Assembly (NCBI GenBank): GCA_029821635.1
Contig: JALGSW010000003.1
Location: 7,650 to 71,649, forward strand
DNA from: Candidatus Zipacnadia bacterium
GTDB taxonomy: Bacteria; Armatimonadota; Zipacnadia; Zipacnadales; UBA5352
DNA: 64,000 nucleotides
Reading direction: 5' to 3'
Positions within the stretch are counted from its first letter, which is position 1; the number at the start of each line of letters is the position of its first letter. The translations under genes were made by a program, and so were the position numbers. Below the pieces are notes generated by a model. It made no database searches and was not told where the DNA came from. It saw only the letters and a list, made by a program, of their open reading frames with translations. This document shows, in pieces, positions 1 to 64,000 of the stretch.

Positions 1-409
1 ACTTCATCGCCAGCGGATCGTAGCGCAGGACGAAGCCGAGCTGCAGGATCTTCCCGGCGTCGCGGGCGGCCTGGCAGATCGCCGCGGCGTCCTCGGGGTT
101 CGTGGCCAGCGGCTTCTCCACGAGGCAGTGCTTGCCCGCCTCGAAGCACGCGACCGCCGGTTTGCGGTGCGCGTAGTCGGGCGTGCAGACCAGCACCGCG
201 TCCACGTCGTCCATCTCGCCGAGCTTCTCCTGCCCGATCACCTGCGGGCAATCGAGGTCGTTCGCTTCGCAGAAGTTCGCGACGGTGTTGGGCGTGCGCC
301 CGACCATCGCGGTCCACTTCGCCCGCCCCGGCTGCATCCGGTTCAGCACATCAACGTAGATCTGCCCACGGCCACCTGTGCCGAGGAGTGCAAGTCGTGT
401 AGGCGCCAT
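1..409 (-). CDS. Gfo/Idh/MocA family oxidoreductase (3' end runs off window)
   Basis: Manual translation MAPTRLALLGTGGRGQIY...DAVLVCTPDYAH...GKHCLVEKP shows the Rossmann GxGxxG and EKP motifs. AGGAGG RBS upstream. Not in the supplied ORF track because it is truncated. Confidence 0.9.
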   Translation of the reverse strand, partial: MAPTRLALLGTGGRGQIYVDVLNRMQPGRAKWTAMVGRTPNTVANFCEANDLDCPQVIGQEKLGEMDDVDAVLVCTPDYAHRKPAVACFEAGKHCLVEKPLATNPEDAAAICQAARDAGKILQLGFVLRYDPLAMK

Positions 410-435
410 CGTGTCCTCCTGAGCATCTTCTCAGA

Positions 436-1239
436 TCACTGTCCGAACTTGTTCTCCACGATCTTCTGCAGCATCCCGCGCGGGGTCAGGCGCCGCCCGA
501 GCTCCGCCTGCACGGTCTCCCCACCCGCGGCGTTGTGCACGGCGGGAGACGCGGCGGTCGCGACGTTCACGACCACCCGCGCGACGTCGTCCGGGCTCAT
601 GCCGGTCGCGAACAGCTTCTCCACCGATGCGAGAAACGCGTTCCGTCCATCGTCGTAATCCGCGATTGGCTCGTCAGGTAGACGCCCGGCGTCCTCGAAG
701 TTCGTCTTCGTGAAGCCGGGATCGACGGTGCAGACGAGCACGCCGAAGGGCTTCAGCTCGATGCGCATCGACTCGCTCATGCCCATGATCGCGAACTTCG
801 TGGCGGAGTAGAGTGCCTCGAAGGGCACCCCGACGATCCCCGCGCCGGACGCGATGTTGATGATGCGCCCCGAGCGCCGCCGGCGCATTCCCGGAAGGAC
901 CGCCTGGCACATGCGCAGGCCGCCGAAGACGTTGACCTCGAAGATCGCGTGTGCCTGGGCCATCGAGGTCTCCTCGCCAGCAGCGAAGATGCCGAAGCCC
1001 GCGTTATTGACGAGCACGTCGATCCGCCCGGTCTGCTCCAGCACCTCGCCCACGCAGGCCTGGACGGAGGCGTCGTCGGTCACGTCGAGCTGCAGCATCG
1101 TGACGCCCGCAGGCCCCTCTGCGCCGGCGCTGCGGCTGGTGCCGAAGACGCGGAGGCCCATCTTCTCGAGCCTGCGCGCGCTGGCCTCGCCGATCCCTGA
1201 TGATGCGCCCGTCACGAGCGCGGCCCTCTGCTCGGGCAT
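436..1239 (-). CDS. Short-chain dehydrogenase/reductase (SDR)
   Basis: TGASSGIG, NNAG and YSATK (YxxxK) motifs. Start MPEQ lies directly after the upstream stop codon. Confidence 0.93.
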   Translation of the reverse strand: MPEQRAALVTGASSGIGEASARRLEKMGLRVFGTSRSAGAEGPAGVTMLQLDVTDDASVQACVGEVLEQTGRIDVLVNNAGFGIFAAGEETSMAQAHAIFEVNVFGGLRMCQAVLPGMRRRRSGRIINIASGAGIVGVPFEALYSATKFAIMGMSESMRIELKPFGVLVCTVDPGFTKTNFEDAGRLPDEPIADYDDGRNAFLASVEKLFATGMSPDDVARVVVNVATAASPAVHNAAGGETVQAELGRRLTPRGMLQKIVENKFGQ

Positions 1240-1240
1240 C

Positions 1241-2365
1241 TCAGTCCTCCGCCATGAGCGCCTCATGGGCCTCGGCGAGCTTCTCGATGATCGGGATCTG
1301 CTGCGGGCAGTGCTCCTCGCACTGTCCGCACTCCACGCAGTGCGAGGCGTATTCGTCCGGGTTCGTCATCATCTGGTAGCCCATCTGCGCCCGCTTGCGG
1401 TCGAACATCGAGCTGTCGTTGTAGAGGTAGAACACGCGCGGGATGTTCACTCCGTGCGGGCAGGGCATGCAGTAGCGGCAGGCGGTGCAGTCCACCACCA
1501 TCTTCTCATGGTAACGCGCGCGGATCGCGTCGATCATCTCCTGCTCCGGCGCGGTCAGAGATCCCGGAGCCGTCGCCTCGGCCGCGGCCAGGTTCTCCTC
1601 CAGGTGGTCCATGCGGTTCATGCCGCTGAGCGTCACCGCCGCCTCCGGGTGGTCGAAGACCCAGCGCAGGGCGAGCTGCCCGGGCGACCAGTAGATCCCG
1701 AGGCTCCGGCGCATGGCTTCGAGGTCATCGGGCAGGGGCTCGCCGAGCGTGCCTCCACGCAGCGGCTCCATGACGATCACGCCGAGGCCGCGTTCGGCGG
1801 CGTAGAGCATCCCCTCGGTCCCGGCCTGCACGCGCTCGTCCATATAGTTGTACTGGAGTTGGCAGAAGTCCCAGTCCCAGGCGTCCACGATCTCCTTGAA
1901 GCAGTCCACGTGATCGTGGAATGAGAAGCCCGCGTGGCGGATGCGGCCGTCGTCCAGCGCGCGCTCCAGCAGCCCCAGCGCGCCGAGGCCATTGAGCTTC
2001 TCCCACATGGGCCCGATGAGACTGTGGAGCATGTAGAAGTCGATGTGATCGGTCTGCAGGCGCGTGAGCTGCTCGTCGAGGAGACGCTCGCAGTCATCGA
2101 GCGTCTCCACCGCCCACGGCGGCAGCTTCGTCGCGACGAACACGCTCTCGCGTAGGCCGCCCTGGAGGGCCTTGCCGACGAGCGGCTCGCTCTTCCCGCC
2201 GTGGTAGGGCCAGGCGGTGTCGATGTAGTTCACACCGCGGTGGATGGCGTGGTGGATCAGCGCGATCGCTGCGTCTTCGTCGATCTCACCGTCAGTGACG
2301 GGCAGGCGCATGCAGCCGAAGCCCAGCGCAGACACCTGCTCGCCGCATAGCTCTCGGAATTGCAC
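1241..2365 (-). CDS. Aldo/keto reductase with C-terminal 4Fe-4S dicluster
   Basis: LGFGCMRLP and YIDTAWPY motifs. C-terminal CTACRYCMPCP and CVECGQCEEHCP. GTG start with AAGGGAG RBS. Confidence 0.92.
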   Translation of the reverse strand: MQFRELCGEQVSALGFGCMRLPVTDGEIDEDAAIALIHHAIHRGVNYIDTAWPYHGGKSEPLVGKALQGGLRESVFVATKLPPWAVETLDDCERLLDEQLTRLQTDHIDFYMLHSLIGPMWEKLNGLGALGLLERALDDGRIRHAGFSFHDHVDCFKEIVDAWDWDFCQLQYNYMDERVQAGTEGMLYAAERGLGVIVMEPLRGGTLGEPLPDDLEAMRRSLGIYWSPGQLALRWVFDHPEAAVTLSGMNRMDHLEENLAAAEATAPGSLTAPEQEMIDAIRARYHEKMVVDCTACRYCMPCPHGVNIPRVFYLYNDSSMFDRKRAQMGYQMMTNPDEYASHCVECGQCEEHCPQQIPIIEKLAEAHEALMAED

Positions 2366-2562
2366 GGAGATTGCTCCCTTCGCGTCAGGTGGGGGTGACG
2401 TCAGTACAGATGGTTTCGACGCCATCCCGCCCGGCGCCTCCGCCCGCCGCACATTGACGGCCGCCGAGCGCCCGGCGTTCGTTTGCCATCCGTCCCGTCT
2501 GCCGCGAGCAGGTGATGCGGCCTCCCGGAGGGAATACCATGCACCGACACCGGGAGGGCGCG

Positions 2563-2988
2563 ATGCTATCGGGCGCGAGAGGCTACGAGTCGGTCGAGCA
2601 CACCGCCGACCTGGCAATTCGCGCGTGGGCGCCGGACGTGCGCGGGCTGATCGAGCAGGCGGCGCACGGGATGCTGTCGCTCATGCTCGACGATCCGCCC
2701 GCCCCGGCGGAGCACCGGGAGGTCGCCGGCGAGGGGCCGGACGCGGAGGAGCTGCTGGTGGATTGCCTGCGCGAGTTGCTGGCGCTGGTGAACATCGAGC
2801 GCCTGGTGCCGGTCTCGGTAGATGTGATGGATGTGCGCGGTGGCCGCGCCCGCTGCCGGGCGGGCGTGGTGAGCTTCGCGGACGGGCGCGAGGCGCTCAT
2901 GCAGGAGATCAAGGCCGTTACCTACCACGGTCTCGAGGTGGCCCGGACGGAGGAGGGTCTCGAGGTGACCGTGGTGTTCGACGTGTAA
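2563..2988 (+). CDS. Archease family protein
   Basis: EHTADL N-terminal motif and EIKAVTYHGL...VVFDV C-terminus. GGGAGG RBS. Confidence 0.92.
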   Translation: MLSGARGYESVEHTADLAIRAWAPDVRGLIEQAAHGMLSLMLDDPPAPAEHREVAGEGPDAEELLVDCLRELLALVNIERLVPVSVDVMDVRGGRARCRAGVVSFADGREALMQEIKAVTYHGLEVARTEEGLEVTVVFDV

Positions 2989-3060
2989 TACCCGTACGAA
3001 GCAGAGGCGTGCTGTAACATCCGTGTCGCGAAGGGCAAAGAGAGAGCTGGAGGTCGTCGG

Positions 3061-3663
3061 ATGGCCGGGTTCGACGCTCTGCGGAGCGCAACTGGGCAGG
3101 ATGGCGCGAAGCTGGCGGATCGCCACCTCGCCGCGTTGGCCTGCGGAGGCAACGCAGGGGCCTTCGACGTGCTTGTCGAGCGCCACCTGAGCTCGATCCA
3201 GCGGCTGTGCTGGTCGATGTTGGGCAACAGGTCAGACGCGGAGGACGCCGCCCAGGAGACATTCGTGCGCGCCTACCGATGCCTCAACAGATACGACACC
3301 GAGCGGACCTTCGGGCCCTGGCTGCGGGGCATCGCCGCGAAGGTCTGCCTGCAGATGTTGCGCAAGCGCGGGCGCAGTTCCGGCCGCGAGGTATCGCTGG
3401 AGGACAGCTACCGCGAGCCCGCGTTCCCCGAGGAGGAGGAGCCGTCGCCGCTGGCGATGGAGGCGGTGCGCGCGCTGGCGAAGCTCAAGGACACCTACCG
3501 GCTGCCCCTCGCGTTGTTTTACCTCGAGGAGGCGTCGGTGGCGGAGGTCGCGGACGCCCTGGGGATCAGCCAGGGCGCGGCGCGAGTGCGACTGCACCGC
3601 GGTCGCGAGCAACTTCGTGAGATACTGATGGCGGAACGTGAAACCAACGATGCCCGAACTTGA
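3061..3663 (+). CDS. ECF RNA polymerase sigma-70 factor
   Basis: Region 2 DAEDAAQETFVRAY...FGPWLRGIA. Region 4 SVAEVADALGISQGAARVRLHRGR. Confidence 0.93.
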   Translation: MAGFDALRSATGQDGAKLADRHLAALACGGNAGAFDVLVERHLSSIQRLCWSMLGNRSDAEDAAQETFVRAYRCLNRYDTERTFGPWLRGIAAKVCLQMLRKRGRSSGREVSLEDSYREPAFPEEEEPSPLAMEAVRALAKLKDTYRLPLALFYLEEASVAEVADALGISQGAARVRLHRGREQLREILMAERETNDART

Positions 3664-4462
3664 CTGCGAACAAGCAAGGCGTCTGATCCATCTCCGGCTC
3701 GACCGCGAGCTCGGGGAGGACGAGGCGCGTCTGCTGGAAGAGCACATCGAGCAGTGCGAGGACTGCGCGCGGCTGCGGGAGGAGCTTGACAGTGTGGACG
3801 CGGCCCTCCGAGCGGGCCTCCGCGCGGTCCGGCTGCCAGAACCGTCGGTGGACGCCGTGCGTCAGAGGGTGCGCCGCGCGAGGACCGGGCGAGTCGTTTG
3901 GGCCACCTGGATGCCGGCCGCGGCCGCGTTCCTGCTCGTCGGCCTGGCACTGCTGCTGGGCCTGCCCGGGATGAACGGGCACGAATCAGCACATCTCGCG
4001 GCTCCGGCGGTCGTGGTGGCCGGCGGCGACGCGCTGCACGTTTTCGAGCCCGATCAGAAGACCGCGCAGTCCGGGCGCATCGGCACCGAGCTGCAGGAGC
4101 GCGCGGTGGCGTGGGGCCTCGGCGGCGACCCGGTCGCACTGGACTTCGCGGGCGGGGCGCACGTCGAGCTCAACGATGAGGCGGTCGTGCGGATCGGCCG
4201 CGACGCGATCGACCTGTTCAAGGGCGACTTGCGAGCCGACCTGACGGACACGCGCGATGCATTCACCGTGGTCACGCCGTGGGGCGAGTTCTCCGGCGCG
4301 GGAGTGGTGTTCACGGTCTACTCCAACAATGACGGCAGCTCGTCGCGGCTGACCGTGCTCTCCGGCGAGGTCAAGCTGGACCGCCAGGGCACGGTGCGGA
4401 CGCTCTCGGCGGGCGAGACGGTGAAGTTGCAGCCCGATCCGCAGCATGCGATCACGCTGTAG
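3650..4462 (+). CDS. Anti-sigma factor: zf-HC2 zinc finger, one TM helix, FecR-like domain
   Basis: HIEQCEDC (HxxxCxxC), a hydrophobic segment, then VVTPWGEFSGAGVVF and LTVLSGEV (FecR-like). Overlaps the sigma gene. Confidence 0.85.
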   Translation: MPELDCEQARRLIHLRLDRELGEDEARLLEEHIEQCEDCARLREELDSVDAALRAGLRAVRLPEPSVDAVRQRVRRARTGRVVWATWMPAAAAFLLVGLALLLGLPGMNGHESAHLAAPAVVVAGGDALHVFEPDQKTAQSGRIGTELQERAVAWGLGGDPVALDFAGGAHVELNDEAVVRIGRDAIDLFKGDLRADLTDTRDAFTVVTPWGEFSGAGVVFTVYSNNDGSSSRLTVLSGEVKLDRQGTVRTLSAGETVKLQPDPQHAITL

Positions 4463-4529
4463 CAGCAAAGCGTAGATAGTGGGGACTCCAGTAAATGGCG
4501 CGTACGCGCGCCGCAAGAGAGTGATGGAG

Positions 4530-5138
4530 ATGAAAGGTCTCATGATGGCGTCTAGAGTAGTGATGGTCGCGGGTCTCGTGGCGCTGACGGCGGCGATGAG
4601 CGTGGCCGGCGGCGTTACGCTGACGGTGACGGTCGTGGACTTGGAGACCGGGGCGGCACTGTCCGGCGCAGTTGTGGCGGTCGTATCCGGTGAGGCCGTG
4701 CTGGCGGCGGGGCGTACCAACGCGCAGGGCGTTTGGAGCGGGAGCGTCACCGGCTCGAAGGTGACGGTCATCGCGACCAAGGACCTGCACGTGACGCGGG
4801 CGCAGGAGGTCACGATGGGCGATGGAGCCGCGGTAAAGTTCCAGCTCGCCCAGCATACGCCCGAAGACTTCAAGCGCCTCGGGCGCATCGTGGGCTTCGT
4901 GCGCAGTGGCGGCGGAGCGCCGCTGGGCAACGCGACGCTGATCCTCCTCAAGGGCACGGCTCCGATCGGCGTGGCTCGGCCGGAGAACGCCACCGGCGTC
5001 TACGAGCTTGAGTGGTACGCGCCGGGCGCCTATACGGTACTCGGGACCGCGCCCAACCACACGAGCAGGAAGTTCGCCAACCAGACCATCGCGGCCGGAG
5101 AGAGCGTCTGGCTCGACGTGACGCTGCAGCCGAAGTAA
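4530..5138 (+). CDS. Secreted protein with carboxypeptidase-regulatory-like (transthyretin-like) beta-sandwich domains
   Basis: Signal peptide. VDLETGAALSGAVV, RTNAQG, and GRIVGFVRSGGGAPLGNATL...GVYEL...PGAYTV patterns. Start uncertain (4524, 4530 or 4542). Confidence 0.65.
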   Translation: MKGLMMASRVVMVAGLVALTAAMSVAGGVTLTVTVVDLETGAALSGAVVAVVSGEAVLAAGRTNAQGVWSGSVTGSKVTVIATKDLHVTRAQEVTMGDGAAVKFQLAQHTPEDFKRLGRIVGFVRSGGGAPLGNATLILLKGTAPIGVARPENATGVYELEWYAPGAYTVLGTAPNHTSRKFANQTIAAGESVWLDVTLQPK

Positions 5139-5215
5139 GAGCGGGCGCCGTCGCGGCGCGATAACGCGGCTCCCAACCAGAACCGTGGGCGCGTCGCGCA
5201 CGTCTGTACATATCC

Positions 5216-6388
5216 ATGAAGACACCACGCACGATCATCCGGTCGGTCCTGCTCATCGCCCTCATCACGGGTGCGAGTGCTTCCGCGTACGCAAAGCCCG
5301 GCGGTCCCCCCTTCTCCGCGGAGTACGAGCGCAAGATCGGCAAGGAGGCCTCGAAGCAGGTCGAGGATGAGTACGATCGCTACGAGGACGAGGAGGCGCA
5401 GGCGCGGCTGGACGCGATGGTCGCGGAGATCGCGGCGGCGAGCGATCGGCCCGAGATAACCTACGATCTTCGGCTCCTCGACACCGACATGGTGAACGCC
5501 TTCAGCCTCCCCGGTGGCATCGTCTACATCACGAAGGGCCTGCTGGAGGAGGCCGGCTCCGATCACGAGGTCGCCGGCGTCCTCGCGCATGAGATCGCGC
5601 ACAACTGCACCTACGACGCCCTCCGGCAGGCGAAGCGCAACGAGGAGATGTTCACCACGAACATCGCCGCGCTCATCGCGAGCATCCTCCTCGGCGCGCC
5701 GACCGACATGGTCTCCACGATCATGGTGGCGGGCGAGTACGTCCGGCGCGGCATCCTCGGCGGCTACTCCATCAATATGGAGACCGCCGCCGACGCGCAC
5801 GCCGTCGAGTACCTGCTCAAGACCTCCTACAACCCGGTCGGCCTCGTGACCTTCATGGAGCGGCTCGCGGCCGACTACCGTAGTAAGCCCCAGTTCGAGC
5901 TCGGCTTCCTGCAGACTCACCCGGAGGCGCCCGATCGAGTCATTGCGCTGAAGGTCCTCCTCCAGGAGGCGGGCATCGACCTGAACCGCCGCGCCGCGAC
6001 CGAGTGGACCAGCCCCGTCGCCGTGGAAGTCGAGAGCGAGACCGTGGGCGAGAGCTTCGTCCGCGTCTCCCTGCGCGACGTGGCGATCATGCGCGTGCTC
6101 ACGCCCGGACCGACCTGCGAGACGCCGTTGGCGCGGGCGGAGGAGATCGTCGCGCGGCTCACCGAGGCGATGGAGGCGGGACTGCAGGCCTACCAGGTCC
6201 GCATCGGCCAGGACGACGGCAACCCGGCGCTGGGCGCCAACGGGACGATCGTGCTGATCGTCTACCCCGAGGACGCCGAGGCCCTTGGCTCCGATCAGCT
6301 CGCGGTGGCTCAGCAGGCACGCGTGGCGCTGCTGAAAGCGCTGCACAAGGAGCACCTTGAGCGGCTCATGAACCCAAGCGACGACTGA
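5216..6388 (+). CDS. M48 family Zn metallopeptidase, exported
   Basis: NAFSLPGG, HEIAH (HExxH), ETAAD, FLQTHP. Signal peptide. Confidence 0.9.
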   Translation: MKTPRTIIRSVLLIALITGASASAYAKPGGPPFSAEYERKIGKEASKQVEDEYDRYEDEEAQARLDAMVAEIAAASDRPEITYDLRLLDTDMVNAFSLPGGIVYITKGLLEEAGSDHEVAGVLAHEIAHNCTYDALRQAKRNEEMFTTNIAALIASILLGAPTDMVSTIMVAGEYVRRGILGGYSINMETAADAHAVEYLLKTSYNPVGLVTFMERLAADYRSKPQFELGFLQTHPEAPDRVIALKVLLQEAGIDLNRRAATEWTSPVAVEVESETVGESFVRVSLRDVAIMRVLTPGPTCETPLARAEEIVARLTEAMEAGLQAYQVRIGQDDGNPALGANGTIVLIVYPEDAEALGSDQLAVAQQARVALLKALHKEHLERLMNPSDD

Positions 6389-6433
6389 CCGGGGGCGCTC
6401 CGGGCCGCCCGATCTCACCCGCGAGGTGAAGCC

Positions 6434-7576
6434 ATGGCGGTGCAGCTCACCCACAAGCAGCGCGTCCTCCGATGCACTGGCTGGCAGCCTTACGACCGCG
6501 TCCCGATCCACTCGCCCATCCCCTTCGACCCCGACGCCTGGTCCGAGGGACGGCTCGCCCCCTGGCAGGACCACCCGAACTACCGCCGCGTCGCCGAGGT
6601 CGTCGCCGACCACTGTACGCACCCGGGGCGCTACCGCTCCGTCGGCGCGCTGTTCAGCCGCGCGTACATGCTGATCCCCGAGGAACACGTCGAGCGATCC
6701 CGCGAGCAGCGCGACGGATCGGTCCTTACCACCACCGTCGTGCACACGCCGAAGGGCGATCTCACGAGCCTCCAGCGCAGCGACCGCGACGTGCACACCG
6801 CGTGGATGCTCGAGCCCCTCGTGAAGACTGAGGCCGACGCCGAGGCGATCCTCTCGGTGCCCTTCGAGCCGGACCTCCCCGACCCGGAGCCTTTCGAGCG
6901 GGAGCGGCGGGCGTGGGGAGAGCGCGGGCTGATTGAGCTGAGCGTGTCCACGCCGCTGGTCTGCGTCTCGAACATGATGCACTTCGACACCTTCTTGGAG
7001 TGGACAGCGTCGAATCGCCCGCTGATCGAGCGCATGATCGGCACGGTCTACGAGCGCATCCACGTGCGGCTGGAGCATCTCCTGCGCGCGGGTGTGATCG
7101 AATGCATCTGGCTGGGAGGCTCGGAGCAGGCGACGCCGCCAATGATGTCGCGGGCGTTCTACGAGCAGCTCGTGGTGCGCTACGACGGCCCGCTTATCGA
7201 GCTGGCGAAGAGCCACGGGGCGCTGGTCCACGTTCACTGTCACGGGAAGATCGGCGGGGTCATCGATCTGATGATGGAGATGGGCGCGGACATGACCGAC
7301 CCGGTCGAGCCGCCGCCGGACGGGGACATCGACTTCGCGGAGGCGAAGCGGCGCTGCAGGCGGCGGATGGTGCTGATGGGGAACATCGAGTTGCGGCACC
7401 TGGAGTATTGCACCAGCAGCGAGATCGACGAGATGGTGCGGCGCGCGATCGTCGAGGGCGGTCGCGAGGGCATGATGCTCTACCCGAGCGCGGTGCCGCT
7501 GACGTGGATGAGCGATAACGTGAGCGACAACTGCCTGCAGTACATGGAGAGCGCGCTGAAGTACGGGGGGATGTGA
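6434..7576 (+). CDS. Uroporphyrinogen decarboxylase / MtaA-CmuA-like TIM-barrel protein
   Basis: HKQRVL...DRVP N-terminus, HVHCHG, DPVEPPPDGD and LMGNI motifs. Confidence 0.8.
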   Translation: MAVQLTHKQRVLRCTGWQPYDRVPIHSPIPFDPDAWSEGRLAPWQDHPNYRRVAEVVADHCTHPGRYRSVGALFSRAYMLIPEEHVERSREQRDGSVLTTTVVHTPKGDLTSLQRSDRDVHTAWMLEPLVKTEADAEAILSVPFEPDLPDPEPFERERRAWGERGLIELSVSTPLVCVSNMMHFDTFLEWTASNRPLIERMIGTVYERIHVRLEHLLRAGVIECIWLGGSEQATPPMMSRAFYEQLVVRYDGPLIELAKSHGALVHVHCHGKIGGVIDLMMEMGADMTDPVEPPPDGDIDFAEAKRRCRRRMVLMGNIELRHLEYCTSSEIDEMVRRAIVEGGREGMMLYPSAVPLTWMSDNVSDNCLQYMESALKYGGM

Positions 7577-7609
7577 TGCGCACGCGCAGCGCGCCGTTGC
7601 CCGGCCGTA

Positions 7610-7674
7610 TGGAGCGGAGGCGCTTCAGCGGCTCCGAGCTGCCCCATGGGAGCGGCTGAAGCCCCTCCCCTCCA
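7610..7674. repeat. REP doublet (REPIN-like) inverted repeat
   Basis: TGGAGCGGAGGCGCTTCAGCGGCTCC (7610-7635) pairs with GGAGCGGCTGAAGCCCCTCCCCTCCA (7649-7674) at 23 of 26 positions. Each arm is itself an imperfect hairpin with a TTCA/TGAA loop. Confidence 0.65.
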
Positions 7675-7744
7675 GAACGGCAACCGCCCCGTCTCGTCCG
7701 CCGGAAGGTCTCGGGCTTCTCCACGGGAAGCTCCGCACATGCCC

Positions 7745-8425
7745 ATGACCTGCCGCAGCAACCACCCCCTCGCCCTTGCGGTGCTCTTCGGAGCGCCGTC
7801 CGCGCGTGTCGGGCGCCTGCGGGCGCGGACCGCGATGGCGCTGCTGCTGCTCGTCGGCCTCGTGCCGGGAGCGCTCTACCTGCGGGTCCGAGGCCACGTG
7901 GACGATCAGCCGACCGAGCGCGCCGACGCCCTGATTGTGCTCGGCGCGGGCGGGACGGCCACGCGCCCCTCGCCGGTCTACCGGAACCGCCTCGACCACG
8001 CCCGCCGCCTCTACGAGCAGGGCTTCGCGGACACGATCGTGGTGACCGAGCTGGCGCCTGCCTCGGAGGGCGCGCGGAGGTATCTGATCACCGGTGGTGT
8101 GCCCGAGGAGGCGGTGCTGCTGGAGGACCGGAGCACGACCACCTGGGAGAATCTGCGCTTCGCGGGGGAGGTCGCGCGGGAGCGGAGAGTGCGGAGCGTC
8201 ATCGTGGTGAGCTGCGGCTTCCACCTCTGCCGTGCCACCCGGATGGCTCGCGAGCTGGGCTTCGATGCGCAGGGGGCGGCGGCGCCGGGCAGCCCGATCG
8301 AGGCGGACCCGGAGAAGCGCCGGCTGCAGAGCCGGCTTGAGGTGCGGAAGATGTTCGCCCACGCGCTCTACGAGCCGCCCTGGCCCGCGAATACGTGGTG
8401 GGAGAGGCAGTTCGGGATGGAGTGA
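7745..8425 (+). CDS. YdcF/SanA (DUF218) family protein
   Basis: DALIVLGAG, RLDHARRLY, LEDRSTTTWEN, VSCGFHLCRA. Start uncertain (7745 or 7835). Confidence 0.88.
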   Translation: MTCRSNHPLALAVLFGAPSARVGRLRARTAMALLLLVGLVPGALYLRVRGHVDDQPTERADALIVLGAGGTATRPSPVYRNRLDHARRLYEQGFADTIVVTELAPASEGARRYLITGGVPEEAVLLEDRSTTTWENLRFAGEVARERRVRSVIVVSCGFHLCRATRMARELGFDAQGAAAPGSPIEADPEKRRLQSRLEVRKMFAHALYEPPWPANTWWERQFGME

Positions 8426-8433
8426 TCCGCCCC

Positions 8434-8456
8434 GTGCCACGGGCGCCTCGCCCGTG
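8434..8456 (+). repeat. REP-like palindrome (class B)
   Basis: GTGC-CACGGGC-GCCTC-GCCCGTG between convergent genes. Near-identical copy at 62433. Confidence 0.7.
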
Positions 8457-8470
8457 GGCCGCTGATGCCG

Positions 8471-9847
8471 CTACCTGATCTTCTCGATCTGATACCCCAG
8501 CCCGGTCCCCTGCAGTGACGACGTATCCGCCTCGCCGTTCTGGAGCCGGAAGATCCCCTCGTGGACGCTCTTCTCCGCCTCTGAGGTCGAGCCGGGGAAG
8601 AATTGCCGTGAGTTCGCCTCCACACCCATGATCGTGTTGAGCCGCGCGCCGAGGCCCACCGAGTGGATCAGCGCCAGCGACGGGTTCGTGAGGTCCTGCA
8701 CTGCGTAGGGAATTCCGAGCCTCGTCGCCTTCGCCACGAAGAGCATGCCCGAGGACTGGCCCTTGCAGGTTTTCAGGGCGATGCCCGACCAGCCGAGCTG
8801 CATCGCGCGGTCGAAGCTCTCGATGGTGGTGAGGCTCTCGTCCACGATGACCGGCTTGAGCGCCGCAATCGCGCTCATGTCATGCGCGTCCTCGTCGAGG
8901 TCCCGGCCGGTTGGCTGCTCGATGTAAAGCGTGCGCTCGAAGGTGTCCGGCGACTGCTCGCGGATGCGCTGGAGCATCTCCACGATGTAGTCCGGGCTCT
9001 CGCACATCTCGTTGGTGTCGGCGGTGAGGTGCATCGGCTCGATGCCGAGCGCGTCCAGTTCCGCGCGCCCAATGTCATTGACCGCGATCATGCGCTCGAC
9101 GTCCCAGTCGAGGTCATTGCCACGCAGCTTGACCTTCAGGCAGTACATGCCCTCATACGCGATCCAGTCTGCGAGGCAGTTGGGCAGGCCGTCGTCGGGG
9201 TCGGTGTCGTCGAGTTCGTCGCGTGTAAGCTTGTCGAGGCCGCCGACGAGGTGGAAGATCGGGACCTTCGGCTTGTACTCGCTGCGGACGAAGTCCTCGA
9301 CGTAGAGCCCGACGAAGTCCGGGCCGAGCCAGCGGCTCAGGTCGTCCATCCACGCCGGCCCGTAGCCCTTGTAGGTGTCGATCCCGTTCACGTTGCCGAA
9401 CGCGTCGTGGAGGGCGGCGTCCACCGCGGAGACGCAGACCAGGGCGCTGAGGAACGGCTGCTCGACCGCGACGCCCTCCTCCGCGCAGACCCGCTTGTTG
9501 ATGCGCGCGAGGTCGTCCTCAAGCTCCATGAACAGACCGATCGGGTGGAACATCCCCGCGTGTGTGGTCACGAGGTGGACGTATTCGTCGAGGACACGCT
9601 GCATCACGCGCTGCTTGGCCTCACGCGGGACCTCGGGCGTCGGCCAGCCCCACTGGTCCATCAGGAAGATCCCGCCCCAGCCCTCGGCGACGTCGTGGCA
9701 GCCGTTCTCGACCTCGACGTGGATCGTGCAGAATGGGACCTTCTCGACGACCTCCCCGCCGAACTTCAGCGGAGTGCGGGCCTCTGTCTGATCGATCAGA
9801 ATCTCCAGCCCTTCGACGGCTATGTCAGACTTGCGTATGGACGCCAT
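8471..9847 (-). CDS. Enolase superfamily (mandelate racemase/muconate lactonizing-like) enzyme
   Basis: KVKLRG (KxK), metal-ligand motifs DTNE, EQP and DES, GIALKTCKG. Confidence 0.82.
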   Translation of the reverse strand: MASIRKSDIAVEGLEILIDQTEARTPLKFGGEVVEKVPFCTIHVEVENGCHDVAEGWGGIFLMDQWGWPTPEVPREAKQRVMQRVLDEYVHLVTTHAGMFHPIGLFMELEDDLARINKRVCAEEGVAVEQPFLSALVCVSAVDAALHDAFGNVNGIDTYKGYGPAWMDDLSRWLGPDFVGLYVEDFVRSEYKPKVPIFHLVGGLDKLTRDELDDTDPDDGLPNCLADWIAYEGMYCLKVKLRGNDLDWDVERMIAVNDIGRAELDALGIEPMHLTADTNEMCESPDYIVEMLQRIREQSPDTFERTLYIEQPTGRDLDEDAHDMSAIAALKPVIVDESLTTIESFDRAMQLGWSGIALKTCKGQSSGMLFVAKATRLGIPYAVQDLTNPSLALIHSVGLGARLNTIMGVEANSRQFFPGSTSEAEKSVHEGIFRLQNGEADTSSLQGTGLGYQIEKIR

Positions 9848-9928
9848 GGGCGTGCGGCCTCCCCGGTGGGTGTCGGTAGCGCGCGTGTGCGTAATGCTTC
9901 ACCGCCGGACGCTCGAATCCTGCGCCGC

Positions 9929-12136
9929 TCACTCCGGCCCGAGCAGCAGTAGCCGGTAGTTCTGCGGCGGGACGCTCACCGACCAGCCGCTCGCGGCGTC
10001 GCCCGCGACCGGCTCCCCTGTGATCGCATCGACCGCCACTGGGCCGTCGGCGATTGCGGAGCTGGCCTCGCGCAGCGCCGCTACGTCCGGCCGCAGCGTC
10101 TCGGTGAGCGGCCCATCAGTGAGGTTCGCGACCGCGAGCAGGACGCTCTCGCCGCCGGGCCGCAGGTGCAACGCGATGCTCAGCGCGTGCTCCGCCTCGC
10201 CGAGGAGCGGCGCCGACTCCCACGGCCCGACGAAGCGCGTGCCCTCCAGCCACCCAAAGCGCTCGTAGCCGCGCTGAATATCGTCGAAGAGCTTCATGTC
10301 GAAGGCGCTCGGGTAAACCGGGATGCCGTAGGCGACCACGCGCGCCAGGAGCGTGCGGGTGTAGTACGCCAGGCGCTCGGGGTCATCGCGCATGACCGTG
10401 CGGTTCCACTTGATGACCTCAGGCAGCAGCTCGTTGATCACGCCGGTGCGCTGGGAGTAGGCGACCTCGTAGAGCACGTCGGGCAGGTGGCTGTAGTCCG
10501 GGACGTACATGCTCGGATCGCTGTCTGACTCGCTCATCACGAAGTTGTCCGAGCGGAAGAACATGTTCAGCGCCTCACCCGAGAGCACCATATCCGCGAA
10601 GCCCGCCGCGGTGATCGGCGTCTTCGCGTGGTGGATGGAGATGAGGTGGTCGGGGTTCTTCTGCTTACAGGCGATCCACAGGCGCTTCATTATCTCGCGC
10701 TGCCACCACAGAGGGTAGTACTGGACGCCGTCGACGGACGCCGGGTGGTCGTGCGCGGGGTTCATGCACAGCGTGTTGGGCGCGGCGAGGTCGAAGTAGA
10801 GCCCGCCCACGCCGTAGTCCTCGATCGCCTGTACGTTGTACCAGACGATGAAGTCGCGAACGCTCTTTGGGGACAGACAGATGTAGTACGCCGATGGCTG
10901 GCGAGGAGGGATGCCCTGCAGCAGCGCCCAGTTCGGGACGATCATCGAGCCCTGGGGGCGGCCGATCCTCCAGGCGTCGGCGTAGTGGTCCCATTCACCG
11001 CGCGGGAGCGTCGCGGCGAGCACGTAGAGCGCCCCGTAGGGAACATACTCCGCCCCGAACTCCCGCACGCGCGCCAGACCCTCCGCAAGCAGCTCCGCGG
11101 GTTCGCGGCCGCGCGTGCTCATCTCGCGAGCCGACGGCGCCGTCGCCGGCTCCAGGACAGGCATCCCTGGACAGGCCAGCGGGAACCAGTTGTGCCAGCC
11201 GATCCCGTAGACGTCGTGGTTCTGGGCGTTCATGACCGAGCCGGTCACCCAGGAGTTCGTAAGCACGATCCGCCGCCAGTCGTCGGGCAAAGGCTTCACC
11301 GGCGTGGGGTAGAGCGCGAAGCTCCAGGTGGTCGGCGCGGTCAACGTCACCGGCTCCGCGACGAACTCGAAGACCGCGCGCACCGAATCCGCCGAGGGCT
11401 CGATTCGCAGCGAGCGGTCGCTCTCCATCGGAGCCCACGTCGCGTTGGTCTCGCAGGACCACTCCAGCCCGACGTCGTGGTTGCCCAGCCACAGAGTCGG
11501 GTACCACTTCGTGCTGAGGCCCTCGGAGCAGTGGCCGAAGCTACGGGCGAAGTCGCCGCGATCGAGGCGCTGGACGTTGAAGTCGTAGTCGATGTAGCGG
11601 CTGAACATCTCCGCCACGCCGGGCGCGAAGGGGAGCGTGAGGCGCAGCCCATCGACGGTCGCGGCCCCGCCCGGCGTCACCGTCACGTCCACGCGCACGA
11701 AGCCGTCGAACTCGAGCGAGGTCTCCGCGAGCACTCGGCAGCCCGCCACCTCGCCCGTCGAACCCCACTCGGCGCGCACATCGGTGGCCGTGGCGGGGCC
11801 GCCGGTCCACGCGACGGCCGCGCCATCGACGGTCAGGGCGAGCGTCGGCGGTTCGACGAAGAGTTCGGTGCCCTGGGAGGTGATCTGCGCGGGGAGCGGG
11901 CCGTTGGCGAGCGCGAACTCCCGCCCCCACACCTGCGCGCGGTCGCCATCGAGCACGACCGGCGTCCACGGTTCGGGGACGATCGGCTCCAGCCCGAGGT
12001 TGTTGTTCTCCCACGGGTAGCCCTGCGCGGGGTACTCGCCCTCGGGGACCGCGAGCGGATCGATCTGCTGCGCTGCGACAGGCACGAAACTCCCTACGAT
12101 AAGCGCCAGCGCGCCTGCCACGATCCGGGAACGCAT
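9929..12136 (-). CDS. Secreted glycoside hydrolase-like protein (DUF6067-type)
   Basis: Signal peptide. WGREFAL, EFDGFVRVD, PTPVKPLP and YGVGGLYFD motifs are shared with the paralogue at 49841-53056. GGAGG RBS. Confidence 0.7.
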   Translation of the reverse strand: MRSRIVAGALALIVGSFVPVAAQQIDPLAVPEGEYPAQGYPWENNNLGLEPIVPEPWTPVVLDGDRAQVWGREFALANGPLPAQITSQGTELFVEPPTLALTVDGAAVAWTGGPATATDVRAEWGSTGEVAGCRVLAETSLEFDGFVRVDVTVTPGGAATVDGLRLTLPFAPGVAEMFSRYIDYDFNVQRLDRGDFARSFGHCSEGLSTKWYPTLWLGNHDVGLEWSCETNATWAPMESDRSLRIEPSADSVRAVFEFVAEPVTLTAPTTWSFALYPTPVKPLPDDWRRIVLTNSWVTGSVMNAQNHDVYGIGWHNWFPLACPGMPVLEPATAPSAREMSTRGREPAELLAEGLARVREFGAEYVPYGALYVLAATLPRGEWDHYADAWRIGRPQGSMIVPNWALLQGIPPRQPSAYYICLSPKSVRDFIVWYNVQAIEDYGVGGLYFDLAAPNTLCMNPAHDHPASVDGVQYYPLWWQREIMKRLWIACKQKNPDHLISIHHAKTPITAAGFADMVLSGEALNMFFRSDNFVMSESDSDPSMYVPDYSHLPDVLYEVAYSQRTGVINELLPEVIKWNRTVMRDDPERLAYYTRTLLARVVAYGIPVYPSAFDMKLFDDIQRGYERFGWLEGTRFVGPWESAPLLGEAEHALSIALHLRPGGESVLLAVANLTDGPLTETLRPDVAALREASSAIADGPVAVDAITGEPVAGDAASGWSVSVPPQNYRLLLLGPE

Positions 12137-12247
12137 CGAGTGCACCTCCGCGCCAATGGTGGTGGGCAGCCCGTAGGCTATTCGCCGCGGCAGAGGGTTT
12201 GACTTCCCGAGGGTGGCAGGGCGCAGGGGATAGCAGATCGGTGGGCG

Positions 12248-12289
12248 AAAAGAGAAACGGCAGCGCCCACCGCGGTGGTGGGCGCTGCC
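12248..12289 (-). terminator. Intrinsic terminator-like hairpin with U-rich tail on the minus strand
   Basis: Perfect 13-bp stem GGCAGCGCCCACC/GGTGGGCGCTGCC with a 5-nt loop, followed on the minus strand by GTTTCTCTTTT. Confidence 0.7.
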
Positions 12290-12417
12290 TGTGTCCGCCG
12301 ACTCTCGCAAAACCTGGAGGGAGAGGTCGCCGGCGGACTGCGCGGCCGAATGCCGCGCTCCTGCCTCGCTTGTGTTGTCACGTCGCTCAGCACTAAAGAG
12401 TTACCCGCATCCTGGAA

Positions 12418-13092
12418 GTGATAAACCTGGCTTCGCCGCATGATTCGCCGCATCTGGACGCGCTTGCGCCATTGCCCCGCGAGTTCTACCTTCGGCCCAC
12501 CGAGGAGGTCGCGCAGGGGCTGCTCGGCTGCCTGCTCGTGCACCGCATCGGCGGCGAGACGCTCGTCGCGCGGCTGGTCGAAACAGAGGCGTATCTCTCC
12601 GCCGGTGACCCCGGCTGCCACGCCGCGCGAGGGCGCACCGAGCGCAACGCCGTGATGTTCGGCCCGCCCGGGTCGATCTACGTTTACCTGATCTACGGCA
12701 TGCACCTGTGCATGAATCTGGTGACGCAGCCGGAGGGGAAAGCGGAAGCCGTGCTGCTGCGTGCCGCGGAGCCGCTGGTCGGGATCGACGCCATGCGCGA
12801 GCGCCGCGGGCGCCATGCGCTGAAGGACCTCTGCAGCGGTCCGGCGAAACTCGTACAGGCATTCGGCGTTACGCTGGAGGACAACGGCGGGGACATCACG
12901 TGCGGGGAGCTGTTCGTCGCGCCCGCGCCTGAGCCGCCTGGTGAGATCGCGGTTACCACGCGCGTCGGGCTGGGCGAAGGCTGCGGTGAGGAGCTCATGC
13001 TCCGCTACCTCGTCCCCGGCTCGCCGTGGCTGTCCCGGCCGCTCGCGCGCACGCCGAAGCCCGCCGCGCCGGTCAACATCGAGGGAAGGTGA
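12418..13092 (+). CDS. mpg: DNA-3-methyladenine glycosylase (MPG/AAG family)
   Basis: LVETEAY, GCHAARG, YVYLIYGMHLCMN, VLLRAAEP, SGPAKL, TTRVG. Confidence 0.93.
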   Translation: MINLASPHDSPHLDALAPLPREFYLRPTEEVAQGLLGCLLVHRIGGETLVARLVETEAYLSAGDPGCHAARGRTERNAVMFGPPGSIYVYLIYGMHLCMNLVTQPEGKAEAVLLRAAEPLVGIDAMRERRGRHALKDLCSGPAKLVQAFGVTLEDNGGDITCGELFVAPAPEPPGEIAVTTRVGLGEGCGEELMLRYLVPGSPWLSRPLARTPKPAAPVNIEGR

Positions 13093-13100
13093 GTGTCGGT

Positions 13101-13916
13101 ATGAAGATCAGCTTCATGACGTTCGTTGCACCCGAGTGGTCCCTGGAGGAGCACCTCACGGCCGCCATCCGCTACGGCTACGACGCGATCGAACCGCGCT
13201 GCGAGGCCGATCACAACCACGGAGTCGAGCTGGACACCACAAAGAAGCAGCGCAAGGAGATCGCCGATCAGTTCGAGAGCTGCGGCGTTGCCCTCACCAC
13301 GATCGCCACGTCGAGGCGCTATGCTTCCGCCAGCGATCATGAGCTCGAAGAGACGATCGACCTGACGAAGCAGTACTGCGACCTGTGCGCGGACCTGTGC
13401 GCAGAGAACATCCGCGTCTTCGGCGGAATGACCCCCGAGGGCATGGACTTCGCCGACGCGAAGAAGGTCGTCGCCGAGGCGTTGCACGAGTGTGGTGAGT
13501 ACGCGAAGAAGCGCGGCGTGTTCCTGTGCCTGGAGACGCATGATGCGTACTGCAACAGCGCGGACGTGCTGGAGGTCGTGCGCAACGCCGACAGCGCGGG
13601 CGTCGCGATCAACTGGGACGTTATGCACCCCTACCGCTTCGGCGAGACCATGGAGACCGCGCTCAGCAACGTGAAGGACTACGTGCGGCACTGTCACATC
13701 CACGACGGAGTGCGGCCCGAAGACGGCGGCGCCGGGGGCTGGACCATCGCGCTGATGGGCGAGGGCGACATCCCGCACGACGAGGCGATCAAGCTGCTCG
13801 CGACGATCGACTACCAGGGCTCGCTCTCGGGCGAATGGATCAAGTCCTTCGATCCGGACGTCATCCTGCCGCACGACGCGCAGATGCTCCGGGACTACAT
13901 CGCGGCTGCGAAGTAG
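13101..13916 (+). CDS. Sugar phosphate isomerase/epimerase (xylose isomerase-like TIM barrel)
   Basis: LCLETHD, INWDVMHP and HCHIHD metal motifs. Confidence 0.88.
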   Translation: MKISFMTFVAPEWSLEEHLTAAIRYGYDAIEPRCEADHNHGVELDTTKKQRKEIADQFESCGVALTTIATSRRYASASDHELEETIDLTKQYCDLCADLCAENIRVFGGMTPEGMDFADAKKVVAEALHECGEYAKKRGVFLCLETHDAYCNSADVLEVVRNADSAGVAINWDVMHPYRFGETMETALSNVKDYVRHCHIHDGVRPEDGGAGGWTIALMGEGDIPHDEAIKLLATIDYQGSLSGEWIKSFDPDVILPHDAQMLRDYIAAAK

Positions 13917-13935
13917 CCGTCGCCGCAAGTCGTTC

Positions 13936-13958
13936 GTAGGACGGGCTTCCAGCCCGTC
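13936..13958 (+). repeat. REP-like palindrome (class A)
   Basis: GTAG-GACGGGC-TTCCA-GCCCGTC, 20 nt after a stop codon. Confidence 0.75.
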
Positions 13959-13996
13959 AACCGTCGCACACCGACGTAGACCGGATGGTGGGGTTG

Positions 13997-14953
13997 ATGG
14001 CTGAAACGATCATGTCGGTCGATGAAGCGGCCGCCGTGTGCAGTCGGATCGCGGATAACGTGGAGCGGGTGATCATCGGCAAGCGCGAGGCGATCGAGCG
14101 CACGCTGGTTGCGATGGTCGCCCGCGGCCACGTGCTGCTCGAGGACGTTCCCGGCGTTGGTAAGACGATGCTGGCGCGATCGCTGGCGGCGTCGATCGGC
14201 GGGGAGTTCCGCCGCATTCAGTTCACTCCCGACCTGCTCCCGACCGATGTGACGGGCGTGTCGATCTTCGACCAGCGCGCGGGCGAGTTCAGCTTCCGCC
14301 CCGGCCCGGTCTTCGCGAACATCGTGCTCGCGGATGAGATCAACCGCGCCTCGCCGCGCACCCAGTCGTCTCTGCTGGAGGCGATGGAGGAGCGCCAGGT
14401 GACGGTGGACGGCGTCACCCACGACCTTCCGCGACCGTTCATGGTGATCGCGACGGAGAACCCGATCGAGTACGAGGGCGTCTACCCCCTGCCCGAGTCG
14501 CAGCTCGACCGCTTTCTGCTGCGCTTCAGCATCGGCTACCCCGCGCGCGCGGAGGAGAAGCAGATCGTGCGCGAGCAGCTCGAGGGGCACCCGGTCGAGG
14601 CGTTGGAGCCGGTCGCGACTTCCGCGGAGGTCGCGGCGGTGCAGCGGACCGTCTCACGATGCCACGTTTCTGAGGCGGTCTACGACTACGTGCTCGACCT
14701 GATCGAGGCGACGCGCGCTTCCGACCAGCTCTACCTCGGGGCCGGGCCGCGCGGGAGCCTTGCGCTGGTGCGCTGCGCGCAGGCGGTGGCGACGATTGAG
14801 GGCCGGGACTTCGTCGGCCCCGATGACATCAAGTCGATCGCCGCGCAGGCGCTGGCGCACCGGCTGATCCCGCGGCCCGAGGCGCGCGTGAGCGGCGTGA
14901 CCGGGGCGGAGGTCGTGGACGCGCTGCTGGCGAGAACGCCGGTCCCCTCGTGA
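13997..14953 (+). CDS. moxR: MoxR family AAA+ ATPase
   Basis: EDVPGVGKT (Walker A), RIQFTPDLLPTD, LADEINRA (Walker B), ATENPIE. Confidence 0.95.
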   Translation: MAETIMSVDEAAAVCSRIADNVERVIIGKREAIERTLVAMVARGHVLLEDVPGVGKTMLARSLAASIGGEFRRIQFTPDLLPTDVTGVSIFDQRAGEFSFRPGPVFANIVLADEINRASPRTQSSLLEAMEERQVTVDGVTHDLPRPFMVIATENPIEYEGVYPLPESQLDRFLLRFSIGYPARAEEKQIVREQLEGHPVEALEPVATSAEVAAVQRTVSRCHVSEAVYDYVLDLIEATRASDQLYLGAGPRGSLALVRCAQAVATIEGRDFVGPDDIKSIAAQALAHRLIPRPEARVSGVTGAEVVDALLARTPVPS

Positions 14954-14978
14954 ACGCCATCTGTCAGAGGTCGGTTGA

Positions 14979-16229
14979 ATGAGCCGCAACCTGCGCATCT
15001 TCAGCTTCGCGGCGGTGGTGTTCACCACCGTGGGGCTGATGAACGACGCCACGGTGATGTACGTGCTCGCGGGCGTCTGCGCGGCAGTGATCCTCGTCGC
15101 GTTCCTGCTTTCCCAGCTCGCCTTTACGCGCCTGCGAGTGGAGATGCGTCCGCCCGCGAGCCGATCCGTCGCCGGAGCGCCGGTGCGGCCGTTGCTGAGC
15201 GTCGACTCGATCGGAAGCATTACGGTCGGGGCCTCGGTCGAGCTGCGGGCGACGAACCTGACCGTGCCAGGCGTCGAAGTGAGCCGCCGGGCGCTGCTGC
15301 CACCGCTGCCGCCGTCCTCGGGCGTGGACCTGGAGGTCGAGCTGCAGCCACCGGCGCGCGGCCGTTACCGGCTCGGCCCACCCGCGCTGCTCGACAGCGA
15401 CCCTCTCGGCATGTTCGAGAGCCGCTCGGCGCGCGGGGAGCCGTTCGAACTGGTCGTCTTCCCGCGAACCTACGACGTCCCGCGCGTCCACGCCTGGGAG
15501 ACCGGCTTCGGCCGCTTCTCGTCGCGAGGCCGGGAGGTGCGGCGCGACCGTGGTGAGTTCCGCGGCATCCGCGAGCACACCCCCGGCGATGACCTGCGCC
15601 ACGTGCACTGGAAGGTTTCCGCTCACGTGGGTGAGCTGGCCGTCAAGGAGTACGAGCCGCTGCGCCACGACGTCATATCCATCCACCTCGACCTGAGCGC
15701 CGACGCGCACTACGGCGTGGGCGCCATGTCCACGCTGGAGACCACTATCTCCGCAGCGGCCTCACTCGCGCGCGCCGGGCTTGCGGAACAGCGGTCGGTC
15801 GCGGTGGTCGGGCGCGGCCTGCCCCCGGGCGTGGCGCGCCCCGGCGCGGGCCAGGCGCACATGCACCGGATCATGATCGCGCTCGCGGAGGCGCAGACCT
15901 CGCAGGGGCGCTTCACCGAGTCGCTGGTGAGCCAATTCCGGGCGGTGCCGAGGGGCGCTTCGGTCTTCGTGATCACCACCGCGGCCGAGGAGGGTCTCGT
16001 GCACGCGATCTCCGGCGCGCTGTCGGGGCCTGGCTCGATGACGCTGCTGGTGGTTGAGGGCGAGCTGGAGGGTGCGCATGAACGTTTCGTCGCGCTGCCA
16101 GGGCGCCTGATGGAATCCGCGCGCGCCATGGGGATCGGCGTCGGACTGCTGCGCTCGCCCGCGGACGTCGCCGATGCGCTGAGCGTCGCGACCGGGCCTG
16201 CGCTGCGCGGTGGGGCGGGGGTGGCCTGA
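14979..16229 (+). CDS. DUF58 domain membrane protein (MoxR partner)
   Basis: Two N-terminal TM helices, DPLGMF, EFRGIREHTPGDDLRHVHWKVSA, VKEYE. Confidence 0.9.
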   Translation: MSRNLRIFSFAAVVFTTVGLMNDATVMYVLAGVCAAVILVAFLLSQLAFTRLRVEMRPPASRSVAGAPVRPLLSVDSIGSITVGASVELRATNLTVPGVEVSRRALLPPLPPSSGVDLEVELQPPARGRYRLGPPALLDSDPLGMFESRSARGEPFELVVFPRTYDVPRVHAWETGFGRFSSRGREVRRDRGEFRGIREHTPGDDLRHVHWKVSAHVGELAVKEYEPLRHDVISIHLDLSADAHYGVGAMSTLETTISAAASLARAGLAEQRSVAVVGRGLPPGVARPGAGQAHMHRIMIALAEAQTSQGRFTESLVSQFRAVPRGASVFVITTAAEEGLVHAISGALSGPGSMTLLVVEGELEGAHERFVALPGRLMESARAMGIGVGLLRSPADVADALSVATGPALRGGAGVA

Positions 16230-18412
16230 TGGCTGCAACGGAGCCGACGGCCCTCAGTCGCGCGCACGGCTGGCTGGAGCGCCACCGAGCGCTCCCGTAC
16301 CCGCACACACCGCCGGAGGCCACGCCTGCGGAACGACGGCGCTGGTTGCTGCTGATGATGGCGGGCTGGCTGACGATGGCCGGTGCGCTGCTGGCCGCTT
16401 CGGCGCTGTTGAGCAGCAGACTGCTGTTGCTGGAGATGACGGTGCTCGTGGCGCTGGCCTTCCCGGTCGTGTGGCGGCTGCACTTCAGCACATTCCCGCG
16501 CTTCTACGTGAACCAGGCGACCTTCCTGAGCGCGGTGATCGTCGGCATCATTCAGTGGCGGATGGGCGTCTTCACCGGCGGGGAGGCGACCTCGGGGCTG
16601 CTCCTGAGCTACCGTACACTCGTCGGGCTCTTCTACTGGGTGATGGCCTTCCGCGCATTCGCGATCCGCAACGTCCGCGATCTGACGCAGACGGCCCTGC
16701 CCGCGGTCTCTGGGCTGCTGCTGTTGCTCATCGCGGCGCCGACGGTCGCCGCGATCGCCGGCACCGCGCTCGTCGTCACCGGCACGCTGGCGATGCTGGC
16801 CGGCGAGCAGAGCACGCGCCGGATGGAGGGGATCGACGAGGTCGTCGCGCCGGGGCGGGTGCGCGGAGGCACGTGGCGGCCGCGGCTGAACTCGTGGGTG
16901 AGTCTGCTCGTGGCGGCGGCAATCGCCGCCTCGATCATTGCAGGCGTGGCGGCGAGGGTCGAGCCGTCGAACCCGGTGGGGCAGTGGCTGCGCAGGCAGC
17001 TCGCCTGGCGGCTGGCGCGGCTGATGATCGGTGAGGCCCACATGCCGTACGGACCGGAGCGGTCGCTGAGGCTCGGCGGGCCGGCCCCGGAACCCCGCGA
17101 CCGGCTGATGCTCGTGCTCGAAGCCGAGAGCGGGATGAAGATTCGCACCGCCGCCTATGACCTGTACCTCGGCCGCGAGTGGCAGCAGAGCGAGCGGGAG
17201 TGGACCCGCATGCGCTCCTCCTCACAAACGTGGGACCTGCCCGCACCGGAAGGCTTCGGGCTCTCCAGCGCGGTCACCGAGGACGTGGATGTGAAGATCA
17301 CGCCCGGCTATGGCTTCATCGGCGCGCTGCCCGTGCCGTGGTGCCCGAAACGCATCAGTATTGGCGCGCCGTCGATCCGCTACGATCGGTCAGGCATGGT
17401 CATGTTCAACGGGCACCTGCTGCCGGGGGACACGTACACGGCCACGGTGGCGATGCCCGATGCAGTCTCAGCGCCATCGGGATCGCCGCCACCACCGCGC
17501 GTGGACCTTGAGAACGCGCTCCAACTTCCGCCGGACCTTCCCCGGCGCGTACAGGAGCTGACGAAGGAGATCGTGGCGCAGACGACCGGCCGGCCCGTGG
17601 AGATCGCCCTCGCGATCGAGAGTCATCTGCGCACCGGGTACGAGTATGATCTCGACGCCCTGCCGCTGCCGGAGGGCGAGGACTACGTCGATCACTTCCT
17701 CTTCGTGTCGAAGCGCGGCTGGTGCAATCACTACGCGAGCGCGATGGTCGTGATGCTGCGTATCGCGGGTGTCCCGGCGCGTCTCGCCACGGGCTTCACC
17801 TCGGGTGAGTGGGTGCCGGAGCGCGAGCACTTCGAGATCCGCGACCAGGACGCGCACGCATGGGCGGAGGTCTACCTGCCGGACACCGGCTGGATCGACT
17901 TCGATCCCACCCCTGCGGAGGAGGAGCCCGCCACGGTCACCGAGGGCGTGACCGACACTCTTGCGCAGATCGGCGTCGCGTTCACGGAGGCCGGACGGTG
18001 GGTGCGCGCGAACCTGCTGCTGAGCATCACGGTCGTGGTGCTGCTGGCGCTGGCCATCTTGGGAGCAACGCTCTCCGCGCGCTGGTACCGCCGGCGGCTC
18101 GGCCCGCTGCGGCGCGGAGCAACCGGCGCCGAGCGCATTGTCTACGCGTACCGCCAGTCCATGCGCTGGCTGGACCGTCAGGGCCTGCAGCGGCCCGTGT
18201 CCGCGGCCCCCTGGGAGTTCCAGCGCACGGTTGCGCTGCAGCGACCGGCGCTCGCGACCGACCTGTCGCTGCTGACCGACGCGTACACGCGCGCCCGCTT
18301 TTCCGCGCGGACGCCGAGCGAGGCCGCGGTGTATGACACCGAGCAGGCTCTCGCCCGACTGCGCGACGCGATCTTCACGCCCGAACCCGATCAAGGAGGC
18401 AGCGCCGGATGA
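16229..18412 (+). CDS. Membrane transglutaminase-like protein (DUF3488 + TGc + DUF4129 architecture)
   Basis: Multi-TM N-terminus. Catalytic triad motifs GWCNHYASAM, AHAWAEVY and WIDFDPT. TGATG overlap with the DUF58 gene. Confidence 0.9.
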   Translation: MAATEPTALSRAHGWLERHRALPYPHTPPEATPAERRRWLLLMMAGWLTMAGALLAASALLSSRLLLLEMTVLVALAFPVVWRLHFSTFPRFYVNQATFLSAVIVGIIQWRMGVFTGGEATSGLLLSYRTLVGLFYWVMAFRAFAIRNVRDLTQTALPAVSGLLLLLIAAPTVAAIAGTALVVTGTLAMLAGEQSTRRMEGIDEVVAPGRVRGGTWRPRLNSWVSLLVAAAIAASIIAGVAARVEPSNPVGQWLRRQLAWRLARLMIGEAHMPYGPERSLRLGGPAPEPRDRLMLVLEAESGMKIRTAAYDLYLGREWQQSEREWTRMRSSSQTWDLPAPEGFGLSSAVTEDVDVKITPGYGFIGALPVPWCPKRISIGAPSIRYDRSGMVMFNGHLLPGDTYTATVAMPDAVSAPSGSPPPPRVDLENALQLPPDLPRRVQELTKEIVAQTTGRPVEIALAIESHLRTGYEYDLDALPLPEGEDYVDHFLFVSKRGWCNHYASAMVVMLRIAGVPARLATGFTSGEWVPEREHFEIRDQDAHAWAEVYLPDTGWIDFDPTPAEEEPATVTEGVTDTLAQIGVAFTEAGRWVRANLLLSITVVVLLALAILGATLSARWYRRRLGPLRRGATGAERIVYAYRQSMRWLDRQGLQRPVSAAPWEFQRTVALQRPALATDLSLLTDAYTRARFSARTPSEAAVYDTEQALARLRDAIFTPEPDQGGSAG

Positions 18413-21168
18413 GCTACGCCCGGCTCGGTGCGATCTGTCTGCTGGCAGTGCTGCTGGCGACCGCCGCAAGCGCAGACGGCATTTCGCGCCTCGTGGAGTA
18501 CCGCTCGCCGCTGGACGACTCGCTGCAGGCTTACGGCGTGTACGTTCCGGACTCGCCGCCGCCCGGCGACGCGGGCTACCCCGCGGTGCTGCACGGCCAC
18601 GGCTACGGATGGTCTGTCGGCACGCGCTTCAGCAGCTTCCAGCGGGAGTGGGCCGGCCGCCACGGCTGGGTGCTGATTCACCTCAACGCACGCGGCCCCA
18701 ACTTCTACGAGGGCGTGGGCGATTACGAGACGCTGCGCGTGGTCGATGACGCCGCCGAGCGCTTCGGCCTCGACCTCGATCGCATCTACATGACCGGCGG
18801 TTCGATGGGCGGGACCGGAGCACTGCGCCTCGGTCTGCGCCACCCCGACGTGTTCGCGGCGGTCATGGGCGTCGATGGCTGGACCGACTACCGCCTCTGG
18901 CACAAGCACTGGTACGCGCGGACCGATGCCGTCGATCAGATCGAGGAGTTCCGGCGACCGCTGCTGCAGGCCGCCTCGCCGCTCTACTGGGCCGAGCGGG
19001 GTGAGCTGGGCGCCACCGGGCACATCGTGGACGGGAGTGACACAGTCGTTTGGCCGGAGAACGGAATTCGGCTCTACGAGCACCTCCGCCAGCTCGCGAT
19101 GCAGGAGCCAGCGGGCTACGATCAGCGGATCATCCTCAACCCCAAGCTGGGCCACGGGCGCGGCACCGACTACGTGGCTATCTACGACTTCTTCCGCGGC
19201 CGTCGGCGCGTCACCGATCCCCGTGGCTTCCACGTGCAGACGATCATCCTGCCGCATGGCGAGCTCTACTGGGGGCGCATCGATGAGTTCCTGATCGACG
19301 GCATCTCCGGCACCCTCCGCACGGAGGCCGACGGCGAGCTGATCACCGCGCGGACGCAGAACCTCGCGGGCTTTACGCTCTTCCTGCGCGCGAGCCCGGC
19401 CGCCGAGCGCGACTGCGTGCGCGTCTACGCCGACGGCTTCCCCGCCTACCAGGGCCCGCCCCGCACGGTCACGCTGCAGGCCGAACTCGACGAGGCCGGC
19501 GCGATCGTGGGCTGGAGGCCCGCCGAGGCTCGGGAGGGACCGGCGGTGGAGCCGGTCAAGCGTCCGGAACTCGCCGGGCCCATCGGCGACGCGTTCCTGC
19601 GGCCCTTCGCGGTCGCGTGGTCCACGGACGGCCCGGCGGGTGAGGTCGCGCGCCATCGGATCGAGGCCGAGCAGTTCGCGCGTGACTGGAACTCGTTCAT
19701 GGTGCACGGGCCGGGCATGGAGGCCGTGCCGGAGGGCGAGCTAACCCCGGCGGAGCTGGACTCGCACACGCTGGTGATCTTCGGCAGCCTCGACACGAGC
19801 GCGCTGCTGCGCCGGGCCGACAGGGCGCGCCCATTCCCGGTGCGCGTGCTCGGCGACGGTGTGATCGTCCGCGACCGGCTGCACGGCGACCGGCACTACG
19901 TTGGCGAGCAGTTCGGCGCGATGCTCTGCGTCCCCAACCCGCTGACCGACTTCACCACCTACATCGTGGTCGCGAACCGCCGCGTCTTCACGCGGCCCGA
20001 CGGCGGTGTGCCGCAACTTTTCGCGTACGACCTGGAGAAGCTCCCGTGGGCCTACCCCGACTACGTGGTCTTCAACAACGATCAGGCCGAGCTGCCCTTC
20101 GTACTGAACGTCAACAACAAGCCGCCGGTCACCTGCTACGAGGCGGCCTACTTCGTCGAAGCGGGCTTCTTCGACGACCGCTGGGAGACCGACCACGCGC
20201 AGCAGCTCCGTCGCGTGCGCGCGCAAGAGCCCGAAGAACACCGGCTCGCGCACATCGCCGAAGTTGGGCTCGCCGAGCGCGACGGCGCGCCCGGCGCGTC
20301 GGTGCGCATCGTTGACGCCGCAGGCGCGCCGGTACCCACCGCAAGGGTGACCGGGCGCTGGTGGGGCGCTCAGGAGGCGGGCGCGTCTGCGTCCGCGGAC
20401 GAGGACGGGCGGGTGTGGTTTGCCGCGCCGCGTGCGGGCCCGGTTGAGCGCCAGGCGTTCGAGGTCGTGAGCGTGATGGCGACCGGTTGCACCTGGGACT
20501 GGACCGCCGATGTAGCGCGGCGTCTTGCCCCCAGCACGCAGTCGCCCGGACAGCTCGACCTCGCGGTCCTGAGCGATCGGCCAGCAGTCGCGCCCGACGG
20601 TGCGGTCACGCTGAAGCTGGCGGCGTACAACGCGGGTCCCGCCTCGCGGCGGGTTCGAGTCAGCCTGTCCGCTCCCTCGGGACGCGTGGCGCTCGAACAC
20701 CAGGACGTGACGCTCCCACCAGGCGGGAGGGCGGAGGCGCAGTTCACGTGGTGGCCGGAGGGCCGCGAGGCAGGCCCGGTGGACCTGCGGGCGACGGTGC
20801 AGGCGCTCGGCGAGGGCTCCTCTGCCTCCTGTGAGCGCCCGGTGCCGGTCACGGTGCTGTCGGGGATGGGCATCCCGGTGCTGGTGCTCGACGTGAAGCC
20901 TGTCGATCAGGACTACGCCGGGCCGTGGCGGGTGAATGCCACGCTGCGCAACATCGACAGTGAGCGCGCGGTCGAGGTCATCGCCCATTGCGCGATCATG
21001 GAGGCCAGATGCTATCCCGCGGCGAAGAGTGCGCTCATCGAGCCGGGCGGGACGGCGACGGTGACGTGGGACGGGCCGGGGCCGCTGCCGAAGGGCGATC
21101 ACACCGTGCGGGTCACGGTCGAGGGTGCGCGCGGGGCTACCGCCACGGGCAAGCTGGCCGTCCGCTGA
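18409..21168 (+). CDS. Secreted alpha/beta-hydrolase (S9 peptidase/esterase-like) with C-terminal beta-sandwich domains
   Basis: Signal peptide, LHGHG, DRIYMTGGSMGG (GxSxG), LGHG. ATGA overlap with the upstream gene. Confidence 0.75.
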   Translation: MSYARLGAICLLAVLLATAASADGISRLVEYRSPLDDSLQAYGVYVPDSPPPGDAGYPAVLHGHGYGWSVGTRFSSFQREWAGRHGWVLIHLNARGPNFYEGVGDYETLRVVDDAAERFGLDLDRIYMTGGSMGGTGALRLGLRHPDVFAAVMGVDGWTDYRLWHKHWYARTDAVDQIEEFRRPLLQAASPLYWAERGELGATGHIVDGSDTVVWPENGIRLYEHLRQLAMQEPAGYDQRIILNPKLGHGRGTDYVAIYDFFRGRRRVTDPRGFHVQTIILPHGELYWGRIDEFLIDGISGTLRTEADGELITARTQNLAGFTLFLRASPAAERDCVRVYADGFPAYQGPPRTVTLQAELDEAGAIVGWRPAEAREGPAVEPVKRPELAGPIGDAFLRPFAVAWSTDGPAGEVARHRIEAEQFARDWNSFMVHGPGMEAVPEGELTPAELDSHTLVIFGSLDTSALLRRADRARPFPVRVLGDGVIVRDRLHGDRHYVGEQFGAMLCVPNPLTDFTTYIVVANRRVFTRPDGGVPQLFAYDLEKLPWAYPDYVVFNNDQAELPFVLNVNNKPPVTCYEAAYFVEAGFFDDRWETDHAQQLRRVRAQEPEEHRLAHIAEVGLAERDGAPGASVRIVDAAGAPVPTARVTGRWWGAQEAGASASADEDGRVWFAAPRAGPVERQAFEVVSVMATGCTWDWTADVARRLAPSTQSPGQLDLAVLSDRPAVAPDGAVTLKLAAYNAGPASRRVRVSLSAPSGRVALEHQDVTLPPGGRAEAQFTWWPEGREAGPVDLRATVQALGEGSSASCERPVPVTVLSGMGIPVLVLDVKPVDQDYAGPWRVNATLRNIDSERAVEVIAHCAIMEARCYPAAKSALIEPGGTATVTWDGPGPLPKGDHTVRVTVEGARGATATGKLAVR

Positions 21169-21214
21169 CTGCAATCACGGCGCGCGCGAGCGCGCGGAGA
21201 CTGGAGCGGGAACG

Positions 21215-22351
21215 ATGATGACGCGACTGCCGGGGGCTTCGATCGCTGCGCTGACGGTGGCTGCGCTGATACTGGCCATGCCTGCGCTGTGCGCGCCGGT
21301 GCTGCAGCAGATGGCGCAGTCGGGCGCCACTGAGCTGGTCATCTACACGGGCTCATCGAAGGCCGTTGTCCGACAGCAGTCGGCGGTGCGGCTGAGCGAG
21401 GGCGCGAACACCGTGGGCTTCGAGTGGGCGACCGACAGCCTCGATGCGGCGTCGATCCGCCTGCACGGTGGCGAGGCACTGACCGTCGGCGAGGTCAGCC
21501 GCCCCGCGGGCCAGGCGCGGACGCTGCAGTGGAGCGTGGTCGCGCCGCAGGCCGGCAACTACGCGCTCACCACCAGCTTCCTGCTGTCCGGGCTAAAGTG
21601 GAGCGCCGACTACCGACTGGTTCGCTCGCCGCAGTGGCCCGCCGCGATGCTCAGCGGCTGGATCACGGTCTCGAACGAGAGTGGCCTCGACCTGCAGAAC
21701 GTGCGGGCGTCGCTGGTCCTCGGACGGTCGGGCGCGGGGGCCGATGGCATCGAGCAGGCGGTCTTCCCGATCCCCGAACTGCGCGAGCTGCCCAGGGGCG
21801 CGTCCGTCCGTGCGGTCTTCCTGCGCCCGATCGAGCTGCCGGTCTGGACGATCCATCGCATCGACGCCGAGGCGGCCCCCGAGCGCGTCGCGAAGCTGCT
21901 TGAGGTACAGCCGCCCACCGAGGGCGCTCTGGCACGCACGAGCCTGCCGAGCGGCCCGATGAGTGTGCTGGACCCGGGCGGGGTCGTGCGGACGACGTTG
22001 AGCTACGAGCCGGGCGAGTCGTTCGAGGTCGCGCTGGGCAACGAGCGGGACATCACCGTCAAGCGCCGATTGCTCGAGCGCAAGAAGAGCGACGTTCAGT
22101 TCGACCGCGTTGGCCAGGTGAGCGGCCTCGACACCACGGAGCGCTACGAGGTGGCCGTGCGCAGTCACCTTGGCGAGGCGATCGAGGTCGAGATGCTGGA
22201 GACGGTGCTGGCGACGTGGGAGATCAAGGCCGACGCCCCGTACGTGCTCGAGGATGGCACGGCAGAGCTACGGCTGGGCCTCCCCGCACGCGGCGAGAGC
22301 GTGGTTCAGTTCACGATCATCAAGCACTCAGGCACGCGTATTCCGAAGTAG
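21215..22351 (+). CDS. DUF4139-like secreted protein
   Basis: Signal peptide, LVIYTGS...VVRQ, GLKWSADYRL, GWITVSNESG...NVRASLVLG, RYEVAVRSH patterns. Confidence 0.7.
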   Translation: MMTRLPGASIAALTVAALILAMPALCAPVLQQMAQSGATELVIYTGSSKAVVRQQSAVRLSEGANTVGFEWATDSLDAASIRLHGGEALTVGEVSRPAGQARTLQWSVVAPQAGNYALTTSFLLSGLKWSADYRLVRSPQWPAAMLSGWITVSNESGLDLQNVRASLVLGRSGAGADGIEQAVFPIPELRELPRGASVRAVFLRPIELPVWTIHRIDAEAAPERVAKLLEVQPPTEGALARTSLPSGPMSVLDPGGVVRTTLSYEPGESFEVALGNERDITVKRRLLERKKSDVQFDRVGQVSGLDTTERYEVAVRSHLGEAIEVEMLETVLATWEIKADAPYVLEDGTAELRLGLPARGESVVQFTIIKHSGTRIPK

Positions 22352-22360
22352 CCTGGCTCC

Positions 22361-22450
22361 AGAACGACAGCGGCGACGGCCACTCAGGCCGTCGCCGTTT
22401 CTGTCGTTCTCTGTCGTTATCCGCCGTTCACTGTCGTTATCTGCCGTATC
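22361..22450. terminator. Long hairpin plus degenerate 10-bp tandem repeats between convergent genes
   Basis: AGAACGACAG-CGGCGACGGC/GCCGTCGCCG-TTT-CTGTCGTTCT stem, then ctgtcgttct ctgtcgttat ccgccgttca ctgtcgttat ctgccgtatc. Confidence 0.55.
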
Positions 22451-23369
22451 ACGACATCTCGATATTGACGTCGTCCGCGACGCCGCCGAGGATCGTGTAG
22501 TCGGTGCGCACCTCCTGCAGGATCGAGCCCGGGATGAACTTGCTGATCGGGCCGTGGGCGACGAGGCGGGCGATGAAGCGCTGCCAGCTCATCGGCGTCG
22601 CCGGGCCGCACATGCCATCCAACCAGAAGCTGCGGTGCTTCGCGCCGAGGATGTCGGCGGGGGCGATCGTCGCGGCCTTGGGCGGCACCCACGACCAGTC
22701 GCCACCGAAGCTGTGCAGAGCGTTTTGAATGATCGTCAGGGGTGTCAGCTCGACGATACGCGCGGTCGCCGCCTTGTAGTCCTCGATGGTGTCGAACTCA
22801 GCGCCCAGGCTCGACTCCCAGAACGCGATGTGCCCGCACCAGCCGATGCCGCCGTAGCAGCAGTCGGCGCCGCCGGTGTCGGCGATCATCTTCGAGTAGC
22901 CGTTGATGTTGCCGCTGTCGGGGAAGTGGATGTTCTCGTCCTTCGGCCGCAGGTTCTCGTCGATGCGCCCGAAGAAGTTCGCCCACATCGCCGTCGCGAA
23001 CGAGCCCTCCCACTCGGCGGGAGCGGTCTGGCCGTTCTCATCGGCGTACTCATCCATGTTGAAGGTGATGAGGTGGCTGCAGTCGATGCCCATGTTGTTG
23101 ATGATCGTGGCCGCCACCGCGTACTGCGGGACCGGGCCGACCGGGAGGATCATCACGCACTCACGGCCCTCCTCGGCCGCGTCCACGATCCGCTTCACGA
23201 TGTCCGTGGCGAAGCGACCGTAGAACTCGGAGATGTCCTCGACCACCCGGATCTGGAAGTCCGGATTGTCATGCTTGGTGATCTCTTCCTTGGTGATGGC
23301 GCGGACGCGAGCGCACTCCTCGGCGTCCTGGAAGTCAATGAACTTCGATAGCGCCGGCATGAAAGCCAT
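22449..23369 (-). CDS. Glucosamine-6-phosphate isomerase/deaminase (NagB-like) family protein
   Basis: ILPVGPVPQY, TFNMDEY, GGIGWCGHIAFWE. AAGGAGG RBS. Confidence 0.8.
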   Translation of the reverse strand: MAFMPALSKFIDFQDAEECARVRAITKEEITKHDNPDFQIRVVEDISEFYGRFATDIVKRIVDAAEEGRECVMILPVGPVPQYAVAATIINNMGIDCSHLITFNMDEYADENGQTAPAEWEGSFATAMWANFFGRIDENLRPKDENIHFPDSGNINGYSKMIADTGGADCCYGGIGWCGHIAFWESSLGAEFDTIEDYKAATARIVELTPLTIIQNALHSFGGDWSWVPPKAATIAPADILGAKHRSFWLDGMCGPATPMSWQRFIARLVAHGPISKFIPGSILQEVRTDYTILGGVADDVNIEMS

Positions 23370-23486
23370 CGATGTGCCCTCCTTGAAGCTGGCCTGAGCC
23401 ACGTTGGCTGTGCGAGCAGACTGGCTGTGTGCTCACAGGCGATTCGCCCTGCCGCGGCGAAAGACCTCCATCGCAGCGCCATTCCC

Positions 23487-24194
23487 ATGCGCGAGGTGCG
23501 TTCGGTGTTCCTCACTCACAAGCCGCAGAACAGCGACCTCGTCGAGCGCCTCGATCCGGGCTACTGGCGGCCTGAGTACGACGAGGTGCTCGCGCAGTGC
23601 CGCGCACCGCTGGAGCCGCTCGACTCATTCATCACGCACATCACCTACGGCGCGATCGTCACCGGGCGCGAGCCGCCACTGGACGCCGATGGGCCCTTCA
23701 TGATCGGCCAGGGCGCGCTCCGGCACAGCGGCGTGGACTTGAGCGACTGCCCCCGCATCGACGCGGACTCTCCGTGGGTGCTGGCACGCACGGCGGTCCA
23801 GGACGGCGACTTGCTCATCGCCCGCTCGGGCAGCGGCTCGCTGGAGAGGAACCGCCTCGCGGTCTATCACGCGCACGATACGGCTGTGGTTGATTGCTGG
23901 GTGGACATCGTGCGCCTGGAGGGCATCGACCCGGATTTCGTCGCCGCGTTCCTCAAGACGCGCTTCGGCTGGGCGCAGATCCATCGGCTCATCAACGGCG
24001 TCGGCCCGGCGAACCTCAGCTTCGATGAGATCCGTTCGCTGCGTGTCCCCGGGGCGAATGAGGGCCTGCAGCGCGAGATCTCCGAGCGCTACGCAGACGA
24101 AGTGAGTCGCGCGCATGCAGCCGCGGAGTACGACGCAGCCTTGGAGGCCATGCGTGCGCTTGTCCGCGATCTTGAGGCGCGCCTCGGTGGGTAG
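23487..24194 (+). CDS. Single-TRD restriction-modification specificity (HsdS-like) protein
   Basis: ERLDPGYWRPEY, ITYG, GDLLIARSGS, PDFVAAFLKT, NLSFDEIRSLRVP...LQREI, then a C-terminal helix. This is one target recognition domain. Confidence 0.72.
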   Translation: MREVRSVFLTHKPQNSDLVERLDPGYWRPEYDEVLAQCRAPLEPLDSFITHITYGAIVTGREPPLDADGPFMIGQGALRHSGVDLSDCPRIDADSPWVLARTAVQDGDLLIARSGSGSLERNRLAVYHAHDTAVVDCWVDIVRLEGIDPDFVAAFLKTRFGWAQIHRLINGVGPANLSFDEIRSLRVPGANEGLQREISERYADEVSRAHAAAEYDAALEAMRALVRDLEARLGG

Positions 24195-24364
24195 ACGCGG
24201 AGCCGCCGTTTGGAGCGACGCATCTGCCGTTTAGATGCGTCGACCGTTGCCGTTGCCTTTGCTTTCGTACGCAGGTCTCGCCGTCCCCGTTGCGAACTAT
24301 CCCTCCAGTCATCAGACCGGGCTCGGGCTTCGAGTCCGGAAGCCCGGAGAGGGAGGCCCCAACC

Positions 24365-25339
24365 ATGGCCGTGAAGATAGGCTTTGTCGGATGCGGTGGC
24401 ATCGCCAACGCGCACATGAACAACCTCGCGAAGATCGAGAACGCCCAGATGGTGGCGTTCAGCGACATCGTCGAGGAGAAGGCCCAGGCGGCCGCCGACA
24501 AGTTCGGTGGCGCGTCGTTCGGCGCGGATTACGCGAAGATGTACGAAGAGGCCGGTCTCGACGCGGTCTACGTCTGCCTGCCGCCTTTCGCGCATGAGGA
24601 CCAGGAGCTGCTGGCCGTCGATGCCGGACTGCCCCTGTTCGTGGAGAAGCCGATCGCGCTGTCGATGGACAAGGCGCGCGAGATCGAGGCCGCGATCGCC
24701 GACGCGGGCGTCATCAACTGCTCCGCCTACCACTGGCGCACCCACGACACCGCGAAGTGGGCGATGGAGGCCCTCGCGGGCGACCGGATCGGCCTCGTAC
24801 TCGGCTGGTGGATGGGCGGGCTGCCCGGCGTCATGTGGTGGCGCCAGCAGGACATGTCCGGCGGGCAGATCCTCGAGCAGACCACGCACATCATCGACAT
24901 GGCCCGCTACATCGCCGGCGACGTCGAGCGCGTCTCGGCGGAGATGGCGCTGCGCGTCATGACCGACGTGGAGAAGATCTCCGTGCCGGACGTCGGCACC
25001 GTCAACCTGCGCTTCGAGACCGGCGCGATCGGGAACATCACGAACTCCTGCATCCCGCCCGGCTGGAAGAACGGTCTCGTGGTCATCGGCGAGAAGAAGA
25101 CCGTGATCTTCGACCAGTTCAACTTCGAACTGCGCAGCTCGTCGGGCACCGAGACGAAGACCTTCCAGCCGATCGCGGCGCACTTCCGCGAGAGCGTGCT
25201 GTTCGTGGACGCCGTCGAGCAGAACGATCAGTCGCTGATCCTCTCGGACTACGCCAACGGCGTGAAGTCGCTGGCCGTGAGCATCGCGGCCAACGAATCG
25301 GCCGTCAGCGGCGCGCCGATCATGCTCAGTGACGTCTGA
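24365..25339 (+). CDS. Gfo/Idh/MocA family oxidoreductase
   Basis: IGFVGCGGIA, FVEKP, EQTTHIID. GGGAGG RBS. Confidence 0.92.
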   Translation: MAVKIGFVGCGGIANAHMNNLAKIENAQMVAFSDIVEEKAQAAADKFGGASFGADYAKMYEEAGLDAVYVCLPPFAHEDQELLAVDAGLPLFVEKPIALSMDKAREIEAAIADAGVINCSAYHWRTHDTAKWAMEALAGDRIGLVLGWWMGGLPGVMWWRQQDMSGGQILEQTTHIIDMARYIAGDVERVSAEMALRVMTDVEKISVPDVGTVNLRFETGAIGNITNSCIPPGWKNGLVVIGEKKTVIFDQFNFELRSSSGTETKTFQPIAAHFRESVLFVDAVEQNDQSLILSDYANGVKSLAVSIAANESAVSGAPIMLSDV

Positions 25340-25438
25340 GCGCCCGGGAAGCGGGCATGAGGCATCGGGCATCGGGAACGGCGGAGAGGTCGCTTCCGAT
25401 GCCCCTCGATTTCACCGACGAAGCAGCAGGGAGACGCG

Positions 25439-26161
25439 ATGACGACAGAAACCGAGCTGCGAGAGGCCATCTGCGAGGTCGGGCGGCGCATGTGGGTGCG
25501 CTCGCAGGTAGCCGCCAACGACGGCAACATCAGTGTGCGGATGGCCGATGGCAACATACTTGTCACGCCCACACTCGTCTCGAAGGGCTTCATGCAGCCC
25601 GACGAGATCGTCAAGCTCACCGCCGACGGACGCCTGCTCGGGCCGGGCAAGCCCTCCTCGGAGGCCCTGCTGCACCTGGCGTGCTTCTGCGCCCGGCGCG
25701 ACATCGGCGCGGTCGTGCACGCGCACCCGCCGTACGCCACGGCCTTCGCGGCGCTCGGCAAGCCCGTGCCGACGCAGTACCTCACGGAGATCGCGGTGGC
25801 GCTGTGGGAGGTGCCGTGCGCCGAGTACGCAAGGCCCGGCACACTGGAGGTCCCCGAGAGCGCGCTGCCGATGCTCGCGACCGCCGATGCCTTCCTGCTG
25901 CGCAACCACGGCGTGGTGACCGTCGGCCGCGACCTGTGGGAGGCCTACTACCGCATGGAGACCGTCGAGCAGGGGGCGAAGGTCGCGACGATCATCGCCG
26001 GGCTCGGCGGCGCGGTGACCTTCGATGAGGAGCAGCTCCGCGATCTCGCCGCGATCCGCAACGAGAGCGGCCTCGGAGTGAAGGAAGGCCAGTTTGACCC
26101 GACGGGCTGTATCGAGCGGATTGCGGCAAACTGGGGAAAGCGATGCGGTGATTCCGGATGA
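25439..26161 (+). CDS. Class II aldolase/adducin family protein (fuculose-phosphate aldolase-like)
   Basis: DGNISVR, KPSSEALLH, VVHAHPPYA, LRNHGVV. Confidence 0.92.
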   Translation: MTTETELREAICEVGRRMWVRSQVAANDGNISVRMADGNILVTPTLVSKGFMQPDEIVKLTADGRLLGPGKPSSEALLHLACFCARRDIGAVVHAHPPYATAFAALGKPVPTQYLTEIAVALWEVPCAEYARPGTLEVPESALPMLATADAFLLRNHGVVTVGRDLWEAYYRMETVEQGAKVATIIAGLGGAVTFDEEQLRDLAAIRNESGLGVKEGQFDPTGCIERIAANWGKRCGDSG

Positions 26162-27993
26162 ACAGGTGCAGGTGGGCGGTCATGATCGGTCTCGCTGTGC
26201 TGCTCACGACAGCGGTTGTCTCCGCTGAGGAGGTGCCAGCGATCACTGCTCCGGCGCCCGACTATGACGCGGAAGTCCCCGCGCTGATCGCGGGGGTCGT
26301 CTTCGAGGACACCAACGCCGATGGCCTGCGTGGCGCGGAGGAGCGCGGTGTGCCGGGCGTGTCCGTCAGCGATGGCTTCACGGTGGTCGCCACTAACGAG
26401 GCTGGCCGCTTCGAACTGACGCCCTCGTCGGACGCGGTCTTCGTCGCACTCACCCGCCCGCCCGGCTACGATGTGCAGGGATCGTGGTACGCGCCGCTCG
26501 CGGAAGAGGTCAACTTCGCGCTTGTGCCGACCGACCGCGACCAAGGCGCGTTCACCTTCGTGCACGTCAGCGACAACCACCTCTCCGACCTGGCCGCCTC
26601 CCGTGAGGGCCTGACGCGGTTCGTCGACGAGGTCAACAGCCTCTCCCCGGCTCCGGCGCTCGTCTTCAACACCGGCGACCTCGTCAACTGCAGCAAGCAG
26701 CTCACCACGCCCGTTGAGGACGCACAGCGCTACTTCGACACGTACGCTGAGATCATGGGCAAGCTCCGCGTGCCCTGGTACAACGTGGCCGGCGACCACT
26801 CCGATGTCGGCTACCGGATGGAGCAGTTCCCGCGTACCGACTTCCGCTGTGGCAAGGCTATGTACTGGGAGCACTTCGGCCCGCACTACTTCTCTTTCGA
26901 GTACGGGAACCTGCACATCGTGAGCATCGACGCAGTCTACAAGGGCGGCGACGATAAGGAGTACAACGAGAAGCGCTGGGGCCGCGCGACGATGCTGCCC
27001 GAGCACCTCGACTGGCTCCGGCAGGACCTCGAGCGCCGCAGCCCCGGAACCATCGTGCTCACCGGCTCCGAGAACCCGTTGAACGACTTCATCCCCGGCT
27101 TCGAGCAGATGGCCGTCAGCCTCCAGCTTGTCGGCGACACGCACGTAGTCTCTTTCCAGGACGGACCGGTGCCCTCCCGGACGGGCGGGGCCTTGAGCGG
27201 CACCTGGTGGAAGGGCGCGTGCGCGGACCTCTCGCCGCAGGGCTACATGATCTACCGGGCAGACGGTGATCAGCTTGACCACTTCTACAAGGGCCTCGGG
27301 CGGCAGATCGAGATCGATCACCCACGTTTCGGCGCGCGCGTGTCGGGCGAAGTCGCCGTGCAGGCACACCTGGCGCAGGGCGACCTCGCCGGGCCGCTGC
27401 AGTTCCGCCTCGGCCATGGCGACTGGCGGCCCATGCAGCGACGCGACGACGCGTTCTACCGCGAGAACTATGAGGGCGCCTTCGACTCGACGGCGCTGCC
27501 CGACGGCATCGTCCAACTCACCGTCCGGGCGGCCGATGGGGCAGAGGAGCGCACCATCCCGCTCGTGATCGACAACAGCGGCGCAGACCTCGCCGCCCCG
27601 GCCGATGCGACGCTGGTGATCGAGCCTGCGGGGCTGATCGGGCTGAACACCAGGCCACGCGGACAGTTCGCGGTGCTCTTCAACGGCAGCGCGGTCGCCA
27701 CCGTCGGCGAGCAGGGGCGCTGCGAGATCGCTATCCCGGCCGAGCGCCTCCAGCGGGTGAACTCCCTGCGCTTCGAGGCCGCCGAGGAGGGCGACGCCAT
27801 GACGATGATGGAGCCGCACCTGATCGTCGGCGACGAGGTGCTCTCCGACCCGCGCCAGGCGGCGATCCGCGAGGTCCGGCTGAACCACTGGACCGCCGAC
27901 ATCGTGGAGCGCGCCGGCACCGTGGTCGGGCCGGGGCGGGAGACCTCATTCGGCGTCAGGCAGGACGAGTTCTGCTTCGTGATCCCTCGCTGA
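26158..27993 (+). CDS. Secreted calcineurin-like metallophosphoesterase with N-terminal SdrD-B-like domain
   Basis: GVVFEDTNADG...GVPGVSVSDG, then SDNH, TGDLV, GDH, GDTH and WW...PQGY motifs. Confidence 0.8.
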   Translation: MNRCRWAVMIGLAVLLTTAVVSAEEVPAITAPAPDYDAEVPALIAGVVFEDTNADGLRGAEERGVPGVSVSDGFTVVATNEAGRFELTPSSDAVFVALTRPPGYDVQGSWYAPLAEEVNFALVPTDRDQGAFTFVHVSDNHLSDLAASREGLTRFVDEVNSLSPAPALVFNTGDLVNCSKQLTTPVEDAQRYFDTYAEIMGKLRVPWYNVAGDHSDVGYRMEQFPRTDFRCGKAMYWEHFGPHYFSFEYGNLHIVSIDAVYKGGDDKEYNEKRWGRATMLPEHLDWLRQDLERRSPGTIVLTGSENPLNDFIPGFEQMAVSLQLVGDTHVVSFQDGPVPSRTGGALSGTWWKGACADLSPQGYMIYRADGDQLDHFYKGLGRQIEIDHPRFGARVSGEVAVQAHLAQGDLAGPLQFRLGHGDWRPMQRRDDAFYRENYEGAFDSTALPDGIVQLTVRAADGAEERTIPLVIDNSGADLAAPADATLVIEPAGLIGLNTRPRGQFAVLFNGSAVATVGEQGRCEIAIPAERLQRVNSLRFEAAEEGDAMTMMEPHLIVGDEVLSDPRQAAIREVRLNHWTADIVERAGTVVGPGRETSFGVRQDEFCFVIPR

Positions 27994-28018
27994 CCGGCCC
28001 GGACGAGGAGGCAGCGCG

Positions 28019-28636
28019 ATGGCCGATAACGCCGGACGGCTGGACGAGCTGCTGATTGCGCTGGCGGACGCGAGCGAGCGTCTGCGCGCGTGGCAGGCCG
28101 ACCTGAACGCATGGATGCGCCGGCGCCTCGCGGAAGGCATGGCCGGACAGGAGGCCATCGCGGGGATGATCGACCGGCAGAGGCAGCAGATCGCCGAGGG
28201 CGGCGCGCCGGTGGACTCCGCGCGCTTGGACGAGGAGTTGATCGAGCTCGCCGAGCTCTATGCACAGCTTCCCGATGCCGAACGCGAGCGCGTCCGGTCG
28301 GGGTTGCGGGAGATGCGGCAGGTGCGCTCGCAGATATACGGCACGATCCATTCGATGGCCCGGCGCCTGCGCGAGACGCGCGATGACCGCTGGCTGGATG
28401 CGGGGCTGGCGATGGCGGCGATCGAGGGCGGGTACCTCGACTTCCGCGATCTCTACGTGGCGCTCGGGGAGTTGTGGCTGGCGGCCGAGGCGGTGCGCAT
28501 CCGCCCGGCCAAACGCTTCACGAAGGCTGCGGAGATGGCCGGCGAGGAGCGGGACAGCCTCAATCACTGCGGACACAACCTGCTGCTGGCCTTCCCGCAC
28601 TCCGCGCACCTGCACTCGATCAAGCAGAAACGCTGA
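28019..28636 (+). CDS. Hypothetical all-alpha protein
   Basis: GAGGAGG RBS, fills the gap within an operon, GC-biased third codon positions. No family recognised. Confidence 0.7.
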   Translation: MADNAGRLDELLIALADASERLRAWQADLNAWMRRRLAEGMAGQEAIAGMIDRQRQQIAEGGAPVDSARLDEELIELAELYAQLPDAERERVRSGLREMRQVRSQIYGTIHSMARRLRETRDDRWLDAGLAMAAIEGGYLDFRDLYVALGELWLAAEAVRIRPAKRFTKAAEMAGEERDSLNHCGHNLLLAFPHSAHLHSIKQKR

Positions 28637-28659
28637 CCGACGACCTGGGGAGCGAACCG

Positions 28660-29496
28660 ATGGCGATAGATGACGGGGACGACCTTGAGCCGATGAAGCT
28701 GACCACGCTGACCTTCGTAGGCACCGCGAGCTGCACGCCTACCGACGAAGGCGACACCGCCTGCTTCCTCATCAACGGGCACGTGCTCGTTGACTGCGGC
28801 TGGGCGGCGGCGTTGTCGATGTTGGGCAGGCCTGAGTATGATGCGACGATGCTCACTCACGTGCTCCTCACACACTGCCACCAGGACCACTACATGGGCC
28901 TCGCGAGCGTGCTGTTCTACCGCGCCATGCAGGCGGCGCGGATCGGGACCGATGAGCCGCTCACCATCGCGGGGCCCGCGGAGGACATCGAACGGATCGT
29001 CGATCTTACGCTCGACTTCATCATGGCCGACCGGCTTGCCGAGCGCTGCCCGCGGCCGGAAATTGTGCCCCTGACCGCGGGGGATGGGTTGCGCGCGGGA
29101 GAGCTCGACATCCAGACCGCGGCTACGAAGCACGCCATCCCGAGCCTTGCGTACCGCCTGCTGGACATGGAAACCGGCGTCGGCATCGGCATCTCCGGCG
29201 ACACGGCCTACCTGCCGGAGCTTGCGCCGTTCTTCAGCGGCGTGGATCACCTCGTGATGGAGGGCTCCACGGGCCTGACAGACCCGCCCGCCGGCAGCCC
29301 CACCGGCCACCAGAGCATCCTCCAAGCCGCCCGCGTCGCGAAGGCGGCGGGCGTGGAGACGCTCTCGATCGTGCACACCGACATGAGGCGACGCGAGGAG
29401 TTCGAGCGTGCGGCCTCCGAGATATTCCCGGGCGTGCACCTTCCGTGGCCCGGCGAGCAGCACAACCTGGAGGATCGCTCAAGCGACCCGTATTGA
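28660..29496 (+). CDS. MBL-fold metallo-hydrolase (RNase Z/BN-like)
   Basis: LTFVGTAS, LVDCG, THCHQDH (HxHxDH), TKHAIPS, SGDT, GH, IVH. Alternative start at 28693. Confidence 0.85.
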   Translation: MAIDDGDDLEPMKLTTLTFVGTASCTPTDEGDTACFLINGHVLVDCGWAAALSMLGRPEYDATMLTHVLLTHCHQDHYMGLASVLFYRAMQAARIGTDEPLTIAGPAEDIERIVDLTLDFIMADRLAERCPRPEIVPLTAGDGLRAGELDIQTAATKHAIPSLAYRLLDMETGVGIGISGDTAYLPELAPFFSGVDHLVMEGSTGLTDPPAGSPTGHQSILQAARVAKAAGVETLSIVHTDMRRREEFERAASEIFPGVHLPWPGEQHNLEDRSSDPY

Positions 29497-29525
29497 TTTC
29501 GTCGAAGGTGACTGGGGATGAGCTC

Positions 29526-30644
29526 ATGACCACTCGCGAACGGTTCCTGGCCATCGTCAACTTCGAGCGGCCCGACTATGTGCCCTACTGGTACGCGCCC
29601 GGCATCGGCATCGCGCATGTCGAGACGGTAGAGCGCTGGTGCGCCGAGGAGAGCTACCCGAGCGACTACGAGTCCCTCGTTGAGTTCTGGGGCGCAGAGA
29701 AGTACTACCAGATCCCGCTGCACACCGGATTCGTGCCGGCCTTCGAAGTCGAGCGGGTCGATCTCGGCAACGGGTACATCGAGGTGCGCCAGCACAAAGC
29801 GTGCGTCCGCGAGCGCGCGGACAACTCCACGAAGTACGCCATGCCCCAGTTCTGCACGGCTATGTTCGAGGATCGGCGCGATTTCGAGGAGCACATGCAC
29901 CCGCGGCTCGACCCGGCGCATCCCGACCGTGGCCACCCGCTCGTGCCCGACACGCAGCCCGACGAGCCGGTGCTGGTGAGCTGCCCGAGCTACTGGGGCC
30001 GCCTGCGCGACTGGTTCGGCATCGACCGCATCAGCTACATCATGCAGGACGATCCGGCGCTGGTGAATGAGATCAACCGCGCGACCACCGACCTGTTCCT
30101 CGACCAGGCCGCGTGGGTCGCCGACCGCATCCAGATCGACGCCATCGGCGGTTGGGAGGACATGTGCTACCGAAGCGGAATGCTCATCTCGCCGGACGCG
30201 TTCCGTGAGTTCTGCACGCCCTACTACCGCGAGGTGGCAGACTTCGCTCGCCGCGTCGGGGCTGCGGTGGTGGACATCGACTGCGACGGCGACGTGAGCG
30301 AGTTCGCGCACTGCCTCTGGGAGGCGGGCGTCAACATGTGCCACGCGTTTGAGCCCACGCATGGAGGGTCGGACATCCTGCGCATCGGCCGGGAGCTGCC
30401 CGAGTTCATCGTCTGCGGCGGCCTCGACAAGCACTCGACGGTGGACCCGACAGGCGAGGCGGCCCTGGCGGAGATTGACGCGAAGCTCCCGCCGATGCTC
30501 GAGCGTGGCGGCTACCTGCCGAGCATCGACCACGGGCTGCCGCCGATCTGCCACTACGGGGCGTTCTGGCAGTTCATGAACCGCATCCGCGAGCACTGCG
30601 GCGCCCCGGAGGCGCCGTTCCAGCGCGTCGGCCCGCCCGAATGA
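29526..30644 (+). CDS. Uroporphyrinogen decarboxylase family TIM-barrel protein
   Basis: MTTRERFLA...DYVP, WEDMCYRSGMLISP, IDCDGD, GGLDK, GGYLPSIDH. Confidence 0.85.
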   Translation: MTTRERFLAIVNFERPDYVPYWYAPGIGIAHVETVERWCAEESYPSDYESLVEFWGAEKYYQIPLHTGFVPAFEVERVDLGNGYIEVRQHKACVRERADNSTKYAMPQFCTAMFEDRRDFEEHMHPRLDPAHPDRGHPLVPDTQPDEPVLVSCPSYWGRLRDWFGIDRISYIMQDDPALVNEINRATTDLFLDQAAWVADRIQIDAIGGWEDMCYRSGMLISPDAFREFCTPYYREVADFARRVGAAVVDIDCDGDVSEFAHCLWEAGVNMCHAFEPTHGGSDILRIGRELPEFIVCGGLDKHSTVDPTGEAALAEIDAKLPPMLERGGYLPSIDHGLPPICHYGAFWQFMNRIREHCGAPEAPFQRVGPPE

Positions 30645-30714
30645 CGGAGGGCTCGCGGGACGCGCCACGAAGTGAGGAACCAGCCGACACAGATCCACGA
30701 GGGAGGCGCGCAGG

Positions 30715-31689
30715 ATGGAGTACCGCAACCTGGGCAAGTGGGGCGTGAAGCTCAGCACGATCGGACTGGGCAGCTACCTGACCATCGGCATGCACGTCGA
30801 TGACGAGACGGCCGCCGAGTGCGTGAAGGTCGCGTTCGACGGCGGCATCAACTGGATCGACACCGCCAACGCGTACAACCGCGGGCAGGCCGAGATCGCG
30901 CTGGGGAAGATACTGCAGGACTACGAGCGCGATGACTACGTGCTCGCCACGAAGGTCTGGGCGCCGATGGGCGATGGCCCCAACGACCGCGGCCTCTCGG
31001 CCAAGCACGTCTGCGAGCAGTGCCACGCGTCGCTGCAGCGCCTGCAGACCGACTACATCGACCTCTATCAGTGCCACCGGCCGGACCCGGAGACGCCGCT
31101 GGAGGAGACCATCCGCATCATGGACGACCTCTCGCGGCAGGGCAAGGTCCTCTACTGGGGCGTGAGCGAGTGGCCCGCGGCGATGATCCAGGAGGCCTGC
31201 GACCTCGCGAAGGCGATGGGCTGCCGCCCGCCGGTGTCGAACCAGCCGCGCTACTCACTGATGTGGCGCGAGCCGGAGGAGCAGGTCTACCCAACCTGCC
31301 TGCACAACGGCCTCGGCAACGTGGTCTTCTCACCGCTCGCGCACGGGGTCCTCACCGGCAAGTATGAGCCGGGGCAGGCGCCGGCGGAGGGCACGCGCGC
31401 GGCCGACGATACGCAGAATAGCATCATGCTGGACCTCTACTTCAGCGACCAGCAGCTCCGCACGGTCCAGCAGATGAAGGAGATGGCCGGCGACCTCGGC
31501 CTGACCTGCGCGCAGCTCGCGATGGCGTGGTGCCTCAAGCACCCCGCGGTCACCTCAGTCATCAGCGGCGTGACGAAGGTCAGCCAGCTCCAGGACAACA
31601 TCGGCGCCGCGGAGGCCGACATCCCGGATGACGTCTATCAGAAGCTCTGCGAGATGTTCCCCGGCGCGGCGGAGAGCGACGCGCCGTGA
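30715..31689 (+). CDS. Aldo/keto reductase (Kv-beta/Tas-like)
   Basis: MEYRNLG, IDTANAY, LATKV, DYIDLYQCH, YWGVSEW, SPLAHGVLTGKY. Confidence 0.93.
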   Translation: MEYRNLGKWGVKLSTIGLGSYLTIGMHVDDETAAECVKVAFDGGINWIDTANAYNRGQAEIALGKILQDYERDDYVLATKVWAPMGDGPNDRGLSAKHVCEQCHASLQRLQTDYIDLYQCHRPDPETPLEETIRIMDDLSRQGKVLYWGVSEWPAAMIQEACDLAKAMGCRPPVSNQPRYSLMWREPEEQVYPTCLHNGLGNVVFSPLAHGVLTGKYEPGQAPAEGTRAADDTQNSIMLDLYFSDQQLRTVQQMKEMAGDLGLTCAQLAMAWCLKHPAVTSVISGVTKVSQLQDNIGAAEADIPDDVYQKLCEMFPGAAESDAP

Positions 31690-31703
31690 GCATCGTTCTC
31701 GTT

Positions 31704-31727
31704 GACAGGCTGGAAAGCCTGTCCTAC
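31704..31727 (-). repeat. REP-like palindrome (class A)
   Basis: Minus strand reads GTAG-GACAGGC-TTTCCA-GCCTGTC. Its TAG is the stop codon of CDS 31724-33139. Confidence 0.72.
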
Positions 31728-33139
31728 TGCACGTCCTCAGGAGCCACGTCGCGCACGGGGACGAACTCGGTGCTGATGGCGTCTTCGGTGCAGTGGAAGA
31801 GCCGGTAGCCGCGCGCGGTGGTGCCGTCGAAGTTCACGCGCGTGACAGCGAGGCAGGCGGTCGTGGTGAAGAGCACGCCATCGACCGTCTCCTCGTGGTT
31901 GGCGTGATGGTGGGCGCCGAGGACGGCCTTGAGGTTGTGCCCGGCGAACAGCGCCAACACCTCATCGGCCCCCGCCAGCCGCAGGCCGCCGTTCGGCGCG
32001 AGCGGATGGTGCGAGCACAGCATCATCGGCTGCTCAGCGTCGGTCTCAGCCAGCACGTCGCGCAGCCACTGCATCCGCTCCTCGTCGATGGGCGTGGCGT
32101 CGCCCGGGTTCGAGTCGAGCATGATGAACTTCCAGCCGGCGAACTCGAAGGTGTACGTCAACTCCCCGAACTCCTGCTCGTAGAAGCCCCCGCGCTGATC
32201 GTGGTTGCCGCGCACCGTGTGGCGCGGGCGCTGCAGCCGCGCCAGCGCCATCCGGGCGAGCGCCATCTCATCGCTGCCGGAGTACTGCGTCAGATCGCCG
32301 AGCCACAGGCTGAAGGCCACGCGCTCATCGGCGTTGATGGCGTCCACGCCATCATTGACGATCTCCACGCTCTTCGTGTCGGTCAGGTGCGTATCGCTGG
32401 CCTGGGCAAAGCTGAACTCGCGAGAGAGCGGATGGTCGGCCTGCCACTGCGCCCAGTCTGCCGCCAGTTCGGCGGCCGGGAGTGCCCGCTCGTGGACCTG
32501 CGCGGCCGCGATGCCTCCGCAGAACCACCCGCTGAGGTTGGAGTAGGCGCCAATCGTCAGCGGCGTGGCCGGCTCCGAGACGATCGTTCCGGCAAGCGGC
32601 GCCTCGCGCACACACTCGCCATCCACGAAGAGCCGCACGTAGCTCCCGTCCCACGTCAGCGCGAGGTGATGCCAGCCGGGCGTGGCGGGCGCGGTGATGC
32701 CTGCCTGCCCGGCAGTGGTGGCCAGGCGCCCCGCCCAGTTGCCCTGCGGGTCGGTCAGGATGCCAAAAACATCGCCGGCGGGGCCGCCGTAGTTGTCCCG
32801 CGCGATGATACCGGCGTAGGCTGGCTGCGTGTTCGTGTGATGCACGACCGCCGCCAGTGTGAGCGCCGACCAGCCATCACCCAGGGCGGGGCCCGTGACG
32901 CGCACGTCCGGTCCGGTGCGCAGCAGCGTGCGGCCCATGTAGTCCTCGAGGGAAGCCCCGGAGACGCTCAGCGCGTTACCGTTGCCCGATGCGTCCGGGA
33001 CCTGTCCGCCATCGAGGGCGCTCAGGTCCCACGAGGCGACGGGCGCGTCCGCCGCGAACGCGAGAGGCGCGGCGACGAGCAGCAGTGCGATGATTGAGGC
33101 GACTGTGGCGCGACAGCTCGCGCGTTTGGGCCTGCTCAT
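31724..33139 (-). CDS. Secreted LamG/concanavalin-like domain plus metallophosphoesterase
   Basis: DASGNGN, GWHHLALTWDG...LFVDG (LamG). SDTH, GDL, GNHD, HHP and AHHH (calcineurin-like). Confidence 0.85.
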   Translation of the reverse strand: MSRPKRASCRATVASIIALLLVAAPLAFAADAPVASWDLSALDGGQVPDASGNGNALSVSGASLEDYMGRTLLRTGPDVRVTGPALGDGWSALTLAAVVHHTNTQPAYAGIIARDNYGGPAGDVFGILTDPQGNWAGRLATTAGQAGITAPATPGWHHLALTWDGSYVRLFVDGECVREAPLAGTIVSEPATPLTIGAYSNLSGWFCGGIAAAQVHERALPAAELAADWAQWQADHPLSREFSFAQASDTHLTDTKSVEIVNDGVDAINADERVAFSLWLGDLTQYSGSDEMALARMALARLQRPRHTVRGNHDQRGGFYEQEFGELTYTFEFAGWKFIMLDSNPGDATPIDEERMQWLRDVLAETDAEQPMMLCSHHPLAPNGGLRLAGADEVLALFAGHNLKAVLGAHHHANHEETVDGVLFTTTACLAVTRVNFDGTTARGYRLFHCTEDAISTEFVPVRDVAPEDVQ

Positions 33140-33232
33140 GAGATGCGTGGGTCCTTTCGGCTGCACGCCCCGTGCGTGCAGGGCTTCGTGCGCGCTCCGG
33201 CGAACTGCCCGCCGAGATCGCGCACCAGGGAG

Positions 33233-34195
33233 ATGATGACCGTGGCCTTGTCGGTATCATACATCGGCGCGGGCGGCTTTTCCAGCCGCCTCATTCATCC
33301 GCAGCTCGGCCGGCACGATGTTCGACTCGCGGCGATCTGCGACCTCGACGAGGCCCGGGCGCAGAAGGCCGCGGCCTGTCACGGCTTCGAGCACGTCTAC
33401 ACCGACTTCTGCGCGATGCTCGAGTGCGAGGAGCCGGACGCCGTCTTCTGCGTGGGGCCGCAGGCGATGCAGTACGAGATCGGCCTGCAGGTGCTGCGCG
33501 CGGGCTTCCCGCTCTACGTGCAGAAGCCCGCGGCGATCTCCTCCGAGCGCACGCGGGAGATGGCGGATGCCGCGCAGGAGGCGGGCGTGGCCTGCCACGT
33601 CGGCTACAACCTGCGCTCGGCCCCGGCGTCCAGGCGGACGAGTCAGGCGATCGCGAGCGGCGAGTTCGGCGTGCCCACGCTGGGCATTTTCCGCTACGGG
33701 CTGATGAGCCGCCCGGTCTGGCGCGACGCGATCCTCGACCAGCACGTGCACGCGATCGACCTGCTGCTGCACCTGCTGGGCGACTGGCGCAGCGCGCAGG
33801 TCACGCCGATCCTGCAGGAGGGCACGCGCGGTTATGCCGCCGGGATCGCGATGGAGAGCGGCTGCGCGGCGTCCCTGTGCACCACGCGGGAGATGGATGC
33901 GAGCGACGAGTTCATCGCCTTCGAGATCACCGGCAGCGACGGGCACTCCGTCTTCAGCCACGACGGCGACCTGCGCTACCACCGACCGGGAGCCGACGAT
34001 GTGCTGATGCGCGCGGGAACATGGAACCCGCAGCGGCTGATCGACTGGTGGGGCTACTTCGACGACGTCGCGAGCTTCTTCGCGGCGGTGCGCGGTGAGG
34101 CCGAGGACATCTGCCCGATCGCCGACACGATCCGCACGATGGAGCTTGCCGAAGAGATCGTACGATTGTGCTATGAGGGAGGCGCGCGCGAGTGA
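33233..34195 (+). CDS. Gfo/Idh/MocA family oxidoreductase
   Basis: YIGAGGF, AAICDLD, YVQKP, VGYNLR, DQHVHAID. Confidence 0.88.
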   Translation: MMTVALSVSYIGAGGFSSRLIHPQLGRHDVRLAAICDLDEARAQKAAACHGFEHVYTDFCAMLECEEPDAVFCVGPQAMQYEIGLQVLRAGFPLYVQKPAAISSERTREMADAAQEAGVACHVGYNLRSAPASRRTSQAIASGEFGVPTLGIFRYGLMSRPVWRDAILDQHVHAIDLLLHLLGDWRSAQVTPILQEGTRGYAAGIAMESGCAASLCTTREMDASDEFIAFEITGSDGHSVFSHDGDLRYHRPGADDVLMRAGTWNPQRLIDWWGYFDDVASFFAAVRGEAEDICPIADTIRTMELAEEIVRLCYEGGARE

Positions 34196-35055
34196 AGTTC
34201 TCCGCGATCATCCACGCCATGACCTTTGACGGTCAGGACGCGCTGTCGCTGCCTGAGGCCTGCGCGACGCTGCGCGAGTGCGGCTTCGAGGGCGTCATGC
34301 TCATGTCCATCCCAGGCAGGCCGGCACTCACCGCGGGCAGCGTCCCCGACGCCTGCCTGCTGGACCTCGCGAACTCCGACCTCGACGCCGTGAAGCGCAT
34401 GGTGGCGGACGAGGGTCTCGAGATCGTTGGCCTCTACTGCTCGGGGATTGACCCGAGTTCGTCCGACGCCTTCGACGCAAGCGTCGCGAGCCTCCGCGAC
34501 GGGGCGCGCGTCGCCCGCGAGTTGGGCTGCCACCACCTCGGCCACGGCGGCGGGCGCGCGCCCAGCCCGGGCCTGGCGGTCGAGGCGAAGCTGTCGCTCG
34601 TGCAGCGCCTGGCGGCGATCGTCGATGCGGTCGCGGATGAGTTCGACGAGACGCTCTTCGCGGTGGATGCGCACTACCACGGCGTCATCGAGAGCCTCGC
34701 CGACTGTGAGCGCTACATCGCGGCACTCTCGTCCCCGCGCGGGGGCGTTCTGCTCAACACCGGGCACATGACCACCTGCGGGCAGGATGGCTGGGAGCTG
34801 GTCGAGCGCCGGCCCGAGCGCGTACCGGTGATCGGCTGGAAGGACCACCGGCCGGACCCGGAGGGCAAGCGGCCGTTACTGTCCGTCGAGCTGGGCACGG
34901 GCGACACGCCGCTGGGGCGCTACGTAGAGGCCGCGCGCGGCCAGCATGCCGACCGGGCGCATGTGATCAACGTCGAGCACGCCCCGATGGCGGACAAGGC
35001 CGCGGCTCTGAGCGCGAGCCTGAGCTACCTGCGATCGCTGCGCGACGGGGCATGA
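34192..35055 (+). CDS. Sugar phosphate isomerase/epimerase TIM-barrel protein
   Basis: AVDAHY, LNTGH, GWKD, ELGTGD, NVEH. GTGA overlap with the upstream gene. Confidence 0.75.
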   Translation: MKFSAIIHAMTFDGQDALSLPEACATLRECGFEGVMLMSIPGRPALTAGSVPDACLLDLANSDLDAVKRMVADEGLEIVGLYCSGIDPSSSDAFDASVASLRDGARVARELGCHHLGHGGGRAPSPGLAVEAKLSLVQRLAAIVDAVADEFDETLFAVDAHYHGVIESLADCERYIAALSSPRGGVLLNTGHMTTCGQDGWELVERRPERVPVIGWKDHRPDPEGKRPLLSVELGTGDTPLGRYVEAARGQHADRAHVINVEHAPMADKAAALSASLSYLRSLRDGA

Positions 35056-35149
35056 GGGCCGGGCGGGGCGCCGCCCGGCGCAGCTTCCACGCTCGCCAGG
35101 TGTTGCCCCGGAACGCGCGTCGGGAGGCCGGAGTGAGCCCCTGCACGCG

Positions 35150-35178
35150 TTGACTTTCTGCCCCCCATCGCCTATCCT
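35150..35178 (+). promoter_or_regulatory. sigma70-type promoter for the capA-PPIase-GNAT unit
   Basis: TTGACT-17 bp-TATCCT, 63 nt upstream of the CDS. Confidence 0.7.
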
Positions 35179-35241
35179 GTCCATCAGACGAGACGCTCGC
35201 GGGGCAGCACTCAATCTTCCCGGGCAACAGAGGATCCCGCC

Positions 35242-36423
35242 TTGCCCCCCGGAGTTCTGACACGATTTGCCGCGCCCATTCTCCTCGCGCTCGCCGTCCT
35301 CTCCGGCGGCTGCGCGTGGCTCAACGGCTCGACCTCGGAGGCCACCGCCGCGGGCACCGTCACAGGCGCCGATGGTCTCGTGGAGGCCCCGGCGCCCGAG
35401 CCCGAGCCGCGCAGCTTCACGATGGTTGCTGTCGGTGATGTCATGCTCGACCGCGGCGTCTGGCGCAGTATCCAGTCCGGCGGGTACCAGCGAATCCTGG
35501 AGAAGGTCCGCGACGACCTTCGCTCCGCCGACATCACCTTCGCGAACCTCGAGTGCCCGCTGGCCACCTCCGGCGCGCACGCGCCGACGGACTGCATCTT
35601 CCGCGCGGACCCGCGGGCCGTCGATGTGCTGCTCGACGGTGGCATCGACGTCGTTACCATCGCGAACAACCACACGCTCGATGCGGGCACCTCCGGTCTG
35701 ATGGAGACGCTCGACAACCTCGACCGCGCCGGCGTCGCCTACTGCGGCGCCGCCCGCGAGCGGGAGGACGCGTGGCAGCCCTGCCGCTTCGAGGTGCGCG
35801 GCGTCATGCTCGGCTTCATCGGATGCACCGACCTGAGCTTCCAGCACGGGAGCTGGTGCAAGGTCGATTCCGAGCTGACGGAGTTCGCGCAGCACGTGCG
35901 GGACGCGAAGGAGCAGTGCGACCTGCTCATCGTCACCGTGCACTGGGGGAACGAGTACCAGAAGCAGCCGACGCAGCGCCAGCGGGACGTCGCGGGAGCC
36001 GCGATCGAGGCCGGAGCCGACCTCGTGATCGGCCACCATCCGCACACGCTTCAGGGCGTGGGGGAGCACCTCGGCGCGCCGATCCTCTACAGCGCCGGGA
36101 ACTTCGTCTTCGACCAGCGCGAAGGCGAGCGCATGGAGAGCGCGATCTTCCACCTCACCTGGGTCGAGGACGAGGGTTGGACGATCAGGATGGTCCCGGT
36201 CTGGATTCCGCGCTCACGCTGCGGGCCGATCTATCCAGAGCCGAGCCGGGCGGCGAAGATCATCGAGCGCCTCGCGACGCTTTCGGCGAACCTTGGCGTG
36301 CCGGTGACTGTCAGAGACAACGAGGGAGAGGCGTTCATCCCCGCGGCGAGTCCGACCGAAGCCGCGGGAGAAGTCGCGCCCGCTTCCGAACATCCGTCGG
36401 CCGCTGCGGCGGTCGACGGCTGA
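35242..36423 (+). CDS. CapA family (poly-gamma-glutamate synthesis/metallophosphatase-like) protein, probable lipoprotein
   Basis: VGDVML, FANLE, TIANNHTLD, VHWGNEY, IGHHPH, YSAGNFVF. Hydrophobic leader ending GGC. TTG start uncertain. Confidence 0.88.
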   Translation: MPPGVLTRFAAPILLALAVLSGGCAWLNGSTSEATAAGTVTGADGLVEAPAPEPEPRSFTMVAVGDVMLDRGVWRSIQSGGYQRILEKVRDDLRSADITFANLECPLATSGAHAPTDCIFRADPRAVDVLLDGGIDVVTIANNHTLDAGTSGLMETLDNLDRAGVAYCGAAREREDAWQPCRFEVRGVMLGFIGCTDLSFQHGSWCKVDSELTEFAQHVRDAKEQCDLLIVTVHWGNEYQKQPTQRQRDVAGAAIEAGADLVIGHHPHTLQGVGEHLGAPILYSAGNFVFDQREGERMESAIFHLTWVEDEGWTIRMVPVWIPRSRCGPIYPEPSRAAKIIERLATLSANLGVPVTVRDNEGEAFIPAASPTEAAGEVAPASEHPSAAAAVDG

Positions 36424-36465
36424 AGGCCACCCCCGCCCCGAGTGGGCCGATGTGAGGGAGATCAC

Positions 36466-37368
36466 ATGCAGCACACCCATCGCACCATTGCCGTAGCCAT
36501 CGCACTTATCGTCCTGTTCGGTGCCGCGCCGTGCCTGGCCCAGGGAGACGAAGTCGTCGTGACCGTCAACGGTCAGCCGATCATGTCCGACGTCCTGAAG
36601 AATGAGCTTCTCCGACGCTGGGGCGACATCGCGCTGGGAGCGCTCATCCAGGAGATGGCCGTTGAGCAGGCCGCCCTCGAGGCGGGAGTGAGCGTCACGC
36701 CCGAAGAGATCGAGCAGCGCAAGGACAGCTTCCAGCGCAACATAGACGTGCGAGGCGCCACGACCGGTCAGAACTTCTCGATGTGGCTGGCGCAGCAGAA
36801 GATGACGCCCTACGCCTTCCGCCAGTGGATACGCACCGAGTTGCTGCTCGAGAACATCGTCGGCGATGAGGCCGTGGTGGCCGATGCGGAGGTCGCCGCG
36901 TACTACGACCAGCGGCGCGACCAGTTCCAGCAGCCCGAGCGCATGCGTGTGAGTCACATCTGCGTCAACGAGCGCGCGGAAGCCGAGCGGATCCGCAAGG
37001 AGATCCTCGACGGTAAGCCCTTCGAGCAGGCTGCGGGCGAGTATTCCATCGACCCCTACACCCGCGACGAGGGCGGCGCGTTCGGCATCATCACCCGTGG
37101 GGACAGCCCCTTCCAGAATGGCGCGTTCGCGCTTGAGGGCGACAACCAGATGACCGAGCCGGTCCAGACGCAGAAGGGCTGGCACATCATCCGCCGCGAC
37201 GAGTACCTCCCCGCCTCTACCCCCGGCTTCGATGAGGTAGAGGATCAGATCAGGAGCCAGCTTGAGGGCCAGAAGCTGCTCATGCTCATGAGCAAGAAGC
37301 GCGCGGAAATCATGCAGGACGCACGCGTGGATCACGAGGTCGACCCAACCGACCTCGTCACCAACTGA
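36466..37368 (+). CDS. Peptidyl-prolyl cis-trans isomerase (PrsA/PpiC parvulin-type foldase)
   Basis: Signal peptide, VTVNG, SHICV, FEQAAGEYSID...GG.FG, PVQTQKGWHII. GAGGGAG RBS. Confidence 0.88.
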   Translation: MQHTHRTIAVAIALIVLFGAAPCLAQGDEVVVTVNGQPIMSDVLKNELLRRWGDIALGALIQEMAVEQAALEAGVSVTPEEIEQRKDSFQRNIDVRGATTGQNFSMWLAQQKMTPYAFRQWIRTELLLENIVGDEAVVADAEVAAYYDQRRDQFQQPERMRVSHICVNERAEAERIRKEILDGKPFEQAAGEYSIDPYTRDEGGAFGIITRGDSPFQNGAFALEGDNQMTEPVQTQKGWHIIRRDEYLPASTPGFDEVEDQIRSQLEGQKLLMLMSKKRAEIMQDARVDHEVDPTDLVTN

Positions 37369-37386
37369 CGCCGGGGAGCGATCTTA

Positions 37387-37866
37387 GTGACTCGAACGAT
37401 GCGCGCCGCGACACTCGATGACATGCCTCGCCTGCAGCAGATCGTCCGGGAGGTCTGGGCGATCGGCTCAGACTTCACGCTCGAGGAGAAGTACGGCAGC
37501 GTGGGGGACGAGCGCTGGGACCGATGGCTGCTGCCGAAGGTCATGTCGCGCCTCTGGGATGAGATCGGCAACATCATCGTCACGGAGATCGATGGGGAGA
37601 TCGCGGGCTTCGTCAGCTACGCGATCGACCGGGAGCGCGAGGTCGGCGCGATCCACTACAACGCGGTGGCCACCGGCTTCCAGGGCCACGGCATCGGCAC
37701 CGCCCAGGTCGAGCGCGTGCTGGAGATCTTCCGCGACGCGGGGATGAAGATCGCCTGCGTGGGAACCGGCCTCAACGAAGGCCACGCCCCCGCCCGCCGC
37801 ATGTACGAGAAGGCGGGCTTCGAGCCGGTCATCGAGTACCGCATGTACTCCCGCCCGCTGGACTGA
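37387..37866 (+). CDS. GNAT family N-acetyltransferase
   Basis: AVATGFQGHGIGT acetyl-CoA motif and ARRMYEKAGF. Confidence 0.9.
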   Translation: MTRTMRAATLDDMPRLQQIVREVWAIGSDFTLEEKYGSVGDERWDRWLLPKVMSRLWDEIGNIIVTEIDGEIAGFVSYAIDREREVGAIHYNAVATGFQGHGIGTAQVERVLEIFRDAGMKIACVGTGLNEGHAPARRMYEKAGFEPVIEYRMYSRPLD

Positions 37867-37875
37867 GCCCGGCTG

Positions 37876-39228
37876 TTACTCGATCAGCCGGGCGGCGTTC
37901 GCGTATCGCTCACGCACCACGGTCAGCGTCTGCTCGGCATGCCGCCTGAGCATCGCCACCACGGCGCCGACGTCGAGCCCCGCCGCATGCAGCGACAGCA
38001 GGCCCGGCTGCGACACCAGCACCTCCGCGTCGGTCTGCCGCGATATCTGCTCCGCCTGGCGCAGGATGTCCACAAGGTTCCCGTAGGCGTCGGTACCCAC
38101 GTAGTCCCCGGGCCGCGCGAGCACATCCACCATGTGCGCCTCCTCCGGCAGCTCCGCCCAGGCCATGCCGATCTGCCGTAGCAGGCACGGGACGCACCCC
38201 CCGCACTGGCGATTCGCCCGCCCAACGGCCCAGCACGAGGCCGTGCGCTGAATCTCCTGCGCGGACAGGTTCGGCGCGAGGACGTCCCGAATCAGCTCGG
38301 CCTTCGTCTGGTAGACGAACGGGTTAAGCAGGCGCGCCCTCATGCCCGCGGCTTCGGCGACGCGGTTCATCAGGGCAAGGGCCAGAGGGTGCGTGGAATG
38401 GGTTGACATGCTCCCGGCTCGCGCCGCCGAGAACGGCAAGCCCGCCGTGAGCACGCCGTTCTCACACATGTACGCCTCATCAACCCCCGCCGCCTCGGCT
38501 GTGGTCAGCGCCAGTGCCATGAACAGCAGCGACCGGCAGCGCCGCGATGGCTCGCGGTCCTCCGGCGCCGGGAAGGGCAGCGCTCCCTCGCCACGCGGGT
38601 CGGTCTCCACGTCGCAGGGCCGCGCGGTCCACGCTCCCGGCCAATGCGCCTCGATCGCCGCCAGCGTCGATTGCTGCGCGGTTCGGACGGCCGGGTTGCC
38701 CGAGCGGTGCAGGCTGTAGATCGGCCGCCGACCCGTCTGCTGGAGCATCACCGCCCCAGCCAGTGAGTCGAGGCCGCCCGACAGCATGCTGACGCAGTCG
38801 GGATGCAGACCGGATGGCACCGCTTCGGCCGCCGGGCCCGCTGTAGCAGGCGCATCGTCCGCGTAGAAGCTCAGTCGGACGGTGTCTCGTGTGAGCTCGT
38901 AGAGGAGCCGATGCAGATCGACCGTCAGCCCGCTCCACAGCTCTACATCGCGCACGGGGATCGCCAGCTCGAAGGTCCTCGGCCACTGCTCCCGCTCCCC
39001 GCGCTTGACCGCGATGTCCGCGGCGTAGAGTGCGGTCGTGATGTCCAGCAGGTCCTGCGCTGCCGAGGGGAGTTCAGGCTCTCCCGGGGCACGCACCGCG
39101 CCGAGCTCCGCCGAAACGTTGGCGCGGTCGCCGTGCCAGGCAATCAGCAGGTCGGCGGGAGCCCCCGTCCGGCTCCGCTGGGCAACTCCGTCCGGGGAGC
39201 CATGGATGACCACGATTCGGGAGGGCAT
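37876..39228 (-). CDS. QueC-like (7-cyano-7-deazaguanine synthase superfamily) protein, QatC-like
   Basis: N-terminal extension DLLDITTALYAADIAVKRG...WPRTFELAIPV. LSGGLDS PP-loop, RCRSLLF, ENG...STHSTHP, TKAE, and Zn site SCW-x7-CGGCVPCLLR. Confidence 0.85.
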   Translation of the reverse strand: MPSRIVVIHGSPDGVAQRSRTGAPADLLIAWHGDRANVSAELGAVRAPGEPELPSAAQDLLDITTALYAADIAVKRGEREQWPRTFELAIPVRDVELWSGLTVDLHRLLYELTRDTVRLSFYADDAPATAGPAAEAVPSGLHPDCVSMLSGGLDSLAGAVMLQQTGRRPIYSLHRSGNPAVRTAQQSTLAAIEAHWPGAWTARPCDVETDPRGEGALPFPAPEDREPSRRCRSLLFMALALTTAEAAGVDEAYMCENGVLTAGLPFSAARAGSMSTHSTHPLALALMNRVAEAAGMRARLLNPFVYQTKAELIRDVLAPNLSAQEIQRTASCWAVGRANRQCGGCVPCLLRQIGMAWAELPEEAHMVDVLARPGDYVGTDAYGNLVDILRQAEQISRQTDAEVLVSQPGLLSLHAAGLDVGAVVAMLRRHAEQTLTVVRERYANAARLIE

Positions 39229-39230
39229 TC

Positions 39231-40007
39231 TCAGAGTCCCCCCGCCCCGAGCCGATCAAGGCCCCGCCCGACGCCCGCCGCCATGATCGGCGACAGTGTC
39301 TCGACCCGGCCGCGCGGCGACAGCTCGACCACCGCACCGAGGTCATCCTCGAACGCGTCGAGTGCGAGCCGCTCCCAGGCTTGCCGGCAGTGCGCCGCGA
39401 CAGCGTCTTCGAGTCGGTTCGCGTGGCTCACCGACGGGATGCCCTCGCCACCGATGAAGTCGCCGACATCGCGCGCCACGAAGTAGCGGAAAGTCCTGTC
39501 GAGGTCGTGGCCCACGAAGAGCGCCGCCGCCTCGTGCAACCGCCGTTCGCGGCCGAAGCGGGCGAAGTTCTCCTCCGCTACTGACAGCGGCAGCTCCATG
39601 ATGCCTGCGCCAGAGGTGGAGAGCGTCGCGATGGCCAGCGCCGCTGTGCCGACGGCCTCCAGGGCGAGGTCGCCGAAGCGAGATGCGAAGCCCTCGGCGG
39701 CGATCACCTCCTCGGCGCGTCCGCGCAGCCCGGCGGCCATCTGCACCGCCGCGGGCGCGAGGCCGACTCCGAGGCCCTGCAACGTGGCGCCCATCCCCAC
39801 CTTCTGCACACGCTGCACGCCCGCGATCACGGTGCCAAGGCACGTGGCTGCGGCCGAATCGCCCATGCCTGCGCGCGTCTCGGGCTCAAGCGCCGCGACG
39901 ATGCGTGCGACCACCTCACGTGGCGAGGGGTCGGGCTGCGCGTACAGCTCGCGCACCCGCTTCCAGGCCTCCGTCTCAGGCGATCTGTGCCACGTCGATG
40001 TTCCCAT
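39231..40007 (-). CDS. QatB-like partner protein with MGTS N-terminus
   Basis: Begins MGTSTWHRSP and is predicted all-helical. Its stop is 2 nt before the QueC-like start. Confidence 0.65.
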   Translation of the reverse strand: MGTSTWHRSPETEAWKRVRELYAQPDPSPREVVARIVAALEPETRAGMGDSAAATCLGTVIAGVQRVQKVGMGATLQGLGVGLAPAAVQMAAGLRGRAEEVIAAEGFASRFGDLALEAVGTAALAIATLSTSGAGIMELPLSVAEENFARFGRERRLHEAAALFVGHDLDRTFRYFVARDVGDFIGGEGIPSVSHANRLEDAVAAHCRQAWERLALDAFEDDLGAVVELSPRGRVETLSPIMAAGVGRGLDRLGAGGL

Positions 40008-40173
40008 GGTCTCGCATCCGCCCGGTGTGAGCCGCGGTCATCTCCGCCGCCGGCGCGGCCCCATCAGGACCTCCCCCGCGTCAACCTTCGTCCGGCCCGA
40101 TGGGTGCTGCACGACACGTCGTTCGCCGCGCCTGGGCGGTCCACCTCCGACCTTCGCCCGATGCCCCTCGACG

Positions 40174-40239
40174 TTGACAGCGGGCGCATGGCGATGGTAT
40201 CATGCCCCGGTCGAGGGGGTGAGTAGTCAACAACTCACC
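40174..40239 (+). promoter_or_regulatory. sigma70-type promoter and downstream palindrome upstream of wzc
   Basis: TTGACA (40174)-18 bp-TATCAT (40198) with an extended TG. Palindrome GGTGAGT-N8-ACTCACC at 40218-40239. Confidence 0.65.
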
Positions 40240-40261
40240 TACAACGCATCAGGACTCGCGG

Positions 40262-42514
40262 GTGGCACGCGTGGCGGCTGAAGAGATCAAGCCTCGACAC
40301 TTGGGCCTTCCGGATTACATCCGGATCCTGTCCAAGCGCAAGTGGTTCATCCTCGTCGTCACCGCGGTGGCGACACTCGTGGGAGGGCTCTACGCCCTCT
40401 CAAGCGAGCGCGTGTACGAGGCAACTGCGCTCGTGATGATCAAGCAGCGCCCGCAGGGCTTCTTCTGGGTCACCGGCGCGGAAGCCAACATGGCGCCCAA
40501 CGTCGCCATGCAGACCTACGCTCGCATCGTCCGCAGCAGTGCCGTCACCGACCTCGCCGTCGATCACCTCCAGAACCTTCCCAGCGAGGCACGCATCATC
40601 GCCACCTCCGGCGAGATAAAGAGCACGCTCAGCGTTGGCGTCATCGAGCCCGACCTGCTGCGCATCGACGCCACCTCCCCCGACGAGCGCAAGGCGCGCT
40701 ACTTCGCCAACTACGCCGCCATGGCGTTCGTCGACGTCAACACCGAGGACCGCCAGGCCGAGAGCACGACCGCTCGCGAGTTCCTCGAGACGCAGGTTGC
40801 CGCGTACGAGGACGATCTCGAACAGATCATCCAACAGATGACGACGCTCGCGCGCCAGTCGGGCTTTGTGGACATCGACTCCGAGATCACTCAGGCTGTC
40901 AACAGCCTCGCCTCCTACCAGGACCAGCAACGCTTGGCGCAGCGGGACTTGCTTGCCGCCGAGGCCCGCCTGCAGGAACTGGAGGCCGTGCGGGCAGACC
41001 AGGGCGACGTGCTGGTCGGTGAAGCCGTCGTGCCCAACCCGGAGTGGCAGGCCCTGCAGAACACGCTCATCTCCACCCGCCTCGAGCTTCAGAGGCTGCA
41101 ATCGCAGTACACCGACGGTCACCCGCTCGTGCTTGACCAGCGCGCGCTGGCCAGTGATCTCGAGCAGCGCATGGCGAACACGCCGCAACTGATCGACGCC
41201 GAATCGGCCAGGGCGAATCCGGCCACCGCGGGTATCGAGAACGAGATCAAGTCCGCTCGCCTCGCGATCGAGGAAGCACAGGCGCGTATCGGCGCCGCGG
41301 GAGGCGTGCTGGGTACCATCCGCGATCAGATCCGCGACCTCCCCGAAGCGCGACAGCAGTGGCAGTCACTCACCGACCGCCTCAATGCCGCGCGCGACGC
41401 CTATCTGAGCCTGCAGCGCGAACTGCGCCAGGCCCGCCTCGCCGAGGCCATCTCAGCCAAGCAGGGCAACGCGCAGGTCGTCGATCGGGCCGAAGATGCC
41501 AGAGAGATCCAGGCCTCGCTGAGCCGCTCGCTCGTCTTCGCAGGCGCCCTGGGGTTGTTCGTCGGCCTCTCGCTGGCGGTCCTCCTCGAGGCCCTCGACG
41601 ACACCATCTACTCCGTCGAGGACCTCCAGCGCGTCACCGACCTCTACCTGCTCGGGATCATTCCGCTGCGCTCCGACGAGGCCGGGCCGCTCGTCACCAT
41701 CGATGCGCCCAAGAGCCCGCCGGCTGAAGCTTACAGGACTCTGCGTAGCAACATACGGTTCTCGCTCTTCGACCGGCCCGCCACAACCTTCCTCGTCACC
41801 AGCGCGGGCTCCGGTGAGGGTAAGTCCGTCACCGCCGCCAACCTCGCGGTCGCCCATGCGCAGAGCGGTGTCTCCGTCATCCTCGTTGACACCGACCTGC
41901 GGCGGCCGGTCATGCACAGGCTCTTCGAAGTCGATACCGAGGTCGGCGTGACCAACGTCGTCGTCGGCGATCTGGACGTCGCCGGCGCGCTTTCAGACAC
42001 CGAGGTCCCGGGCCTCAGGCTGCTCACCAGCGGCCCGCTGCCCCCGAACCCCGCGGAGTTGCTGGAATCCGAACAGATGTCGCGGATGATCGAGCAACTG
42101 ACCGAACTGGCCGATCTCGTCATCTTCGACTCTCCGCCCGCCGTCATGCTGACCGATGCGACCATCCTCGCGTCGAAGCTCGACCGCACCATCGTCGTGG
42201 CCGAGTCGGGGCAGATTACCGAACGCGCCCTATCGGACGTAGAACGCCTCTTCCGCCACGCGCGTGCCGACATCCTCGGCATCGTGCTCAACAAGCTGCG
42301 CGTGACGGGCGGCGACTATTACTACTATTACTACTATTACTACTACGACTACGCGGCCAAGCCCAACGGTAACGACAATGGGGACACTGTACCCGCCGAC
42401 AGCGCGGACCTGACCGTCATGCCTCGCACCGGGCGCGAGGCCGACCAGCACGCGCAGGACCTCACCGACCTGAACGCCCCCACCGACCGGCCACCTGACG
42501 ACTCAGACTTCTGA
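40262..42514 (+). CDS. wzc: Polysaccharide co-polymerase / BY-kinase (Wzc-like tyrosine autokinase)
   Basis: Two TM helices flanking a coiled coil, AEAYRTLRSN, Walker A SAGSGEGKS, A' LVDTDLRRP, B IFDSPP, C-terminal Tyr cluster. Confidence 0.92.
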   Translation: MARVAAEEIKPRHLGLPDYIRILSKRKWFILVVTAVATLVGGLYALSSERVYEATALVMIKQRPQGFFWVTGAEANMAPNVAMQTYARIVRSSAVTDLAVDHLQNLPSEARIIATSGEIKSTLSVGVIEPDLLRIDATSPDERKARYFANYAAMAFVDVNTEDRQAESTTAREFLETQVAAYEDDLEQIIQQMTTLARQSGFVDIDSEITQAVNSLASYQDQQRLAQRDLLAAEARLQELEAVRADQGDVLVGEAVVPNPEWQALQNTLISTRLELQRLQSQYTDGHPLVLDQRALASDLEQRMANTPQLIDAESARANPATAGIENEIKSARLAIEEAQARIGAAGGVLGTIRDQIRDLPEARQQWQSLTDRLNAARDAYLSLQRELRQARLAEAISAKQGNAQVVDRAEDAREIQASLSRSLVFAGALGLFVGLSLAVLLEALDDTIYSVEDLQRVTDLYLLGIIPLRSDEAGPLVTIDAPKSPPAEAYRTLRSNIRFSLFDRPATTFLVTSAGSGEGKSVTAANLAVAHAQSGVSVILVDTDLRRPVMHRLFEVDTEVGVTNVVVGDLDVAGALSDTEVPGLRLLTSGPLPPNPAELLESEQMSRMIEQLTELADLVIFDSPPAVMLTDATILASKLDRTIVVAESGQITERALSDVERLFRHARADILGIVLNKLRVTGGDYYYYYYYYYYDYAAKPNGNDNGDTVPADSADLTVMPRTGREADQHAQDLTDLNAPTDRPPDDSDF
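42317..42352 (+). repeat. TAY codon run encoding Y10-D-Y
   Basis: tat tac tac tat tac tac tat tac tac tac gac tac. Confidence 0.95.
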
Positions 42515-42636
42515 CCCTCGTTCCGCCACGCAGGAATCCCGTCCGCCGGGAGGAATACCCACGTACACTCGCACCGCACGCCGGATCTGGTTTGCGGCCG
42601 CGTCCGCACTCGCATCCGACAGAGGAGGCGTCCCTC

Positions 42637-44820
42637 ATGCTATCCGCCAGCCGTCTCGCTCTGGCAGCAGTCATCGCCGGCCTGATGATTACCGTCTTCT
42701 GTGGCTGCAACGGTGACGAGGACAATACCGAGCCCGCGGTGGAGGTCGCTGACTCGCCCGTGCAGCAGTCCGCCGCCGTGCCCGAGCGCTTCCGGGTCAA
42801 CATCACGCCCGCCGCTGAGGCCTACGAGATCCCCCGCGACCTCGGCACTGTCCGCAACCTCGACTACTACGCTGATCTCACCGAGCGGCAGAAGCGACAG
42901 CTTGCCTCCGTCGGCTTCGTCGTCGCGCCCGACGAGGCCGAGCAGATGTTCATGCTCTACGAGGACTACGCCGAGACGGACGATGCCGCGAACTTCATCA
43001 CCGTTGACTCGCTCCTGCAGGCGTGGCACGTCTTCTTCGACTTCAGCCTGCGCACCCTCGAGGCCGACCAGCTCGCGCCACTCGCCCTTCAGATGACCCA
43101 GGCGCTGCTGCAGGACGCAGCCGCCCAGGTCGAGCAGGCTCCCGAGGGCGCCCTCCGTGACGCCGCCACCCGCGACCTCGCCTACCTCGCGATCGCACAG
43201 CAACTGCTCGATCCGGCCGCCACCGCACCCGATGCGGTCACTGAGGTCGTGGGCGAGGAGATCGCGCTGATCGGCGCCCATGCGGGCCGCGCGCAGTCGC
43301 CGCTGCTCGGCACCACCATCCACTACTCGCAGTTCAACCCGCGGGGCCACTACACCCGCAGCGAGGAGCTCGGGCGCTACTTCCGCGCGATGATGTGGTA
43401 CGGGCTCGTCGGCCTGAACCTGGAGAGCGGCACGCCCGAGATCGACCGAGCACAGACACTCCAGGCGCTGCTGCTCACGAAGCTGCTCGCCGAGGATGAG
43501 GCCGCCCGCTCCTCGTGGGAGCGTCTCGCGAGGCCGATCGACTTCTTCGTCGGCGGCGCCGACGACCTCGGCTTTGAGCAGTACCTGCCGGTCGCCCGCG
43601 AGGTCTTCGGCGAGGCACTCCCGCTGGAGCAACTCGCCGATGGTGCGAAGCTTGACGAGTTCCTCGCGCGCGCGAGGGAGGAGCTCCCCGCGCCGCAGAT
43701 CGCGCCGTTCTTCCACGAGGCCGACGCTGCCGGGAACCTGGTCGGGAAGCCGAAGCTTCAGGGCCGCCAGTTCCGCCTCCTCGGGCAGCGCTTCATCCCC
43801 GATTCGTGGGTGATGCAGCAGCTCGTCTCGCCGCTCGTGGGCGAGCCGGGGCCGACGACTGCGCGTGACGTGCCGATGGGCCTCGACGTGATGGCGGCAC
43901 TGGGCTCGGAGCGCGCCCGTGAGATCCTCACCAAGCGGTACGATCAGGACCGCTTCATCAACTACGATTCGCAGCTCGGCGCCGTCACCGCGCAGATGGA
44001 TCAGACCGGCGAGGATACCTGGCGCTCCAACATGTACTGGGGCTGGCTGTACTCCCTCCGGCCGCTGCTCGAGGTGCCGGGCGTCGGCTACCCGACCTTC
44101 ATGCAGAACACCGAGTGGCTCGACAAGGAGTTGAACACCTCGCTCGGGAGCTGGGCCGAACTGCGGCACGACACGGTGCTCTACGCCAAGCAGTCCGGCG
44201 CGGAGATGGGCGCCGGGCCGATGGGCGCGCCGAAGGGCTACGTCGAGCCCTACCCGGAGGTGTTCGCGCGGCTCGCCTGGCTGGCCTGGCACTCGCGCGA
44301 GATGCTCTCGGCGCAGGCGCTGCTGCCCGCGCGGCTCGATGAACCCTACCGCAAGCTCGAGGAGACGCTGCTGTTCCTCAAGGGCATCGCGGAGAAGGAG
44401 CTCACCGGCATGCCGCGAACCGCCGAGGAGTATGATCGCATCCAGTACTTCGGTGGCGAACTCGAGCGGCTGACTCTCAGTGTGGTCGAGGGCGGCGAGG
44501 GCGCCGGCAACTGGTTCAGCATCCAGAACGAGACCGACCGCAACATGGCCGCCATCGCCGACGTGCACAGCTTCTTCGACCAGGTGCTGGAGGTCGGCGT
44601 CGGTCCCGCCTACCGCATCTATGTGGTCGTCCCGCACCCCGATGGCGGGCTGCAGATCGCCCGGGGCGGCTGCTTCAGCTACTGGGAGTTTGCCTGGCCG
44701 GCCTCAGATCGACTCACCGATGAGAAGTGGCAGGCGATCCTCAGGAGCGGGGATGCCCCGCCGCGACCCGACTGGACCGAGAGCTTCATCATCCCCGGGG
44801 GAGAGACGCACCAGCCGTAG
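42637..44820 (+). CDS. DUF3160-like lipoprotein
   Basis: Leader ending CGC, FITVDSLL, YSQFNPRGHYT, YFRAMMWYG, QRFIPDS, LGSWAELRHDTVLYAKQ, GYVEP, LTDEKW. GAGGAGG RBS. Confidence 0.85.
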   Translation: MLSASRLALAAVIAGLMITVFCGCNGDEDNTEPAVEVADSPVQQSAAVPERFRVNITPAAEAYEIPRDLGTVRNLDYYADLTERQKRQLASVGFVVAPDEAEQMFMLYEDYAETDDAANFITVDSLLQAWHVFFDFSLRTLEADQLAPLALQMTQALLQDAAAQVEQAPEGALRDAATRDLAYLAIAQQLLDPAATAPDAVTEVVGEEIALIGAHAGRAQSPLLGTTIHYSQFNPRGHYTRSEELGRYFRAMMWYGLVGLNLESGTPEIDRAQTLQALLLTKLLAEDEAARSSWERLARPIDFFVGGADDLGFEQYLPVAREVFGEALPLEQLADGAKLDEFLARAREELPAPQIAPFFHEADAAGNLVGKPKLQGRQFRLLGQRFIPDSWVMQQLVSPLVGEPGPTTARDVPMGLDVMAALGSERAREILTKRYDQDRFINYDSQLGAVTAQMDQTGEDTWRSNMYWGWLYSLRPLLEVPGVGYPTFMQNTEWLDKELNTSLGSWAELRHDTVLYAKQSGAEMGAGPMGAPKGYVEPYPEVFARLAWLAWHSREMLSAQALLPARLDEPYRKLEETLLFLKGIAEKELTGMPRTAEEYDRIQYFGGELERLTLSVVEGGEGAGNWFSIQNETDRNMAAIADVHSFFDQVLEVGVGPAYRIYVVVPHPDGGLQIARGGCFSYWEFAWPASDRLTDEKWQAILRSGDAPPRPDWTESFIIPGGETHQP

Positions 44821-44862
44821 CCCGAACACCGGGGCCTACCGACCGTCCGCAGGAGGGCTGAG

Positions 44863-45504
44863 ATGAGCGAACAGCAGGACATTGATGCTATCTGGCAACA
44901 GGCGCGCGAGAAGCTGCTCGAGGACATGGGCGACTTCAACCGCAGTCTCTGGGATGCGGCGAACTCCGCTGAGGCTCTGATGATGGACGACGAGACCTTC
45001 GTCATCGGCATTCCCCCCGGCAAGATGGGCCTGGGCAGCCATCTGACGAGCACCGCGAACGGTCCGCTCGTGCGCGCGTGCGTCGAGGCCGTGGTCGGAC
45101 GCCCGATCAGGGTCGATCTCGTCGAAGGCACCGGACCTGATGCGTGGGAAAGCGAGAAGAAGCGGCGCGAGGTCCGCGAGCAGATGGCGGCGCGCCAGCA
45201 GGAGGTCGTTCGCGAGACGGCCGGGGCCCGGGCGATCTGGGGCACGCTCTACGAGGACGTCGGGCGGCTCTTCGGCAGCGTCCGCGAACGGCGTTTCCCG
45301 GTGGTACGCGCGGGCATGTTCGCGAAGGCGCTGCTTGCCATGCGCGACGCCGAGACGAGGGCGGTGGAGGAGGAGCCGGACGCGGAGCAGTTCCACGAGG
45401 AGCAGCTCAACCGCAACGTCTCACGCATCGCCACGCTGGCCGACCTGCCCGAGACGATGGTCGCGGTCGAGTACCTGCGCGTCCGCCGCATGAAGAAGGA
45501 CTGA
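44863..45504 (+). CDS. Hypothetical protein with DnaA domain-I-like N-terminal region
   Basis: IWQQAREKL...SLWDA...DDETFVIGIP...LVRACVEAVVGRPIRVDL, followed by a charged helical C-terminus. AGGAGG RBS. Confidence 0.7.
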   Translation: MSEQQDIDAIWQQAREKLLEDMGDFNRSLWDAANSAEALMMDDETFVIGIPPGKMGLGSHLTSTANGPLVRACVEAVVGRPIRVDLVEGTGPDAWESEKKRREVREQMAARQQEVVRETAGARAIWGTLYEDVGRLFGSVRERRFPVVRAGMFAKALLAMRDAETRAVEEEPDAEQFHEEQLNRNVSRIATLADLPETMVAVEYLRVRRMKKD

Positions 45505-45511
45505 AGCGATC

Positions 45512-45546
45512 GGCGGGGCCGGGCTCCGCGTGCGCCCGGCCCCGCC
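45512..45546. terminator. Hairpin between convergent genes (bidirectional terminator candidate)
   Basis: GGCGGGGCCGGG/CCCGGCCCCGCC 12-bp stem. Confidence 0.6.
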
Positions 45547-45553
45547 GCCACTC

Positions 45554-45892
45554 TCACTTCATGCACGCAACTCGGCCGCTCCCGTCCACGCTGAAGTGAT
45601 TGCGCACGCAGTTGCAGCAGACGCCCTTGTTGCCGCACGGCTCCCAGGTGCACACGCAGGACTCGAGGTTGCGCTCCTGGTTGGTCGCGCACGACTTCGC
45701 CGCCTGATCGCCGAGGCCCATCGTCCCCGGGCCGCGCTCGGTGCCTCTCATGCACGAGACCTTGCTGCCCTTCGCTGCGTGTGCCTGCAGGCACACGCAG
45801 CAGATACCGCGGTTCTCACAGTTCTCCGCCGTGCACGGGCACATCTGCAGGTTGATCGCGTAGTTCACGCACTCCTCGCGCATCGTCGCCAT
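45554..45892 (-). CDS. Small Cys-rich protein with an internally duplicated DUF6485-like domain
   Basis: GGAGGAG RBS. 112 aa with 16 Cys in two repeats of C-x9/10-CxC-x4-C-x5-CCxC-x3-H-x8/10-C. Confidence 0.8.
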   Translation of the reverse strand: MATMREECVNYAINLQMCPCTAENCENRGICCVCLQAHAAKGSKVSCMRGTERGPGTMGLGDQAAKSCATNQERNLESCVCTWEPCGNKGVCCNCVRNHFSVDGSGRVACMK

Positions 45893-45956
45893 TGCGTCGC
45901 TCCTCCGCCGGACCCGCCATGATCGGCTAAAGTTAGTCGGAGGCTCATTCTCCGGC

Positions 45957-48900
45957 TCAGCCACCGGCACCTTCCCAGTCGACCTCATAGTGCCACTCGT
46001 GGAGCCGCCCGGCCGGCCGGCGCCCAAGGTCGTTGGTGATGATCACCCGATCGATCCCGAACTCCTGCATGTGCGACTCCGAGACCGTCAGCGTATGTGG
46101 CCCCGGCTCCAGGTGGAAGCGCACCGGCAGCTCGCGACGCATGTCGTAGACGAAGCGCCAGATGCTCGTGTCGTTCAGGCCCGAGCCCGCCGGGCGGTCC
46201 GGGAAGCGGCAGAGCAGGTCGTTCTTCCGGCCCCCGTCCATCGCTGCATTCAGGTAGGCGTAGCCGCGGTTGCTCACCGGGGAGAGCTTCAGCCACGCGA
46301 TGTACTCGCCCGCCACCGGCGCCTCGAACTCCAGCTCCAGCGTCGGGAACACCTGCGCGTCACCCTCGCCCTGCGGGGCCATCTTCACGTAGCGCCCACC
46401 GGATGCCTCGGCGTCATCGACCATCTCTCCGAGCCCGCCCACCGTCCCGTCCTCGGCCTCCAGCGCGACCTGCACCGGACCGCCCTCGATCGGGAGCGTC
46501 TGCACGCGCAGCGCTGGCGTCGCGGTGGACTCGTTCCCGAACGAGTCCACCGCCGCGACGCGGTACCAGTACTCCCCGCCCGCCTGCAGCCCCCAGTCGG
46601 CGAACTGAGCCCTCGCCGGTGAGCCGACGAGGCTCGCCTGCGTCGCCTCGAGGTCAGCTGATGAGCCACGGTGGACCTGGTAGTGGTCCGCGTCCGCGAC
46701 GACCTCCCAGGCGATCTGCGTGTCGAACTGCCGCGCGTCGGTCAGCGCCAGGCCACCCGGTGTCGCGGGCGGATCGGGATCGATCTGCTGCCTGCCTGCC
46801 GGCTCGAATCCGGCGTCGTCGGTCAGCAGCAGCTTGTCGATCGCGAGGCCCGGATCGCGCGCCACGATGGCCACCTGCGTACCGCCTTCGCGTGCGGGCA
46901 CCGGCGCCTCCAGCCGCACCCACTCCCACTCCCGCGAGCCGCTCTTCAGCGACCCGACCGCCTGCCCGTCCGCGCTGACCGTCCAGCCCGCATCCGGCGC
47001 GCCCGAGCCCTGGAAGCGCATCCGCGCCCAGAGCGTATGCGGGCCGGCGTTGCGCGTGCGGAAGCGCCACGTCGCCGAGCCCTCGGTCTCGCCGTCGCGG
47101 TAGTCCACGAACAGCAGGTTGCTCGCCGAGCCATGCAGGTTCTCCCGCACAGGCGCGACCAGCTCGCCCGCCTCCGCTTCGACGAAGAGCCGCTCCGGGG
47201 CGGCCGCGTCGGCCGCTCCGCCGACCGCTTCCCCGGCGTGACGGTGACTCTCCAGCCCGGACCGTTCCACGGCCGTGACCACGTAGTACCACGTGCGGCC
47301 CGCATCGGGCGGCGTGTCGCTGAAGGCCTGCTCGGTCACCGGCTCATCGTTCACCCGCGTGTAGCCCACGCCGCTGAGGTCGCTGCGATAGACGTTGTAG
47401 CCGAGCAGTTCCGCCGCGCGCTCAGGGCGTTCCCAGCTCAGTCGGACGGTCGTACCGTCGGTCTGGGCGCGTACGGTGCTCGGAGGCTCGGGATACGAGA
47501 TCACGCACCAGTAGACGTCGATCGACCCCAGCATCGAGGACATGTACGCGCCCTTCGTGCCGTCCGGGCTCGTGTTCGCGAAGAGGTTGGACTTATACTC
47601 GTTGCTCGCGGTGTTCCCGTAGGCGACTCGGTACCAGGTCCCGTCCGTGTAGACCTTGATGAGCTGACTCGCGAACGGCCCTGAGAGCGCTGCGCCCTGC
47701 GTCCCGGCCAGGAACCAGTCGTTCTGGTACATCCAGGCGATGTGCCCGCCGCCTGCGCCGGGGACGAGGATCTGTCCCTCCCACTTGTTGTAGTCCCACA
47801 GCGCGACCGCACCGCCGTGGTAGCCGCATTCCAGCGTCCCGTCGGGCGAGCGGCCGCCGTGGCTGTAGAGAGGCTGCGGCTCCGCGCCCTCCGGCTTCCC
47901 AAGCGCCATCCGGTTCATCCCGACCGTTCCGTCCAGCGACGAGAGCCGCTGCTGGTAAGGGTGCTCTTCGGAGAGGTGAGGTAGGTGATTGAGCGAGTAC
48001 CCGATCCACCACTCCCCGCGCAGCTTCGTCAGGCCCGCGCTGTAGAGCCAGTCATCCTTCGGGTCGCCGGTCGAGTCGGTCGTGATCGGGATGCGCGTCC
48101 ACTCGCCGGTCTTCAGGTCCACGTAGTACAGCGGCGCATCCGGGCCGAAGCCCTGCTCGTAGTAGACCAGCCCCGGCAACTCCATGTTCCAGCCGAAGGC
48201 AGGCCGCCCACCGTGCTTGATCTCGTCCGGGATGCGGAAGACCTCCTCCTGCTCGCGCGTGCGCCAGTTCACGCGCATGACCGCCTCGCGGGTTCCGTAG
48301 TAGAGCCAGTCCGGCTCAGAGCCCCAGCGCGGCGCCCGGTTGGGCAGCTCGATCCCCAGCGCACGGAACGACGCGCCGCTCGGATCGGCAATGAAGTAGA
48401 GCGGCCCCGGTCGCTCCCACGCCTTGAGCATGAACGCGCTGCCATCCACGTTCCAAGGGTATCGGTTCGAGTAGGTGATGTCGCCCGAACTCCAGTCGCG
48501 GTCGATGCGCCGGATCTCAGTGCCCGTCCCGGTGTCGGTGAAGATCAGTCGCTCGTCATGGTAGCGCCCATCCTCGTCGGCCAGCAGGTCGTGCGGCTTC
48601 ATCTCGACCAGCTCGCCGGCGGCGGCTGTCAGTTGGTGCACGATGTCCGCCTCCGGCACCTGCGCCGGGACGCCGAGGTCGGTCAGCTCCACGCGACGGA
48701 TGAACATCTCGCCCGCGCTCTCGCGCTCGAATGCGAACATCGTGGAGAGCAGGCTCACGCCCTTCGGCAGGTCGATCTCTGCTGCGAAGCTGCGGAACTC
48801 ATCGCTGAGCCTCGCGGGGAGCGGGATGTAGCCGTCGCCTCTGTCGGAGCGCCAGGAGAAGATCAGGTTCGCGGCGCCGTCGCCGCGCATCTCCGCAAGG

Positions 48901-49823
48901 AGCCGGTAGCGATGCCCGCCGCGCACAGTGGTGTTGCAGTATGCTCGCGGGAGCAGGCTGCCCTTCGCCTCAGCGTTCTTGTGCAGGTGCAGCACGTTCG
49001 CCCCATCGAGGCTCTCCTGCCGCACGAAGCCCGTCTCGGCCTCCTCGGGCCGCCAGCGCAGCGCGGCCGCCCAGGTCGGCGGCAGGCCCTTGGCGGTCGC
49101 GTCGCTTGCGAAGTCGCCGTTGCGCAGCAGGTTTGTGCCGCCGAAGTAGAGGTAGCCCCACGCGCTGGGGTCGTGGTAGCCGCCGGGGCAGTAGCTCCAC
49201 GAGGTGAAGCCGCCCCGGCCGCGGTCGCCGCCGCGCGCCCAGAGGCTGCGCGCGATCTTCAGTCCCCACAACTCCCCGCGCAGCGGCGTCTCGGCGCCCA
49301 GCGCCGCGAAGGGGATGGCCGCCTCGGAGGTCCAGCCGTCCGCGTGTCGCTGCACCGCCACGGTCCAGTCAGGTTTGGGGTTCCACGCGGTCGGCATGCC
49401 CGCCACGCCCTGCAGCGCGTCGTGGCGCGCGCCCGAGACGTTGTGGATCAGGTGGAAGTACTCCATGCCGCCGAGAGCAGGCGTCAGGAATAGCTCCACG
49501 CTGTCATCGCGCCAGATCTCTTCATGGTCACGCTCGCGCTCCGGCGCTCGGATGGCGTCCATCGCCGGCTCGTCGGCCTCCACAGCCACGTAGAGCGCGC
49601 GGTCATCGTACGCGACGCGCACGCGCGTCTGGATCGGGGCATCCGTGTGCGAGCCGGTGTACATGAACGGCTCGGTCACCTGCGCGTTCTGCCAGGTAAC
49701 CTCGTCGAGCACTCCGTCCACGGTCACGGCCGCGTCGGGTGTGGCGATGATCTGCCGCGGCTGCTCGCCATAGGTGAAGGTCGCTGCAAGCAACGTGGCG
49801 CTGATGACGATCGTTGTGCGCAT
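45957..49823 (-). CDS. Large secreted multidomain carbohydrate-binding protein (CBM9-like, CBM4-like, beta-propeller, FN3 and CBM modules)
   Basis: Signal peptide, VDGVLDE..W, DDSVELFL, GWTSEAAIPF, NLLRNGDF, TDTGTGTEIRR...YSNRYPWNVDG, YCSPDGTK-like NTSPDGTK, FN3 GYNVYRS/YYVVTAV, EAEAG/EAEDG modules. Confidence 0.75.
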   Translation of the reverse strand: MRTTIVISATLLAATFTYGEQPRQIIATPDAAVTVDGVLDEVTWQNAQVTEPFMYTGSHTDAPIQTRVRVAYDDRALYVAVEADEPAMDAIRAPERERDHEEIWRDDSVELFLTPALGGMEYFHLIHNVSGARHDALQGVAGMPTAWNPKPDWTVAVQRHADGWTSEAAIPFAALGAETPLRGELWGLKIARSLWARGGDRGRGGFTSWSYCPGGYHDPSAWGYLYFGGTNLLRNGDFASDATAKGLPPTWAAALRWRPEEAETGFVRQESLDGANVLHLHKNAEAKGSLLPRAYCNTTVRGGHRYRLLAEMRGDGAANLIFSWRSDRGDGYIPLPARLSDEFRSFAAEIDLPKGVSLLSTMFAFERESAGEMFIRRVELTDLGVPAQVPEADIVHQLTAAAGELVEMKPHDLLADEDGRYHDERLIFTDTGTGTEIRRIDRDWSSGDITYSNRYPWNVDGSAFMLKAWERPGPLYFIADPSGASFRALGIELPNRAPRWGSEPDWLYYGTREAVMRVNWRTREQEEVFRIPDEIKHGGRPAFGWNMELPGLVYYEQGFGPDAPLYYVDLKTGEWTRIPITTDSTGDPKDDWLYSAGLTKLRGEWWIGYSLNHLPHLSEEHPYQQRLSSLDGTVGMNRMALGKPEGAEPQPLYSHGGRSPDGTLECGYHGGAVALWDYNKWEGQILVPGAGGGHIAWMYQNDWFLAGTQGAALSGPFASQLIKVYTDGTWYRVAYGNTASNEYKSNLFANTSPDGTKGAYMSSMLGSIDVYWCVISYPEPPSTVRAQTDGTTVRLSWERPERAAELLGYNVYRSDLSGVGYTRVNDEPVTEQAFSDTPPDAGRTWYYVVTAVERSGLESHRHAGEAVGGAADAAAPERLFVEAEAGELVAPVRENLHGSASNLLFVDYRDGETEGSATWRFRTRNAGPHTLWARMRFQGSGAPDAGWTVSADGQAVGSLKSGSREWEWVRLEAPVPAREGGTQVAIVARDPGLAIDKLLLTDDAGFEPAGRQQIDPDPPATPGGLALTDARQFDTQIAWEVVADADHYQVHRGSSADLEATQASLVGSPARAQFADWGLQAGGEYWYRVAAVDSFGNESTATPALRVQTLPIEGGPVQVALEAEDGTVGGLGEMVDDAEASGGRYVKMAPQGEGDAQVFPTLELEFEAPVAGEYIAWLKLSPVSNRGYAYLNAAMDGGRKNDLLCRFPDRPAGSGLNDTSIWRFVYDMRRELPVRFHLEPGPHTLTVSESHMQEFGIDRVIITNDLGRRPAGRLHEWHYEVDWEGAGG

Positions 49824-49840
49824 GGTCGGTTGCCTCCCGG

Positions 49841-52800
49841 CTATCCTTCGAGCATCCTGAACGACTTCGCGTCCACCGTCAGCGTGAACTCCCCGCCATC
49901 GACCTCCACGCTCTCATCGCTGATCACGTCTGTCAGCGGGCCCCTCGGGCGCACGGGTTCGGCGAGCTTCACCGTGACCTTGCGCGTCTCCTCGGTCAGG
50001 TTCGAGACGATCAGCATGATCCGCCCATCGCGCTCGTAGAAGCTCGCGACGATGCGCGGGTCCTTCGGCGTGAGATCGACCAGGTCGGCGTTCTCCCAGT
50101 AGCCGTGGAAGGTCGCCTCCCCGATGCCAAAGCGCGCCTGGGAGCCCCAGACCTTCTCCAGCAGATCCAGCGCAATGTGCCCACGCCGGCCTATTGGCGT
50201 GCCGTGCGGGAGGAGCACCGCGAGCGTGTCGAACATCTGCCGGCGCTCCATCTCGTCGTCCGTGCGGTCGGTCGTGACGAGCCACATCGGCACGACGCCC
50301 CACTGCGTGGCCATGTTATGCGCTCGCCAGAAGTCCAGCGGCAGCATGTCCGAGAGGAATGCGTCGCCGGTGCGTAGCGGCCCCTGCACCATCTCGCCCT
50401 CCCAGTTCGCGGTTGCGAACGAGAAGCATGGGGTCGCCATCTTCCCGTCGGCGTGAATCCAGATGATCGGGTCCTCGACGCGCGCGCTGAGCGCGATCCA
50501 CAGGCGCTTGTAGAAGTCGCGCAGCCCGAAGATCGGGTATTCCAGCGCGCGCCCGCCGCCCTCCGCCACATAGCCGTGACCGTGCAGTTCGTTGGCGCAG
50601 GGCACAGGCGGCCCGGCGCCGTCGAAGTAGACGCCGTCCACCCCGTACTTCTGCACCCAGCGGTCGATCCCGTAGAGCAGGTAGTCCGCGAATGTGCTGC
50701 CCGGGCAGGCGCCCATGATGACCCGATCGCCGCCGCCGATCTGGCGCGGCGAAGTGATCTGCCACGCGTCATAGTAGCGATCGTAGTCGGTCGCGCCCTT
50801 GCTCACCCCGTGCAGGTACAGGTAGGGGACCACGCGCGCTCCGCGCTCGTGCATCTGCGTCGCGAAGTCGCCGAGGGTGTCCATCACGTCCAGCGGCGCG
50901 GTGTGCAGGTTCGCGTACAGTGGCTTCGCTCCATCGCTGAACCACAGGTAGCGCCAGTTGATCGGCACCCCCTGCTCCTCCCATCGCTCGTCGTGCGTCA
51001 TCTCGTTGCGTTTCGGCCAGACGCGATCGACGCGCCACGCCCGCCAGTCCTCCGGCACGGGCTTGACCGGCGTCGCCTGCAGGCCGAAGGTGATCTGCCG
51101 GTCGGTCAGCTCGGTCGGCACGTTCACCAGTTCGACCACCAGCTCGGTCGCGCCGTCGGTCCTGCGCACCGAGATCGGCGCGCCCTCGTAGCTCCACCCG
51201 CCGGCCGACTCGGCGAACCACATCAGCCCGCGCTCGTTGTCGCCCAGCCAGACGAAGGGCTGGAACGCCATCGAGAGCCCGTCCGCCGGTAGTGTACCCG
51301 CGAAGCCCCGCGCGTAGTAGGACGAGCAATAGTTGTAGTACTCCGCGCGCTCGGGCTTAACCGGCACCACCAGCCGCAGGCCCTCGACCGCCACCGGATC
51401 GGGCGCGAGGATGCACAGATCGTAACGGATCATCCCGTCGAACTCAGCGCTCGTGGTCACCAGCGCCTGCAGCCCGCCAAGATCGCAGGTCGCCGTGTAC
51501 TTGCAGTCAATCTCGCGCTCGCGAATGGCGAGGCGCTCGCCCAGCGTCAGCAAGCTGGTCTCGCCTCCCCGGTCGATCTCCAGCCGCACCGGTGCCGCGA
51601 GCAGCTCCTCACCAGCGGCCGTCGCCTGCGCCAGAAGCGGCTCATCGCCCAGCACGTAGCTCCGCCCCCAGCACTCGACCGTTCCCGGAGCGTAGGCCAT
51701 CGGCGTCCAGGGCGTCGGCACGGCGTCCGTTCGCCCGAGCCGCGTGCCGCGCGTATACCACTGCGGCGGCTCGCGCCGCTCCCATGCGAACTGCCCCGAG
51801 CGAAGCACCTCGCCGCTCTCGGGATCGACGATCCGCCAGTCGCAGTCATACTCGCCGACCGGCCAGTCGCTCACGTCCTGATGGGCGTAGCGCCCGGCGC
51901 CGGACGCGAGCCCCTCGTGCGCGGCAGTGAACAGCGCCTCCCCGTCGCGCTGCTTCGCGCGCAGGAGCAGATCCAGGCGCTCCTGCGGGAAGCCGCGCAG
52001 GTCCGCCCGGACCCACGCGAAGCGCTCCGACGGGTGCGCCAGCAGCTTCACGTATTCGGGCTCCTTCGCCACGAGCGGGACGAACTGGCGGTAGCTGACG
52101 GCGCCCTCGGCATCGGCTGTCGCGATCGCCAGCAGCTTCCGCCCCTCCGGCCCCGACTTGAGTGGCAGGCTGAACATTTTTTGACCGCCGGGCGACATCG
52201 TCCAGGTGCGGCGCTCGGGCCAGTCGGTATTGTTGGGCGATGGGGCGGTGCGCTCGCGCGCCGGGCCGAACGCCTCGAGATCCGCGCCGACGGACATCCG
52301 CCCGCCGTCGACGCCGGTCATCATCATCGAGCCATCGACGGTCACGAGGCCTTCCTGGGAGCTGTCGATGCCCGTCACCTGCGAGATTGGCCCGTTCTCG
52401 GCGAACCGCAGGTAGCCCCACAGCGGCGGGTTGTTGTAGCCGCGCACCGTGTATGCCCAGGCGGTGGTCACGCCGGCGGAGCGCGCGAATTGCGCCCGCC
52501 AGGTCTGCCCGGCCGGGACCTCGACGCCGAGTTCGCTCCACGCGACCGCCAGCTCCGCGCTCCAGTGCCCGCGCTCGACGCGGTTCACGAACTCCCAGTC
52601 GGCGTCCCACGCCTTGTCCGCGCCGCGGCGGTCGAAGATCGTGCCGGCGGAGTTGCCGATCATCTGCAGCGCGTCCGCCTCGCCGCCCTCGGGCAGCAGG
52701 TATATCTCCACCGAGTCGTCGGCCCAGACGCTGGCATCGCGCTCCATCACAGAGGTCCGTGGCAGCGCCTCGGCATCGACCGGCAGCTCGAACGCCACGT

Positions 52801-53056
52801 AGAGGCGATCGGCGTCCCAGGCGACGCGCACGACCGTCTGCACCTCGGCGAGGTTCGCGTCGGCGATGTTGATGAAGCCGGTGGCGGCGCCCGCGAAGCG
52901 CCACTCGATGGGATCGACCGTGCCGTCGATGGTCGGTGGGACGGTCGTGCGCCCCGCGGAGAGCAGCGGCGGCGGCGCGTCCATCAGCGGCGTCTCCTGC
53001 GCCGATGCGCACGCGAGTGCGATCAGACAAAGGGCCGCGGGTAGAAGCTTCCTCAC
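49841..53056 (-). CDS. Secreted CBM9-like plus DUF6067-type glycoside hydrolase-like protein
   Basis: PTIDGTVD, DDSVEIYL, WSAELAV, WGRSY, EFDGMIRYD, ATPVKP, YGVDGVYFDG. GTG start with GGGAGG RBS. Confidence 0.75.
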   Translation of the reverse strand: MRKLLPAALCLIALACASAQETPLMDAPPPLLSAGRTTVPPTIDGTVDPIEWRFAGAATGFINIADANLAEVQTVVRVAWDADRLYVAFELPVDAEALPRTSVMERDASVWADDSVEIYLLPEGGEADALQMIGNSAGTIFDRRGADKAWDADWEFVNRVERGHWSAELAVAWSELGVEVPAGQTWRAQFARSAGVTTAWAYTVRGYNNPPLWGYLRFAENGPISQVTGIDSSQEGLVTVDGSMMMTGVDGGRMSVGADLEAFGPARERTAPSPNNTDWPERRTWTMSPGGQKMFSLPLKSGPEGRKLLAIATADAEGAVSYRQFVPLVAKEPEYVKLLAHPSERFAWVRADLRGFPQERLDLLLRAKQRDGEALFTAAHEGLASGAGRYAHQDVSDWPVGEYDCDWRIVDPESGEVLRSGQFAWERREPPQWYTRGTRLGRTDAVPTPWTPMAYAPGTVECWGRSYVLGDEPLLAQATAAGEELLAAPVRLEIDRGGETSLLTLGERLAIREREIDCKYTATCDLGGLQALVTTSAEFDGMIRYDLCILAPDPVAVEGLRLVVPVKPERAEYYNYCSSYYARGFAGTLPADGLSMAFQPFVWLGDNERGLMWFAESAGGWSYEGAPISVRRTDGATELVVELVNVPTELTDRQITFGLQATPVKPVPEDWRAWRVDRVWPKRNEMTHDERWEEQGVPINWRYLWFSDGAKPLYANLHTAPLDVMDTLGDFATQMHERGARVVPYLYLHGVSKGATDYDRYYDAWQITSPRQIGGGDRVIMGACPGSTFADYLLYGIDRWVQKYGVDGVYFDGAGPPVPCANELHGHGYVAEGGGRALEYPIFGLRDFYKRLWIALSARVEDPIIWIHADGKMATPCFSFATANWEGEMVQGPLRTGDAFLSDMLPLDFWRAHNMATQWGVVPMWLVTTDRTDDEMERRQMFDTLAVLLPHGTPIGRRGHIALDLLEKVWGSQARFGIGEATFHGYWENADLVDLTPKDPRIVASFYERDGRIMLIVSNLTEETRKVTVKLAEPVRPRGPLTDVISDESVEVDGGEFTLTVDAKSFRMLEG

Positions 53057-53303
53057 AGGTCAGGGCCTCCCAAAGCGGGTGTATTGGCGTCCGAGTAGGT
53101 TCCGCTGAGGGCCGGAATATCCCTTCGCATGCAGGTTTATGCTGAGCTTTGGTTGGGTATAGTTGAACTGCCACGAAGCGCTACAGGAGACATACGGAGT
53201 GATGCCTATGATCCACCTGTGGCTCCGAGACGAGCAGTAACGCATAGATCTTCACTCGGAGGTGGCACGAAGAAGCGAGACGTGACGAAGGTTGATGAAG
53301 CAC

Positions 53304-53339
53304 GAGCCCGCCCGACAGACACCCGTGTCGGGCGGGCTC
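53304..53339. terminator. Strong hairpin in the divergent intergenic region
   Basis: GAGCCCGCCCGACA/TGTCGGGCGGGCTC perfect 14-bp stem with an 8-nt loop, followed by TGATATGT. Confidence 0.6.
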
Positions 53340-53462
53340 TGATATGTACGCCTGTCGGCGCTGCCCGAATCAACCCGCGAACACGGGAGGGGAAAGCCGA
53401 CGGGCTATCGAATGCCTTCTAAGTCGACGCGCGGGTAGCCTCGCATGACGGGGAGAAGACGA

Positions 53463-54422
53463 ATGTACCGACACCGACCGGTCGCGCTAACGCTGCTCGC
53501 CGCAGTCATCGTTACGGCGCTGGCCCATGCTCAGGAGGTCGAACTGCCGCCGCTCGCGCCGACTCCTGCGGCAGCTACCAACCTGCTCGCCAACCCCGGC
53601 TTTGAGGACCCCGACGCGCCGGGCTGGGCCTTCACCGACTGGCCGCCCCGCGAGGGCACCGGCGCGGCCCTGATCGCCGACTCGATCCGCTACACCGATG
53701 AGCAGGCGTATGAGGGACGGCGCTGCCTCGTCCTCGACCTCACCACCGTCGGGGCCGAGCGGACGCTCATCACCCAGGAGCGCCTCAGCCCCGAGACGCT
53801 TGCCCCCTTCGATGGCGCCACCATGCGCATGTCCGCGCAGGTGCTGCTCGCCGGCGGCCCAACCGTCCATCAGCTCACCATGACCATGCGTCAGTGGGGG
53901 CAAGACGGGCTGCTTACCCACCAGTCGCTTCGCCTGAATGCGGACGTGAATGAGTGGGCGGTCGCGAGCAGGACGTTCATCTTCCGCATGGGTCTCACCA
54001 CGCGCGCGGACCTCAACATCACAGTCAGGCAGACGCCCGATCTCGCCGACAGCCCCGTCGTCTACCTCGATGACGTGCGGCTGGAGGTGCTCGCGCCGCC
54101 TCCGCTGGACGCGGAGCTGCCGTGGGGCCAGACGCTGATGGCGCCCGATAACGTGCTGCCCGTCGCCGTGCGCATCTCCGAGGAGGCGTGGGCGGCGGGC
54201 CTGCGCGGGCTGCGCTGGGACATCACTGCCCCGGACGGCATGCGCAGCCTCGCTCACGGCGAGATGACCGCGTCGATGCGCGACCCCGTCCTGTCCGTCA
54301 CCGTTCCCGATCTCATCGAGGGCCGCTACGCGCTGCGGCTGGCGCTCGGCGCCGAGCCGGGCCAGCGCAGCCGCGAACTGCTGCTGCCCTTTACACGAGC
54401 GGAGGGTCCCCTTGCAAACTGA
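53463..54422 (+). CDS. Secreted carbohydrate-binding (CBM4/9-like) domain protein
   Basis: Signal peptide, NLLANPGFED, VYLDDVRLE. No catalytic motif seen. Confidence 0.65.
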   Translation: MYRHRPVALTLLAAVIVTALAHAQEVELPPLAPTPAAATNLLANPGFEDPDAPGWAFTDWPPREGTGAALIADSIRYTDEQAYEGRRCLVLDLTTVGAERTLITQERLSPETLAPFDGATMRMSAQVLLAGGPTVHQLTMTMRQWGQDGLLTHQSLRLNADVNEWAVASRTFIFRMGLTTRADLNITVRQTPDLADSPVVYLDDVRLEVLAPPPLDAELPWGQTLMAPDNVLPVAVRISEEAWAAGLRGLRWDITAPDGMRSLAHGEMTASMRDPVLSVTVPDLIEGRYALRLALGAEPGQRSRELLLPFTRAEGPLAN

Positions 54423-55845
54423 GAGACGCCTGAGCCGGTTGCACGTCGCGCTGCTGATCGCCCTCGTCCTCCCCGGAGCGCACCGGGCCGGGGCAGAGCT
54501 GCTGGAGGATATCCAGTTCAGCCGCCCGGAGCCGCCGCCCGCCGTCGTGTCCGAGGCGAACCGCCTCGTCTTCGACCTCCCGCGCGCCGAGGTCGCGCCG
54601 ACGATCGACGGCCGCCTCGATGAGCCCATCTGGCGCGATGACCGCGCGCGGATGGGGCAGTTCCGCCTGGGGCTCTCGACCACCCCGGCCCGGCACAGTC
54701 GGGAGGCGTGGGGGGCGTACGACGCGCGTAACCTCTACCTCGGCGTCCGCTTGCAGCGCGAGCCGGGCACGGAACTGCGCGTGGAGACCCTCAAGTTGGA
54801 CGACGCAGCGATCTGGGAGGATGACGAGGTCGAGGTCTTCCTCGATCCCTTCAGCTCGGGGACGCGCTACCTGCAGTTGATCCTCAACTCCCGCGGCGTA
54901 CTCTACGATGCCGTGCACGAGAACGTCGAGGTCCCGGATGCCCGGGCCGACAGCCCCGGCGCGACGGTGCTCCAACGCATCACCGACGAGTCGTGGGACT
55001 CGAATCTCGCTCGCGCGGTGCATGTCGAGGACGCATGGTGGAGCATTGAGATGGCGCTGCCGCTGGCCTCGATTGGGCTGGAGGGCGCGCCCGCCGGACA
55101 CCGCCTCGGTCTGAACATCACCAGCGCCGACTGGGACACTGAGGAGTACACGACGCTCTCGCCCAACAACTCGTGGCACGACCCGCTCCAGTTCGGCGTC
55201 GCGGTGCTCGGGGAGCCACGCATGGACGTTACCGCACTGGACCTGTCCGGCGTCGGGCAGGGCCGCAACCTCCTGCGCCTGGACGCGCGGCAGCTCGGCG
55301 GGCCGGAGGGCGACTACACGCTGTCTCTGACCTTCCGCGCGCCGGGGCAGTGGCTGCACAAGAGCGTTCAGTTCGAGCTGACGGGCGCGCGCGACGCGAA
55401 GCCTGGCCTGCCCTTCACGATCACCGCCGCGACCGGCGCCTGGGAGGCCGAGATCGAGGTCGCCGATCCCACTGGAGCCCTCGTCTTCGCCACCCGCCGC
55501 ACCGGGGTGCTGCCCGGCCCGATGCTCGTGGACCTGCGCAGTAGCGCTGTCCTCAGCGACGCTCCCCCGATCGAGCTCTCAGCACGGCTGGGCGTGGGCC
55601 AGCTCACCGCTCGGAGGATCAGCCTCACGGCGCAGCTCACCGGGTCCGACGGGCGCGTCGTCGCCGAGCAGGAACTGGGCGACGCCGGTGGCCCGGAGAT
55701 GCGCGCGTATCTTCCGGTGAGGGGCCTCGCGCCGGGCGTGTACGTGCTGGAGCTGCTTGCGAGCGAGGACGGCGAGGCAGTCGCGCGCGGCAGCGACATC
55801 TTCCGTGTCGCCCGGTCGCCGTTCGAAGGCGAGGCGCAGCCGTGA
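54412..55845 (+). CDS. Secreted CBM9-like sugar-binding protein
   Basis: PTIDGRLDEPIW, YDARNLYLG, WEDDEVEVFLDP, WSIEMALPL. TTG start with GGAGG RBS. Confidence 0.7.
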   Translation: MQTERRLSRLHVALLIALVLPGAHRAGAELLEDIQFSRPEPPPAVVSEANRLVFDLPRAEVAPTIDGRLDEPIWRDDRARMGQFRLGLSTTPARHSREAWGAYDARNLYLGVRLQREPGTELRVETLKLDDAAIWEDDEVEVFLDPFSSGTRYLQLILNSRGVLYDAVHENVEVPDARADSPGATVLQRITDESWDSNLARAVHVEDAWWSIEMALPLASIGLEGAPAGHRLGLNITSADWDTEEYTTLSPNNSWHDPLQFGVAVLGEPRMDVTALDLSGVGQGRNLLRLDARQLGGPEGDYTLSLTFRAPGQWLHKSVQFELTGARDAKPGLPFTITAATGAWEAEIEVADPTGALVFATRRTGVLPGPMLVDLRSSAVLSDAPPIELSARLGVGQLTARRISLTAQLTGSDGRVVAEQELGDAGGPEMRAYLPVRGLAPGVYVLELLASEDGEAVARGSDIFRVARSPFEGEAQP

Positions 55846-57374
55846 TCCGTGCGAGCCTGGCGATGGTCGCAGTGCTGGCATTGCTGCCCGGCGCATGCGA
55901 CATCCGACGCGGTGAGGTCGCTCCTGGGCCCGGCGAGACGCCGGCGGAGCTCGACGCGGCCTCCAGGGCACTGACGGCCGTCGTCGGCAGCACGCCGTTG
56001 ATCGAGGTGCACCTCCGGGCGGCCGGGGGCGGCGCAGAACGCCGAACGGTCGGTGCCGTCGTGGGCGAGCACCGGCGCATCATCGTGGACGCCTCAGTCA
56101 TCTCGCTGTTGGTCGGAGATGGGGAGAACGCGGGCACGGCGCACACGCGCACCATCGAGGCGATCTTCCATCCGGGCGCCGATGGCGAGCGGCGCGCCAC
56201 AGCGACCGTGCTGCGCGAGAGCGCCGAGCAGGGCCTCGCGCTGCTCTCCGTCGATGCAGGAGACGAGGCCGCCCTGCCGTTCAGCGACGACCTGCCCGAC
56301 GGCACCGACGTCTTCCTGCTGGCGGCTCCGCTGAACATGACCCGGCTCGTGGTCGAGGCGGGCAGCGTGAGCGAGTATGCCGCCGGCGCCGAGGGCCGGT
56401 CGATTGCGCACACCGCCGGGCAGGACGACAGCTCGACCGGGCCACTCGTGGATGCCGAGGGCGAGCTCGTTGGACTGCAGGTCGATCGCGGCGACGGGAC
56501 GCGCTGGACGCTCCCGGCCGTCGAGATCGCGCGATGGCTGCAGCGGCCTGGCGATGATGAGGCCCCACCGGCAGAGCCGGGTCAGGTCGTGGAGCGGATG
56601 CTCCGGCAGATGGCCGTGGACTTCCGCACGACCGGCCCGAGCGGGGGATTCGTGGTCCCGCAGTCCGACGGGACGGACGTGCTCGTGCGGCAGACGGAGA
56701 ACGTGATCACGGTGCAGGTGAACCTGGGCACGCTGCACGCAGGCGATGCGGTTGAGGCTGTCCGCGCCGGCTACCCCGATCCGGTGGGCGCGCTGGCGCT
56801 GCGGCCCACCAATGGCGGGGAGCAGTTGACCTGGGTGGCGCGCCTGTCTGCGACTGATGCCACCGCCGGCTATCTCAGCTACATTGTCGCGATGGCCTCC
56901 GCACAGTCCGGGCGATGGAGCCAGCTCCAGTCGGGGCTCGAACCCGACTTCCCGTACGACCTTTACCCAGGCGGCGACGAGGCCGCGCAGAACACGCGCC
57001 TGCTCGAGATCATCGAGGCCACCTCGCTTGCGCATGAGTCCAGCGGCGAGGGCTGGAAACTCGAGCCCGAATCGGCCGTTCCCGTCTACGTGACCGTCTT
57101 CCGCGGCATGGCCTACGTCTACGCGTACTCCGGCGGCCTGCCGGGCGAGGGCGAGAGCGAGCAGGATCAGGTCGCCCGCGAGCTGCTCCGCCGCAACTGG
57201 GAACTGCCCCTCGGGCGACTGGCGCTGGACAAGTACCTGGACCTCGCGTGGGAGGCCCAGGTACCGATGGACTACCTCACTTCGCGGCAGATGGCGGCCC
57301 TCAACCGGGCCGGCGCCGCGGAGGTAACCGCGCTGAAGAGTAAGTACGGAGAGATTTCGTTTAACGAGCAGTAG
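55842..57374 (+). CDS. Exported protein: degenerate trypsin-like domain plus two YbjN/T3SS-chaperone-like domains
   Basis: GLALLSVD, STGPLVDAEGELVGL (trypsin-like). C-terminal ELLRRNWELPLGRLALD (YbjN-like). GTGA overlap. Confidence 0.6.
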   Translation: MIRASLAMVAVLALLPGACDIRRGEVAPGPGETPAELDAASRALTAVVGSTPLIEVHLRAAGGGAERRTVGAVVGEHRRIIVDASVISLLVGDGENAGTAHTRTIEAIFHPGADGERRATATVLRESAEQGLALLSVDAGDEAALPFSDDLPDGTDVFLLAAPLNMTRLVVEAGSVSEYAAGAEGRSIAHTAGQDDSSTGPLVDAEGELVGLQVDRGDGTRWTLPAVEIARWLQRPGDDEAPPAEPGQVVERMLRQMAVDFRTTGPSGGFVVPQSDGTDVLVRQTENVITVQVNLGTLHAGDAVEAVRAGYPDPVGALALRPTNGGEQLTWVARLSATDATAGYLSYIVAMASAQSGRWSQLQSGLEPDFPYDLYPGGDEAAQNTRLLEIIEATSLAHESSGEGWKLEPESAVPVYVTVFRGMAYVYAYSGGLPGEGESEQDQVARELLRRNWELPLGRLALDKYLDLAWEAQVPMDYLTSRQMAALNRAGAAEVTALKSKYGEISFNEQ

Positions 57375-57396
57375 GCTGTGAGTGGAGGGCCCTGCG

Positions 57397-59814
57397 ATGG
57401 TGCGAGCACTGATGGTTGGGTTGACGATCTGCCTGGTCGCGGGAGCGACCGCCGGTTGGGCGCAGGACGCAACGGCGGAGTTGCCCGTCCCACCCGCCGA
57501 CGGCGTCTGGCGTTTCGACTTCGGCTCAGCGGACACGCCCGTGGGCGAAGGCTTCTACGCCGTCGCTCCGGGCACCGCATGGGACGCCGACCGCGGCTTC
57601 GGATACACGGAGGGCCGCGCGCGCACCACGGCCTTCGATCAGAACCGCCGAGTCATCCGCGACGTGCTCGTGCTCGACGACGTCACCCGCGACGGGATCT
57701 ACGGAGGTACGCCCTTCCGCGTGGACCTGCCCGACGGCGCGTACCGCGTGGTCGCGCTCACCGGGCAGTACTCCCGTCCCGGTGCGAACCGTCCGGATTC
57801 GCACTTCCGCGAGTACTCCATCACCGCCGGCGACCAGGTGGTCTTCGAGCAGGACGCCAGCCCGGAGAGCTTCTACGCGCCCGACGGCCGCTACTTCGCG
57901 AACTACTACCGCGACTGGCATCCGGACGTGAACCTCTACGAGGCCAACATCGACCGCTGGATCCCCTGGGCGGAGACGACGGTGCAGGTGGCGGGCGGCT
58001 CGCTGGAAGTGACGGCATCGCAGTACGCGCCGATCAACGCGCTGCTGATCTTCCCCGAGGGCAGCGCGGCGGGCGAGGCAGCCGTGGAGAGCTTGAGCAA
58101 CCAGCAGCAGGCGTTCTTCAATGCGCAGTATCCGTGGCGGCAGCGGCAGCCCGAGCGCGAGACGCCCGAGCCTCCTACGGCGATGGCGGACGCGGGTGCG
58201 GCGATCTGGGTGCGGCAGGGCGCCGACGACCTCCGACCCGCCACGCGGCCCATCCCGCAGGACTTCGGCCGGCCGATGCGACTGTTCGCCAGCCCCGGTG
58301 AGCGCGAGGCGGGAGTCGTGGCTGTGCTGCCCCTGCGCGACCTCGCAGGGCCGGTGGACCTCATCGCGAGCGACCTCGCGGGAGACGCGGGCACGATCCC
58401 GGCCGAGGCGCTGGACATCCGCTACGTCCGCTATGGCGAGTACCCGGTCACCGACGGCTACGAGGTGCGGCCGCATTACCTCGTGCCTTGGCGCCCCGAT
58501 CGCATGGAGGAGGGCCTCACGCGTGGCTTCCGCGTGGACCTGTTCACCCCCGAGGACGCCCAGCCAGGCAACTACGAGGGTACGCTGACCCTCAGCGCAG
58601 CCGACGCCGACATCGCGCTGCCGCTGCAGGTGCGCGTGCTGCCGCTGGAGTTGCCGATGTCGCGCCTCTACGCGGGTGTCTACGCCGGGGACCTGGCGAG
58701 CACGACTTTCCGGCACTACCGCATGTTCGCCGAGGCGCCGCGCGAGCTGATCCACGAGGCGCTGAGCAGCCGCATGCACTTCCTCGCCGACCAGGGCTTC
58801 ACCGGGCTCTTCGACAGCCTCGGCTGGTATCCGTTGGAGTTCGGCGCCGACGGGCAGATCACGACCACCGACACGTGGGATTACTACATGGACGTCTTCC
58901 GGCTCGCGGACTCGATCCCCGAGTTCTCCGAGACGATCTCCCCCTACTACCTCGGCGGGCCGCAGATGTTCCCGAAGGTCCCCGGCTTCCTCGGGCGCGC
59001 GCAGGCCGTGAAGCTGCCGATCGATGAGATCGTCTTCACTGACGAGGCGATCGACGGCATGACACGGATGCTCACCTTCCTCTACGATCAAGTGCGCTCA
59101 GAGGATCTGCCAGAGTTGGTCTTCTACGTGCAGGACGAGCTGGGCAACGATGGCGCCAAGGGCGCCCGCTACGGTCGCGAGCTGCTCAAAGCGCTGAACG
59201 TGTGCCGCGAGCGTGTTCCGGGCGGCTTCCGCACCTGCATCTCGGCGCTGCGCTCCTCCATCGCCCGCGAGTACCTCGACGAGGCCGACATCGTCATGCC
59301 CAACGCGGCCTTCCCCGTGACCGGCGCCACGATCGACGAGCTGCGCGACCACGGCTGCACGCTGGGCCTCTACAACATGGGCGCGACGCGCTTCAGCTAT
59401 GGCTTCTACCCGTGGCGCGTGGGCGCGATCAACCGCGCGCAGTGGTCCTTCAGCTACGATGGCGACTCGCGCGATCCGTTCGAGGCGCTGCCCTCCGGCG
59501 CGCGCGTCTCGTGCGACTGCCACTTCACGCCCGACTGGGAGGTCCTGCCCTCGATCGGGATGCTCAACCAGCGCGAGGGCGTGGATGACTACCGCTACGT
59601 GCAGCTCCTCGAGGAGTTGCTCGCGCGGGCGGAGGGCACTCCCGCGGCGGGCGGCGAGGCCGCGCGGAGCGCTCGCGAGGTGCTCGACGAGCTGAGCGCC
59701 GCGATCTCCCGCGACTACCTCGACCCGGCGAACAACTGGGACCGCTCGACGATGGACTACTGGCGCTGGCGCGTGGCGCGAGCCGCCATCGACCTGCAGG
59801 CGGAACTCGGGTAG
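57397..59814 (+). CDS. Secreted glycoside hydrolase-like protein (galactose-binding-like N-domain, DUF4091/GH123-like C-terminus)
   Basis: Signal peptide, WRFDFG, PGEREAG, YVQDELG, QREGVDDYRYVQLLE. Confidence 0.65.
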   Translation: MVRALMVGLTICLVAGATAGWAQDATAELPVPPADGVWRFDFGSADTPVGEGFYAVAPGTAWDADRGFGYTEGRARTTAFDQNRRVIRDVLVLDDVTRDGIYGGTPFRVDLPDGAYRVVALTGQYSRPGANRPDSHFREYSITAGDQVVFEQDASPESFYAPDGRYFANYYRDWHPDVNLYEANIDRWIPWAETTVQVAGGSLEVTASQYAPINALLIFPEGSAAGEAAVESLSNQQQAFFNAQYPWRQRQPERETPEPPTAMADAGAAIWVRQGADDLRPATRPIPQDFGRPMRLFASPGEREAGVVAVLPLRDLAGPVDLIASDLAGDAGTIPAEALDIRYVRYGEYPVTDGYEVRPHYLVPWRPDRMEEGLTRGFRVDLFTPEDAQPGNYEGTLTLSAADADIALPLQVRVLPLELPMSRLYAGVYAGDLASTTFRHYRMFAEAPRELIHEALSSRMHFLADQGFTGLFDSLGWYPLEFGADGQITTTDTWDYYMDVFRLADSIPEFSETISPYYLGGPQMFPKVPGFLGRAQAVKLPIDEIVFTDEAIDGMTRMLTFLYDQVRSEDLPELVFYVQDELGNDGAKGARYGRELLKALNVCRERVPGGFRTCISALRSSIAREYLDEADIVMPNAAFPVTGATIDELRDHGCTLGLYNMGATRFSYGFYPWRVGAINRAQWSFSYDGDSRDPFEALPSGARVSCDCHFTPDWEVLPSIGMLNQREGVDDYRYVQLLEELLARAEGTPAAGGEAARSAREVLDELSAAISRDYLDPANNWDRSTMDYWRWRVARAAIDLQAELG

Positions 59815-59939
59815 ACGGGGCCCGTAGCGTGCGGCTCGACCTGCGCATTGAGCCGCAACAATCGCGGCAGGATCATGCCAATGCATTGACGAAGGTAGAT
59901 ATGCCCGCGCACAACCATCAGTCGTTGGAGGTGGCTGCG

Positions 59940-62336
59940 ATGCGCCGATTCCGGACTGCTGCAGCTTTCACGCTCGTTCTCATGGTCCTTACCGCGCCGG
60001 CAATGGCGCAGTTCCCGCGTCTTCCTGACCTCGGCGACGTCGTAGGTGACGTCCTCAAGGGCAAGATCCCCGGGCTCAACAAGATACTCACAGAGGAGCC
60101 CGCGATCTCCACCACCTTCGATGACGCGGTCTTCGGTGTGCCGCTGCTTGATGATCTCAGTCCCTTCATCACTGCGCCGATGTGCCAGCTCCCCGACACC
60201 GGCGACGGCGCCTTCATCGTCGCGGTTCCGGGCATGTACGAGCTGGACGCGCGCTCGTATTGCCTGCACGCGGGCACCTACGGCCCCGGCCAGGGCGAGG
60301 GCTACCTCTGGGCTCCGCTCAAGGGTGACCTCGCGGGCGTCATCCAGGACGTGCTCGACCGCTCGATGGCGCACCCGGAGCTTGCGCAGGACAAGGTTCA
60401 GTCGCTGATCTGGGCGATCCAGTCGCGCGCGAAGATCAATGACATGCCCACGGAACTGCGCGACGTCGCGCAGGTGCTGCTGGATAAGAAGCAGATCCGC
60501 CGCCTGAACGGTGGCGCGCTGGGCCTGATCCCCGACGAGCTGATGGACCAGGCGTTCGTCGACATCCCCGACGAGGTGCGGATGGTGCTGGAGGCCGAGG
60601 CGAGGCTGCGCGATCGCCTGCGCCAGGAAGTCTACGACTTCGACGCGCTCGAGGAGGTCGCGGTGCTCGCCGGCGACCCGGCTCCGACCGAGGGCGGGGC
60701 GGTCATCCCCGACGGGCGCTGGTCCTTCGAGCCCGGCGGCTTCTTCGTGCGCTTCAGCCCCGATGGCTACCCGGAGACGAAGCTGCAACTCTACGCACCG
60801 GAGCCCTTCAGGGCCATCGCCGACGAGGCCGGCCGCATCACCTCGCTCATCGACCGCAGAGGGAACACGATCGAGGCCATCTACGCCGCGACCGGCCCGC
60901 TGGTCGCGCAGGGCGACCCGAACGTGGCCGCGCACGTGCTGCAGAGCATCCGGCTGATCGCCGCGGGCGGGCAGGTCGTTGACCTCAGTTGCCTTCCCGG
61001 CGACGCAGTGCTCACCGGAGTGCCCTCGGGTGGTGGCGCCTTTACCGGAGACCTCAGCGCGCTTTACGCGGCAGGCACTTCCGCGCTGAGCGACGTGCGC
61101 GAGCTTGCGCGTAACGTCGACGGCGCCTCGCCCGACTCGCCGCTGGTCGGCAACGTGCTCAACCTGCAGCAGTTCGCGAACGCTCTCGGGCGTCTCGCCG
61201 AGCGCGAGGGCGTCGCGAACGTGGACCTCAGCCGGTGGGAGGCGATGGGCCGCGAGGCGGTTGCGTCGGAGCTGATGCTGCTGCTTGAGGGCCGCGAGAG
61301 CGACACGGCCTTCCGCGACCCCGAGGAGCGCACGCGGCTCGCCGTGCTGCCGTGGGCCACAGGAACGGTCCTCGACATCGGCCAGGCCTCATGGGGCAAT
61401 CCCGGCGGCGGCTTCTTCAGGCCATCCCGCGGCAGCGGCACCCCGGCGAGCCGCGATCGGCAGCGCCTGGGCATCTCCGGCGGCTCACGCCAGATCCCGA
61501 CCTATCGACCCGACACGAGTCCGGACGAGGACGACGGCGACGGCCCGTCCGGCGGTGATGGCAAGGGCGCGATGAACCGCGCACGCAAGGCCATCGATGC
61601 GATCCAGAAGGGCAAGGACGTCGTGGACTTCGTGACAAACCCCGTTGGGACGCTTGCGGGGAAGATCGGTTTGGGCCTTCCGAACGCGCTCTTCGGCAAG
61701 ATCCTGGACTTCAACTTCGACGCGTGGGGCAAGGCCTCGAAGGCCCTCGGCGGCGACCCGCCTGTCCCGGACTACGATCAGATTGCCATGCCCGAGCCGG
61801 TCTCACTGCCGAGCTTCACGCCCGCCGCCGGGGTCTCGATGGAGCACACGATGGCGGTCGAAGCGCTCTCGCAGGCGCTGGCGGAGAATCTGGCGATCGT
61901 GCGCGCGGCGAACATCACGGAGGACCGCCTCGGCGGCGCACTGGCCGCCAACGATGACGAGTGGGTCACGCTCCAGGCGGCGCAGCTCATCGAGTACAAG
62001 CGCCAGGCCGGGCAGGGGATGATGCAGATCTCCGATGACCTTACGGCGGTGCTGCAGGCCCTGCGCAACGCGGGCGTCAACGACATCACGGTGACCCCCG
62101 CCGCGGTGATGGCCTACCAGCAGCGGCTGCAGGCCACGGGCTGGGACGCTGATGAGCTTCAGGCCGCGCAGATCCTCGGGATCGGCCCGGCGGAGTTGCA
62201 GGAGATGCTTGCTGAGCGTATCGCCGCCGACCCGAGCGAGGTCGCGGGCAGCGTGATGGAATCGCACGATGAGCTGGCCGAGGCGCTCTGGTGGTTCGGG
62301 ATGAGCCTCTCAAACCTGCCCCCGCCCTCGCCGTGA
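59940..62336 (+). CDS. Secreted protein with thioester-domain-like motifs
   Basis: GGAGGT RBS, signal peptide, SYCLHAGT and VQSLIW motifs, a YD-like segment, helical C-terminus. Confidence 0.6.
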   Translation: MRRFRTAAAFTLVLMVLTAPAMAQFPRLPDLGDVVGDVLKGKIPGLNKILTEEPAISTTFDDAVFGVPLLDDLSPFITAPMCQLPDTGDGAFIVAVPGMYELDARSYCLHAGTYGPGQGEGYLWAPLKGDLAGVIQDVLDRSMAHPELAQDKVQSLIWAIQSRAKINDMPTELRDVAQVLLDKKQIRRLNGGALGLIPDELMDQAFVDIPDEVRMVLEAEARLRDRLRQEVYDFDALEEVAVLAGDPAPTEGGAVIPDGRWSFEPGGFFVRFSPDGYPETKLQLYAPEPFRAIADEAGRITSLIDRRGNTIEAIYAATGPLVAQGDPNVAAHVLQSIRLIAAGGQVVDLSCLPGDAVLTGVPSGGGAFTGDLSALYAAGTSALSDVRELARNVDGASPDSPLVGNVLNLQQFANALGRLAEREGVANVDLSRWEAMGREAVASELMLLLEGRESDTAFRDPEERTRLAVLPWATGTVLDIGQASWGNPGGGFFRPSRGSGTPASRDRQRLGISGGSRQIPTYRPDTSPDEDDGDGPSGGDGKGAMNRARKAIDAIQKGKDVVDFVTNPVGTLAGKIGLGLPNALFGKILDFNFDAWGKASKALGGDPPVPDYDQIAMPEPVSLPSFTPAAGVSMEHTMAVEALSQALAENLAIVRAANITEDRLGGALAANDDEWVTLQAAQLIEYKRQAGQGMMQISDDLTAVLQALRNAGVNDITVTPAAVMAYQQRLQATGWDADELQAAQILGIGPAELQEMLAERIAADPSEVAGSVMESHDELAEALWWFGMSLSNLPPPSP

Positions 62337-62347
62337 GAGTAGCATTC

Positions 62348-62455
62348 GTGGGGCGGGCTTCCAGCCCGCCAGCCAGACACACAGCGGCCCCGCCCGATTG
62401 ATCGGGCGGGGCCGTGACCTTTCGGCCTCCCCGTGGCACGGGCGTCTCGCCCGTG
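62348..62455 (+). repeat. Composite REP cluster (class A REP, 14-bp hairpin, class B REP)
   Basis: GTGG-GGCGGGC-TTCCA-GCCCGCC (62348-62370), CGGCCCCGCCCGAT/ATCGGGCGGGGCCG (62385-62414), GTGG-CACGGGC-GTCTC-GCCCGTG (62433-62455). Confidence 0.7.
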
Positions 62456-62539
62456 CAGCCGTCTGCATACCATGAAGGGAACCCCACATCGCCCCGCGAA
62501 CCTCCCCGCACACGAAGCGTACCGAAGGGGGAGCCCACC

Positions 62540-64000
62540 TTGTCTCACCCGGTAGAAGACTACCTCAAGCGCCTGCGTGACATCCACGTCACCGGCGCGG
62601 CCACCGATGAGACCTCGTACTACGAGCCGCTCGCGACGCTGCTGAATGCCATCGGCGACGAGCTCGACCCCGAGGTGCGCTGCGTCATGCAGCTCGCCAA
62701 TCGTGGCGCGGGTATCCCGGACGGCGGCCTGTTCACCCGCGAGCAGATGCAGTCCGGGGCCGCGGCCGAAATCCTCCAGGGCGGCCGTCCCGCGCGCGGG
62801 GTCATCGAGGTCAAGGGCGCGGGACAGGCCATCGACGCCGTCGCGGAGGGCGCTCAGGTCGCCCGCTACTTCGAGAAGTACCGCCAGGTCCTCGTCACCA
62901 ACTACCGCGAGTTCGTCTTCCTCGGCCAGAACGTCACTGGCGAGCGCAAGGAGTTCGGCCGCTTCAGCTTCGCCGCCGGCGAAGACGAGTTCTGGGCGCT
63001 CACGCAGACTCCGCGCAAAGCCGCCGACGAGCACGGCGCGCGCTTCGTGGACTTCATCCAGCGTTTCATGACCCACGCCGCCCCGCTGTGCGATCCCGAG
63101 GACGTCGCGTGGCTGCTCGCGTCCTACGCCCGCGAGGCGATGGCGCGCGTCGATGAAGCCGATATCCCCGCGCTGCAGTCGCTCCGCAAGGCGCTGGAGG
63201 AGGCGCTCGGGCTCACCTTCGAGGGCGAGGAGGGCGATCACTTCTTCCGCTCCACGCTCGTCCAGACGCTCTTCTACGGCATCTTCTCCGCATGGGTCAT
63301 CTGGTCGCGCGAGCACGACCCCACCTCCGGCGACCGTTTCGACTGGCACGCCGCCGAGTGGACGCTGCACGTGCCCATGATCGCCGCGCTCTACCAGCAG
63401 ATCGCCCAGCCCGGCAAGCTCCGCTCGCTGCATGTCGTCGAAGTGCTCGAATGGACCGCCGACGCGCTCAACCGCGTCGACCGCGCCTCGTTCTTCGACC
63501 AGTTCGACGACGGCCAGGCCGTCCAATACTTCTACGAGCCCTTCCTGCAGGCGTTCGACCCGGAACTGCGCAAGCAGCTTGGCGTGTGGTATACGCCCAC
63601 CGAGATCGTGCGCTACATGGTCGAGCGGGTGGACCGGGTGCTGCGCGAGGAGCTTGACATCGCCGACGGGCTCGCGGACCCGAACGTCTACGTCCTCGAC
63701 CCCTGCTGCGGCACCGGCGCCTACCTCGTGGAGGTCCTGCATCGCATCGAGCGGACGCTGCGCGAGCGCGGCGCCGACGATATGCTCGCCCACGACATCA
63801 AGCAGGCGGCGAGGGAGCGCGTCTTCGGCTTCGAGATACTCCCCGCGCCCTTCGTGGTGGCGCACCTGCAGATCGGGCTGACACTGCGCAACCTCGGCGC
63901 GCCGCTGTCGCATGAGACCGAGGAGCGCGCGGGCGTCTACCTCACGAACGCATTGACCGGCTGGGAGCCGCCGGATGAGACGAAACGTGCCCTGCCCTTC
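62540..64000 (+). CDS. Type IIG / Type ISP-like restriction-modification enzyme (nuclease + N6-adenine MTase), 3' end off window
   Basis: Manual translation from TTG with GGGGGAG RBS: SHPVEDYLKRLRDIH...ETSYY, GIPDG...IEVK (PD-ExK), YFYEPFLQAFDPELRKQLGVWYTP (motif X), VLDPCCGTGAYL (motif I), PFVVAHLQI, VYLTNAL. Confidence 0.88.
   Translation, partial: MSHPVEDYLKRLRDIHVTGAATDETSYYEPLATLLNAIGDELDPEVRCVMQLANRGAGIPDGGLFTREQMQSGAAAEILQGGRPARGVIEVKGAGQAIDAVAEGAQVARYFEKYRQVLVTNYREFVFLGQNVTGERKEFGRFSFAAGEDEFWALTQTPRKAADEHGARFVDFIQRFMTHAAPLCDPEDVAWLLASYAREAMARVDEADIPALQSLRKALEEALGLTFEGEEGDHFFRSTLVQTLFYGIFSAWVIWSREHDPTSGDRFDWHAAEWTLHVPMIAALYQQIAQPGKLRSLHVVEVLEWTADALNRVDRASFFDQFDDGQAVQYFYEPFLQAFDPELRKQLGVWYTPTEIVRYMVERVDRVLREELDIADGLADPNVYVLDPCCGTGAYLVEVLHRIERTLRERGADDMLAHDIKQAARERVFGFEILPAPFVVAHLQIGLTLRNLGAPLSHETEERAGVYLTNALTGWEPPDETKRALPF

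Follow-up and report, generated by a model that had tools for sequence, protein, structure and literature searches.

What can a QatB-QatC-type gene pair do when neither QatA nor QatD stands beside it? The question is raised by two minus-strand genes in a window of 64,000 nucleotides (the whole stretch of DNA analysed here) from an uncultured member of the Armatimonadota. In canonical QatABCD, the MGTS motif of QatB is essential, and the G2D substitution abolishes defence (PMC13279940). The QatB N-terminus is seated in the active site of QatC, Edman sequencing gives glycine (PMC13376578), crystal structures place Gly2 in the QatC pocket (PMC13376578, PMC13639016), and an NDG-modified GTSKAY peptide of QatB has been detected by LC-MS/MS (PMC13639016). 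An earlier note, made from this DNA alone, had stated that defence-associated QueC homologues engage or modify the N-terminal glycine of a partner, in agreement with these three reports. Experimentally truncated QatBC is published as sufficient against some phages, protecting by itself against lambda-vir; from the Thr/Thr pocket of canonical QatC, the same authors suspected that its substrate is not 7-carboxy-7-deazaguanine (CDG) (PMC13279940). The literature has yet to settle the mechanism by which QatBC arrests phages and the group that QatC joins to QatB.

By analogy with these systems, the pair described here is probably a natural two-gene module of the QatB-QatC type, comprising a writer and its substrate. 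The same note had proposed a QatB-like and QatC-like pair forming either a minimal defence system or a domesticated one, a proposal supported by a QatC-type enzyme, a remote QatB relative as its partner, and the lack of adjacent QatA and QatD.

The locus is compact. The gene of the QatB-like partner, the presumed substrate (39231..40007, minus strand; 258-aa ORF), precedes that of the QatC-like PP-loop enzyme (37876..39228, minus strand; 450-aa ORF), in which a QueC core is combined with QatC-type N- and C-terminal extensions. At the gene junction (39229..39243, minus strand), a G-rich Shine-Dalgarno-like run (39243-39237) falls within the final codons of the partner gene, whose TGA stop (39233-39231) is followed by a 2-nt spacer and the enzyme's ATG at 39228. 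This arrangement points to translational coupling. Nearly all relatives have the two genes adjoining or overlapping (spacing -37 to +21 nt); two are exceptions. On one side lies the divergent wzc gene (40262-42514, plus strand), while on the other a convergent GNAT gene (37387-37866) adjoins the end of the enzyme gene, leaving no space for extra genes beside the pair. Two minus-strand genes 2 nt apart, hemmed in by wzc and GNAT with no room for QatA or QatD, were what the note had described, and the coordinates agree. The divergent intergenic region common to the pair and wzc (40008..40261) measures 254 nt. A promoter scan placed a strong sigma-70-like site for wzc at 40174-40203 (plus strand) and found no consensus promoter for the pair in this region. 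An Rfam scan of the whole 64-kb window returned no element, preQ1 riboswitch included.

The 450-aa enzyme is a diverged QatC and not a housekeeping QueC. It matches the PADLOC QatC model (1.4e-50) and the PDB QatC chain 9zee_B (2.4e-28), and scores 193.5 bits against the NCBIfam QatC model, under the cut-off of 280. The modelled fold of a close relative, L013 (G292), aligns over its full length with QatC chains 9y01_B and 9y02_B (TM 0.73-0.75, E 3e-13); its match to Cap9 covers the core only (E 1e-2). The SGGLDS pyrophosphate-binding loop (S150-S155; 38764..38781, minus strand) is invariant in 40/40 order-level sequences and 7/7 canonical QatCs. The STHSTHP loop (S275-P281; 38386..38406, minus strand) aligns with S277-T278-R-T280-T-H-P of P. 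aeruginosa QatC, in a pocket that replaces the Tyr/Asp pair with which QueC and Cap9 recognize CDG. T276 of this loop is invariant, and the second pocket threonine is Ser278 in 39/40 order sequences but Thr in out-of-order relatives and in 6/7 canonical QatCs. The zinc site, C332-x9-C342-G-x-C345-x2-C348 (plus R351; 38185..38235, minus strand), has four cysteines that are invariant across the order clade and canonical QatC, with a first spacer shorter than the C-x19-C of canonical QatC (PMC13329287). Altogether, D59, SGGxDS, R230/R232, T276, P281, K309 and the four cysteines are invariant in all 40 order-level sequences and common to canonical QatC. The intact SGGLDS and STHSTHP motifs read earlier from the sequence are present, and the assignment to QatC rather than QueC is upheld by the PADLOC and PDB matches, the signature residues and the fold. 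Of the zinc site as first written (C-x8-C-x2-C-x2-C), the four cysteines and the later spacers stand, whereas the first spacer is x9 and not x8.

The partner (39231..40007, minus strand) starts MGTSTWHRSPETEAWKRVRELY. Its MGTS lies at the first start codon of the open frame and is invariant in 44/44 relatives, and a chance MGTS start was rejected as a reading of this N-terminus. Codons 1-22 (39942..40007, minus strand) encode a conserved tail comprising M1, G2, T3, S4, R8, S9, P10, T12, W15, V18, L21 and Y22. Across 41 order-level sequences, these 22 residues hold 12 of the 25 partner positions conserved at 95% or more, and their mean conservation is 0.81, against 0.47-0.64 elsewhere. In an alignment of canonical QatBs, M1, G2, T3 and S4 are common, P10 occurs in 4/5 sequences and W18 is invariant. 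The AF2 model of the partner is all-alpha, with 12 helices (pLDDT 92.3, pTM 0.90); its first helix begins at residue 13, and it has no counterpart to the disordered linker of 30-90 aa found in canonical QatB. Searched against the PDB with Foldseek, it finds QatB chain 9y01_A as its best match (probability 0.99, TM 0.45/0.52), all others having TM of at most 0.28.

Sequence models, in contrast to the fold, do not reach the partner. It has no match in Pfam, PADLOC or NCBIfam, nor do distant members or 40 members of its superfamily; the QatB models NF041924, PADLOC QatB and PF28083 all miss it. In precomputed annotations the Pfam column is empty for all 74 clusters, whereas canonical QatB carries PF28083. 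PDB sequence searches with the partner family profile and with a distant member retrieved no QatB chain. Aligned by hhalign with 14 QatBs, a diverse superfamily profile (A3) reached 91% across 165 columns, and none of the controls (reversed, shuffled or block-shuffled) exceeded 4.3%. A narrow partner family profile reached 0.6% against 5 canonical QatBs, and an MGTS-only profile a weak 7.4%, so the homology of partner and QatB is transitive only, via the MGH-type sister branch. With its MGTS...SP...W tail, sole outlying fold match, controlled profile-profile link and position upstream of a QatC-like gene, the partner is a remote relative of QatB. It was first called QatB-like for its Met-Gly-Thr-Ser start, a description that the first-codon MGTS, the top fold match and the profile comparison bear out. 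The PADLOC check suggested in the earlier note came out in halves, with QatC matched and QatB unmatched.

In all 46 genomes examined, the partner gene lies directly upstream of the QatC-like gene, and no other gene is common to all loci. The pair is found in 42/45 genomes of the order (93%), in single copy each, and all carriers are uncultured MAGs. The tree of the QatC-like enzyme is congruent with taxonomy across seven families: every family is monophyletic, and labels change 11 times, the lowest number possible and one matched by 0/200 shuffles. By this tree, the two-gene state is no younger than the order's ancestor. The pair thus behaves like near-universal, vertically inherited core chromosomal genes of one uncultured Armatimonadota order, a mode of inheritance that strengthens the domesticated alternative in the original proposal.

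The mechanism proposed for the pair is drawn by analogy with the solved QatBC and Cap9-CdnD complexes. Methionine aminopeptidase would cleave Met1 from the 258-aa partner and expose Gly2, and the QatC-like enzyme would then bind the partner. Using ATP, the enzyme may adenylate a carboxylate, most likely CDG from the queD/queE pathway of the genome, and transfer the group to the Gly2 alpha-amine, producing an N-terminal amide adduct. Tagging of the partner's first glycine is the most likely activity of the enzyme on this analogy. The output would be the tagged partner, or its complex with the enzyme. The unit includes no ATPase, nuclease or other effector.

Other assignments of the two proteins are less probable to very different degrees. 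The helical protein could instead be a scaffold or specificity subunit, with the enzyme making a small-molecule amide or modifying a third, unlinked target. This is improbable, although the co-fold of L013 as a read-through fusion (stop read as Gly), confident overall (pTM 0.81), leaves the tail undocked (residues 1-6 disordered with pLDDT <50, hence neutral on Gly2 docking; judged from pLDDT and pTM only), the partner lacks a long flexible linker, and QatC catalysis has never been reconstituted in vitro nor its first substrate identified (PMC13279940, PMC13376578). The invariant Gly2, the conservation peak in the first 22 partner residues, the pocket-bound and NDG-modified QatB N-terminus (PMC13376578, PMC13639016) and the status of the pair as the only conserved unit across loci all weigh against a mere scaffold. 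That the enzyme is a paralogous QueC making free preQ0 is almost certainly wrong. A weak Pfam QueC match (33 bits) to its C-terminal part favours it, against a TIGR00364 (QueC) score of 19.7 bits where the cut-off is 150.3, QatC motifs in place of QueC motifs, and the failure of E. coli QatC to complement a queC deletion (PMC13329287). Moreover, the source genome has a canonical queC (C93:25885-26460, 164.5 bits) within a queC-queD pair (C93:25885-26838) on another contig than the module, and order genomes carry a separate QueC above cut-off in 41/46 cases and QueD in 42/46. A supply of CDG is therefore to be expected, with the QatC-like gene being an additional paralogue. Free preQ0 synthesis was rejected on the QatC motifs, the TIGR00364 score and the genome's own queC. 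Highly improbable, too, is a decayed four-gene QatABCD operon that lost qatA and qatD, a reading in whose favour enzyme and partner score under curated Qat thresholds. As the note had stated, the pair is without QatA and QatD: QatA (NF041923) matches nothing anywhere in the source genome, the only TatD/QatD match, on contig C158, scores a weak 65.8 bits where the cut-off is 230, and neither gene occurs beside the pair in any of the 46 loci. With QatA and QatD non-adjacent in all 46 relatives, the locus is not a Qat system in decay. The two-gene state is as old as the order's ancestor or older, both genes are intact in at least 40 genomes with invariant catalytic residues, and decay was accordingly rejected.

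The preferred reading, a writer acting on its own partner, leaves the purpose of the tag to be weighed. A lineage-fixed anti-phage or infection-response role has close to an even chance. A domesticated role, in which the same chemistry serves housekeeping or regulatory N-terminal tagging of the helical protein apart from phage defence, is a serious contender at somewhat less than even, and the small remainder falls to other roles. Domestication is favoured by the prevalence, single copy number and taxonomy-congruent tree given above. Synteny is also kept within the family, among housekeeping, envelope and sugar-metabolism genes, and within-family identity (78% and 70% for the pair) resembles that of six flanking genes (67-87%). 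Neither an effector, defence-island genes nor a plasmid-like context was seen at the loci of the pair, and phage records and IMG/VR viral contigs gave no relatives. By contrast, canonical QatABCD loci are plasmid-borne and have restriction enzymes, HEPN proteins and transposases as neighbours, and KAP NTPases (PF07693) are patchy, being found in 10/46 order genomes, always on other contigs, and not in the source genome; the pair itself lacks any such patchy, mobile, defence-island distribution. On the other hand, all characterised relatives are anti-phage, with QatBC alone defending against some phages (PMC13279940), and distant branches of the partner superfamily are linked to nucleases, one of them adjoining a SIR2-TPR gene. 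Comparison of different families shows far quicker divergence of the pair (33-50% identity) than of the neighbouring GNAT gene (68-70%). The pair has been lost from at least one 96%-complete genome and is hence not essential. A bolder version of the domesticated role seems possible but rather unlikely: this would be the first protein N-terminal deazaguanylation (or related QatC-type tag) recruited to non-immune housekeeping, from an ancient defence core fixed in the ancestor of an Armatimonadota order (the 'Ca. Zipacnadia'/WS1 lineage) and kept vertically as a regulatory modification. Near-universal, single-copy, vertical spread over seven families is unusual for defence-derived genes, and such a distribution raises the possibility that nucleobase tagging of proteins extends beyond immunity.

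Among known systems, the QatB-QatC unit of QatABCD (P. aeruginosa and E. coli; PDB 9y01/9y02, 9zee, 9vlk) is tightly coupled in the same B-then-C order. Its QatC shares with the enzyme the N- and C-terminal extensions, SGGxDS, T-x-(T/S)-T-H-P, the zinc site and all cluster-specific motifs, and its QatB is likewise helical, with an MGTS start, Pro10 and a nearby Trp. The pair differs in lacking QatA and QatD, which are neither adjacent nor consistently present in trans, and in being chromosomal, single-copy and vertical instead of patchy, plasmid-borne or in defence islands. The partner falls outside the QatB HMMs and has no 30-90-aa linker, while the enzyme stays below the equivalog cut-off, has Ser for the second pocket Thr and a zinc loop of x9 as opposed to x19. 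The QatB-model failures, the weak or negative result of the partner's own family profile, the missing linker, the undocked tail of the co-fold, the sub-cut-off QatC score and the Ser for Thr were counted against the module reading. A compact, linker-free partner with a high-confidence fold is perhaps the more tractable substrate and may suit biochemistry and structure determination better.

Cap9 of type IV CBASS (PDB 9nto; bioRxiv 10.1101/2025.04.06.647259) is a QueC-family ligase whose partner protein has an N-terminal M-G-x-S motif and receives a 7-deazaguanine carboxylate on its Gly2. Cap9 is minimal (~185 aa) and keeps the QueC Tyr/Asp pocket, unlike the 450-aa enzyme with its QatC-type pocket. 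Type IV CBASS also comprises a CD-NTase substrate, Cap10 and a signalling effector, all absent from the locus of the pair, whose neighbours are wzc and GNAT. Canonical QueC shares the PP-loop Rossmann core, the zinc site and ATP-dependent carboxylate activation with the enzyme; its ~220-aa length, its YxQxHxxE, VPxRN and YPDC motifs and its ammonia nucleophile set it apart.

Beyond the order, the partner superfamily (MGTS and MGH types) forms 208 clusters at 50% identity and escapes current QatB models and defence-finder tools. Two of its loci, L064 and L069, represent nuclease-linked relatives that are uncatalogued. L064 pairs an MGH-type partner with a QueC-like/DpnII-MboI fusion, and L069 is an operon in which a FokI-like gene precedes the B and C genes and one for a 199-aa protein. 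These nuclease modules or extra genes contrast with the Armatimonadota pair, which has no effector. In both, as in the pair, a partner with M1, G2, P10 and W15 lies directly upstream of a QatC-like enzyme.

Two minus-strand open reading frames lie 2 nt apart in the window, exactly where the earlier note had placed them, the second at the size it gave: a QatB-like partner of 258 aa (39231-40007) and a QatC-like enzyme of 450 aa (37876-39228). As claimed, the partner begins MGTS, read from the earliest start codon that its open frame offers. Its stop codon, TGA (39233-39231), is separated by 2 nt from the ATG of the enzyme gene, and its last codons contain a G-rich Shine-Dalgarno-like run, which makes translational coupling likely. 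The pair is bounded by a divergent wzc and a convergent GNAT acetyltransferase gene, which, as noted earlier, leave no space for further genes; GC content is even across the window (0.65-0.72).

The Wzc-type tyrosine autokinase (40262-42514, plus strand; TIGR01007, 190 bits) ends in a C-terminus with 11 consecutive tyrosines (YYYYYYYYYYYDY), and a promoter-like site upstream of it (40174-40203) shows a near-consensus TTGACA-18-TATCAT with a TG extension. The GNAT gene (37387-37866, plus strand), whose stop codon is 9 nt from that of the enzyme gene, is weakly similar to RimI of the N-alpha-acetyltransferase family (29 bits, under the cut-off). Three families (f1, f2 in genome G167 and f6 in genome G382) have it beside the pair, at 68-70% identity, probably as ancestral synteny. 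The CapA/PGA_cap-family protein (35242-36423, plus strand), part of a conserved GNAT-PpiC-CapA-like block, weakly resembles MslH, a lasso-peptide Trp epimerase, at 98 bits where the cut-off is 700.

The enzyme is of the QatC type, as had been proposed, and not a housekeeping QueC. It carries SGGLDS at 150-155, STHSTHP at 275-281 and a four-cysteine Zn site, whose spacing is C332-x9-C342-x2-C345-x2-C348 rather than starting C-x8-C, a minor miscount in the earlier note. It matches the PADLOC QatC model at 1.4e-50, the NCBIfam QatC model at 193.5 bits (under the equivalog cut-off of 280) and, by phmmer, the solved QatC chains 9zee_B (2.4e-28) and 9vlk_A. Its THP loop aligns without gaps with S277-T278-R-T280-T-H-P of P. 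aeruginosa QatC. A close relative, when modelled, aligns in structure with 9y01_B/9y02_B along its full length (TM 0.73-0.75, E 3e-13), while Cap9 and QueC match it less well and over the core alone. D59, D71, R76, R84, D115, SGGxDS, R230, R232, N257, T276, P281, K309 and the four cysteines are invariant in 40 sequences from the order and common to seven canonical QatC proteins; a single change is specific to the clade, Ser278 at the position of the second "invariant" threonine of canonical QatC. A maximum-likelihood tree of QatC-like proteins joins the clade to canonical QatC as its sister group (97% support). Identity with canonical QueC is ruled out by a TIGR00364 score of only 19.7 bits, where the cut-off is 150, together with these QatC-side sequence and fold matches. 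A genuine queC (164.5 bits) adjoins queD elsewhere in the genome (contig C93, 25885-26838), and the two genes, present in 41/46 and 42/46 genomes of the order, are adjacent in most. The QatC-like gene is therefore an extra paralogue, and the genome probably has the pathway to the CDG precursor at its disposal.

The partner is recognised by no curated model in Pfam, PADLOC or NCBIfam scans, and its family profile found no chain in a sequence search of the PDB. The family comprises 74 clusters at 90% identity, every named source being an Armatimonadota MAG, within a superfamily of 208 representative clusters at 50% identity. G2, T3, S4, S9, P10 and W15 are invariant, and residues 1-22 hold 12 of the 25 near-invariant positions in 41 order-level sequences. 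The AF2 model is all-helical (pLDDT 92.3, pTM 0.90), and its single outlying PDB match is the QatB chain 9y01_A (probability 0.99, TM 0.45/0.52), the remainder falling at TM ≤0.28 and probability ≤0.18. A narrow family profile gave a negative result against the QatB profile in hhalign. For a diverse superfamily alignment compared with 14 canonical QatBs whose MGTS starts had been corrected, hhalign returned 91% across 165 co-linear columns in the helical body, with controls at 1.6% (reversed template), 0.1% (column-shuffled) and ≤4.3% (block-shuffled). As this signal stems mainly from the MGH-type sister branch (89%), which HMMER ties to the Armatimonadota family at 1e-5 to 1e-18, homology to QatB is transitive and remote; it is supported by two independent methods, and with the MGTS residues it bears out the proposed QatB likeness. 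Canonical QatB shares MGTS and has conserved Pro16 and Trp18, and its G2D mutant loses defence (PMC13279940). It differs in a disordered linker of 30-90 aa after the tail (PMC13279940), whereas the window's partner enters its first helix at residue 13. At one locus (L023, genome G167, ~8626-11388), unlike every other in the order, the partner ORF is 428 aa long with a C-terminal extension and lies 135 nt from the enzyme gene.

A writer-substrate pair is the best-supported reading of the mechanism. Met1 of the partner would be removed, after which the enzyme would adenylate a carboxylate and ligate it onto the Gly2 amine. In QatB the mature N-terminus is Gly and the tail occupies the QatC pocket (PMC13376578). 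By analogy, CDG would most likely be the donor, given the NDG-modified GTSKAY peptide of QatB detected by LC-MS/MS (PMC13639016) and the queC and queD of this genome. The pocket of this enzyme, however, is Thr/Ser, unlike the Tyr/Asp CDG pocket of QueC and Cap9. In a co-fold of natural read-through fusions the two halves were positioned with confidence (pTM 0.81), but residues 1-6 came out disordered. That a type of enzyme acetylating N-termini is encoded beside a system needing a free Gly2 amine is a juxtaposition worth a thought.

The QatC-like gene is immediately preceded by the partner gene in all 46 genomes whose locus was fetched. The pair are the only genes common to all of 21 loci subjected to ORF clustering, GNAT being the only other recurrent neighbour (4 loci, 3 families). 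The absence of QatA and QatD held up: neither adjoins the pair in the 46 genomes, and a genome-wide search of the window's own genome returned no QatA and one weak TatD match, away from the pair. Phage records and IMG/VR yielded no relatives of the pair; by contrast, canonical QatABCD loci found with the same query are plasmid-borne, amid restriction enzymes, HEPN proteins, OLD-type nucleases and transposases. In remoter branches of the partner superfamily, too, the partner immediately precedes a QatC-like enzyme, with varying accessories. At L064 (6001-8660), an MGH-type partner of 261 aa precedes a 625-aa fusion of a QueC-like domain with a DpnII/MboI-type nuclease, whose match sits right at the Pfam cut-off (27.5 bits), and a SIR2-TPR protein of 814 aa lies next to them; the locus is a candidate for a defence module complete in itself and related to QatBC. 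L069 (717-4932) carries a FokI-like-B-C-199aa-127aa string with a sub-threshold FokI match, L067 (5904-9606) a 365aa-B-C-209aa operon next to rpmF/yceD/fabH, and L071 a bare B-C pair; the accessory proteins of L069 and L067 belong to no Pfam family. With accessories that differ from locus to locus, the constant core is B and C, and the effectors are exchangeable additions. This agrees with reports that QatA and QatD only extend protection to further phages (PMC13279940) and that qatA or qatD neighbours only about 34% of QatC-cluster genes (PMC13329287). In the published literature searched, QatBC sufficiency is described solely for truncated operons, and neither Armatimonadota nor natural stand-alone QatBC lineages are mentioned. 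In another family of the phylum, L021 (G174, 7799-9321) may be a three-gene variant by its arrangement: a 311-aa ORF without family hits overlaps the beginning of the gene for a 195-aa MGTS partner, followed by a QatC-like gene.

Across 401 genomes of the phylum, a profile search detected the partner in 7/7 genomes of the genus (single-copy), 12/13 of the family, 42/45 of the order (7 families, about 22 genera), weakly in 4/8 others of the class, and in 2 of ~348 elsewhere; carriers are labelled uncultured "Armatimonadia", "Candidatus Zipacnadia" or "candidate division WS1" MAGs. Every family is monophyletic in the enzyme tree, which needs 11 label changes, the minimum possible (0/200 shuffles as low). 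The block of wzc, pair and GNAT-PpiC-CapA-like is syntenic within the window's family, where the pair (78% and 70% identity) diverges much like six flanking genes (67-87%). Such prevalence in single copy, together with strictly vertical descent and synteny with housekeeping genes, is atypical of defence systems, and KAP NTPases, patchy in the same genomes (10/46, always on contigs other than the pair's), offer a direct contrast. Domestication to a non-immune role is thus a serious possibility, though we would put it somewhat below an even chance.

Against it, every characterised relative is anti-phage, QatBC is able to defend by itself, sister branches carry nucleases, and across families the pair's divergence outpaces that of GNAT (33-50% against 68-70% identity). 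For these reasons retention of an immune role is put slightly higher, just short of an even chance. The pair is not strictly essential, as one 96%-complete genome, whose genus otherwise has it, has lost both genes; its similarity to the pair-bearing relative breaks off 14 nt upstream of the neighbouring SDR gene. At this pair-less locus (L075, G067 contig C27, 8637-11126), the SDR gene is followed by a TPR gene and, at the contig end, a tandem array of 27-nt repeats translating as GMFWGCP[A/T]H.

Follow-up and report, generated by a model that had tools for sequence, protein, structure and literature searches.

A candidate divergent thioester domain-like module in a secreted protein of Armatimonadota

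The locus and its encoded protein

The window analysed here, a stretch of 64,000 nucleotides from a Candidatus Zipacnadia genome (Armatimonadota; GCA_029821635.1, contig JALGSW010000003.1), encodes a 798-aa protein, hereafter P0001, whose gene occurs in one copy in its genome and whose ATG is preceded by a GGAGG ribosome-binding site (Table 1). A first-pass annotation had described a secreted protein carrying a series of motifs, and its observations were confirmed: the open reading frame is real, a Sec signal peptide is present, and every listed motif was found. The N-termini of homologues are hydrophobic too. Direct annotation of P0001 yielded no meaningful match in Pfam, NCBIfam or the PDB sequences, and at E <= 10 there was no Pfam match of any type, including to the thioester domain (TED) model PF08341 and to PF20610 and PF26764, the TED-associated models precomputed on pLS20-type TED adhesins. 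The absence of an LPXTG anchor and of a Cna or Ig stalk, also reported earlier, was corroborated, as Pfam showed no Cna, Cna_B, Ig or Gram-positive anchor domain and the C-terminus (...SNLPPPSP) contains no LPXTG. Without a C-terminal LPXTG and without isopeptide or ester stalk domains, P0001 does not have the architecture of a TIE-type adhesin. The sole LPXTG match in the protein, LPDTG at residues 84-88, is internal and incidental.

The gene follows a co-oriented cluster of four genes, and a closely related locus (L004) has the same gene order, with products of 322, 469 (CBM9_1), 511 (Trypsin_2), 801 and 807 aa. Downstream, the first-pass annotation had placed an R-M gene and a REP cluster. 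The former is indeed there, the next open reading frame having an N6_Mtase domain, but the latter was not upheld: the three hairpins differ from one another, and their largest arm is not significantly repeated in the 64-kb window, so that they look like terminators and demonstrate no REP family. They are likely terminator-type structures at the end of transcription. Neither the R-M gene nor the hairpins are conserved beside the homologues, and both seem to have no connection with P0001.

Table 1. Positions of the features at the P0001 locus, numbered from the first nucleotide of the window.
Feature	Position	Strand	Details
Co-oriented upstream cluster	53445..59814	+	325 aa; 477 aa, CBM9-like; 510 aa, Trypsin_2; 810 aa, weak galactose-binding-like N-terminus
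P0001 gene with stop codon	59940..62336	+	798-aa secreted protein; open frame with GGAGG upstream
Sec signal peptide	59940..60008	+	Residues 1-23, MRRFRTAAAFTLVLMVLTAPAMA, followed by Q; cleavage motif A-M-A/Q; sequence reading
Conserved N-terminal core	60057..60827	+	Residues ~40-296; beta strands, helical subdomain, beta strands; AF2 pLDDT mostly > 90
SYCLHAGT motif	60255..60278	+	Residues 106-113; invariant Cys108 at 60261-60263; end of strand 98-108 (DSSP on model)
Helix motif Q150-D-K-V-Q154-S-L-I-W158-A-I	60387..60419	+	Model helix 150-161
RHS/YD-like beta-hairpin segment	60822..61019	+	Residues 295-360, first part of optional insert; model strands 300-359
Three-helix bundle	61050..61286	+	Residues 371-449, second part of optional insert; model helices 371-391, 402-423, 428-449
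P-Q beta-hairpin	61401..61493	+	Residues 488-518, returning to the N-domain; pLDDT > 90, disordered segments on either side; Gln508 at 61461-61463
Acidic Gly-rich disordered linker	61494..61550	+	Residues ~519-537, IPTYRPDTSPDEDDGDGPSGGD; AF2 pLDDT < 50 over 519-534 and 536-539
All-helical C-terminal domain (type-1 tail)	61551..62333	+	Residues 538-798; model helices 538-791
Three GC-rich hairpins past the stop codon	62352..62456		Inverted repeats 62352-62370, 62385-62414, 62436-62456

Conserved core, P-Q hairpin and variable tails

The family of P0001 comprises no fewer than 1,391 clusters at 50% identity, which have the N-terminal region in common and derive from metagenome-assembled genomes (MAGs) of Armatimonadota, WS1, Acidobacteriota and Gemmatimonadota. 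Cys108, Gln154, Trp158 and Trp261 are each kept in all 221 aligned members and Gln150 in 98%, and Gln508 is kept in every sequence covering it in a separate MAFFT alignment (114/114). The N-domain also holds many conserved polar residues (D62, D71, S106, Y122, R224, E238, R260, R271, Y277 and D295). The remaining cysteines of P0001, Cys82 and Cys351, are not conserved in the family, and no His is invariant, His110 being present in 89 of 116 sequences. A classical Cys-His catalytic dyad was rejected for want of an invariant His, which, taken with the variability of the other Cys residues, makes a classical Cys-His hydrolase unlikely.

The segment S-Y-C108-L-H, with its Cys on a strand end, conforms to the TED pattern [YFL]C-hydrophobic-hydrophilic. 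The second motif, KVQSLIWAI (residues 152-160, containing Gln154 and Trp158), takes the family form (V/I)-Q154-x-L-(I/L/V)-W158 and corresponds to the TQxxΦW helix of TEDs with Val or Ile in place of Thr. In the model, QxxΦW lies on the second helix past Cys108, and the last Gln stands at the start of a strand. Gln154 stands 46 residues past Cys108; in TEDs the motif is expected on the central helix at about 50 residues, and the PF08341 TEDs fetched for comparison have 48-52. DCA contacts (110-157, 110-161, 110-135 and 107-142) set the Cys segment against helix 150-161, with Cys108 level with residues ~152-154.

Core and Gln hairpin are separated by an optional insert of 27-308 residues across the family. 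Its RHS-like segment, comprising about six strands in P0001 and including DEAGRITSLIDRRGNTIEAIY (residues 295-315), is missing from short family members. Foldseek matched this segment weakly to Rhs cores (E = 0.2-0.3 over ~120-130 columns), and Pfam RHS_repeat (PF05593) gave weak matches in 10 of 61 family members (best E 0.005), P0001 not being among them.

The P-Q hairpin carries the pattern A-x-P-x-x-x-x-x-Q508-R-L-G-x-S and, by DCA contacts (58-501, 60-503, 105-515, 109-513, 112-509, 139-511, 143-514 and 500-513), adjoins the Cys strand and helices 132-161. Within the ladder 105-515, 109-513, 112-509, Gln508 is opposite Gly112/Thr113 and Cys108 opposite ~512, an offset of four residues. 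Gln508, in x-Q-R-L-G, comes past the hairpin turn where strand 510-516 starts; the residue before it is not hydrophobic, whereas the weak TED motif reads Φ-Q-ζ-Φ-Φ. The PASRDRQRLG motif listed by the first-pass annotation as a separate feature does exist (residues 502-511), and the Gln508 of its QRLG is the putative collinear counterpart of the bond-forming Gln of TEDs. Natural tail-less family members stop 9-14 residues past this Gln, so that its motif marks where an autonomous module ends. Selenocysteine or recoding, considered for relatives with one internal TGA, was rejected because this codon is the natural stop of the tail-less variants, at that same distance.

Overall, the architecture agrees with the earlier description, with RHS-like hairpins, an acidic Gly-rich linker and a helical C-terminal domain. 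The tails of the family fall into 46 clusters, and some members have no tail. The type-1 tail of P0001, found in 65 of 199 tails, has no Pfam or PDB match, and its conserved residues include D606-P-P, D662-R-x-G-G-A and G734. Enzyme-like tails include HExxH (28% of tails), VanY, Peptidase_C70 and DUF922.

This modularity recalls the Rhs and polymorphic toxins, which likewise set numerous unrelated C-terminal domains, some of them peptidases, behind an N-terminal part and a junction motif that are both conserved, along with RHS/YD-like hairpins. P0001 might accordingly be a carrier whose N-domain targets or translocates and whose QRLG-S is an autoproteolytic or protease site freeing a variable effector; the presence of an RHS-like segment and of 46 unrelated tail clusters, HExxH, VanY, Peptidase_C70 and DUF922 among them, behind one conserved module and motif would suit such a role. 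Unlike Rhs effectors, however, the family has few hairpins, no cocoon and no aspartyl autoprotease motif, and unlike polymorphic toxins it has tail-less members and neither a linked secretion system nor a conserved downstream immunity gene. At six loci (the window, L004, L005, L006, L028 and L029), no conserved immunity-like or secretion-system gene was found downstream, where unrelated housekeeping or other genes lie. A polymorphic toxin pairs a variable toxin tail with an adjacent immunity gene; here the tails vary, and no immunity-like gene is conserved at the six loci. A toxin-immunity pair was rejected on the ground that no downstream gene is conserved. Moreover, many cargo-free members keep the motif, which forms no exposed linker but a strand docked with confidence in the N-domain, and the carrier reading is very improbable.

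Resemblance to thioester domains

Published work to October 2026 describes internal Cys-Gln thioester harpoons solely in adhesins of Gram-positive Firmicutes and Actinobacteria (PMC13685950, PMC4450167). Three TED motifs have been defined (PMC4450167, PMC6194298). The TQxxΦW Gln of canonical TEDs takes no part in the thioester, for whose formation it is dispensable, and instead hydrogen-bonds the Cys backbone; the Gln that forms the bond is on the domain's last strand (PMC4450167, PMC6194298).

These precedents bear on the proposal of the first-pass annotation that a thioester joins Cys108 to Gln154, which would leave Gln508 with a structural or ligand-binding role. SYCLHAGT and KVQSLIWAI do fit the TED signatures, with a spacing close to the ~45 residues given at the time, but by TED precedent the helix Gln is the wrong bond candidate. 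The invariance of Gln154 (221/221) and the contacts of the Cys segment with its helix are in keeping with a Cys108-Gln154 bond, Gln154 being probably the invariant Gln spatially nearest to Cys108 because DCA sets the latter level with residues ~152-154. Nevertheless, the helix Gln is never bond-forming, and is dispensable, in every characterised TED (PMC4450167, PMC6194298), the collinear alignment sets Gln508 at the bond-forming position, and a bond to Gln154 leaves the invariance of Gln508 unexplained. Such a bond is quite improbable, and by analogy with TEDs Gln508 is most likely the better bond-forming candidate.

Profile comparison extended the resemblance beyond the two short motifs. A profile of 221 family sequences was aligned by hhalign with BaTIE-type TEDs, a set of the experimentally validated kind that includes an orthologue of the solved BaTIE (6FWV), giving a score of 36.6 (P = 2.4e-4, probability 44%) in a register that placed Cys on Cys and QxxΦW on TQxxΦW. 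None of 200 block shuffles reached this score (null 18.2 +/- 3.9, maximum 33.4). With a merged TED profile, Gln508 fell, at low confidence, on the thioester Gln of 'TVQNAT' in TEDs. The Pfam TED model PF08341 came close to matching one family member, P0082 (E = 0.009, 16.9 bits, below the cut-off of 22), in an alignment that opens at Cys135 and takes in residues 133-210 and positions 2-99 of the 102 in the profile; a second member gave E = 0.16, and no family member scored reached the gathering score. By comparison, true TED subfamilies align with one another at a probability of 98.7% (E = 4e-16), against <= 44% for the P0001 family. The pLS20-type TEDs taken alone gave no support (P = 0.1-0.14), searching the family profile against the PDB sequences, a copy in which 6FWV and 6FWY were present, returned noise and no TED, and PF08341 had no matches in P0001's own genome or in control genomes. 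Together with the motifs and their spacing, these sequence comparisons are moderate evidence for a distant relationship of the family to TEDs.

Structure searches with Foldseek, run for two confident models (the full-length protein and a minimal homologue), found no TED structure in the PDB and nothing below E = 0.02. The full-length model gave weak matches to helical bundles and Rhs proteins, the matches of the minimal homologue, among them beta-lactamases with TM < 0.2, were noise, and neither model yielded a fold assignment. In these searches, the N-domain did not display the TED fold, a beta-barrel with a three-helix bundle superimposable on solved TEDs.

A fold unmatched in the PDB would also suit a new Cys-dependent enzyme, of transglutaminase-, amidase- or peptidase-like character and without a stable thioester, in which the Gln508 hairpin would serve as a cis substrate, pseudosubstrate or lid. 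The lone invariant Cys of a secreted protein, accompanied by many conserved polar residues, points in the same direction, and several peptidase-like tails provide a hydrolase context. Against this, the Cys lacks an invariant His or Lys that could activate it and lies at a strand end instead of the helix N-terminus seen in papain and transglutaminase folds, and the similarity in TED register is left without explanation; an enzyme of this kind is rather unlikely. The same structural and Pfam searches, which do not assign the domain to the TED family, together with an hhalign probability below 50%, are also consistent with a non-covalent binding or scaffold module, whose Cys, Gln and Trp would only pack the core, act in redox or bind metal, the likeness to TEDs being convergent or accidental. 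The presence of three invariant motifs, collinear and spaced as in TEDs, the block-shuffle z of 4.7-5.2 and an independent Pfam near-match starting exactly at the Cys argue against a chance likeness, and a lone, buried, invariant Cys would be unusual as a purely structural residue of an exported protein. A module of this sort is unlikely.

Relative to the known classes, the family most resembles the class II TEDs of TIE adhesins (PF08341), namely BaTIE (6FWV), SaTIE (6FWY), EfmTIE86 (6FX6) and TIE-pLS20. Shared with these are a secreted N-terminal module, an invariant Cys at a strand in a [YF]C-hydrophobic-hydrophilic motif, a QxxΦW helix ~46-58 residues further on (Cys to Trp is 58 residues in EfmTIE86), an invariant Gln right behind the P-Q hairpin turn at the domain end, and weak profile similarity in register, although without a significant Pfam or Foldseek match. 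Class II TEDs have a beta-sandwich insert ahead of the P-Q hairpin, and the P0001 family has a domain-sized insert in the same place; in P0001 this consists of RHS-like hairpins and a three-helix bundle and is optional, whereas that of class II TEDs is an Ig-like sandwich. The helical subdomain is also larger, with seven helices against three in TEDs. P0001 lacks the LPXTG sorting signal and the isopeptide or ester stalks of class II proteins, the family has variable, enzyme-like tails, and its hosts are Armatimonadota, WS1, Acidobacteriota and Gemmatimonadota in place of Firmicutes or Actinobacteria. Class I TEDs (SfbI, 5A0L; CpTIE, 5A0G; PnTIE, 5A0N; Cpa) follow the same three-motif logic and form a Cys-Gln thioester with loss of NH3 and capture of a target amine, a chemistry that is only proposed for the present family. 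They have alpha-0 as an additional helix and lack an insert, and their Cys-to-Gln distance is 129-153 residues, compared with ~206-230 in the shortest family members and 400 in P0001.

Proposed chemistry and implications

Taken together, the N-terminal module (residues ~40-296 with hairpin 488-518) may be a very divergent relative or a close functional analogue of TEDs, a reading to which we assign a probability of roughly 45%. The first-pass annotation had proposed a covalent-capture protein of new architecture. The new architecture and a TED resemblance wider than two short motifs stand, but neither Pfam nor Foldseek gave a TED match, and P0001 is, on this partial support, a candidate new TED variant rather than a demonstrated member.

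If the module works as a TED, the thiol of Cys108 at the strand end would attack an invariant Gln at its side-chain amide. The partner of Cys108 would most likely be Gln508, where the second strand of the P-Q hairpin begins, with Gln154 on the adjacent helix as the alternative. Ammonia would leave and a buried internal thioester would form, while the helix would bring Gln154 and Trp158 against the Cys to position it, the part played in TEDs by the TQxxΦW residues. The thioester would then be opened by an amine, or possibly a hydroxyl, of a target surface, and this nucleophile would end up covalently attached to the Gln. As Gln508 directly precedes the flexible linker, the bond would tether whichever C-terminal domain follows. 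In its most specific form, this proposal would make the family a third structural class of TEDs, widespread in phyla from the environment that are described as Gram-negative, with a Cys108-Gln508 thioester and covalent attachment to target surfaces carrying swappable C-terminal enzymes, such as HExxH peptidase-like, VanY, C70 and DUF922 domains; that form is possible and is put forward tentatively.

Even if no bond forms, a large, confidently folded domain without a Pfam or PDB match carries an invariant set of Cys, Gln and Trp that needs explaining. If it does form, the module would represent a new domain design, with a large optional insert and a reactive Gln beside the cargo linker, and could serve as a new protein-ligation tool. 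Thioester chemistry would then extend to further phyla and to soluble secreted proteins, and a function would be provided for well over 1,000 unannotated sequence clusters. Conceptually, the closest parallel is found in complement C3 and alpha-2-macroglobulin, where a Cys-Gln thioester deposits a protein covalently on a target surface; their fold and motif (CGEQ within an alpha-alpha toroid TED) are unrelated, and no similarity to them was found. If the proposal is true, the family would constitute a bacterial complement-like system of covalent deposition, rather than a cell-wall-anchored adhesin.

Gene, family and neighbourhood of P0001

The gene encoding P0001 (Table) starts with an ATG located 7 nt downstream of GGAGG, and its product carries a Sec signal peptide at the N-terminus (MRRFRTAAAFTLVLMVLTAPAMA, followed by Q). 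The sequence features named by the first-pass annotation, which had proposed motifs like those of bacterial thioester domains (TEDs; Pfam PF08341), were all found in place. Searches with P0001 yielded no Pfam match, even at E ≤ 10, only noise in NCBIfam, and no relative among PDB sequences. An LPDTG at residues 84–88 (window 60189–60203) fits the sortase LPXTG pattern; it was rejected as a sorting signal, lying within the N-terminal domain with no hydrophobic or charged tail after it. Homologues read LPFTG, LPATG or LPRGP, among others, at this position.

Table. Features of P0001 (residue numbering) and of its surroundings (window positions); AF2, AlphaFold2 model.
Feature	Position	Strand	Remarks
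P0001 ORF	59940–62336	+	Intact; 798 codons and stop
Core	residues ~40–296		Strands, seven helices, strands 262–294 (AF2)
Core strand	residues 98–108		Ends at Cys108 (AF2)
SYCLHAGT	residues 106–113		Contains Cys108
Core helix	residues 150–161		Bears Gln150, Gln154, Trp158 (AF2)
KVQSLIWAI	residues 152–160		Contains Gln154 (46 residues past Cys108) and Trp158
DEAGRITSLIDRRGNTIEAIY	residues 295–315
Beta-hairpin run	residues 300–359		AF2
Three-helix bundle	residues 371–449		AF2
Disordered stretch	residues 468–486		AF2
Short hairpin	strands 498–502 and 510–516		Very confident; Gln508 right after turn (AF2)
PASRDRQRLG	residues 502–511		Contains Gln508
Acidic Gly-rich linker	residues ~519–537		After hairpin 498–516; disordered (AF2)
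All-helical C-terminal domain	residues 538–791		AF2
Two very large ORFs	45957–53056	-	1288 and 1071 aa; CBM9-like, fn3 and GH123_N-like domains
Four co-oriented genes before P0001	53445–59814	+	325, 477, 510 and 810 aa, in this order; ends overlap or abut
Three distinct GC-rich hairpins	62352–62456		After P0001 stop codon

A word-indexed search retrieved 116 relatives. Those sharing 54–66% identity over the full length belong to MAGs whose label is Armatimonadota or candidate division WS1; among the labels of remoter ones are Acidobacteriota and Gemmatimonadota. When 1.84 billion cluster representatives were searched exhaustively with a profile, 1,391 clusters matched at E ≤ 1e-3, of which 782 reached E ≤ 1e-30. 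The homologues form a large unannotated family. Within the window's phylum, members occur in 49 of 301 genomes and 31 of 158 genera, mostly in single copy, the window's own genome having one. In each of two same-phylum genomes (G495:C201:525-5769 and G572:C636:5719-9822), a single contig carries several partial matches arranged head to tail, which might be tandem copies or genes broken into fragments.

Among the four genes preceding P0001, the first product has no Pfam match, the second is CBM9_1-like, the third is a Trypsin_2 protein with a weak YbjN-like C-terminus, and the fourth has a weak beta-agarase/YXIM galactose-binding-like N-terminus. The same order (unknown, CBM9-like, Trypsin_2, ~800 aa) precedes a 65%-identical relative at another locus (L004), and the cluster may form an operon devoted to processing extracellular polymers. 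Together with the nearby CBM9/GH123_N-like ORFs, which probably encode secreted glycan-active proteins, it suggests an extracellular polymer-processing neighbourhood. Remote homologues are stand-alone genes. Downstream lie an N6-methylase gene and the three GC-rich hairpins, next to which the first-pass annotation had placed P0001 as an R-M gene and a REP cluster; neither is conserved beside homologues, and both appear unrelated to P0001. The listed GTG start of this N6_Mtase ORF (62414–64000) overlaps the hairpins; a TTG at ~62541 after GGGGGAG (MSHPVEDYLKRL...) looks more plausible as the start.

A conserved module with variable insert and tails

The AlphaFold2 model of P0001, built from the 116-sequence alignment, is confident (mean pLDDT 85.3, pTM 0.85). 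The segment between core and short hairpin ranges from 27 to 308 residues across the family, which makes the beta-hairpin run and the three-helix bundle an optional insert. The top contacts of a mean-field direct coupling analysis (DCA; 221 sequences) were physically sensible. Pairs 58-501, 60-503, 105-515, 139-511, 143-514 and 500-513 link the hairpin to the core, and the conserved module therefore consists of the core and the returning hairpin, with the Gln508 motif last.

Beyond this motif, members continue for anything from 9 to about 340 residues. Clustering sorted the 199 longer tails into 46 unrelated groups; the helical tail type of P0001 accounts for 65 and a conserved HExxH context for 55, DUF922-type tails included. 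Pfam matches among the others comprise DUF922, VanY, Peptidase_C70, AMOP, Stig1 and FecR. Tails of ~145–200 aa with the context (A/C)xHE(K/R/Q)xHQxxC (e.g., relatives P0037, P0045, P0055, P0074, P0079 and P0101) have no Pfam match and are a candidate new small zincin-like domain. The gene of P0055 (locus L029) lies between those of a TIR/AAA_16/TPR protein and a HEPN protein, in what may be a defence-island neighbourhood, absent from the other loci examined. Such tail diversity would be compatible with a polymorphic-toxin carrier releasing its cargo by cleavage at QRLG; however, about 22 members stop 9–14 residues past the Gln, some being complete genes within long contigs, the QRLG motif is docked, and six loci showed no conserved immunity or secretion genes, making this explanation highly improbable.

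Conserved residues and comparison with thioester domains

Cys108, Gly129, Gln154, Trp158 and Trp261 are invariant among 221 aligned members, Gln150 is 98% conserved, and Gln508 occurs in all 114 sequences covering that site in an independent MAFFT alignment. The remaining cysteines, Cys82 and Cys351, are not conserved. In TEDs, the bond-forming Cys lies on a strand in motif 1 ([YFL]C-hydrophobic-hydrophilic), the Gln and Trp of motif 2 (TQxxΦW, central helix) hydrogen-bond the Cys backbone and are dispensable for bond formation, and the bond-forming Gln belongs to the weak motif 3 (ΦQζΦΦ) on the last strand; in class II TEDs it is supplied, after a ~75-residue insert, by a P-Q hairpin looping back into the head domain (PMC4450167, PMC6194298). 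The P0001 family has motifs 1 and 2 and a candidate for motif 3, in which the residue before the Gln is not hydrophobic, in the same order and secondary-structure context, and its optional insert occupies the position equivalent to that of class II TEDs.

Both motifs of the Cys-QxxIW pair originally proposed are thus present, but their pairing departs from TED precedent because the bond-forming Gln of TEDs is on the last strand; a Cys108-Gln154 bond is a separate and rather unlikely possibility. By analogy, the collinear counterpart of that Gln is Gln508, within the separately listed PASRDRQRLG. An antiparallel DCA ladder (105-515, 109-513, 112-509) has Gln508 facing Gly112/Thr113, offset from Cys108 by about four residues, and contacts 110-157, 110-161 and 107-142 place Cys108 level with helix residues ~152–154; this indirect geometry therefore brings both glutamines near Cys108 and establishes bonding distance for neither. 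The spacing from Cys to helix Gln is a rigid 46 residues in the family vs 48–52 in the TEDs fetched.

These comprised the pLS20 TIE adhesin with 74 relatives, and 17 PF08341-positive ORFs from Bacilli genomes, including an orthologue of the solved BaTIE (6FWV, E = 2e-164) and a relative of SaTIE (6FWY). Aligned with hhalign to the PF08341-type set, the family scored P = 9e-4 with 116 sequences and P = 2.4e-4 with 221 (probability 44%, score 36.6), placing Cys on Cys and QxLIW on TQLAΦW. None of 100 block-shuffled templates reached the real score (z = 5.2), nor did any of a second set of 200 (null 18.2 ± 3.9, maximum 33.4, z = 4.7). That the motifs are a coincidence in a module with a purely structural or binding role is considered quite unlikely. 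Use of a merged TED profile extended the alignment, at low confidence, to Gln508 on the Gln of TVQNAT. Independently, the Pfam TED model matched relative P0082 at E = 0.009 (16.9 bits, below the gathering score of 22) over profile positions 2–99 of 102, the first matched residue being its Cys, and a second member at E = 0.16. The positive control, two true TED groups against each other, gave 98.7% probability (E = 4e-16), which shows the family to be far from true TEDs at the profile level. The comparison with pLS20-type TEDs alone was not significant, and in Foldseek searches of the PDB neither the full-length P0001 model nor that of the minimal homologue P0086 (N-domain pLDDT above 90) found a TED or any other significant match. 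Given this evidence, P0001 was not filed as a TED family member.

A novel Cys enzyme lacking a stable thioester would be consistent with a fold that has no match and with the many polar residues conserved, but it would want a general base, the family having no invariant His (His110 is K, R, Q, A, D, E or M in 27 of 116 sequences), and would leave the TED register unexplained; we regard it as unlikely. A TED-like mechanism, with Gln508 favoured, is the single most likely explanation for P0001, at a probability of roughly 0.45. It stays a well-motivated hypothesis: the thioester chemistry is putative, and identity of the fold finds no backing in the structural searches.

TEDs are described as a Gram-positive feature of Firmicutes and Actinobacteria in the literature to October 2026 (PMC13685950, PMC4450167), the only groups in which the original survey had encountered them (PMC4450167). 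If TED-like, the module in Armatimonadota and the other phyla of this family would be a new form of a known domain, operating without sortase anchoring and combining an optional RHS-like and helical insert with interchangeable enzyme-like tails.
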